A stretch of 27,930 bases of DNA. It comes from a virus (Duplodnaviria; Heunggongvirae; Uroviricota; Caudoviricetes). Below are positions 1 through 27,930 of this stretch, one piece after another. The first letter of the stretch is position 1; every line of letters starts with the position of its first letter. The position numbers and the translations under genes are program-made. Location: IMG/VR virus record IMGVR_UViG_3300027712_000017; one strand, 5' to 3'. Under the pieces are notes generated by a model. That model saw only the letters and a list, made by a program, of their open reading frames with translations. It was not told the DNA's origin and did not search any database.

Positions 1-1
1 C

Positions 2-1195
2 GCAAACCCAGCTGGCATGTATTGTGTGATTCGTTCAGATTCAGGTAATGTTAATTTTAATACTGGTGTATCAACAGCAGCAGGTCCTTCTGATACTAAA
101 TTTTCATATGAAAATTGGGTAGGTGATTCTGTAGCATCATTGATTGATTGGACAAAACTCCAAATGATCTGGATTGAATATGCATGGTATGGCGCAGGTT
201 GTATTCGTTGGGGTACTATACTGAATGGCGAACCTTATGTGCTGCATGAAGTCGGTGCAGGTAATGCATCATGGACTGGTCAGCCTCACCAATTCCCGTG
301 GGCTAGAACTGGCAACTTGCCGGTGAGATATGAACAAAGAAATATTAGTGCAACTACATCAAATTCTGTTTTTGCACACTTCGGTGTTTCTGTTATGGTT
401 GAAGGACGTATTGACGATCAACGTGGTTTCACATATTCATATGGGTTGCCTTCTTCATCTATTCGTAGAAATGTCCCTCAAAATACTACACGTTTTCCTG
501 TTATTTCAGTTAGAACAAATACTATGGGTGTGATAGATTTTTCCGGAAACTCTACGTCAAATCCAATCGACACTGCAACTGCAAACACAACGTTCATGAG
601 AGTTTCAGGAACTCCGTGGGTTGCAAATGCATACGTTGGTCGTGCTATCGCATTTGTCGGCGCAAACAGTACAGGCAATACAGCAAATACTTTTGTGGGT
701 CGTATTGCAAATAATACTACAAATACTGTTTATTTCACCGACATTGTTTCTACAACTCCTGTATTGGCTACTTCAAATAGCTCATACACTTATAGTATTG
801 GTCTAATAAATCGCGGTCAAATTCTTCCTAAAACTTTGATCGTTTCTTCAGACGCTCTATGTCTTGTTGAGTTGGTTGTTTCTACTGCAGCAAATCCTAC
901 ATTATTAACAAATGCTACATTCACTCCTATGAACACTCTAGGTTCTTTAAATTCGCTATCATCTAGAGATGTGACTGCAAACGCAATCAGCTCCGGTACC
1001 GGTGAAGTGATTTATGCGTTTACTTCACCTGCAGGCGGTTCGGGTATTCAAACTTTTGAATTGAGTGACCTGTTTGCTCTTTATAACAATATCAGAGGAA
1101 ATAGCACTGATATTTTGACAGTCGCAATTTCAACACCATCAGGATCTTCTGCTAATGTGGGTGCCCATCTGATTGCTCAAGAAGCAATGTCATAA
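2..1195 (+). CDS. Putative virion structural protein, 5'-truncated (frame open from window start)
   Basis: S/T/N/G-rich beta-type composition; YAWYGAG..RWG and LPVRYE motifs typical of phage virion proteins; directly upstream of the head module; no stop before Met at 17. Confidence 0.5.
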   Translation, partial: ANPAGMYCVIRSDSGNVNFNTGVSTAAGPSDTKFSYENWVGDSVASLIDWTKLQMIWIEYAWYGAGCIRWGTILNGEPYVLHEVGAGNASWTGQPHQFPWARTGNLPVRYEQRNISATTSNSVFAHFGVSVMVEGRIDDQRGFTYSYGLPSSSIRRNVPQNTTRFPVISVRTNTMGVIDFSGNSTSNPIDTATANTTFMRVSGTPWVANAYVGRAIAFVGANSTGNTANTFVGRIANNTTNTVYFTDIVSTTPVLATSNSSYTYSIGLINRGQILPKTLIVSSDALCLVELVVSTAANPTLLTNATFTPMNTLGSLNSLSSRDVTANAISSGTGEVIYAFTSPAGGSGIQTFELSDLFALYNNIRGNSTDILTVAISTPSGSSANVGAHLIAQEAMS

Positions 1196-1221
1196 GTTGG
1201 GTTATTGATATGTCAACTTCT

Positions 1222-1229
1222 TATAAATA
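1222..1229 (+). promoter_or_regulatory. T4-type late promoter
   Basis: Exact TATAAATA upstream of gp21. Confidence 0.85.
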
Positions 1230-1257
1230 TATCAAATAATTCACAAGGAATACTATA

Positions 1258-1929
1258 ATGAAACTCATCGTTGAAGATATTGATGAAGTAAAATACATCA
1301 CGGAAAAGCGTGAAGATGGCAAGAAGAACCTTTATATCGAAGGTGTTTTCATGCAGGGCGGAATTCAGAACCGCAACGGACGTATGTATCCGGTTGATGT
1401 TCTGGTCGCTGAAACAACTCGCTATTCAAAGAAACTAGTAGAATCAAAGCGTGCTTATGGTGAATTGGGTCATCCTAATGGTCCTACAATCAATCTTGAT
1501 CGTGTTTCTCATCGTATTGTTGAACTTCGTCAAATTGACAAATCAGGTGATATCTACGGCAAGGCTATGATTATGGATACTCCTATGGGCAACATTGCTC
1601 GTGGTATCATTGAATCTGGCGGACAATTAGGTGTGTCATCTCGCGGTATGGGTTCGATTAAAGAAAACAACGGCATCATGGAAGTCCAAAAAGATTTCTT
1701 TCTTGCTACTGCTGCCGACATCGTTGCTGATCCATCAGCACCTGATGCTTTTGTTCATGGAATTATGGAAGGTGTTGAGTGGGTATGGGATAACGGCATA
1801 TTAAAAGCTAACCAAATTGCAGAACAAACACACAGAGAAATCAACAATGCTTCTGCATCAAGAGCATTGACTAATGATAGAAAACTTGAAATTTTTGAGG
1901 CATTCTTGACTCGTCTTGTCAATAAGTGA
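1258..1929 (+). CDS. gp21: Prohead protease (T4 gp21)
   Basis: LYIEGVFMQ..NRNGRMY, GELGHP, GVSSRGMGS, DIVADPSAPDA motifs. Confidence 0.96.
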   Translation: MKLIVEDIDEVKYITEKREDGKKNLYIEGVFMQGGIQNRNGRMYPVDVLVAETTRYSKKLVESKRAYGELGHPNGPTINLDRVSHRIVELRQIDKSGDIYGKAMIMDTPMGNIARGIIESGGQLGVSSRGMGSIKENNGIMEVQKDFFLATAADIVADPSAPDAFVHGIMEGVEWVWDNGILKANQIAEQTHREINNASASRALTNDRKLEIFEAFLTRLVNK

Positions 1930-1947
1930 TCTCTAATTTATTGATTT

Positions 1948-1955
1948 TATAAATA
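1948..1955 (+). promoter_or_regulatory. T4-type late promoter
   Basis: Exact TATAAATA upstream of gp22. Confidence 0.85.
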
Positions 1956-1986
1956 ACTAAAACGTCAAATTAAAAGGAGCATTATA

Positions 1987-2958
1987 ATGCTAAGCAAGAA
2001 AGAGCAAGACCTAATTGAAAAGGTTGTTACTGGCGGCGGTCTTTCAGGTCAAGCTATGACTGCAGATCCAACTAATACTGTAGCGCAAGCACCTGGCAAT
2101 TCAAAAAAGCAAGGCGACTTGTCTATGCCTAAGTCACAAAATCCTGCAGGAACTGGAATCGAAGAAACTGATCCTGAAAATAATGTAAAAGCAACTGGTG
2201 ATATGTCAGCACAAAATAAAGCATCTATCGCTATGAAAGGTTCTTCAGTAAAAGAAGATCTTGCTGATGTATTCGGTGATGACCTTACCGAAGAAATGCT
2301 AGAAAAAGCAGCAACACTTTTTGAAGCAGCAATTGCAATCAAAGTTGCAGAAATCGAAGAAGCATATGCTGCTGCACTAGATGAAGAAGTAGAATCAATC
2401 CACGCAGAATTGACTGAACAGGTTGATCAGTATCTTTCATTTGTTGCATCAGAATGGCTAACTGAAAATGAAGTCGCTGTCGAATCTTCATTGAAGAATG
2501 AATTGACTGAAGAATTCATTGACGGCCTAAAGAATCTATTTGCAGAGCACTATATTGACGTTCCTTCTGACAAGGTTGACGTTCTTGAGTCTCTAGCACT
2601 TAAAGTTGAAGAACTTGAAGATCGCTTGAACGAAGAAATGGGAAGCAAGATTGAACTTGTAAATGAACTAAATCGTCATGCAATGAAAGAAGCATTTGCT
2701 GAAGTCGCTGAAGGTCTTGTTTTGACACAAGTCGAAAAGTTCCGCACAATTGCTGAAAACCTAGAGTTCACTGGCGACGTTAACTCATACACAACAAAAT
2801 TAAAAACCATCAAAGAGAATTACTTCTCTGGTAAAAAATCTGCAACATCAAATATCCTAACCGAAGAGTTTGAGGGCGATGACTCATCTACAGCACCTGC
2901 TGTCCATGGCGAGATGAGTAAGTATGTAACTGCTATTTCAAGAACTCTTAAGAAATAA
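1987..2958 (+). CDS. gp22: Prohead core scaffold protein (T4 gp22)
   Basis: Acidic coiled coil, KAATLFEAA, VDQYL..V..EW..ENEVAVE, LKNLFAEHYI; lies between gp21 and gp23. Confidence 0.92.
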   Translation: MLSKKEQDLIEKVVTGGGLSGQAMTADPTNTVAQAPGNSKKQGDLSMPKSQNPAGTGIEETDPENNVKATGDMSAQNKASIAMKGSSVKEDLADVFGDDLTEEMLEKAATLFEAAIAIKVAEIEEAYAAALDEEVESIHAELTEQVDQYLSFVASEWLTENEVAVESSLKNELTEEFIDGLKNLFAEHYIDVPSDKVDVLESLALKVEELEDRLNEEMGSKIELVNELNRHAMKEAFAEVAEGLVLTQVEKFRTIAENLEFTGDVNSYTTKLKTIKENYFSGKKSATSNILTEEFEGDDSSTAPAVHGEMSKYVTAISRTLKK

Positions 2959-2963
2959 TTCGT

Positions 2964-2971
2964 TATAAATA
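2964..2971 (+). promoter_or_regulatory. T4-type late promoter
   Basis: Exact TATAAATA upstream of gp23. Confidence 0.85.
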
Positions 2972-3007
2972 AAACTATCAAGAAAACCGTAAAGGGAGAT
3001 TAATACA

Positions 3008-4396
3008 ATGCTATTAGCTGAGGAAATTCAAAAGAAGTGGGCACCAGTGCTTGAGCACGCCGACTTAAATCCTATCAAAGACCATCACCGCCGTGCGGTC
3101 ACTGCACAATTGCTAGAAAACACACAGCGTGAGTTGTCTGTTTCTGGCGCACACAACCAGTTTTTGTTGTCTGAAGCTGATTCTTCTGGTCCTACCAACT
3201 CAATTCAGTCTGGCGGCGGTGCTTCAAACATCGACACCTTCGATCCTGTTTTGATCTCGTTGGTTCGTCGTTCAATGCCTAACCTAATTGCATATGACAT
3301 CTGCGGCGTTCAGCCAATGACTGGTCCTACCGGTTTGATTTTTGCAATGCGTTCACGTTATGGTAACAACAGCAGCACAGAAACCTTCTATGACGAAGTT
3401 AACACTGCATACTCTGCATATGGTAACGGCGGATACTCAGTAGCTCGTGGCAACAGTGAAGCAACACCAGATGCTAACGTTGCATTCACAGGTCAAAAGG
3501 GAACTATTCCTGGTGCGACTAATACAACACCAATGACTGCAACTAACACCTATAACACTTCAGGTGCTATGTCAACATATTCAGCAGAAACACTTGGTGG
3601 TAACACAACATTTGGTTTCGCCGAAATGGGCTTCTCAATTGAGAAAGTTACTGTAACTGCAAAGTCACGCGCTTTGAAGGCAGAATACTCAATGGAACTA
3701 GCACAAGACTTGAAGGCAATTCATGGTCTTGACGCTGAGTCAGAACTATCGAACATTCTTTCAGCAGAAATTCTTGCAGAAATCAATCGTGAAGTAGTTC
3801 GCACAATCAACATCACAGCAGTTGCTGGTGCTCAGTCTGACACCACAACAGCAGGCGTTTTCGACCTTGACACCGACTCAAATGGTCGTTGGTCAGTTGA
3901 AAAATTCAAGGGTTTGATGTTCCAACTAGAGCGTGAAGCGAACCAAATCGCTAAGCAAACTCGTCGTGGCAAGGGTAACATCCTACTTTGCTCTTCAGAC
4001 GTTGCGTCTGCATTGCAAATGGCAGGTGTTCTAGACTATACTCCTGCTTTGAACAGCAACAACCTAAACGTTGACGATACCGGAGCAACCTTCGCAGGTG
4101 TTCTAAATGGTCGTCTACGTGTTTACATCGACCCATACGCAATTGGCGGCAACTATGCTACCATGGGTTACAAAGGTGCAAACGCATTCGACGCAGGTCT
4201 ATTCTATTGCCCATATGTTCCTCTACAAATGGTTCGTGCGGTTGACCCTAACACCTTCCAACCAAAGATTGGTTTTAAGACTCGTTACGGCATGGTCGCA
4301 AACCCATTCGCACAAGGTACTACAGAAGGTAGCGGAGCGTTGACTTTCAACACCAACAAGTACTATCGTCGTGTAATCATCAACAATTTGATGTAA
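3008..4396 (+). CDS. gp23: Major capsid protein (T4 gp23)
   Basis: DPVLISLVRR..PNLIAYDICGVQPMTGPTGLIFAMR, SRALKAEYSMELAQDLKAIHG, FQPKIGFKTRYG. Confidence 0.98.
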   Translation: MLLAEEIQKKWAPVLEHADLNPIKDHHRRAVTAQLLENTQRELSVSGAHNQFLLSEADSSGPTNSIQSGGGASNIDTFDPVLISLVRRSMPNLIAYDICGVQPMTGPTGLIFAMRSRYGNNSSTETFYDEVNTAYSAYGNGGYSVARGNSEATPDANVAFTGQKGTIPGATNTTPMTATNTYNTSGAMSTYSAETLGGNTTFGFAEMGFSIEKVTVTAKSRALKAEYSMELAQDLKAIHGLDAESELSNILSAEILAEINREVVRTINITAVAGAQSDTTTAGVFDLDTDSNGRWSVEKFKGLMFQLEREANQIAKQTRRGKGNILLCSSDVASALQMAGVLDYTPALNSNNLNVDDTGATFAGVLNGRLRVYIDPYAIGGNYATMGYKGANAFDAGLFYCPYVPLQMVRAVDPNTFQPKIGFKTRYGMVANPFAQGTTEGSGALTFNTNKYYRRVIINNLM

Positions 4397-4421
4397 GACG
4401 AACACTTACATTTAAAATTAT

Positions 4422-4462
4422 TATAAATATCCCTATAGTTAACTCTATGGGGGTATTTTTTT
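4422..4462 (+). promoter_or_regulatory. Late promoter overlapping a hairpin plus U-tract (gp23 terminator and/or RBS-sequestering hairpin of the endonuclease)
   Basis: TATAAATA 4422-4429; AATATCCCTATAG pairs with CTATGGGGGTATT, followed by a T run up to the ATG at 4463. Confidence 0.7.
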
Positions 4463-5032
4463 ATGAGTGAGCAAAAATATGGTTTCGTTTATTTGTGGTT
4501 TGACAAAAAACACAAGAGATATTATGTGGGATCCCACTGGGGTTTAGAGACTGATGGTTATGTGTGTTCTTCTTCATGGATGAAAAAATCATACAAATAT
4601 AGACCAGAAGATTTTAAAAGAAAAATCTTAAAACGAATCTATACTAATAAAATAGATTTACATGAAGAAGAACATAGATATCTTCAAATGATAAAATTGA
4701 ATGAAATTAAACCGCAAAACAACAATCCTCGTTATTATAATTTAACAATATCTGCAAAAAATCTATGGCACAAATATGATGACAAGATAAAAACTATAGG
4801 GCAGAAAATTTCCGAATCTAAAAAAGGCAAAAACACAGGTCCACGAGATCCTTCTGTTGGTGTCGCAATTTCTGCTGCTAAAAAAGGCAAACAATTCAGT
4901 GAAGAACATAAAAAGAAATTGAGTGAAGCTAAAATCGGGACAAAACAAACTGATGAACAAAAAGCTAAAAGATCTTTATCAATGTCACAACAGTGGGCTG
5001 ATGGTATCAGAACAAATAAAAAACATAAATAA
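4463..5032 (+). CDS. Free-standing GIY-YIG homing endonuclease (Seg-like) with NUMOD3-type DNA-binding repeats
   Basis: GFVY...YYVG N-terminal motif, YYN, and repeats such as KISESKKG and SEEHKKKLSEAKIG. Confidence 0.88.
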   Translation: MSEQKYGFVYLWFDKKHKRYYVGSHWGLETDGYVCSSSWMKKSYKYRPEDFKRKILKRIYTNKIDLHEEEHRYLQMIKLNEIKPQNNNPRYYNLTISAKNLWHKYDDKIKTIGQKISESKKGKNTGPRDPSVGVAISAAKKGKQFSEEHKKKLSEAKIGTKQTDEQKAKRSLSMSQQWADGIRTNKKHK

Positions 5033-5068
5033 AAATAACAATAAGATTCGGATTAACCGAGCTTGACT

Positions 5069-5095
5069 GGCGGGAGAGAAATCTCCCGCCTTTTT
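5069..5095 (+). terminator. Rho-independent terminator
   Basis: GGCGGGAGA-GAAA-TCTCCCGCC followed by TTTTT. Confidence 0.9.
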
Positions 5096-5100
5096 CACAT

Positions 5101-5108
5101 TATAAATA
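5101..5108 (+). promoter_or_regulatory. T4-type late promoter
   Basis: Exact TATAAATA upstream of gp3. Confidence 0.85.
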
Positions 5109-5126
5109 CTGATGAAGGAGATCAAC

Positions 5127-5651
5127 ATGACCCAATTAGATTATATCACAGCAAATAAAAATTTCCTATCACCGCTAGGTTTCAAGTTTCAAATTAAGAA
5201 ACTTCCTAATGTGAATTTCTTTGTTCAAAGCACAAATATCCCTGGATTGTCTATAGCACAGTCACCTGAAGCACCGAACCCTTTTGTTGCTATTCCTTAT
5301 TCAGGTGATCACATACTATACAATGAATTTAAAATAACATTCAAAGTTGACGAAGATTTAAAAAATTTCCTAGAATTACATTATTGGTTGAGAGGTTTAG
5401 GTTTCCCTGAAGAATTTAATGAATATCGTCTCATTGCTGAAGAAGATAAATTAGCAGGCGGCGGCTTGAAATCTGATGCATCATTGATCATCACAACAAA
5501 TGGAAAATCTCCTAATATCGAATGTGTATTTGAAGATGCATTTCCGATAGAATTGTCTGATCTAGAGTTTAACACTACTGACGTTACTGTCGATTACATA
5601 GAAGTAACTGCGACATTCGCATACACTCAATATAAAATTAAAACCTTGTAA
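5127..5651 (+). CDS. gp3: Tail tube terminator / tail completion protein (T4 gp3)
   Basis: NFLSPLGFKF, FFVQS.NIPG, F.VDEDLKN, F.DAFP..LS; GGAG RBS before ATG 5127. Confidence 0.85.
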   Translation: MTQLDYITANKNFLSPLGFKFQIKKLPNVNFFVQSTNIPGLSIAQSPEAPNPFVAIPYSGDHILYNEFKITFKVDEDLKNFLELHYWLRGLGFPEEFNEYRLIAEEDKLAGGGLKSDASLIITTNGKSPNIECVFEDAFPIELSDLEFNTTDVTVDYIEVTATFAYTQYKIKTL

Positions 5652-5696
5652 TTTTCAAATCTTATGTTATAATGTAATTTGCTATAGCAGGAGTGA

Positions 5697-6134
5697 ATGA
5701 TGAAGATTGAAAAGATTTTTGAAGAGTGGGATGCCGATACTGACTTTGATAAAACAGAACTAGGTGACGAAGCATTAAAGGTATCTAAACTACATCACAA
5801 GTATTTTAGAATTCTATCGCAAGAACGTATTACTCGAAGATCATTAGAAGCAGATCTTAAAGTGTTGCGATTAGAGAAGTTTGAATTTTACACGCAAGGA
5901 CCATCAAAAGAAAGTGTCGAGCGTGGATGGGAAATGCCCCCTATTGGCAGAGTAGTCAAATCAGAAGTTAATAACTACATGGAAGCAGATAGAGATATAA
6001 TAAACCTATCGCTAAAAATCGGGATTCAAAATGAGAAGATTGATCTTCTAGAATCTATAATCAAGACAATACTTAGTCGTGGCTACAATATCAAAGCAGC
6101 TATTGACTGGGAGAAATTTAAAATGGGTGGATAA
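5697..6134 (+). CDS. uvsY: Recombination mediator UvsY
   Basis: EW..D, LHHKY, Y.EAD, RGYNIKAAIDW.KF..G; upstream of uvsW. Confidence 0.9.
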   Translation: MMKIEKIFEEWDADTDFDKTELGDEALKVSKLHHKYFRILSQERITRRSLEADLKVLRLEKFEFYTQGPSKESVERGWEMPPIGRVVKSEVNNYMEADRDIINLSLKIGIQNEKIDLLESIIKTILSRGYNIKAAIDWEKFKMGG

Positions 6135-7678
6135 TGAAAATTGTCAAATTTGACGAAGTATATCTTAAAATCGAATGCGAGTCAGATGTTGCATACGAAT
6201 TGCAAGAGTATTTTACATTCTTCGTTCCGGGTTATAAATTCATGCCTGCCTACAAAAACAAAATGTGGGACGGCAAAATTAGATTATTCAATCCCGCTAC
6301 ACGCTTAGTATACGCAGGAGTAATCAAACATATCGAAAATTTCTGCAAAGAGCGTGAATATGATCTTGAGATTGATGATGATTATTCAGCAAATGAGTTT
6401 TCATTATATGAAGCAAAAGAATTTGTTAAATCATTAAATCTCCCACCACATCTCGAGACACGAGATTACCAACTAGATGCGTTTGTATATTCAGTAAGAA
6501 ATAACAGATCACTTCTAGTATCACCAACCGCCTCTGGCAAATCATTCATCATTTATCTATTAACGAGGTATTTCAATGTCAAAACTCTTATTGTGGTTCC
6601 GACAACTACTCTTGTCCATCAAATGGCAAGTGACTTCAAGTCATACGGGTACCAACACCGAAACGACTATAACACTAGCAGTGAACGATCAGATCACGGA
6701 CGCAGTAACTCAAGCGCATCATCCAATGCCAACGTCAAACGAGCAACTTCAACAAGCAATGATTACGACGGAATCCACAAAATCTTCTCCGGTCAAGAAA
6801 AAGACGACCCGGAAGCCCAAATCACCGTCACAACCTGGCAAAGCATCTACAAGCAACCCAGAAAGTGGTTCGACAAATACGACCTCGTAATAGGGGACGA
6901 AGCACACTTGTTCAAAGCGAAATCGCTGGGAACTATTATGGGCAATCTAACTAGATGCAAATATCGTTTCGGTTTCACGGGAACACTTGATGGGACCGAA
7001 ACTCATAAACTTGTGCTTGAAGGATTGTTCGGTCCTGTTCGTAATGTTATCACGACTTCTGAACTTATGCAACAGAATCATGTGAGTGAATTGAAAATCA
7101 AAGCGATTGTGTTAAAACATCGTGACGAAATTCGTAAACTTATGGTAGGCAAAACATATCAAGAAGAAATGGATTACCTTGTCTCAAGTGAAGCACGCAA
7201 TCGCTTTATTAAAAATCTTACATTATCTTTGAGTGGACACACACTTGTGTTATATCAATATGTTGACAAACACGGTAAACCGTTGTATAATATGTTAAAA
7301 GATGCCAGTATACCTGTCTTTTTTGTTCATGGAGGAGTTGAAGGTGAAGAAAGAGATAAGATCAGACATATCGTTCAAGGAGAGAAAGCGAGTATCATCC
7401 TCGCGTCTTACGGAACCTTCTCGACAGGTATCAACATACCTAGTATTGAAAACGTCATATTTGCAAGTCCTTCCAAATCTAGAATCCGGAACCTTCAAAG
7501 TATCGGACGCGGACTTAGAAAATCAGATGGAAAAGATTCGGCAACACTGTATGACATTGCAGACGATCTCACCTGGAAGTCATCTAAAAACCATACTATC
7601 AACCACTTCGTTGAAAGAATAAAAATCTACAATGAAGAAAAATTTAATTACAAAATCTATAACGTGGAGTTAAAATGA
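6134..7678 (+). CDS. uvsW: SF2 DNA helicase UvsW with a ~35-40 aa low-complexity insertion
   Basis: WDGKIRL, RDYQ, SPTASGKS, DEAH, GFTGT, LQSIGRGLR. Confidence 0.95.
   Translation: MKIVKFDEVYLKIECESDVAYELQEYFTFFVPGYKFMPAYKNKMWDGKIRLFNPATRLVYAGVIKHIENFCKEREYDLEIDDDYSANEFSLYEAKEFVKSLNLPPHLETRDYQLDAFVYSVRNNRSLLVSPTASGKSFIIYLLTRYFNVKTLIVVPTTTLVHQMASDFKSYGYQHRNDYNTSSERSDHGRSNSSASSNANVKRATSTSNDYDGIHKIFSGQEKDDPEAQITVTTWQSIYKQPRKWFDKYDLVIGDEAHLFKAKSLGTIMGNLTRCKYRFGFTGTLDGTETHKLVLEGLFGPVRNVITTSELMQQNHVSELKIKAIVLKHRDEIRKLMVGKTYQEEMDYLVSSEARNRFIKNLTLSLSGHTLVLYQYVDKHGKPLYNMLKDASIPVFFVHGGVEGEERDKIRHIVQGEKASIILASYGTFSTGINIPSIENVIFASPSKSRIRNLQSIGRGLRKSDGKDSATLYDIADDLTWKSSKNHTINHFVERIKIYNEEKFNYKIYNVELK
6576..6890 (+). 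CDS. Putative overprinted gene in the +1 frame of uvsW (VNDQITDAVTQ motif, basic C-terminal part)
   Basis: 104-codon ORF with GAGGT RBS at 6565-6569; spans the uvsW insertion. Confidence 0.5.
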   Translation: MSKLLLWFRQLLLSIKWQVTSSHTGTNTETTITLAVNDQITDAVTQAHHPMPTSNEQLQQAMITTESTKSSPVKKKTTRKPKSPSQPGKASTSNPESGSTNTTS

Positions 7679-8082
7679 ATATCTGTCATATCAAATTAAT
7701 TACGGGTGAAGATTTACTAGGTAGTGTTGATGATCAAAACAAAGATTCAGTAATGATCAATGGTCCTTTTGTTGTGGAGGAAAGAATAAATTCTTCCTCT
7801 GGTTCCACCGTTATGGTGTTAGCACCTTATGCAGCGTATGGACCTAGTCAAGATATCTGGTTTCAAGATAATCATATTTTATTCATTACACCTGCTAGTG
7901 ATGAATATCGTAAGTTCTATCTTGCATCTAGAAAATATAATGAAAAGTATCTGCAACCTGCTCAGATGAAAGAACTCAATAAAATAGTTGATGCTATGGA
8001 GGATGCTGTTGATAAAAAAGCACATACTTCCAATATAGTTAGGCTTAGTTCAATCGGAGTAACTAATACATCATTTCATTAA
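7675..8082 (+). CDS. Hypothetical protein, possibly Sm-like fold, in the usual slot between uvsW and gp55
   Basis: IKLITGEDLLG N-terminal motif; ATGA-type overlap with uvsW end; synteny. Confidence 0.6.
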   Translation: MNICHIKLITGEDLLGSVDDQNKDSVMINGPFVVEERINSSSGSTVMVLAPYAAYGPSQDIWFQDNHILFITPASDEYRKFYLASRKYNEKYLQPAQMKELNKIVDAMEDAVDKKAHTSNIVRLSSIGVTNTSFH

Positions 8083-8115
8083 CCACATAGTGATTATAAC
8101 AGGAGAACCTACATC

Positions 8116-8706
8116 ATGTCAACCAAAAAACGTGGCACTGGCGCACATTACGTCAACAACAAGCAATTCCTTGAAGCAATGATAGAATATAGGGAAAAAG
8201 TCAGGGTAGCGACTGAGAACGGCACTAGAAAACCGCAGATCAGTAACTATATCGGCAACTGTATCCTGCTGATTGCTCAACGTGTCGCTCACAAGCCTAA
8301 CTTCTCGAACTACTCCTATAAAGAAGAAATGATTTCTGATGGCATTGAAAACTGCATCATGTATATCGACAACTTCAATCCGGAAAAATCAACTAACCCA
8401 TTCGCATACTTTAGTCAAATAATCCACTTCGCTTTCATTCGTCGTATCACTAAAGAAAAAAAGCAACAGTATATCAAAATCAAAAATATGCAGAACTCAT
8501 TTCTATTCAGTGAGTTACAGGATCATATCGCAGGACATGAATCTGAAATGGGTAACTCAAAGAGCAATCTTTTTGATAATGACATTACAAGTGAGTTCGT
8601 CCGTTCATTTGAAGCAACTATTGAAAAGAAAAAATTAACAAATGTCGTTAAACAAGGCATTGAAAACTTCATTGAAGAAGATGTTGACAATTCAGAAGAA
8701 GTGTGA
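8116..8706 (+). CDS. gp55: Late transcription sigma factor (T4 gp55)
   Basis: HYVNNKQF, NF..YSYKEEMISDGIENC, NPFAYFSQI..FAFIRRI.KEKKQ. Confidence 0.95.
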   Translation: MSTKKRGTGAHYVNNKQFLEAMIEYREKVRVATENGTRKPQISNYIGNCILLIAQRVAHKPNFSNYSYKEEMISDGIENCIMYIDNFNPEKSTNPFAYFSQIIHFAFIRRITKEKKQQYIKIKNMQNSFLFSELQDHIAGHESEMGNSKSNLFDNDITSEFVRSFEATIEKKKLTNVVKQGIENFIEEDVDNSEEV

Positions 8707-8712
8707 TATTGT
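8684..8712 (+). promoter_or_regulatory. Sigma70-like early/middle promoter for gp47
   Basis: TTGACA-N17-TATTGT. Confidence 0.65.
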
Positions 8713-8744
8713 ATCTTTAACTGCATCTTAAAGGATTGTTTTTA

Positions 8745-9806
8745 ATGAAAATTGCACTTATCACAGATACTCACTGGGGTATTCGAGGAGACGTTATTGC
8801 GTTCCATGATTACTTCAAACAGTCACTAGATGAATTTTTCTTTCCTGAACTGCGTAAGCGTGGTATTGAGAAAATTGTTCATCTAGGCGATTTAGTCGAT
8901 AGACGTAAGTTTGTTAACTATATGACAGCACATCGTCTGCGTAAAGATTTTCTCGATCCTATTGAACGAGAATTTAAGATGGATATTATCATAGGTAACC
9001 ATGACACTTATTATAAGAACACTAACGAACTTAATGCGTTGCGTGAACTCATCGTGGGTAAATATACTAAAATTGATATATTCACTAATGCCGCAACTGT
9101 ATATGAGGATGGAATTCCTATTCTGTATGTTCCGTGGATTTGTGATGAAAATAAAGAATATACCATCAATGCTATCAAAAATACTGAAGCACAAATTTGT
9201 TTCGGGCATCTTGAACTCTCGGGTTTCGAAATGTATAAAGGACACATATCCGATCATGGTCATAATCATAATATCTTTGATAAATTTGATACTGTGTGTA
9301 GTGGACATTTTCATCATAAGTCTACTTACGGTAATATTAATTACTTGGGTGCTTTTGCTGAGTTTACCTGGACTGATTACGACGATCCTCGCGGATTTCA
9401 TATCTTTGATACAGACACTCGCACATTAGAGTTTGTTCAAAATCCATTCACGATGTTTATGAAGATTCATTATGATGATTTGAATAAAACAATTGAAGAA
9501 GTTGTTCATCAAGAACTAAATACAAAGAATAAAATCATTAAAGTCATTGTTCGAAACAAAACTAATCCTTATTGGTTTGATATGTTCATTGACAAAATTG
9601 AAAATTCAAATCCATTAGAGATACAGATCATTGAAGATAGTATGCAGTTGTTTGATATGGATGCTGAGGAATCAATCAATGAAGCAGAAGATACTATCAC
9701 AATGTTTAAAAGTTATATCGGTCAGTTGGGTATCGACTCGTCAAAGCGTGACAAGTTAGAGAAAGCAATCGTTGACCTATATCAAGAGGCAATAGCAATT
9801 CAATGA
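8745..9806 (+). CDS. gp47: Recombination endonuclease subunit (T4 gp47, Mre11/SbcD-like)
   Basis: DTHWG, LGD..DRRK, GNHD, GHLE, SGHFH metallophosphoesterase motifs. Confidence 0.95.
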   Translation: MKIALITDTHWGIRGDVIAFHDYFKQSLDEFFFPELRKRGIEKIVHLGDLVDRRKFVNYMTAHRLRKDFLDPIEREFKMDIIIGNHDTYYKNTNELNALRELIVGKYTKIDIFTNAATVYEDGIPILYVPWICDENKEYTINAIKNTEAQICFGHLELSGFEMYKGHISDHGHNHNIFDKFDTVCSGHFHHKSTYGNINYLGAFAEFTWTDYDDPRGFHIFDTDTRTLEFVQNPFTMFMKIHYDDLNKTIEEVVHQELNTKNKIIKVIVRNKTNPYWFDMFIDKIENSNPLEIQIIEDSMQLFDMDAEESINEAEDTITMFKSYIGQLGIDSSKRDKLEKAIVDLYQEAIAIQ

Positions 9807-11515
9807 TCATGTTTAAAAAAATCAGATGGAAAAACTTGCTATCAACTGGCAATATCTTCACTGAACTAGATTTAATTCAAAACAAAACTACATTGATCGT
9901 CGGGGAGAATGGAGCAGGTAAATCCACTATCCTTGACGCATTATCGTTTGGGTTATTCAATAAGCCATATAGAAAAGTAAATAAACCGCAACTACTCAAT
10001 TCAATCACACAGAAAGAATTGGTTGTCGAGATTGAATTTTCTATCAATCAATATAACTACAAAATTGTTCGCGGAATCAAACCAAATATCTTTGAACTAT
10101 ATCGTGACAATGTTTTGCTTAATCAAGATGCTGCATCAAGAGATTATCAAGAAGTTCTCGAAAAGCAAATCCTTAAAATCAGTCATAAGTCATTCTGTCA
10201 AGTTGTCGTGCTAGGATCTGCATCGTTTGTTCCGTTCATGCAATTACCTGCACAAGCAAGACGAGATATTATTGAAGATCTACTTGACTTGCAAATCTTC
10301 ACATCAATGAATGCGTTATTAAAAGAAAAGATTTCAACAAACAATGATGAGATCGGTAATTGCACAACCGAAAAGAAAGTATCAAAGTCAAAACTTGATA
10401 TGCTAAAAAGTCATGCGTTAAGTATTCAAACTGACAACAAGAAAATTATTGAAGAAAAACTTAGCAAGATTGAAAGCACAAATGCATTGATCGACTCTAC
10501 TCGTATAGAGATCACAGAGATTATTGCAAAAGGTAAAGAGTTAAAAGAACGACTCGCAGATCAAGATACTATGAAATCTCGTCTTGAGAAACTCGATAAG
10601 TTTAGAATCCAGTTGAAATCTAAAGTTGCAAACGCTGAAAAAACAATTAACTTCTTTCATGACAACGATAATTGTCCTACATGTAAACAAGGTATTGATC
10701 ATGAGTTCAAAGATGAAACGATCAAAACTAAAAGTGATCAAATCATTGAAATTGAAACTGGCATGCAGAAACTAGAAGATGAACGAAAAAAGGTTCTCGC
10801 AAAACTAGAAGAATATAGTCAAATCAATAATGAAATTCACACATATAACCTGCAAACATCAAAGCTAAATACTAAGATCTCAGGATGGAATGAAAATGTT
10901 TCTGACTGGACACATGAAATTGACATGATTAAAAGCAGATCAGTTCAATCACAGAATGTTCAAGAGATCGAAGATATTGAAAAGTCATTGAAGCAACTCG
11001 AAAAACTGTTCAATGAATTGCACGATGAAAAAGTTGTGTTGCAAACTGCTGCATCTATTTTAAAGGACGGCGGTATCAAAGCAAAAATCATTAAACAGTT
11101 CATTCCAATCATCAATAAATTCATTAATAAGTATTTGACTGCGATGGATTTCTTTGTTAACTTTGAATTGAATGAACAATTTGCAGAAACTATTCGTTCA
11201 CGCTTCCGTGACGATTTTAGTTACGCTTCTTTTTCTGAGGGTGAAAAAATGCGTATTAATCTTGCCATTCTGTTTACATGGCGTGCTGTTTCAAAACTTC
11301 GTAATTCAATCAATACAAATTTGTTGATCATGGATGAAGTATTTGACAGTTCACTTGATAGTAATGGCACTGAGGAGTTCTTTAAAATCCTTCAAACTTT
11401 AACCGCTGATACGAACACATTTATCATTAGCCATAAAACAGATCAACTATATGATAAGTTTGAGAAAGTTATTCGTTTCGAGAAGCACAAGAATTTCAGC
11501 AAGATGGCAGCATAG
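9803..11515 (+). CDS. gp46: Recombination ATPase subunit (T4 gp46, Rad50/SbcC-like)
   Basis: GENGAGKS Walker A, CPTC zinc hook, FSEGEK signature, DEVFDSSLD. Confidence 0.96.
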   Translation: MIMFKKIRWKNLLSTGNIFTELDLIQNKTTLIVGENGAGKSTILDALSFGLFNKPYRKVNKPQLLNSITQKELVVEIEFSINQYNYKIVRGIKPNIFELYRDNVLLNQDAASRDYQEVLEKQILKISHKSFCQVVVLGSASFVPFMQLPAQARRDIIEDLLDLQIFTSMNALLKEKISTNNDEIGNCTTEKKVSKSKLDMLKSHALSIQTDNKKIIEEKLSKIESTNALIDSTRIEITEIIAKGKELKERLADQDTMKSRLEKLDKFRIQLKSKVANAEKTINFFHDNDNCPTCKQGIDHEFKDETIKTKSDQIIEIETGMQKLEDERKKVLAKLEEYSQINNEIHTYNLQTSKLNTKISGWNENVSDWTHEIDMIKSRSVQSQNVQEIEDIEKSLKQLEKLFNELHDEKVVLQTAASILKDGGIKAKIIKQFIPIINKFINKYLTAMDFFVNFELNEQFAETIRSRFRDDFSYASFSEGEKMRINLAILFTWRAVSKLRNSINTNLLIMDEVFDSSLDSNGTEEFFKILQTLTADTNTFIISHKTDQLYDKFEKVIRFEKHKNFSKMAA

Positions 11516-11525
11516 GAGTAACATC

Positions 11526-11696
11526 ATGGAATACGGAATCAAAGTCAATGGATCATGGATGCATTTTCTGAGTGAATATAATAACAATAGAAAAACTATG
11601 ACATTCAAAACTAAAGAAGAAGCAGAAATGTATGCTGAAAGTGTTGAATTGTCTACTTATTCAGTTGAGGAATATAATGCTTCTACACCCCGTTGA
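11526..11696 (+). CDS. Small hypothetical protein
   Basis: AGGAG RBS; 56 codons; F.TKEEA motif common in phage small proteins. Confidence 0.6.
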   Translation: MEYGIKVNGSWMHFLSEYNNNRKTMTFKTKEEAEMYAESVELSTYSVEEYNASTPR

Positions 11697-12156
11697 TAGA
11701 AATAATCCTATCTTAAAACAAAAAGCAAATCCTTTTATATTCGGATCTTCAATTGATCCTGTTGAACTTGCTAAAAGTTTGACTGAACTAGCAATTACAG
11801 CAGATTCAATTTCATTATCTGCACCACAATGTGGAATTGATGCTAGGGTCTTTGTGATCCTAGCAGATCCTGTACTCGCTTGTTTTAACCCAAAAATTGT
11901 TGACAGAAGTGAAGAAGAACTTTATCTCGAAGAAAAGTGCTTGACATTTCCCAATGTTGTGTTAAAAGTAAAGAGACCAAAGAAAATTCGCGTTCGCTTT
12001 ACTATGCCTAACGGCATGACTGAAACAAGAGTTTTCGATGGTTTGACTGCTCGTCATTTTCAGCAACAAGTAGATCACCTTGATGGTGTGCTATTTACGC
12101 AACGGGCAACATTATTTCATCGTGAACAAGCATTTAAAAGAGCAAAACTAGCGTAA
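11677..12156 (+). CDS. def: Peptide deformylase homologue with degenerate active site
   Basis: PDF layout (LSAPQ.G, FNPKI, CLTFP, V.RP..I.V, DHLDG), but HExxH is replaced by QQVDH. Confidence 0.8.
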   Translation: MLLHPVDRNNPILKQKANPFIFGSSIDPVELAKSLTELAITADSISLSAPQCGIDARVFVILADPVLACFNPKIVDRSEEELYLEEKCLTFPNVVLKVKRPKKIRVRFTMPNGMTETRVFDGLTARHFQQQVDHLDGVLFTQRATLFHREQAFKRAKLA

Positions 12157-12196
12157 TAATTACTATATACTATATCACCATGTAAGGAGGAAAACC

Positions 12197-12655
12197 ATGG
12201 CAAAATTTATTTCTACAAAAACCTACAAACAAATCGGACCCGTTGCATATCGTCAATGGCGTGCTGATAGTCACTGCAACCTAATTCACGGTTACGCATT
12301 GTCTTTTCATTTAGAATTTGAAGCAGACACACTCGATGCTCGTAACTGGGTAGTCGACTTTGGCGGATTGAAACCGCTCAAAGGATTGCTCGAAGATTGG
12401 TTTGATCATACATTGCTCGTTGCAGTTGATGATCCGAAGCGTGATGAATTGCTACGCCTAGGTGAACTAGGACTTGCAAAAATCACTGAAGTCGAAAAGA
12501 CAGGATGTGAAGGCATTGCAGATTTCCTATACGAATACATTAACACTATTTTCTTTAAAGATTATGGTTGGGGTGATCGTGTATGGTGTTGCGGTGTTGA
12601 AGTTCGTGAAACAGACTCTAACATGGCAAAACGTGTAGGACACCGAGATGAGTAA
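12197..12655 (+). CDS. queD: 6-carboxytetrahydropterin synthase
   Basis: SHCNLIHGY, WVVDFGGLK, FDHT, EVRET. Confidence 0.9.
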   Translation: MAKFISTKTYKQIGPVAYRQWRADSHCNLIHGYALSFHLEFEADTLDARNWVVDFGGLKPLKGLLEDWFDHTLLVAVDDPKRDELLRLGELGLAKITEVEKTGCEGIADFLYEYINTIFFKDYGWGDRVWCCGVEVRETDSNMAKRVGHRDE

Positions 12656-13496
12656 AATCAAAGTAGCAGAGCTATTTTATTCACTACAAGGCGAAGGAAA
12701 ATATATCGGTGTCCCGTCAATCTTTCTCAGAACCTTTGGTTGCAATTTTACTTGTGACGGATTCGGTATGGCAAAGGGTGAAAAGAGCAAAGAACGTCTT
12801 GCAGTAGATCCCGAAAAATATGACAACTATAAGAAACTACCTTTGGTTCATACAGGTTGTGATTCTTATGCGTCATGGGATCCTAGATTCAAACATCTAT
12901 CACCCATGCTCACAGTCGAAGCAATTGTTGACGAGATGCAGAGACTATTGCCTGATGGTATGTTCGGCAGAGACAAACACCTCATCATAACGGGCGGAGA
13001 ACCGTTGCTTGGGTGGCAGAAATCCTATCCTGATCTGATTGATGAAATCATCAACAGAAGAATAGGGCTTACAGATATTACATTTGAAACTAATGGCACA
13101 CAGACACTACATCCTGACCTCTTTAATTACTTGACAAACGCTGCTCCCCATGTTAAAGTAACATGGTCGGTATCGTCAAAGTTGTCTGTGTCAGGTGAAA
13201 AATGGAACGAAGCAATCAAACCTATTACTGTTTTGAATTACATGAATGTTCCTTATAGCGATACTTATTTTAAATTTGTTGTTGCGACTGCTGATGATAT
13301 TCAGGATGTGTATAAAGCAGTTGCTGAATATAAAGAGTATGGTGTTGATGTTCCCGTTTACTTGATGCCAGTCGGCGGAACAAACGATAGCTATATAATG
13401 AATGAACGCAATGTTGCTGATTTCTGCCGTGACAACGGATTTAGATTCAGCCCTCGCATTCAAGTGCCACTTTACAAAAACGCATGGGGAACTTAA
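12648..13496 (+). CDS. queE: 7-carboxy-7-deazaguanine synthase (radical SAM)
   Basis: ELFYSLQGEG, FLRTFGCNFTC...GCDS, ITGGEP, ETNGT, FSPR. Confidence 0.92.
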   Translation: MSKIKVAELFYSLQGEGKYIGVPSIFLRTFGCNFTCDGFGMAKGEKSKERLAVDPEKYDNYKKLPLVHTGCDSYASWDPRFKHLSPMLTVEAIVDEMQRLLPDGMFGRDKHLIITGGEPLLGWQKSYPDLIDEIINRRIGLTDITFETNGTQTLHPDLFNYLTNAAPHVKVTWSVSSKLSVSGEKWNEAIKPITVLNYMNVPYSDTYFKFVVATADDIQDVYKAVAEYKEYGVDVPVYLMPVGGTNDSYIMNERNVADFCRDNGFRFSPRIQVPLYKNAWGT

Positions 13497-13501
13497 AAAA
13501 C

Positions 13502-14185
13502 ATGATTTCTGATATTATTAAAGCACGTCTTGACAACGAAAACATTCGTTATTTTGCAAACGATAATATTTCTTCATACATAAATCCTGAAGAACATGAC
13601 TTGCTTATTGATGAAGTTGCAGAAAAGTTTGAATCAGTCCTTGACAGTTTGATCATTGACCGCTATAATGATCCAAACTCTCAAGGCACAGGTAGACGTC
13701 TTGCAAAAATGTATATTAACGAGATCATGTCAGGTCGTTATGAACCACGACCTGATGTGACGGCATTCCCTAATGAGGGGGAGCAACGTTATATGGGAAT
13801 GTTGGTGGTTCGTAGTGAGATCAAATCTGTTTGCTCACATCACCATCAACCAGTGACGGGTGTCGTTTATATCGGTGTAATCCCAGGTAGTAAAATTATC
13901 GGGTTGTCGAAGTATACTCGTATTGCTCAATGGTGTGCTCGTCGTGGAACATTACAGGAAGAACTTTGCAATCATATTGCAAACGAAATTCGTTCTGCAA
14001 CTGCAACTGCTCATGTTGGTGTTTACATTGCAGCAACTCATGGATGCTGTGAGAATCGTGGTATCATGGCAAAATCTTCTTTGACACAAACAACTGTATT
14101 GCGCGGAGAATTTCAATCACCTGATGTAAAGAAAGAATTTTTCGATAACATAGCTTTGCAGGAACAATTTAGTAATGGTAGATAA
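13502..14185 (+). CDS. folE: GTP cyclohydrolase I
   Basis: SVCSHHHQP, GLSKYTR, LQEEL, HGCCENRG. Confidence 0.94.
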   Translation: MISDIIKARLDNENIRYFANDNISSYINPEEHDLLIDEVAEKFESVLDSLIIDRYNDPNSQGTGRRLAKMYINEIMSGRYEPRPDVTAFPNEGEQRYMGMLVVRSEIKSVCSHHHQPVTGVVYIGVIPGSKIIGLSKYTRIAQWCARRGTLQEELCNHIANEIRSATATAHVGVYIAATHGCCENRGIMAKSSLTQTTVLRGEFQSPDVKKEFFDNIALQEQFSNGR

Positions 14186-15530
14186 GAAAAGTTTAGATTA
14201 TGTGATCTCAGCGTGTGGTATGATGGGTGTGTTATCACCTGACCATGAAGCACCTTGGTTCCCAGTATACAAGGAGGCGACCCAATCTCTGATGGGGTCG
14301 CTTAAATCAAGAATAGCGGAGACATGTCATAATACACGACCGCTAGTTTCAACTTTGTATAACGCATATACTGAAAAGAATCATGTCCATGACTTTGAAC
14401 GACTAGATAATCTGGGTTCGGATGCTGTGTATGCAGACTCTGGCGGATTGCAAATTGTTACGGCGGGTAAAACAATCACAGAAGAAATGAAGCAACAAAT
14501 CTACAAGACACAAACTTATGCAGATTATGCGATGTGTTTTGACGTTATTCCGCTGTCATCTGTGTCATTGACTAGAACTCGTAATGAACGTTCTAACGTA
14601 GGCAATAAAGTTTTTCATTATGGAAGATTGCAAGAGTCTGCACACGCTACAGGTGATAACGTAAAGTCCCAGACAACTTATTTCAGAACACATAATGCCA
14701 AGACAAAAGCAATTATTATTGTGCAAGGTAATTCAGCAGATGACATGGTTGAATTTTTCAAAGGTGTTATATCTCGTTTGTCATCTGAGGACTATGATAA
14801 CATCGGCGGTATGGCAGTTGCAGATACTTGCATCGGCAATGGTGAACTAGAATCAATCGAGATGCTTAGAGCAGCAAAACGAATTTCAGAATTCTGTCAT
14901 CCTAACATTCGTCGGCATCTTCACGTTCTCGGTGTAGGTTCCATCAGTCGTATGCGACCTATTCTTTATCTATTGAAATCAGGTTATCTCGACAAGTTTG
15001 AGCGCGTATCTTATGACTCAAGTTCCCACACCTCGACATTCCAATATGGTTTGTTGAAGTTGAATGGGACTTGCAAATCCATAGGCTCTTACAAAACACC
15101 AGCGGTTGACAAACAGTTCAGAAGCGTGTATAATATGTTTAATGATACATTTTCTTCTTTAAATGTATCAGAAGATAATTGGATGCAGTTGTTATTTGGT
15201 GATGGCACAGGTGATTGGAAATACTCGACAATCAAACATAGAATGATGTTGCTTTCAACCGCAAATGAAATTTCAGCAGGTCTATTATGCAATGCTGCAT
15301 ATACTTACTTTCAAATTCACAATTTCGTGACCAACCTAGATAAGGTCATGGGTCATGAACTAAATAAAGTAAGATCAAATGATTTGCGTGAAATCGGTAT
15401 GAATAAACTGCTAGGTGTCACAACAGAAGATCAGATGGATGCTTGGTTGTATAACAATAGAACATTTATCAAATCTAAACGCATTAACAGAGATGAAAAC
15501 ATGATTAGTATTGAGGACTTTTTTGCATGA
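14175..15530 (+). CDS. TGT/DpdA-family 7-deazaguanine transglycosylase, probably acting on DNA
   Basis: DSGGLQ, FDVIP, IVQG, HLHVLG, YDSSS TIM-barrel motifs; no CxCxxC zinc motif of bacterial tRNA TGT; embedded in the preQ0 pathway. Confidence 0.75.
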   Translation: MVDKKSLDYVISACGMMGVLSPDHEAPWFPVYKEATQSLMGSLKSRIAETCHNTRPLVSTLYNAYTEKNHVHDFERLDNLGSDAVYADSGGLQIVTAGKTITEEMKQQIYKTQTYADYAMCFDVIPLSSVSLTRTRNERSNVGNKVFHYGRLQESAHATGDNVKSQTTYFRTHNAKTKAIIIVQGNSADDMVEFFKGVISRLSSEDYDNIGGMAVADTCIGNGELESIEMLRAAKRISEFCHPNIRRHLHVLGVGSISRMRPILYLLKSGYLDKFERVSYDSSSHTSTFQYGLLKLNGTCKSIGSYKTPAVDKQFRSVYNMFNDTFSSLNVSEDNWMQLLFGDGTGDWKYSTIKHRMMLLSTANEISAGLLCNAAYTYFQIHNFVTNLDKVMGHELNKVRSNDLREIGMNKLLGVTTEDQMDAWLYNNRTFIKSKRINRDENMISIEDFFA

Positions 15531-16468
15531 ACAAAATTGAAGAAATCGCTTTAATCGCTTCCGTTCATTTGGGTAAAGCAGGTGACGGTAGCGTAGTTAA
15601 ACCATATATTACACCGGATCAAGTTGATCCTACTTTACTTGTTGCAATTCCACGACAGTTAAATCGTGATCATTACAATATCAATCAAGATACTTTAATG
15701 GTAGGTTATGATACATGGAATGCATATGAAGTATCATTCTTGCTTGATAACGGTTATCCGATCAACGTTGTTGCAAAAATAACATATTCATCAGAATCAT
15801 ATGCTATTGTTGAATCTAAATCATTGAAGTTGTATTTAAACTCATTCAATATGCAGAAGTTTGGTAAAACACTTCATGAGGCAGCAGATGCAGCAGCAGC
15901 AAAAATCCATATTGATTTAGGTAATTTGCTTGCAACTGATGTTTGTATTGACATATTCACAGATAGTTACTTCAACGAAATTGCAGGTGAACATGCATTC
16001 AGAGGAACCTTTCCTTCTCTAGAAGAAATTACAGATGTTGAAAACATGGATTTTCCTTTTTATAATGAGAATCCTGAAATTCTTAAAATCGACCATGAAA
16101 CTGATCACAATTTGTTTACTGCAAAATCAAATGCGTTGCGGTCGAACTGTCGTGTAACTAATCAACCTGATTGGGGTGATGTCTATATTGTATTAGAAGG
16201 AGAATCAATTCCAACTTATGAATCTGTTCTTCAATACATCGTTTCAATGCGTAAAGAAAATCACTTTCATGAAGAAATTTGTGAATGTATCTACAAGCGT
16301 CTACTCGACAAGTTCAATCCAGAACACTTGATTGTTGGTTGTCTATATACTCGTCGTGGCGGTATTGACATCAATCCAGTTCGTGCAACAAGCATGGAAA
16401 TGCTACTTCGTTACTCTAAAGCCCTGATGACTCCAGGTATCCTCGTCAACAAAACAATGAGACAATAA
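15527..16468 (+). CDS. queF: Bimodular (YqcD-type) NADPH-dependent preQ0 reductase
   Basis: QueF motif VESKSLKLYLNS, catalytic RSNC..TNQPDWG, FHEEICE, YTRRGGIDINP. Confidence 0.93.
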   Translation: MNKIEEIALIASVHLGKAGDGSVVKPYITPDQVDPTLLVAIPRQLNRDHYNINQDTLMVGYDTWNAYEVSFLLDNGYPINVVAKITYSSESYAIVESKSLKLYLNSFNMQKFGKTLHEAADAAAAKIHIDLGNLLATDVCIDIFTDSYFNEIAGEHAFRGTFPSLEEITDVENMDFPFYNENPEILKIDHETDHNLFTAKSNALRSNCRVTNQPDWGDVYIVLEGESIPTYESVLQYIVSMRKENHFHEEICECIYKRLLDKFNPEHLIVGCLYTRRGGIDINPVRATSMEMLLRYSKALMTPGILVNKTMRQ

Positions 16469-16469
16469 T

Positions 16470-17213
16470 ATGAATCTTAATGATGCACTAAACGCACTTC
16501 CTACAACTAATAAAAAAGTCCTTGCCGTTCTTTCGGGCGGTTTGGATTCTTCAGTGATGACTATGATGCTAGTTCAAAAGTATGGCGCAAGCAATGTCGT
16601 TGCATTGTCATACAATTACGGACAGAAGCAGAAACTTGAATTGACGAAGGCAGCAGAGTTAACAGCAAAACTAGGTGTAGCACATAAGGTCATTGATCTA
16701 GGTATTCTAGGTGAGATCGCTAAACCTATCTCTGCAAATATCAGCGGAACAGATGTTGCGATGCCAACAATCAAGGATGTGCTAGGTGATCCTCAACCTA
16801 AGACATATGTTCCATTCCGAAATCTTATTCTGTTGTCACTAACTATGGCACAGGCGGAAGCATCTGATGCATCTCATGTGTTCACAGGACTGCAGGTGCA
16901 TGACGAGTATGGGTACTGGGATACCTCGCAGCGGTTCGTTGACTCGCTGAACGCAGTTGCAGCACAGAACAGAACTCACAAGGTCGAAATCCTTGCGCCA
17001 TTCTCGTTGCTGTCGAAGCACGAAGAAATCGAAATTTGTCGTGAAATGGGCAAACTTTCGCTTTTAGAAAACACCTTAACGTGTTATAATCCTAATGAGG
17101 TGGGTGAGTCATGCGGCAAATGCCCTTCATGCGCTGAACGTATTCAAAACTTCATGAAGTCGAAGTTGGTCGATCCCATCCCGTATCAGATTAATATTCC
17201 TTGGAAGGTATAA
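16470..17213 (+). CDS. queC: 7-cyano-7-deazaguanine synthase
   Basis: LSGGLDS, YGQ, TYVPFRN, TCY...CGKCPSC. Confidence 0.95.
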   Translation: MNLNDALNALPTTNKKVLAVLSGGLDSSVMTMMLVQKYGASNVVALSYNYGQKQKLELTKAAELTAKLGVAHKVIDLGILGEIAKPISANISGTDVAMPTIKDVLGDPQPKTYVPFRNLILLSLTMAQAEASDASHVFTGLQVHDEYGYWDTSQRFVDSLNAVAAQNRTHKVEILAPFSLLSKHEEIEICREMGKLSLLENTLTCYNPNEVGESCGKCPSCAERIQNFMKSKLVDPIPYQINIPWKV

Positions 17214-17214
17214 T

Positions 17215-17850
17215 ATGTGTTCCCTAATCGGATCATTTGACAAAGAAAAACTAATTGATCTCTGTGAGCTTAACGCTTACAGGGGTCAACACTCACATTC
17301 AATTTCGTATATGGATAATACTTTCGGAATTTATTATACGAATAAGAGTTTCGGACCTATTGATTATGAAGCAATTGATCCGCAGGATGGCGAATATTGT
17401 ATCATTCATATGCAAGCACCCACAACCGATAGCAAAGAATTAAATAACATTCATCCTGCTTCAAATAACCCATACTGTAGAAATTCCATGCTATGGCACA
17501 ATGGTATCATCAAAGAAAAAGAAGTTGAACGTCTGCGTGAAAAATATCAATTAAAGTCAACTTGGGACACATATATACTATTGCATCATCTGATTACAGG
17601 TGGTTCACTTGATGACATTGATGGGACATTTTCTTGTTTGTGGTATAATGATGAGCGTGAGTTGAGATTATTCAGGAATGAAATAAGTCCTATGTTTATC
17701 GACTCTCACAGCACAATATCATCAACTAAATTCGAAAATTCGGTTGCGACAGAACCTAATACGATGTTCGATTTCAACCCGTTCAAGAACAAATTGACAC
17801 CTTTGTATTCATTTCAGACAAAGGAAAACCCTTATTATTTTGGTGATTGA
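17215..17850 (+). CDS. Stand-alone class II (Ntn) glutamine amidotransferase
   Basis: Cys2 nucleophile (MC), YRGQHS, HP, HNGII, DG.FS motifs. Confidence 0.75.
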   Translation: MCSLIGSFDKEKLIDLCELNAYRGQHSHSISYMDNTFGIYYTNKSFGPIDYEAIDPQDGEYCIIHMQAPTTDSKELNNIHPASNNPYCRNSMLWHNGIIKEKEVERLREKYQLKSTWDTYILLHHLITGGSLDDIDGTFSCLWYNDERELRLFRNEISPMFIDSHSTISSTKFENSVATEPNTMFDFNPFKNKLTPLYSFQTKENPYYFGD

Positions 17851-18470
17851 TGATTATTGGTATTGCAGGATTTTTAGGTTCCGGTAAAGGAACACTAGGT
17901 GACATTTTAATACAAGAATACGGATTCAAAGCAATCGCATTTGCTGATGCCGTTAAAGATGCGGTCGCTGCTATTTTCAAATGGCCTCGTGAACTGCTCG
18001 AAGGTGATTCGACAGCAAGTCGATACTTTCGTGAAAAACCAGACGAATACTGGACAAGTAAATTTGGCTATGAAGTAACACCTCGATACATGATGCAAGT
18101 CATGGGCACCGAAGCAGGTCGTGATGTATTCGATCCCAATCTATGGGTCTATGTTGTCGAGAAGACAATTACAGAAGATCCCGACAGTAATTATGTTATT
18201 ACTGATGTGCGCTTTCCCAACGAATTAAGAATCATTAAAAGAATGGGCGGACACACTATTCGTGTTGTCCGTGGTCCTGAACCTTTGTGGTTCGAAACTG
18301 CCGCAAAAGATAACTTGACAAAGACAAATAGTATGTCATTATTGTATCCTGCGGTCCACCGTTCAGAATATTCACTTTGTGGATACGAGTTTGATCGTGT
18401 CATTGAAAACAACGGCACTATTGAAGATTTAAAAACTAAACTAAATGAATTTAAACAAGGAGTCCTATAA
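17847..18470 (+). CDS. Deoxynucleoside monophosphate kinase (T4 gp1-like)
   Basis: GFLGSGKGT, FADAVK, PR..MQ..GTE.GR, ITDVRFPNE. Confidence 0.9.
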   Translation: MMIIGIAGFLGSGKGTLGDILIQEYGFKAIAFADAVKDAVAAIFKWPRELLEGDSTASRYFREKPDEYWTSKFGYEVTPRYMMQVMGTEAGRDVFDPNLWVYVVEKTITEDPDSNYVITDVRFPNELRIIKRMGGHTIRVVRGPEPLWFETAAKDNLTKTNSMSLLYPAVHRSEYSLCGYEFDRVIENNGTIEDLKTKLNEFKQGVL

Positions 18471-18471
18471 T

Positions 18472-19338
18472 ATGGCTATTGAAATTAAGGTGCCGGTAGA
18501 AGAACTGCGTAAACGCAAACTATTTCTGGCAACCCCAATGTATGGTGGACAATGTGCGGGTATGTTTGCCCGTTCTGTCGCTGATTTGACTGCATTATGC
18601 ACTCACTATGGCATCGGTTTGCAGATGTATTTTCTGTTTAACGAGTCGTTGATTACTCGTGCTCGTAACTATTGCTGTGATGAATTTGTTCGCAGCGATT
18701 GCACTCACTTGATGTTTATCGACTCAGACATCGGGTTCAACCCACAAGACGTTATTGCAATGCTTGCAATGGCAGATGACCAATCTCCTTATGATATTAT
18801 CTCAGGACCTTATCCTAAGAAGTGCATTTCATGGGAAAAAGTCAAAATGGCAGTTGACAAAGGTTTTGCTGATGAAGATGCAAATAACCTTGACAAATTC
18901 GTCGGTGATTATGTCTTCAACCCAAAGAGTGGCGCGGGTTCAATACCGATCAATGAACCAGTTGAAGTTTTGGAATCAGGCACCGGGTTCATGATGATCC
19001 GCAAGAATACAATGCTTAAATTTGCAGAAGCATTCCCACAATATTACTATAAGCCAGATCATGTTCGCACAGAACACTTTGATGGCACTCGTGAGATCAT
19101 GCAATATTTCCAGGCAGAGATTGATCCGAAGTCGAAGCGTTATTTGTCAGAGGACTATTGGTTCTGTCAAAAGATTCAAGAGATTGGTTTGCAGAATTGG
19201 CTCTGCCCATGGATCAAGTTGCAGCACGTTGGCACTTATATCTTCGGCGGGTCTCTTGCTGATCTTGCTGCTGTTGGGGCATCAGCGACTGCAGATGGCG
19301 ATGCAATGATCAAGCAACGTTTGAAGAAAAAGAAGTAA
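18472..19338 (+). CDS. GT-A fold glycosyltransferase-like protein
   Basis: ATPMYGG, RARN, HLMFIDSDI (DxD), GTGFM, SEDYWFC, HVG. Confidence 0.7.
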   Translation: MAIEIKVPVEELRKRKLFLATPMYGGQCAGMFARSVADLTALCTHYGIGLQMYFLFNESLITRARNYCCDEFVRSDCTHLMFIDSDIGFNPQDVIAMLAMADDQSPYDIISGPYPKKCISWEKVKMAVDKGFADEDANNLDKFVGDYVFNPKSGAGSIPINEPVEVLESGTGFMMIRKNTMLKFAEAFPQYYYKPDHVRTEHFDGTREIMQYFQAEIDPKSKRYLSEDYWFCQKIQEIGLQNWLCPWIKLQHVGTYIFGGSLADLAAVGASATADGDAMIKQRLKKKK

Positions 19339-19356
19339 TTCAAAGGAAACTATATT

Positions 19357-20037
19357 ATGTCAGTTATGAAAATTGAACCAAAGACACTGAGCGTCATGAA
19401 GAACTTTTCTTCTATCAACCCGTCATTGTTGTTCAGGGCAAGTAATGTCCTGGCAACAGTTTCGCCAACAAAGAGCGTGCTTGCAAAAGCACGCATCGAC
19501 CAAACCTTCGAAAAGCAGTTTGCTATCTTCGACCTATCACGTTTCATTGGTGTCATGACTTTGTTTGACAATCCAGATCTTGAATTTGGCGACAAATCAG
19601 TTTGTATGAAAAGCGATGGCCGTGAACTAGAATACCGATATGCAGACGTCAATACGATTATTGTTCCCCCAGAAAAAGATCTCGTATTGCCTTCCATTGA
19701 TGTTGAGTTCATATTGAGTGCAGTTCACCTTGCTGATGTTCAGCGTGCATTAGGTGCATTAGGTATGCCTGAAATCGCAGTCGCAGGTGATCGTGATGAT
19801 CTGTGGTTGCAAGTCACTGACAGTAAGAATCTGAATGGTGACAGTTTCAGAATCAAAGTAGGTAAAACTGACAAGAAGTTCCATCTAGTATTCAAAGCAG
19901 AGAACTTGAAGTTAATTTCGCAGGACTATAATGTGCAGATTACTTCAAAGGGTATGTCACACTTCAAAGGCAACACTGTCATTGACGTTGAATACTGGAT
20001 TGCACTAGAAGCAAAAGCAAGCAAATTCGAGGCTTGA
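19357..20037 (+). CDS. gp45: Sliding clamp (T4 gp45)
   Basis: KNFSSIN, FAIFDL..F, FKAENLK...Y, YWIALE. Confidence 0.92.
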   Translation: MSVMKIEPKTLSVMKNFSSINPSLLFRASNVLATVSPTKSVLAKARIDQTFEKQFAIFDLSRFIGVMTLFDNPDLEFGDKSVCMKSDGRELEYRYADVNTIIVPPEKDLVLPSIDVEFILSAVHLADVQRALGALGMPEIAVAGDRDDLWLQVTDSKNLNGDSFRIKVGKTDKKFHLVFKAENLKLISQDYNVQITSKGMSHFKGNTVIDVEYWIALEAKASKFEA

Positions 20038-20082
20038 CAAACAAGGGTGTAGCGTCTATGATGATGCTACACCTAACTTTTT
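20034..20082 (+). promoter_or_regulatory. Sigma70-like promoter whose -10 box lies in the loop of an 11-bp inverted repeat followed by a T run
   Basis: TTGACA-N17-TATGAT; GGTGTAGCGTC / GATGCTACACC flank the -10 box. Confidence 0.7.
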
Positions 20083-20102
20083 GATTGCATGGAGCATATA
20101 TT

Positions 20103-21044
20103 ATGAATACTGAATTTCTCTGGGTTGAAAAATATCGTCCTCACACTGTCGCAGAAACTATCCTTCCTGAGAAGGTGAAGCAAGCGTTTCAAACATTTGT
20201 TGATAAAAAAGATATTCCTAACATGATTCTATCAGGTAGTGCGGGTGTAGGTAAAACTACAATTGCTCGTGCCATGATTGAGGAGATCGGTGCTGATTGT
20301 CTTGTCATTAACGGATCGAATGAAGGTCGCTTGATCGACACTTTGCGTAATGAGATTACTAACTTCGCATCTAGTGTATCGTTCTCTGGTGGTCGCAAGT
20401 ATGTGATCCTTGATGAAGCAGATTACTTGAACCCGCAATCAGTACAACCTGCATTGCGTAACTTCATGGAAGAATTCTCGAATAACTGTGGATTCATTCT
20501 AACTTGTAACTACAAAAACAAAATCATTCAACCGCTGCATTCTCGTTGCTCAATTGTTGATTTCCGTCTTGCAAAAGAAGATCGTCAACCTATTGCACAA
20601 CAATTTTTGAAACGTATCAACTACATCCTTGATCAAGAAGGTATTCCTTTTGACAAGAAAGTTGTTGCAGAAGTTATGAAGCGTTACTTCCCTGATTGGC
20701 GTCGAGTGTTGAACGAACTACAACGCTATGCAGGAACAGGTGCTATTGATACTGGTATGCTGTCAGTCAATGTTGACTCGTCAGTAGAGAAACTAATTGA
20801 GATGATCAAGGATCGTAACTTCACAGGTGCTCGTAAGTGGATCGGTGAGAATCCTGAACTGACTTTTGACGAGTTCTGCGCTAAGTTGTATTCAGTTGCA
20901 TCAGAGAAGGTCACTACTGACAGCATACCTTCACTCGTGTATATCCTTGCGGATTACCAACACAAGGCAGCATTCGTCGTTAACCAGGAAGTCAACCTTG
21001 CTGCTTGCGTGGCACAGATCATGGGAGAGGTGACATTTAAATGA
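20103..21044 (+). CDS. gp44: Clamp loader large subunit (T4 gp44)
   Basis: LWVEKYRP, GSAGVGKTT, DEAD, LHSRC. Confidence 0.96.
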   Translation: MNTEFLWVEKYRPHTVAETILPEKVKQAFQTFVDKKDIPNMILSGSAGVGKTTIARAMIEEIGADCLVINGSNEGRLIDTLRNEITNFASSVSFSGGRKYVILDEADYLNPQSVQPALRNFMEEFSNNCGFILTCNYKNKIIQPLHSRCSIVDFRLAKEDRQPIAQQFLKRINYILDQEGIPFDKKVVAEVMKRYFPDWRRVLNELQRYAGTGAIDTGMLSVNVDSSVEKLIEMIKDRNFTGARKWIGENPELTFDEFCAKLYSVASEKVTTDSIPSLVYILADYQHKAAFVVNQEVNLAACVAQIMGEVTFK

Positions 21045-21232
21045 TGTTCAAATGCGGTTTATGTGAACGCACTCGGTTCGGGAAAAAGCATTACCTTCGT
21101 TATAGTGCTCTGAACGACCAAGGCATTCCTGAACAGTATACTATGAATATGTGTGAAAAATGTGCCACGGAGATGCAAAAACATGGTAAAAAACACGACA
21201 AAGCAGAAGACATCACCCCAACCGAAGACTGA
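21041..21232 (+). CDS. Small putative zinc-finger protein
   Basis: CGLC and CEKC pairs; overlaps gp44 stop. Confidence 0.55.
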   Translation: MMFKCGLCERTRFGKKHYLRYSALNDQGIPEQYTMNMCEKCATEMQKHGKKHDKAEDITPTED

Positions 21233-21632
21233 AGAAGCTCCGGTTGAAAAGAAGTTCGATGTGTTTACATTCGTAGGTGATATTTCAAAAGGTAAGAAGT
21301 ATCTTTTCTCGGAAGAAACTGCTGATAAGTATGATGCATATATCGTAAACAAAGCATTTTCATTGACTGCTGATACGATTCTATATGCTAATGATATGAA
21401 TCTTCATTACAATCTACCCAAACTTCTACAACATGATTATTTAATAAATAGTATTAGACCTAGAAGTCGATATGAGAAGTGGCCCAAAGCAGAGAAAAGC
21501 TCTGACATAGATGCAATCAAGGAATACTATAAGTATAGTGATGCAAAAGCACGGTCCGCTCTTTCAATATTAAGCAAAGGTCAACTTGCTATTATTAAAG
21601 AAAAATTAGAAAAGGGTGGAATAACTAAATGA
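21183..21632 (+). CDS. gp62: Clamp loader small subunit (T4 gp62)
   Basis: Y..YIVNKAFS, DTILYANDMN, KW.K, IKEYYKYS..KA; GGAG RBS. Confidence 0.9.
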   Translation: MVKNTTKQKTSPQPKTEEAPVEKKFDVFTFVGDISKGKKYLFSEETADKYDAYIVNKAFSLTADTILYANDMNLHYNLPKLLQHDYLINSIRPRSRYEKWPKAEKSSDIDAIKEYYKYSDAKARSALSILSKGQLAIIKEKLEKGGITK

Positions 21633-22027
21633 ACTTAATTGAAACACTTGTGGAGGTGAGAATCGGCGAGGAACAAGACTTCCTCAAGATCAAAGAAACA
21701 TTGACTCGTATCGGCGTAGCTTCTAGAAAAGACAACAAACTATATCAATCATGCCACATCCTGCACAAGCAGGGCAAGTACTATATCGTTCACTTCAAGG
21801 AACTATTTGCACTTGATGGCAAGCCTACTGACTTCTCTGACGAAGATAAAGGTAGACGCAACACTATCATCAACCTACTACAAGACTGGGATCTAGTCAA
21901 GGTTGTTGATGTAAGACAAATTGAAGACCCAAGAGCTGCTATGAGTCAGGTCAAGATCCTACCTCATAAGGACAAGGCTCAGTGGGAACTCGTAGCGAAA
22001 TACAACATCGGTCGCAAGAAGGTGTGA
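21629..22027 (+). CDS. regA: Translational repressor RegA
   Basis: DFLKIKETLTRIG, LYQSCHILHKQG.YYIVHFKELF.LDG. Confidence 0.96.
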   Translation: MNLIETLVEVRIGEEQDFLKIKETLTRIGVASRKDNKLYQSCHILHKQGKYYIVHFKELFALDGKPTDFSDEDKGRRNTIINLLQDWDLVKVVDVRQIEDPRAAMSQVKILPHKDKAQWELVAKYNIGRKKV

Positions 22028-22094
22028 TTTCCCGGTTGACATCTTTTCTCGAATATTCGATAAACAATGTAACGAAACAAAAGGGAACCACACA

Positions 22095-22304
22095 TTGAAA
22101 CAGAAGATCAAGATCGACACTCAGAAACTCCACAAGGTTGCATTCGGTATGGCAGAGATGGCGAAAGACTATCCTAACGACATGATTGCAAACAACTTAG
22201 CACGAGTGAGCGAAAAGGTAGCCGCATATGGTGCTGCGTGGAGTGAAAAACTTGACGAACTTGATATGAAAATTATTCGATTTTATTTGCAAAAAAGTGC
22301 TTGA
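22095..22304 (+). CDS. Hypothetical protein
   Basis: 69-codon ORF, TTG start with AAGGGA RBS, own promoter-like motif at 22036. Confidence 0.6.
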   Translation: MKQKIKIDTQKLHKVAFGMAEMAKDYPNDMIANNLARVSEKVAAYGAAWSEKLDELDMKIIRFYLQKSA

Positions 22305-22329
22305 CAATCGAAAAGAAATCATATATACA
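22301..22329 (+). promoter_or_regulatory. Sigma70-like promoter of the leader and tRNA array
   Basis: TTGACA-N17-TATACA. Confidence 0.65.
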
Positions 22330-22365
22330 TTAAGAACAACGAAACAAACAAAGGTTTTTGAAACA

Positions 22366-22443
22366 ATGCCGTCTTATCTTAACCAGATTGATAATATGAA
22401 AGAGGTCCGCTTTGGCGGCTTCGTTGGGGTTCTTTGTATGTGA
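22366..22443 (+). CDS. Putative attenuator leader peptide MPSYLNQIDNMKEVRFGGFVGVLCM
   Basis: 25-codon ORF between promoter and terminator; its 3' end forms the antiterminator arm. Confidence 0.6.
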   Translation: MPSYLNQIDNMKEVRFGGFVGVLCM

Positions 22444-22471
22444 CAGCACTTTGCTCACATGATCTAAGAAG

Positions 22472-22504
22472 AACCCCGGTATCCAGAAGGTCCCGGGGTT
22501 TTTT
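22472..22504 (+). terminator. Conditional Rho-independent terminator (attenuator)
   Basis: AACCCCGG ... CCGGGGTT plus TTTT; the 5' arm can alternatively pair with GGGGTTCTT at 22426-22434. Confidence 0.8.
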
Positions 22505-22592
22505 GTTGCGTTGACGAAAAAAGTGGTTGACATTATTTACCAAATAAACGATGTTGACAATGTAGGAACGAAGCGATGGCATCAATCTTCCT

Positions 22593-22605
22593 TGCTCTTT
22601 CAAAA
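22593..22605 (+). promoter_or_regulatory. rrn-type boxA antitermination element
   Basis: TGCTCTTTCAAAA versus E. coli rrn boxA TGCTCTTTAACA; just upstream of the tRNA array. Confidence 0.65.
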
Positions 22606-22652
22606 TTTAGAAACTTGTTCCTAGCGTAAGCGATGACGGAACTGGAAACAGT

Positions 22653-22748
22653 AACTCTGTTTTCACATGCATCCCGCAAATGAGGGTAGGCCTACCAACA
22701 CTTTGCTGAGATTAGTCCACTAGATGGGGTGCGTGTGTAAACAGAGTT
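22653..22748 (+). ncRNA. Unknown structured RNA closed by a ~22-bp stem
   Basis: AACTCTGTTT-T-CACATGCATCCC pairs with GGGGTGCGTGTG-T-AAACAGAGTT; internal GCAAA/TTTGC and GGTAG/CTACC stems. Confidence 0.65.
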
Positions 22749-22749
22749 T

Positions 22750-22824
22750 TGGGGAGTGGCCAAGTGGTAAGGCATCGCACTTTGAATGCGTGTACCGTAG
22801 GTTCGAATCCTACCTCCCCATCCA
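22750..22824 (+). tRNA. tRNA-Gln(TTG)
   Basis: Cloverleaf, loop CTTTGAA, GTTCGAATC, encoded CCA. Confidence 0.92.
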
Positions 22825-22828
22825 ATAT

Positions 22829-22936
22829 AACGACTAACATGTTGCAACGTGGTCAGAAATACATCAACAACTAAGATGGTTCGATTCCCAAGCTCTGGTG
22901 AGGCTCAGTTGAAGATATGATCTGTTTATAGTCGTT
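22829..22936 (+). ncRNA. Unknown T-loop-containing structured RNA
   Basis: AACGACTA/TAGTCGTT closing stem, TCAAC/GTTGA, internal GGTTCGATTCC. Confidence 0.5.
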
Positions 22937-22945
22937 CCCAATCAT

Positions 22946-23017
22946 GGCGTCTCTAAGCGGTTTAGACGGATCTCTCATAAGGATCTAGGGTGAGTTCAAC
23001 TCTCACAGACGCTACCA
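22946..23017 (+). tRNA. tRNA(CAT), Met or Ile2, with atypical shortened D-arm
   Basis: GGCGTCT/AGACGCT acceptor, loop CTCATAA, T-arm GTGAG/CTCAC, CCA. Confidence 0.75.
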
Positions 23018-23081
23018 AAAGAACGCTTGACATTATTTCGATAATATACGATAACGATTACATGATGAAAAGGAAGACGAC

Positions 23082-23240
23082 ATGATCCACACTGGAAACA
23101 TCAGCTACCTAAACAGCGTGCATCGTAAGTATGGTGTTTGGAAATACTATATGCACACACTGAAACAATGGTCGGACGGCAAATACACTGTCGAATTTAG
23201 GGAAAAAGAAGATGAAACGAAAACAGAAAGAACTTCCTAA
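23082..23240 (+). CDS. Small hypothetical protein (52 aa)
   Basis: AGGA RBS; MIHTGNISYL...ERTS; promoter-like motif at 23027. Confidence 0.5.
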   Translation: MIHTGNISYLNSVHRKYGVWKYYMHTLKQWSDGKYTVEFREKEDETKTERTS

Positions 23241-23376
23241 ACAACGCAATCCTTTCGTGGAGCATATGCGCTTCAAGGTTTGCGGTGCTCATGGGAAAAG
23301 CAAGAAGGTTCAACGCCGTGACGATAAGATGGCGCTGAAGCAAAATCACGAACCGGAGGCTACTGTTGGTTGGTAG
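23212..23376 (+). CDS. Small basic protein (54 aa, RNPF...GAHGKSKK) overlapping tRNA-Lys(TTT)
   Basis: MKRKQKELPKQRNPFVEHMRFKVCGAHGKSKKVQRRDDKMALKQNHEPEATVGW; stop codon lies inside the tRNA D-arm. Confidence 0.55.
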   Translation: MKRKQKELPKQRNPFVEHMRFKVCGAHGKSKKVQRRDDKMALKQNHEPEATVGW

Positions 23377-23438
23377 TGCCAGTCTTTTAAACTGATCCCG
23401 AAAGGGCATCGCGGGTTCAATTCCCGCCCGGTTCTCCA
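23350..23438 (+). tRNA. tRNA-Lys(TTT) with abnormal long variable arm
   Basis: GAACCGG/CCGGTTC acceptor, loop CTTTTAA, variable hairpin CCC-GAAA-GGG, T-arm GCGGG/CCCGC, T-CCA. Confidence 0.75.
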
Positions 23439-23540
23439 TTACTTTGATGATACACTGTCCGCAACAGGTCTTGATGGGGCAGCTTACGAGCAAGCCAAAG
23501 TGTAGGTGAAAGTCCTACCGCAGTGTATCTTCTAAGTAAT
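23438..23540 (+). ncRNA. Stem-enclosed RNA cassette, copy 1
   Basis: ATTACTTTGATGATACACT ... AGTGTATCTTCTAAGTAAT terminal stem; internal GTAGG-TGAAAGT-CCTAC hairpin. Confidence 0.65.
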
Positions 23541-23659
23541 AGAATTGACTGAGTTCAGTGGTTCTCGAGATAAACTGTTCCAGTTATTCGTCCGCCTGCT
23601 GTTCCCACCGTGGTAGGTCTAAAGTGACGTTAAGCATCTACAAGTTAACGGCGGGCCGT

Positions 23660-23750
23660 ATTACTTTGATGATACACTACAAGTGAGGCACATCCTTTAA
23701 ACCAAGCGGGTTTGAGTCCCGAGGCTAAAGTAGTGTATCTTCTAAGTAAT
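23660..23750 (+). ncRNA. Stem-enclosed RNA cassette, copy 2
   Basis: Same two 19-nt terminal arms as copy 1, different interior with CGGG-TTTGAGT-CCCG T-arm-like hairpin. Confidence 0.65.
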
Positions 23751-23825
23751 GCACCGGTAGTTCAGTGGTAGAACAGCGGACTCTTAATCCGCGTGTCGAG
23801 GGTTCAATCCCCTCCCGGTACACCA
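23751..23825 (+). tRNA. tRNA-Lys(CTT)
   Basis: Cloverleaf, GCGGA-CTCTTAA-TCCGC, CCA. Confidence 0.92.
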
Positions 23826-23953
23826 AAACGCGCCCTTTGACGTTGAAACAGACTAGGGTGATGGCGAATGATTCTCTCCAGTCCGGCCGGATAAACGGGA
23901 GACGTCTAAATAACCATCCGCTGCCGAACTGCGATAGTGTTCGGTGCAATTAT

Positions 23954-24028
23954 GTCTTGGTAGCTCAATGGTAGAGCGCCTGCCTGAAGAGCAGGGCGTA
24001 GGGAGTTCGATTCTCCCCCTCGACACCA
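23954..24028 (+). tRNA. tRNA-Phe(GAA)
   Basis: CCTGC-CTGAAGA-GCAGG, CCA; two acceptor mismatches. Confidence 0.88.
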
Positions 24029-24030
24029 GA

Positions 24031-24149
24031 ATTGGGTCTAGCATGGTGCTGCTGAAGAGAGTCATGACTCCGAGGCGAATGGAAAAAATATAGATTGCTG
24101 CTCATGACGCAGAATACAGTCTATAGGTTCGAAACCCCGCCCGATACCA
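24031..24149 (+). ncRNA. tRNA-like RNA (119 nt) with acceptor stem, T-loop and CCA but expanded interior
   Basis: ATTGGGT/GCCCGAT-A-CCA, GGTTCGAAACC, TAGATTG/CAGTCTA stem topped by CTGC-TCATGAC-GCAG. Confidence 0.5.
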
Positions 24150-24236
24150 ACTGTGTCAGATCCAGCTGCACATTAAAAGAATTTCTGGCTGAAATTTTCT
24201 CTTAACGCCTCTCGTAGAAGCGCAACAATAGAGTTT

Positions 24237-24311
24237 AGTCCTATAGCTCAGTGGTAGAGCAAAGAGCTGATAACTCTTAGGTCAGGTGTTCAATTCACCT
24301 TAGGACTACCA
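24237..24311 (+). tRNA. tRNA-Ile(GAT)
   Basis: AAGAG-CTGATAA-CTCTT, CCA. Confidence 0.92.
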
Positions 24312-24316
24312 AGTTT

Positions 24317-24407
24317 GGGGAGTGCAATAAGGCTAGGTGGTCCTAGCGGCAGGCTGTAACCCTGTCCCGGAAACGGCAAGAGGTTCGAATCCGTCCATTC
24401 CCCACCA
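24317..24407 (+). tRNA. tRNA-Tyr(GTA), atypical (8-bp acceptor, 6-bp D-stem with 4-nt loop)
   Basis: GGGGAGTG/CATTCCCC, GCTAGG-TGGT-CCTAGC, GCAGG-CTGTAAC-CCTGT, variable CCG-GAAA-CGG, CCA. Confidence 0.75.
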
Positions 24408-24413
24408 TAATAT

Positions 24414-24488
24414 GCGCCCATCGTCTATCGGCTAGGATAACAAACTTTCAATTTGTAGAGACGGGTTCAACTCCCGTTGGGTGTACCA
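24414..24488 (+). tRNA. tRNA-Glu(TTC)
   Basis: ACAAA-CTTTCAA-TTTGT, CCA. Confidence 0.9.
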
Positions 24489-24494
24489 ATTCAT

Positions 24495-24568
24495 ATTCTT
24501 GTCGTCTAATGTGAGGATACTATCTCGACACGATAGGGGCAATGGTTAGATTCCATTCAAGGATACCA
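24495..24568 (+). tRNA. tRNA-Val(GAC), atypical (C33, T-loop TTAGATT)
   Basis: ATTCTTG/CAAGGAT, CTATC-TCGACAC-GATAG, CCA. Confidence 0.65.
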
Positions 24569-24573
24569 ATAAT

Positions 24574-24646
24574 GCTTTCGCCGGCGGATCCGGTGGCGGG
24601 TCTACGAAGCCTGCTTACGAATGTTCGACTCATTCCGGGAGCGCCA
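24574..24646 (+). tRNA. tRNA-Arg(ACG) with shortened D-arm
   Basis: GCTTTCG/CGGGAGC, GCGGGT-CTACGAA-GCCTGC, CCA. Confidence 0.78.
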
Positions 24647-24652
24647 TAATAT

Positions 24653-24729
24653 GTTCCTTGTAGGCCAATCGGTAGAGCCTCGTGACGCGCGCCACGAAGA
24701 TGGAGGTTCGAATCCTCCCAGGGACACCA
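24653..24729 (+). tRNA. tRNA of undetermined identity (8-nt loop ACGCGCGC, no U33)
   Basis: Canonical D-loop GGTA, T-arm GGAGG-TTCGAAT-CCTCC and CCA; TCGTG/CACGA stem. Confidence 0.6.
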
Positions 24730-24734
24730 ATAAT

Positions 24735-24805
24735 GCTTCTACCGCTGGGACGGGTTAGGTCTTCTAAGCCGAAAACGGAAGGTTCGATTCCTTCTAGGAG
24801 CTCCA
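24735..24805 (+). tRNA. tRNA-Arg(TCT) with shortened D-arm
   Basis: GCTTCTA/TAGGAGC, loop CTTCTAA, GAAGG-TTCGATT-CCTTC, CCA. Confidence 0.75.
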
Positions 24806-24812
24806 ATACAAT

Positions 24813-24887
24813 GCTGGATAAGGTGTAATGGTTGCATCCCTCACTGTGACTGAGGTGGACGTGGTTCGATCCCACTATCCAGTACCA
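24813..24887 (+). tRNA. tRNA-His(GTG), A73, no encoded G-1
   Basis: CCTCA-CTGTGAC-TGAGG; GCTGGAT/ATCCAGT-A-CCA. Confidence 0.88.
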
Positions 24888-24888
24888 A

Positions 24889-25125
24889 TCAAGCTGCTAC
24901 AGATACGTCTGCGCTCTTAACAATATTTCTTACTACACCCGGTGAAATGATACGATGTCTAGGAACAGCGATGTTAGTTTTAGATTCTGGATGGTTCCAA
25001 ATATCGTGACCGCCGTGTGTTCGTTCCAGTGACCATCCACGAGTTTTCAAGTGTCTCGTTATATCTTTTTGTTTTAAATTAACATTTATTTCACGTTCGG
25101 TGATAAATTCTAAAAAGGTTAACAC
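24889..25125 (-). CDS. hicA: HicA-family RNase with T4 capsid-targeting-like N-terminus
   Basis: L..RGW...R.HGGH.IW.HP....IAVPRH..I.PG..RNI HicA pattern; GTG start with GGAG RBS; N-terminus MLTFLEFITE. Confidence 0.82.
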   Translation of the reverse strand: MLTFLEFITEREINVNLKQKDITRHLKTRGWSLERTHGGHDIWNHPESKTNIAVPRHRIISPGVVRNIVKSADVSVAA

Positions 25126-25150
25126 TTGCTTACTCCCGTTGATGTTATGT

Positions 25151-25158
25151 TATTTATA
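25151..25158 (-). promoter_or_regulatory. T4-type late promoter for hicA
   Basis: TATTTATA on + equals TATAAATA on -, 25 nt upstream of the start codon. Confidence 0.8.
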
Positions 25159-25218
25159 AATTTCAGGTGTAAGACTTATGCGCGACTTTTCGCGCACCGG
25201 AAATAAAAAATTCTTCGG

Positions 25219-25247
25219 TTGACATAAATACTAATACACTGTAATGT
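25219..25247 (+). promoter_or_regulatory. Sigma70-like promoter upstream of tRNA-Cys
   Basis: TTGACA-N17-TAATGT. Confidence 0.6.
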
Positions 25248-25254
25248 GTGTTAT

Positions 25255-25332
25255 GGTGTGGTGCTCGAGTGGCCCAAGGGAATGGATTGCAAATCCATAA
25301 AGTCGTGAGTTCGAATCTCACCCACACCTCCA
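25255..25332 (+). tRNA. tRNA-Cys(GCA)
   Basis: ATGGA-TTGCAAA-TCCAT, U73, CCA. Confidence 0.9.
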
Positions 25333-25338
25333 AACAAT

Positions 25339-25413
25339 GCTTCTATAGCTCAACGGAAGAGCGGCGGTCTTCGAAACCGTATGTTGTGGGTTCGAGTCCT
25401 GCTAGGAGCACCA
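25339..25413 (+). tRNA. tRNA-Arg(TCG)
   Basis: GCGGT-CTTCGAA-ACCGT, CCA. Confidence 0.9.
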
Positions 25414-25436
25414 AGAAACTAAAAGAAAGGCAACTC

Positions 25437-25808
25437 ATGAGAATGATCGCGGCAGCATTGCTTGCAGCGTCTTTGATGAGTTCTCCCACGACTGTGAAAG
25501 ATGCAACTTTCCATCCATCCTGCTACGCTGAAAGCGGTCGTGTAGTAACTGCGTCATGGTATAAACATGGCAAAGTGACTGCGAATGGAGAACACTTTAA
25601 CCCTGACGGGTTAACAGCAGCACATAAAAAATTACCCTTCGGTACACTTTTGTTGTTGACATATGAAGATAAATCTGTTATTGTGAGAATCAATGATAGA
25701 GGACCATTCATCAAAGGCAGAGAAATCGACCTATCAAAAGGCGCTGCTAAAGCGCTAGGTTGTATCGAAAAGGGAGTTTGCGATGTGCAGATGACCATTC
25801 TATTTTAA
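25437..25808 (+). CDS. RlpA-family (double-psi beta-barrel) lytic transglycosylase with signal peptide
   Basis: [40 protein letters not shown]; likely start at MRMIAAALL. Confidence 0.9.
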
Positions 25809-25811
25809 ATT

Positions 25812-25885
25812 GGCTCTATCGTATATAGGTATTACCTTCGGCTGTCCACCGAACGAAGGGGGTTCGAGTCCCCCTAGAGTCGCCA
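25812..25885 (+). tRNA. tRNA-Asp(GTC)
   Basis: TTCGG-CTGTCCA-CCGAA, G73, CCA. Confidence 0.9.
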
Positions 25886-25891
25886 AAATTA

Positions 25892-25956
25892 GGGATGAGT
25901 TCAGCAAAATTTTTAAGCAACAAACTTGTAATTTGTAAACGCTAAAAAATCATCCC
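25892..25956 (+). ncRNA. GTTCAGCAA hairpin element, copy 1, carrying a Thr(TGT)-like anticodon stem-loop
   Basis: GGGATGA/TCATCCC closing stem; ACAAA-CTTGTAA-TTTGT. Confidence 0.55.
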
Positions 25957-25973
25957 GTTGAACAAAAAATGTC

Positions 25974-26002
25974 TTGACATTAATAACAAAATGTCGTATA
26001 TA
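25974..26002 (+). promoter_or_regulatory. Sigma70-like promoter upstream of the initiator-like tRNA-Met
   Basis: TTGACA-N17-TATATA (TATAAT 4 nt further). Confidence 0.7.
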
Positions 26003-26026
26003 TAATACAACGATGAAAAGAATCAT

Positions 26027-26102
26027 TGCGGGGTAGAGAAGAGGCATCTCGACTGGCTCATACCCAGTAAATCGGAGGTTCGAGTCCTCCCCACCGCAAC
26101 CA
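26027..26102 (+). tRNA. tRNA-Met(CAT), initiator-like
   Basis: TGCGGGG...CCGCAACCA resembles tRNA-fMet; ACTGG-CTCATAC-CCAGT; bulged A in acceptor. Confidence 0.82.
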
Positions 26103-26111
26103 AAACAATGT

Positions 26112-26187
26112 TTCCAGTTAGCTCAGTTGGTAGAGCATCTGACTGTTAATCAGAGTGTCGCAGGTTCGAGCCCTGCACTGGGAGCCA
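26112..26187 (+). tRNA. tRNA-Asn(GTT)
   Basis: TCTGA-CTGTTAA-TCAGA, G73, CCA. Confidence 0.93.
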
Positions 26188-26204
26188 AATATCAAAGGTG
26201 CTGA

Positions 26205-26486
26205 ATGGGTAAATATTTCTCAAGAGTGTTTATCGCATTCAGTATCCTTATGAACGCTCTTGTCGGCGGTAAGAACAATCAAACTCTTAGCGCAGGACAA
26301 TGGCAGCGTAAACGAAAGAAGAAATGGAACTTTGTCAAAATGATTGACGCATTTTTCTGGTGGGAAAAAGATCACTGTGAAGATGCGTGGATCAAATGGC
26401 AAATCATTAACTATGCTATCAATCAATATGATGGTATTGCTGAACACTATTACAGCGGTATCAAGAAGAAGAAAAAGAAGAAATAA
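26205..26486 (+). CDS. Hypothetical protein (N..GG..NQTLSA, ID..F....HC) with poly-Lys tail
   Basis: 93-codon ORF with AAGGT RBS between tRNAs. Confidence 0.7.
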   Translation: MGKYFSRVFIAFSILMNALVGGKNNQTLSAGQWQRKRKKKWNFVKMIDAFFWWEKDHCEDAWIKWQIINYAINQYDGIAEHYYSGIKKKKKKK

Positions 26487-26487
26487 T

Positions 26488-26562
26488 CAGGGTGTAGCTC
26501 AGTGGTAGAGTGCTTCACTTGGAATGAAGAAGCCGCAAGTTCAATCCTTGTCACCCTGACCA
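26488..26562 (+). tRNA. tRNA-Pro(TGG)
   Basis: CAGGGTG/CACCCTG, CTTCA-CTTGGAA-TGAAG, CCA. Confidence 0.92.
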
Positions 26563-26568
26563 AAATTT

Positions 26569-26630
26569 AGGATCGGTTCAGCAAACAAAAACGCTAAATC
26601 AATGGATGTCTTAGCGGACAAAACGATCCT
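26569..26630 (+). ncRNA. GTTCAGCAA hairpin element, copy 2
   Basis: AGGATCG/CGATCCT closing stem, GTTCAGCAAA, inner CGCTAA/TTAGCG stem. Confidence 0.55.
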
Positions 26631-26632
26631 GT

Positions 26633-26640
26633 TATAAATA
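26633..26640 (+). promoter_or_regulatory. T4-type late promoter (tRNA-Ala, tRNA-Ser, PAAR)
   Basis: Exact TATAAATA. Confidence 0.75.
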
Positions 26641-26649
26641 AAAGACAAT

Positions 26650-26725
26650 GGGGAATTAGCTCATCTGGGAGAGCGATTGCTTTGCAAGCAATAGGTGATC
26701 GGTTCGAGGCCGATATTCTCCACCA
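26650..26725 (+). tRNA. tRNA-Ala(TGC)
   Basis: G3:U70, ATTGC-TTTGCAA-GCAAT, CCA. Confidence 0.93.
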
Positions 26726-26731
26726 AAATAC

Positions 26732-26819
26732 GGAGGGCTGGGCGAGTGGTTTATGCCTGCAGTCTTGAAAACTGCCGGACCGCAAGGTCCCGTGAGTTCG
26801 AATCTCACGCCCTCCGCCA
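26732..26819 (+). tRNA. tRNA-Ser(TGA)
   Basis: GCAGT-CTTGAAA-ACTGC, long variable arm, G73, CCA. Confidence 0.93.
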
Positions 26820-26834
26820 TATAAGGAATAAGAA

Positions 26835-27134
26835 ATGCCAGTGGTAGCGGTTGAAGGATCAGGTGTTGCAACAGGCCATCCATGTGATGGCGCAACGACA
26901 CTTGACACCCCATCACAAAGCAAAGTATTTGCAGGCGGCAAATTAGTCGCTTGTTTAGGCGATCCGACAGTTGTTCATCAGATTCTTGTTGGTATTCCTT
27001 GTGTTCCACATACTGCTTCAATAGGTGGTAGTTCATCTACGGTATTCATTGGCGGCATAGGTGTCGCAAGAGTATCAGATGCGTGTGACGCAGGTAGTAT
27101 CACATCAGGTGAGTCAACTGTTACAGTAGGTTAA
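26835..27134 (+). CDS. PAAR-domain tail spike tip protein (T4 gp5.4-like)
   Basis: GH.C, VF.GG..VA..GD...H, H...I..SSSTVFIGG..VARV.D..D.G.I..GE..V..G. Confidence 0.88.
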   Translation: MPVVAVEGSGVATGHPCDGATTLDTPSQSKVFAGGKLVACLGDPTVVHQILVGIPCVPHTASIGGSSSTVFIGGIGVARVSDACDAGSITSGESTVTVG

Positions 27135-27136
27135 AT

Positions 27137-27211
27137 GCGGATGTAGCTCAGAGGTAGAGCTTCTCGTTGCCAACGAGACGGTCACGGGTTCGAACCCCGT
27201 TATCCGCTCCA
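27137..27211 (+). tRNA. tRNA-Gly(GCC)
   Basis: TCTCG-TTGCCAA-CGAGA, U73, CCA. Confidence 0.92.
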
Positions 27212-27213
27212 AT

Positions 27214-27287
27214 GTCGGTGAAGTGTTATGGTAGCACGGCGGTCTCCAAAACCGCAAGCCAGAGTTCGACTCTCTGCACCCTCGCCA
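27214..27287 (+). tRNA. tRNA-Trp(CCA)
   Basis: GCGGT-CTCCAAA-ACCGC, G73, CCA; two acceptor mismatches. Confidence 0.88.
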
Positions 27288-27293
27288 AATTAT

Positions 27294-27368
27294 GGTCCGT
27301 TAGCGCAGCGGTAGCGCACCTCCTTTACATGGAGTAGGTCATCTGTTCGATCCAGATACGGACTACCA
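27294..27368 (+). tRNA. tRNA-Val(TAC)
   Basis: CTCC-TTTACAT-GGAG, CCA. Confidence 0.9.
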
Positions 27369-27374
27369 GATAAT

Positions 27375-27450
27375 GCCTTGGTGGTGAAATGGTAAACACA
27401 CCGGTCTTAGAAGCCGTAAGCTGAGAGTTCGAGTCTCTCCCGGGGCACCA
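27375..27450 (+). tRNA. tRNA-Leu(TAG) with short variable region
   Basis: GCCTTGG/CCGGGGC, loop CTTAGAA, 5-nt variable loop, CCA. Confidence 0.85.
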
Positions 27451-27466
27451 ATAATACATTAACTAT

Positions 27467-27554
27467 GCCGGCTTCCCGCCCCTAACTGAAAAGTTATAGA
27501 AAGCCGATAAAGGTGTCCTTCGGGGTGAGAGTTCGAGTCTCTCCATCCGCACCA
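27467..27554 (+). pseudogene. Orphan 3' half of a class II (Leu-like) tRNA fused to an unrelated hairpin
   Basis: TCC-TTCG-GGG arm, GAGAG-TTCGAGT-CTCTC, CATCCGC-A-CCA, but no matching 5' strand or anticodon arm. Confidence 0.5.
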
Positions 27555-27569
27555 ATAAAGAAAGAAGTT

Positions 27570-27698
27570 ATGCTAAAGAAGATTTGGTCTATTCTGTTAC
27601 CATTTACTGTCATAGTTAACTTCGGTTTAGCTATCAGCAATCTCATATCCACTAGATCAAATCATCAAATGTTGATAGAGCTTACTACTAAAAAATAG
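27570..27698 (+). CDS. Small putative membrane protein
   Basis: MLKK followed by a hydrophobic stretch; 42 codons. Confidence 0.4.
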   Translation: MLKKIWSILLPFTVIVNFGLAISNLISTRSNHQMLIELTTKK

Positions 27699-27707
27699 GA
27701 GGACTAT

Positions 27708-27923
27708 ATGCGTGATCGTGCGTTTCGTCGTTTCCAGGAAATCAAAAAGAAGAAATGGGTTGTTAAGATCTTTTCTCCTTGGCGACCTCTTGATGAATCT
27801 TCGATAGGACAGTTAGCCCATACTCCACACAATTGTTCTTGTCATATGTGCGGCAATCCTCGCAAGCACTGGAACGATAAGACGATGCAAGAAAAACGCA
27901 TCGACCAATACGAATACGAATAA
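27708..27923 (+). CDS. Hypothetical basic protein with CSCHMCGNPRK motif
   Basis: AGGAGG RBS; 71 codons; Cys cluster. Confidence 0.75.
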   Translation: MRDRAFRRFQEIKKKKWVVKIFSPWRPLDESSIGQLAHTPHNCSCHMCGNPRKHWNDKTMQEKRIDQYEYE

Positions 27924-27930
27924 CGCTGCT

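Follow-up and report, generated by a model that had tools for sequence, protein, structure and literature searches.

Genes nested in a second frame of a longer gene on the same strand are a known kind of phage gene, exemplified by E in D and K of phiX174, Rz1 in Rz of lambda, and 30.3' of T4. The E and K products of phiX174 are de novo overprinted proteins (PMC8227390). The gene described here, which lies in the +1 frame of the helicase gene uvsW, has in common with the known cases a shifted frame, an internal ribosome-binding site of its own, and a small product, as well as reduced synonymous variation and disorder in one of the two frames (PMC8227390). It differs from them because its host is a conserved SF2 helicase core, because the nested protein has pushed an insertion of variable length (0-60 aa) into the host protein, and because amphipathic and transmembrane variants occur at one and the same start site. 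Two further systems bear on the product. The first is the Reb family of R-body proteins, whose diagnostic motif is QITD (PMC13430693). The nested product shares the 11-residue N-terminal QITD signature of Reb; in contrast to RebB (PF11747), however, the motif is internal, the gene is present as a single copy without a reb cluster, and the protein is basic and not acidic. The second is Noc of Bacillus subtilis, which recruits DNA to the membrane through an N-terminal amphipathic helix and DNA binding (PMC4331003). Both proteins would combine DNA binding with an amphipathic helix at the N-terminus and a variable spacer, but the likeness is one of functional analogy and no homology is claimed: Noc is a folded, sequence-specific member of the ParB family, whereas the nested protein has only a disordered basic tail. 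Our search of the literature, which covered few subscription papers, turned up neither a gene nested in uvsW nor this class of microproteins, and the motif was not found described in phage proteins or elsewhere outside Reb proteins.

The window, that is, the whole stretch of 27,930 nucleotides that was analysed, has a T4-like gene order consisting of head protease, scaffold, major head protein, homing endonuclease, a tail-tube-like gene, uvsY, uvsW, a late sigma factor, and a recombination nuclease pair, and also carries 7-deazaguanine pathway and clamp/clamp-loader genes. The homing endonuclease (4463-5032) is free-standing, of the GIY-YIG/NUMOD3 type, and follows the major head gene; in one relative (L318) a gp23-like fragment occupies its position. 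On the plus strand, uvsW (6134-7678) encodes in the ancestral frame a T4-type SF2 helicase of 514 aa with the Pfam domains UvsW_N, ResIII, and Helicase_C, which matches the T4 structure PDB 2OCA with an E value of 5e-86 (phmmer). No UvsW of a cultured phage exceeds 52% identity to that of the window, and near relatives are found on metagenomic contigs of up to 157 kb. A putative T4 late promoter, TATAAATA (5101-5108, plus strand), lies upstream of the run of tail-tube-like gene, uvsY, and uvsW, and a candidate sigma70-like promoter with an extended -10 element (5646-5673, plus strand), identified by its match to the consensus, precedes uvsY. No plus-strand terminators were found between 5600 and 7000. 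Late transcription of the nested gene from the site at 5101, by read-through, is thus possible.

The nested gene (6576-6890, plus strand) starts with ATG and encodes 104 aa, arranged as an N-terminal helix, a linker rich in S, T, P, and Q, the QITD motif, and a lysine-rich tail. Its Shine-Dalgarno sequence, GAGGT (6565-6569), is located 6 nt before the ATG and is formed by the uvsW codons ACG-AGG-TAT for Thr144-Arg145-Tyr146. A TAA at 6561-6563 shuts the +1 frame four codons upstream of the start, and the ORF ends in a double stop (TAA TAG) just ahead of the uvsW DEAH motif. The initial annotation of this DNA had pointed out the 104-codon ORF with its GAGGT and ATG, which are present in the window as described, and all three peptide stretches that it quoted occur in the translation. 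The open +1 frame by itself is modestly unexpected in the window genome (P = 0.011 in synonymous re-sampling), and the window contains further +1 stretches of similar length (100-144 codons), one of them inside uvsW (7302-7622). Because of this modest P value and these comparable stretches nearby, the case for a gene rests on conservation and not on length.

Conservation was assessed in 182 distinct uvsW cores. Where a Shine-Dalgarno sequence and a start codon occur at the homologous site, the +1 frame is free of stops over the core in 64 of 67 genes, as compared to 1 of 114 genes without the site; the three exceptions contain shorter ORFs, two of 78 codons and one of 56. The association persists after dereplication at 75% nucleotide identity (34/35 open with the site versus 1/47 without) and among loci that were retrieved by a UvsW protein search alone (30/31 with site and start versus 1/80 without). 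In the 64 ORF-bearing genes, three stops were observed where synonymous re-sampling predicts about 178, and the shortage does not extend beyond UvsW residues 149-228. Of the 52 ORF-bearing representatives, 47 use AGG for the arginine codon that forms the Shine-Dalgarno sequence, although AGG accounts for 9% of the arginine codons elsewhere in those genes, and only 3 of 80 control representatives have AGG there. All 52 ORF-bearing representatives have an ATG or GTG 3-9 nt past the site. Some ORF-less relatives have kept the Thr-Arg-Tyr residues but encode them with codons that do not form a Shine-Dalgarno sequence. The same DNA pattern of Shine-Dalgarno sequence and ATG opens ordinary genes elsewhere in phage contigs. 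In a uvsW tree that was built without the overlap region and whose backbone is poorly resolved, carriers are scattered among non-carriers; in six contrasts with supports of 0.87-0.98 the site, the start, and the open frame were lost jointly, while two of the eight contrasts are unsupported. The nested ORF is absent from 80 of 132 uvsW representatives and thus has a narrower spread than uvsW, and tblastn and blastn searches of cultured phages retrieved no carrier. Conservation of the flanks of the nested protein is not independent evidence, because most flank residues are partly dictated by conserved UvsW residues. As judged from these comparisons, which show the three elements being kept or lost together, selection preserves the site, the start codon, and the stop-free frame jointly. 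The +1 gene is very probably real and translated, and we are nearly as confident of the gene together with the anatomy described below, leaving aside what the product does.

The nested products fall into two classes. Class A, to which the window belongs, comprises proteins of 66-110 aa with an amphipathic start, a hydrophilic linker, and a basic tail, and includes members without an insert in the helicase. Class B (L009, L087-L152, L166-L286), which is the commoner class in our sample, comprises mostly proteins of 67-76 aa with a long hydrophobic N-terminus, which begin at the same start site and are encoded in uvsW genes without a loop insert. The Kyte-Doolittle maximum over 19 residues is 2.2-3.1 in class B but 0.74 in the window ORF, which has no transmembrane segment; the difference between the classes is partly by construction, because the labels were set by a hydrophobicity threshold. 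Class B is a candidate small membrane protein. Synonymous differences in uvsW, whose comparison over the overlap had been proposed at the outset, are more than halved there in class A (0.129 inside versus 0.302 outside, lower inside in 10 of 10 pairs); the corresponding values are 0.254 versus 0.363 in class B and 0.340 versus 0.368 in the controls. The T-poverty that the initial annotation had taken as a mark of dual coding is found in the window, where the T content of the overlap is 0.18 versus 0.28 overall and that of uvsW third positions 0.19 versus 0.32. However, it is not a general mark, as the transmembrane variant is rich in T at third positions (0.53 versus 0.38). Across the sample, third-position T is lowered in class A (0.20) and raised in class B (0.53) but not shifted in the controls (0.37), as selection on the composition of the +1 protein would predict.

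UvsW of the window carries a disordered insert between Walker A and DEAH, in the interval between motifs Ia and II (6653-6769, plus strand, residues ~174-212). An insertion of ~35-40 aa had been noticed from the sequence, and it is borne out by alignment with T4 UvsW (PDB 2OCA), which has 6 residues where the window protein has 41 (about 35 extra), and by an AlphaFold pLDDT below 50 at residues 178-211. In six close pairs, substitutions in the insert are distributed over uvsW codon positions 1, 2, and 3 as 25/22/13, as compared to 129/50/431 in the remaining gene (P 9e-8), and uvsW codon position 1 is the wobble position of the +1 frame. Across clades, the +1 frame retains the 11-residue motif although the residues encoded there in the uvsW frame differ, and among 98 insert-bearing UvsW proteins drawn from a protein database 39 contain the exact amino-acid shadow of +1 QITD[AS]VT (shuffles: mean 0.05, maximum 3). 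Selection within the insert, read from these substitution patterns, thus acts on the +1 protein. Because the substitutions fall at the +1 wobble position, the insert is best described as a disordered loop that the helicase retains for the sake of the nested product, in other words as the linker of the nested protein expanded into a tolerant loop of the helicase. Relatives that keep the insert beside an interrupted +1 frame, had been named at the outset as evidence against this idea; loops of at least 15 aa are confined to ORF-bearing uvsW genes. The converse does not hold: insert-free relatives keep a version of 66-70 codons at the same start site, in many cases encoding the transmembrane variant, so the nested gene is independent of the insert, and the initial proposal that the insert is maintained for the +1 product stands with this qualification. 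An intein or intron was rejected as an explanation, as the insert is in-frame, 39 codons long, and of low complexity, matches no intein family in Pfam, and gives no folding signal (z -0.31). RNA structure was found neither at the start site (z 0.66) nor in the overlap (the same z of -0.31), and no DNA repeats were found in the overlap. An apparent insert of UvsW is thus a feature selected in another frame, by which a nested gene reshapes a conserved helicase, and the length variation of UvsW in these phages would be misread unless the nested gene is considered. With gains, losses, two forms of anchor, and linker expansion at one start site, the locus also offers a natural series for studying de novo gene evolution.

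The N-terminal 21 residues of the product (6576-6638, plus strand) are a predicted amphipathic helix that may serve as a membrane anchor. AlphaFold models residues 2-21 as the one helix (pLDDT 67-79) of an otherwise disordered chain and gives disorder after residue 45; the hydrophobic moment of the helix is moderate (0.50, with a class A mean of 0.65) and the net charge is +5. The core of the basic tail reads KKKTTRKPK (6795-6821, plus strand). Domain searches with the product gave no match to ParB/HTH or any other domain. From this anatomy, the following scheme can be proposed. Ribosomes would start at the internal GAGGT-N6-ATG of a uvsY-uvsW message, transcribed from the sigma70-like site (5646-5673) or the late promoter at 5101, and would produce the 104-aa protein, while in UvsW the residues added in frame would be tolerated in a disordered loop that separates motifs Ia and II. 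The product would be a disordered microprotein composed of an N-terminal membrane anchor, a variable linker, and a polybasic tail; in the window's class the anchor would be an amphipathic helix, and in the insert-free class it would span the membrane as a helix. The helix may attach to the membrane and the basic tail may bind a polyanion, so that, going by composition, both membrane and DNA binding are conceivable; the linker optionally carries VNxQITDxVTQ, which might act as an added binding site for a partner. By analogy with Noc, the likeliest function would be that of a small membrane-surface tether, keeping DNA, or some other polyanion, on the inner membrane of the infected cell, but we put this forward tentatively and with less than even confidence.

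Searches of Pfam, PHROGs, and the ESM Atlas with the ORF gave nothing significant; unnamed viral clusters in the ESM Atlas that score 0.78-0.83 can serve only as leads. A profile search of 1.8 billion representatives retrieved three significant proteins, and the two that were looked up are the same nested ORF in uvsW DNA. Because gene callers miss such genes, protein databases contain next to no members of the family. Among the low-scoring matches was a large set of standalone phage microproteins of like layout (P0127, P0140, P0167, P0197, P0211, and others), with an N-terminal amphipathic or transmembrane helix, a P/A/T/V-rich linker containing VNxQITDxVTQ, and a lysine-rich tail. These share the three-part design of the nested protein but are encoded by free-standing genes, and no Pfam family was found for the two that were tested. 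The window ORF reaches 43 bits against a profile made from 43 standalone microproteins, as compared to 20 bits with the Reb profile, although the former score is partly circular because its profile derives from matches to a motif-bearing query. Three of four standalone members examined (L564-L567) lie tail-to-tail with uvdE on the opposite strand, and amphipathic and transmembrane forms share one syntenic site by uvdE on three contigs. The pairing resembles that of classes A and B and points to a membrane-anchoring role for the N-terminus. The closest relatives of the nested product thus appear to be these unnamed microproteins, by either common descent or convergence. A second, independent nested family of like design is present in large phages, where a cytidylyltransferase-like/zeta-kinase gene carries it in the +1 frame (L437:853-3039, minus strand; L568-L630). 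A +1 ORF is present in 44 of 46 distinct loci, with the host frame open in all 44 and no ORF in the +2 frame; the ORFs have a Shine-Dalgarno sequence and encode products of 60-99 aa with an amphipathic N-terminus and a basic tail, and one of the 44 contains the QITD motif.

The motif of the window, VNDQITDAVTQ (6681-6713, plus strand; product residues 36-46), is conserved in the +1 frame. The initial annotation had named VNxQITDxVTQ as the N-terminal motif of RebB and R-body proteins, and it is indeed a true Reb signature (PMC13430693), but the product is not a RebB. None of 21 class A proteins matches Pfam RebB at E<=1, where a control RebB (P0239) scores 82.8 bits, and the Reb profile aligns with residues 32-47 of the window ORF only (20 bits), although RebB proteins do turn up among the weak matches of the ORF. 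The prolines flanking QITD and the KxxxD/E pattern were not found in the window ORF; among 178 Reb-like controls, for whose selection the downstream proline was used, the upstream proline is present in 137 and KxxxD/E in 150. Of the domain-3 motifs NAV and QQ(Q), which belong to a long helix in Reb proteins, NAV is absent as well, and a QQ is present but lies in a region modelled as coil. Clustered reb paralogs were not found, and the six frames of the window contain a single copy of the motif. Identification as a RebB or R-body protein was thus rejected, as only the signature motif is shared while domain, flanking-motif, and cluster features fail. Nor does the motif make the product an R-body protein, because it occurs in many unrelated phage proteins. 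A back-translated search of viral contigs found it in at least 110 phage proteins, and its synonymous sites vary freely among the matches listed; the motif is therefore a protein-level feature and no DNA repeat. Among the matches listed, VN[DPS]QITD[AS]VT[QT] recurs as a portable linear motif in linkers and tails of unrelated phage proteins (L321-L437), which were recognized from their sequences as endolysins, single-strand binding proteins, RecT, DnaK, scaffolding proteins, and lipoproteins, and also in many small standalone proteins. It is situated in apparently disordered parts. A few non-Reb cellular proteins carry it, too (L479, L485, L488, L556). A widespread and apparently undescribed linear motif common to phage proteins and R-body subunits has thus come to light. 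A broader and rather doubtful extension would be that aquatic T4-like phages repeatedly use the +1 frame of core genes to hide a single undescribed class of microproteins, composed of membrane anchor, disordered linker, and lysine tail, which drive insertions in the host enzymes, and that some of them carry the R-body-shared motif as an address tag or decoy that is read by a host factor and is common to dozens of unrelated phage proteins.

By mimicking the Reb N-terminus or serving as its decoy, the motif itself might do the work and bind a host factor whose normal targets are Reb proteins, while anchor and tail would only position it. We consider this unlikely, but several features of the motif are in its favor. 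Besides being the Reb signature (PMC13430693) that is conserved at the protein level in these phage proteins, it is narrow even at its unconstrained positions (D/P/S in 105 and Q in 81 of the 110 matches listed); several standalone carriers retain a Reb-like FPTA/FPTS prefix, and exactly one strict copy is present in each of 11 phage records with a match. However, the motif is found in only 10 of 22 class A products and in no class B product, is almost missing from the second nested family (43 of 44 lack it), and was deleted in a close relative (L317), so it is dispensable. Its presence in periplasmic lipoproteins and in the tails of cytoplasmic SSB, RecT, and DnaK ill fits a single host partner, and the literature search found no link of Reb to phage defence through the motif. 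Compensation of motif-free nested genes by a standalone motif gene was also considered but gained no support, as no strict match was found in the uvsW-linked records tested, several of which are incomplete.

The tether is also to be weighed against a role in lysis or membrane damage, which is similarly improbable and would best fit the insert-free transmembrane class. The gene E of phiX174 likewise is nested in the +1 frame of its host gene, D. Class B resembles a lysis protein in its long hydrophobic N-terminus, selected T enrichment at third positions, and subsequent basic segment; the putative late promoter upstream is in line with this function, and 2 of 37 proteins gave weak, sub-threshold matches to holin families. 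Still, the window's class has no transmembrane segment, and likeness to E is expected by convergence because any +1 frame rich in T at third positions yields leucine-rich stretches. Less probable again is a packaged internal or DNA-condensing virion protein, comparable to the internal proteins of T4, for which the small size, basic charge, disorder, and possible late promoter would be suitable. Packaging would not readily explain why a transmembrane variant begins at the same start, and the N-terminus of the product presumably has no T4-type capsid-targeting leader.

The two readings that dispense with a separate gene are contradicted by the data and are very improbable. An internal Shine-Dalgarno sequence can stimulate frameshifting, as in prfB, and in most relatives the open frame terminates at about the same position, as if it were the tail of a truncated helicase made by programmed +1 frameshifting, but the start codon that follows the site in every ORF-bearing representative would be superfluous for a shift, the +1 frame is closed four codons upstream, and the RNA at the site is unstructured. 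Equally remote is that no protein is made and the open frame mirrors the sequence and codon usage of UvsW, or else some RNA or DNA element within the insert. Chance does produce long +1 stretches in the window genome, and an 83-86-codon shadow stretch recurs in gp47 homologs, but only 1 of 80 relatives without the site has an open frame, the ORF-less Thr-Arg-Tyr relatives use other codons, and neither RNA structure nor repeats were found.

The second +1 ORF of uvsW (7302-7622, 106 aa), which served as the negative control, is attributed to chance, as it has no Shine-Dalgarno sequence and is open in 2 of 132 relatives. In gp47, the +1 frame contains an ORF of 142 codons (9001-9429) whose product has a hydrophobic C-terminus. 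A part of 83-86 codons is open in about a third of 137 homologs, but the ORF has no clear Shine-Dalgarno sequence and has lost its start in close relatives; it is probably a codon shadow. Elsewhere, the region 12197-17213 contains QueD, QueE, two GTP cyclohydrolase-like genes, QueC, and a 451-aa gene without an assigned role, and represents a 7-deazaguanine cluster, possibly with a role in DNA modification. The region 22100-27930 is gene-poor and contains short ORFs only, on both strands, together with two TATAAATA sites.

Follow-up and report, generated by a model that had tools for sequence, protein, structure and literature searches.

Why phages carry arrays of tRNA genes has been an open question for decades. 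It is raised again by a tRNA array lying behind a short leader ORF and a terminator in the window, the 27,930-nt stretch of DNA analyzed here, which comes from a T4-like freshwater phage that has not been cultured. A sequence-only reading of this locus had proposed a leader-peptide attenuator that would switch on the array when any tRNA runs short. The anatomy, conservation, composition bias and folding switch of the element were established by computation. The main reading is that of a ribosome-coupled attenuator which senses the capacity for decoding and, when translation falters, directs additional transcription into the phage tRNA array. It is given a probability of about 0.7.

The window encodes gp45, gp44, gp62 and regA. 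The closest gp45 of a cultured phage was approximately 42% identical, and the RegA matches among MAGs were scattered and at most 74% identical. No match to the element was found in cultured phages by BLASTn. The order along the plus strand is regA, a 69-codon ORF, the attenuator element and the tRNA array. The regA gene (21629-22027; PHROG 242, E = 5e-58) encodes a T4-like translational repressor and served as the upstream landmark. The 69-codon ORF (22095-22304) had no match in PHROG; it has 30 homologues and, with its orthologous loci, served as the synteny anchor. In L250-L255 and L258-L260 this 69-codon gene sits inside the tRNA array, and a tRNA call with a CUA (amber) anticodon is present. 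A peptide deformylase is encoded at 11632-12156 of the window. Homologues of QueF, QueC and Vut_1 are annotated in relatives at the position syntenic to 15527-17213, pointing to 7-deazaguanine chemistry. Promoters without a -7 T give a weak hint of Alphaproteobacteria as the host. A single contig of metatranscriptome X2 spans 21600-22726; it is no evidence of read-through, as assembled contigs show neither ends nor strand and may include DNA.

The element begins with P1 (22301-22329), a putative sigma70-type promoter with TTGACA at 22301-22306, a 17-nt spacer and TATACA at 22324-22329. Its -35 box overlaps the stop codon of the 69-codon ORF. P1 was missed by a consensus promoter scanner because the -7 T is absent. 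The -10 region matches the T4 late box at six of eight positions and a perfect TATAAATA occurs in eight other family loci. Late boxes in leader promoters raise the possibility that the attenuator provides late transcription on a conditional basis. A weak Shine-Dalgarno sequence, AAGG (22351-22354), precedes the ATG by 11 nt and lies within an A-rich 5' leader. The leader ORF (22366-22443) has 25 codons, contains 16 amino acids and ends GVLCM-stop. An extension of the leader to 48 codons from a GTG at 22297 was rejected, as it was not conserved, being lost in L245 and frame-broken in L267.

A pause-type hairpin (22402-22422) of -9.2 kcal/mol was predicted within the ORF, with a candidate pause site at 22435/22436 (G-10, Y-1, G+1) where polymerase may pause. 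An exact-sequence search for this hairpin found no match. The antiterminator 5' arm (22426-22434), formed by codons 21-23, pairs with 22469-22477. Nested within the antiterminator is an inner stem holding the stop codon (22437-22461; -6.7 kcal/mol). The two together have a predicted energy of -22.3 kcal/mol. The antiterminator 3' arm (22469-22477) is also the 5' arm of an intrinsic terminator (22472-22504; -15.2 kcal/mol) with a U6 tract, and the two structures are mutually exclusive. Folding of the region as a whole was modest (z = -1.75). The promoter, ORF, hairpin, antiterminator and terminator were all found where the sequence-only reading had placed them, as was the weak ribosome binding site that it had flagged.

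Orthologues were searched for using RegA, the upstream ORF and short patterns. This gave 13 further distinct syntenic copies, or 14 with the window. All 14 have the TTGACA promoter 60-66 nt upstream of the start codon and an A-rich leader, with AAGG or AAGGA in 13. All 14 keep an open frame ending GV(L/W)CM-TGA, the stop-codon stem, in which the arms are conserved and the loop is variable, and a terminator 5' arm identical to the antiterminator 3' arm. The spacers flanking the leader ORF differ by single bases between copies, and in most cases stops interrupt the other two frames. A hairpin of -8 to -15 kcal/mol is present at the pause position in 14/14 copies with differing sequences, and G-10, Y-1 and G+1 are invariant. 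The antiterminator core is completely paired in every copy, and its seven core pairs were 100% paired in 12 aligned sequences. For the terminator 94% of cells were paired. Compensatory changes were found in the antiterminator, terminator and pause hairpin, including two adjacent U-A to G-C double changes in the antiterminator of sister clade A and one G-C to A-U double change in the terminator, each a single event on the tree. Double changes were taken from an anchored comparison because the MAFFT alignment misplaces a gap; zero double changes were counted in that alignment and its inner-stem counts are unreliable. The short, diverse ORF, its stop position and the covarying stems that the first reading had proposed to look for in relatives are conserved.

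The composition of the leader was then compared with that of proteins. Codons 1-17 of the window's copy hold 15 amino acids, as first reported. Equal diversity was found in 31 of 6,697 windows (0.5%) of the phage's own proteins, and p was 0.007 against random codons. The sensing zone, codons 2-17 (22369-22416), was defined by ribosome-mask folding and holds the same 15 amino acids, including an internal Met (diversity p = 0.005-0.007). The full 25 codons with 16 amino acids are unremarkable alone (8.9% of protein windows, p = 0.13). The leader contains no Ala, His, Thr or Trp and so cannot sense them, and its Cys falls beyond the sensing zone, within the masked tail. It samples 16 codons, with one or two per amino acid. 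The description "pan-codon", or a sensor of any tRNA, was therefore overstated, and "near-complete amino-acid sampler" fits better. No excess match was found between leader codons and array anticodons (14/16 against 13.8 expected). A partition model, in which the amino acids absent from the leader are served by a second leader or by blocks with promoters of their own, was not supported: His is in the first block, several sensed amino acids belong to later blocks, and the window yielded no second leader-terminator. As the window's copy alone is statistically modest, the case beyond chance rests on conservation in relatives and on a control set.

Three orthologue groups were defined by leader sequence. 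The window's group (five members) has 16-17 amino acids in 25 codons. Clade A (L248, L265, L266, L269 and L270) has 19-20 amino acids in 26 codons, and in four of the five members the first 18 codons hold 17 amino acids. Clade B (L001, L087, L121 and L263) has 18-20 amino acids in 26-27 codons in a different order. The leader sequences of the sister clades are largely unrelated. Twenty amino acids in 26 codons occurred in 0/6,454 protein windows (p about 2e-5); such p-values overstate certainty because the loci are phylogenetically non-independent. Residues also relocate: Cys and Tyr are exchanged between L001 and L087, and Tyr and Asp have moved in L272 relative to the window. Some of these relocations also serve RNA helices. 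In the window's clade non-synonymous changes are approximately twice the synonymous ones, indicating only mild constraint at the protein level. These comparisons suggest that family-wide selection keeps a near-complete amino-acid set and not a peptide sequence. The window's leader is a reduced version of the family type with 15 sensed amino acids. The RegA tree was weakly supported and too weak to prove the 20/20 leader ancestral.

The switch was modeled by folding nascent RNA with the ribosome footprint masked. With the ribosomal A site at or before codon 17, or with the ribosome absent, the nascent RNA formed the antiterminator (P = 0.98-1.0; 0.98 without a ribosome). From codon 19 onward the terminator formed (P = 0.99). 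Masked and unmasked folding thus gave the read-through fold for early or absent ribosomes and the terminator beyond; for ribosomes that stall early or reach the stop this is what the sequence-only reading had expected. The predicted switch point lies between codons 16 and 19, moving with the assumed footprint, and the end of the diverse zone coincides with it. At full-length equilibrium the two folds differ little (antiterminator 0.5-0.97 for early stalls), which makes the switch dependent on the order of folding. When refolding behind the ribosome was freely allowed, approximately 45% pairing of the terminator 5' arm persisted after codon 19. The only Trp and Cys codons of clade A are in the masked tail, where the simple model has no means of sensing them.

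A control scan of all loci collected isolated ORFs of 20-50 codons ending 35-80 nt before a terminator U tract, with those within 700 nt of a tRNA classed as tRNA-adjacent. At least 19 amino acids were present in 15 of 23 tRNA-adjacent ORFs and in 2 of 82 elsewhere. Both exceptions were orthologues cut off at a contig end, leaving true controls at 0/80. The median diversity z was +2.5 for tRNA-adjacent ORFs and -0.9 elsewhere. The terminator 5' arm was sequestered by upstream RNA (P > 0.8) in 22/23 tRNA-adjacent cases and 68/418 others. Eight of the 23 had been found via motifs that imply the helix and one was the window; in the remaining 14, which were independent of the antiterminator motif, sequestration was 0.79-1.00.

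More distant members were also found. In nine, with little sequence likeness, 19-20 amino acids precede the predicted switch point. Partial amino-acid sets are present in relatives L249 and L257. A terminator-only pattern matched 119 loci, in only two of which the terminator heads an array; the leaders of these two hold 19 amino acids in 30 codons and 20 in 41. Pattern matches in metagenomes were mostly chance. The cultured Xanthomonas phage BUDD (ON758385) has a similar 39-codon leader (L279:7810-7929) with 18 amino acids and the same predicted switch, 321 nt upstream of 35 tRNA calls. No such leader was found in the regions fetched from DLP_6, RcXuper, Phosso, Aeromonas 65 and VPT02. In seven further loci (L021:3887-3985, L024:5024-5118, L026:4721-4815, L030:5048-5142, L032:5023-5116, L039:4444-4538 and L042:5191-5285) the last codons of a conserved protein gene, which ends GLV-stop or similar, pair with the 5' arm of a terminator located 11-450 nt upstream of tRNA arrays. 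These are possibly attenuators with an ordinary gene as leader.

[quoted passage not shown] RNA polymerase would start at P1 and probably pause near 22435 behind the hairpin until a ribosome translating the leader arrives. During normal decoding the ribosome would pass approximately codon 18 and cover the antiterminator 5' arm, the terminator would fold and a transcript of approximately 170 nt would be released. A stall at any of codons 2-17 for want of a usable tRNA, or a failure of ribosome loading, would let the antiterminator form before the terminator 3' arm is synthesized, and polymerase would read through to boxA and the tRNA genes. Negative feedback would follow, with decoding recovering through the newly made tRNA and the switch closing again. 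The copy in the window would work alongside a downstream promoter. The ribosome-coupled attenuator first proposed thus gains support from the conserved frame, stop, helices, hairpin and switch point, while the signal sensed is a matter of inference; host tRNA loss through defense nucleases or host RNA decay is the most likely candidate.

The part of the original proposal that made the attenuator the switch of the array fared less well. Read-through is predicted, but a second promoter-like sequence, P2 (22527-22555; A-tract, TTGACA-17-GATGTT), starts 22 nt past the U tract. It is conserved in the window's clade and clade A with a constant 17-nt spacer, and the -10 boxes are better in L266 and L270. 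With this putative promoter downstream, the attenuator in the window is probably a booster rather than the sole gate. Further promoter-like sites occur inside the array at 23027, 25219 and 25974, with a late box at 26633; the first reading had already cautioned that such internal motifs exist. The switch could then be real but marginal in this phage, with most tRNA made from P2 and the internal promoters and the leader a decaying remnant of a 20-amino-acid ancestor, as the mere 16-17 amino acids in 5/5 members of the window's clade would also suggest. This is possible but doubtful. It overlaps with the main reading and concerns how much the switch matters in the window's phage. Clade A keeps its 19-20 amino acids despite P2, and all five members of the window's clade still have 15-16 different amino acids in 17 codons, despite substitutions, and retain all helices. 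P2 is absent from clade B and from L011, L031, L156, L213 and L256, and in these, lacking such a promoter upstream of the first tRNA, the array appears dependent on read-through.

The array itself (22750-27450) comprises 20 ARAGORN calls and about four further cmscan hits. In a near relative it continues past the window end with two Thr and one Gly tRNA. An rrn-type boxA motif lies at 22593-22605, and a boxA-like motif follows the terminator in every orthologue long enough to show one. A second boxA motif is located within the array at about 24911-24924. Their positions at the head of the array and inside it suggest Nus-dependent antitermination. Structured or tRNA-like cores closed by stems of at least 20 pairs were found at 22653-22748, 23435-23543 and 23660-23750. 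The latter two have near-identical arms and each contains a T-arm-like hairpin. In L001 and L248, too, tRNA-like sequence lies within stems of this kind. The stem-closed cores could be processing stems, Y-RNA-like molecules or decoys. The variable arm of a tRNA-Lys(UUU) call at 23350-23438 is long, which is unusual for a lysine tRNA; anticodon nucleases commonly target tRNA-Lys. Atypical tRNA-like genes missed or unassigned by ARAGORN, with extended or 8-nt anticodon loops and weak D arms, lie at 24034-24146, 24495-24565, 24575-24645 and 24654-24729. Two stem-closed copies of an element with conserved GTTCAGCAA (25892-25958 and 26569-26626) each directly follow a tRNA; the element also occurs in L259/L260 and had no Rfam match. 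Embedded in the array are a HicA-like ORF in antisense (24889-25125, minus strand; Pfam PF07927, E = 2e-11), also present in L267/L268, a DPBB_1 (lytic transglycosylase-like) ORF at 25437-25808 and a PAAR ORF at 26835-27134.

Two of the remaining alternatives concern what is sensed. Any failure of translation would open the switch, since ribosome-free nascent RNA forms the antiterminator (P = 0.98). The element could on that account sense overall translation or leader initiation, as altered by ribosome damage, host shut-off or RegA repression acting as a timer, and not individual tRNAs. The regA gene is adjacent, and the A-rich unstructured 5' leader resembles RegA targets. This is unlikely, as it leaves selection for near-complete amino-acid sets before the switch point unexplained. 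Amino-acid starvation, sensed through uncharged tRNA and not through tRNA destruction, has the precedent of whiB7, and completeness at the amino-acid rather than the codon level agrees with it, as does the lack of excess codon-anticodon match. The proposed mechanism would respond to both. Starvation as the signal that matters is nevertheless improbable, as making tRNA would not relieve an amino-acid shortage, whereas phage tRNAs have been shown to rescue phages from tRNA-cutting defenses (PMC11555353, PMC10264068). An ordinary terminator of the regA region after a small protein or RNA, or a ribosome-independent switch (T-box, riboswitch or protein-bound antiterminator), is very improbable: terminators are common after gene blocks, the strongly conserved stop-codon stem could bind protein and the window's copy is modest on its own, but composition is conserved where peptide order is not, the antiterminator is specific to tRNA-adjacent terminators, and neither an Rfam family at threshold nor a T-box bulge was found.

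Returning to the attenuator reading, the phage probably makes extra tRNA when ribosomes stall. We lean, somewhat less firmly, toward the wider view that many unrelated large phages evolved near-complete amino-acid leaders as feedback sensors of the tRNA pool, the window member being reduced to 15, and that phage tRNA output rises when tRNA-destroying immunity or RNA decay stalls ribosomes. If this is true, a regulator that opens only on decoding failure would make the arrays an on-demand backup against tRNA loss, not a constant codon compensation. Such an inducible counter-defense would respond to what a tRNA-targeting system does, whichever system it is, without recognizing it. The amino acids in a leader predict the kinds of tRNA loss that its phage can detect, a prediction open to direct test, also in a cultured phage. 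As a reporter for tRNA-targeting immunity the 200-nt element would be ready-made.

Leader-peptide attenuators of amino-acid and synthetase operons include trpL, hisL, thrL, ilvL and pheM-pheST. The phage element resembles these in its promoter, short leader, pause hairpin and exclusive 2:3 and 3:4 helices, and in a stop codon approximately 55 nt upstream of the U tract. Unlike the trp/his/thr class it has no tandem regulatory codons, as had been noted from the sequence, with 15 amino acids in 17 codons and up to 20 in 26 in orthologues. The window copy also has no 1:2 helix making termination the untranslated default; clade B has a possible 1:2-type helix at equilibrium. Downstream is a tRNA array and not a biosynthesis or synthetase operon. 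In an Rfam search of the element no family reached threshold, the best match being Thr_leader (21.2 bits against a gathering threshold of 55, E = 1.5). There was no Rfam hit to the T-box riboswitch, and the predicted antiterminator has no T-box bulge (UGGN).

In agreement with the first reading, a literature search, weak on subscription journals, found no attenuator described for phage tRNA genes. In T5/SP15 and T6 phage tRNA supply offsets tRNA-cutting immunity in a dose-dependent manner (PMC11555353, PMC13096335); there the dose is raised via a strong promoter or gene amplification and not by a feedback sensor. The Anabaena trn L-array is a long bacterial tRNA array that is induced by translational stress (PMC8421152, PMC10272220), as is proposed for the phage array. 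Its control, however, is exerted by the repressor TrcR, which binds DNA at the promoter; attenuation or a leader is not mentioned in the text of PMC8421152. The closest likeness in mechanism is with mycobacterial whiB7, where a uORF is coupled to a terminator and antiterminator: efficient translation terminates, and stalling or loss of the start codon causes read-through, as folding predicts for the phage element. The whiB7 uORF of M. smegmatis holds 19 amino acids, is Ala-enriched and controls a transcription factor; a single Trp codon is enough for sensing (PMC10274678). Amino-acid content sets the signals sensed by whiB7, and the broad content of the phage leaders may do the same. Unlike whiB7, the phage leader packs a near-complete set of amino acids into few codons, repeats little and stands ahead of tRNA genes. 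By analogy, the element would function as whiB7 and trp-type attenuators do, yet it falls outside the trp class because it has neither codon runs nor default termination and its target is tRNA.
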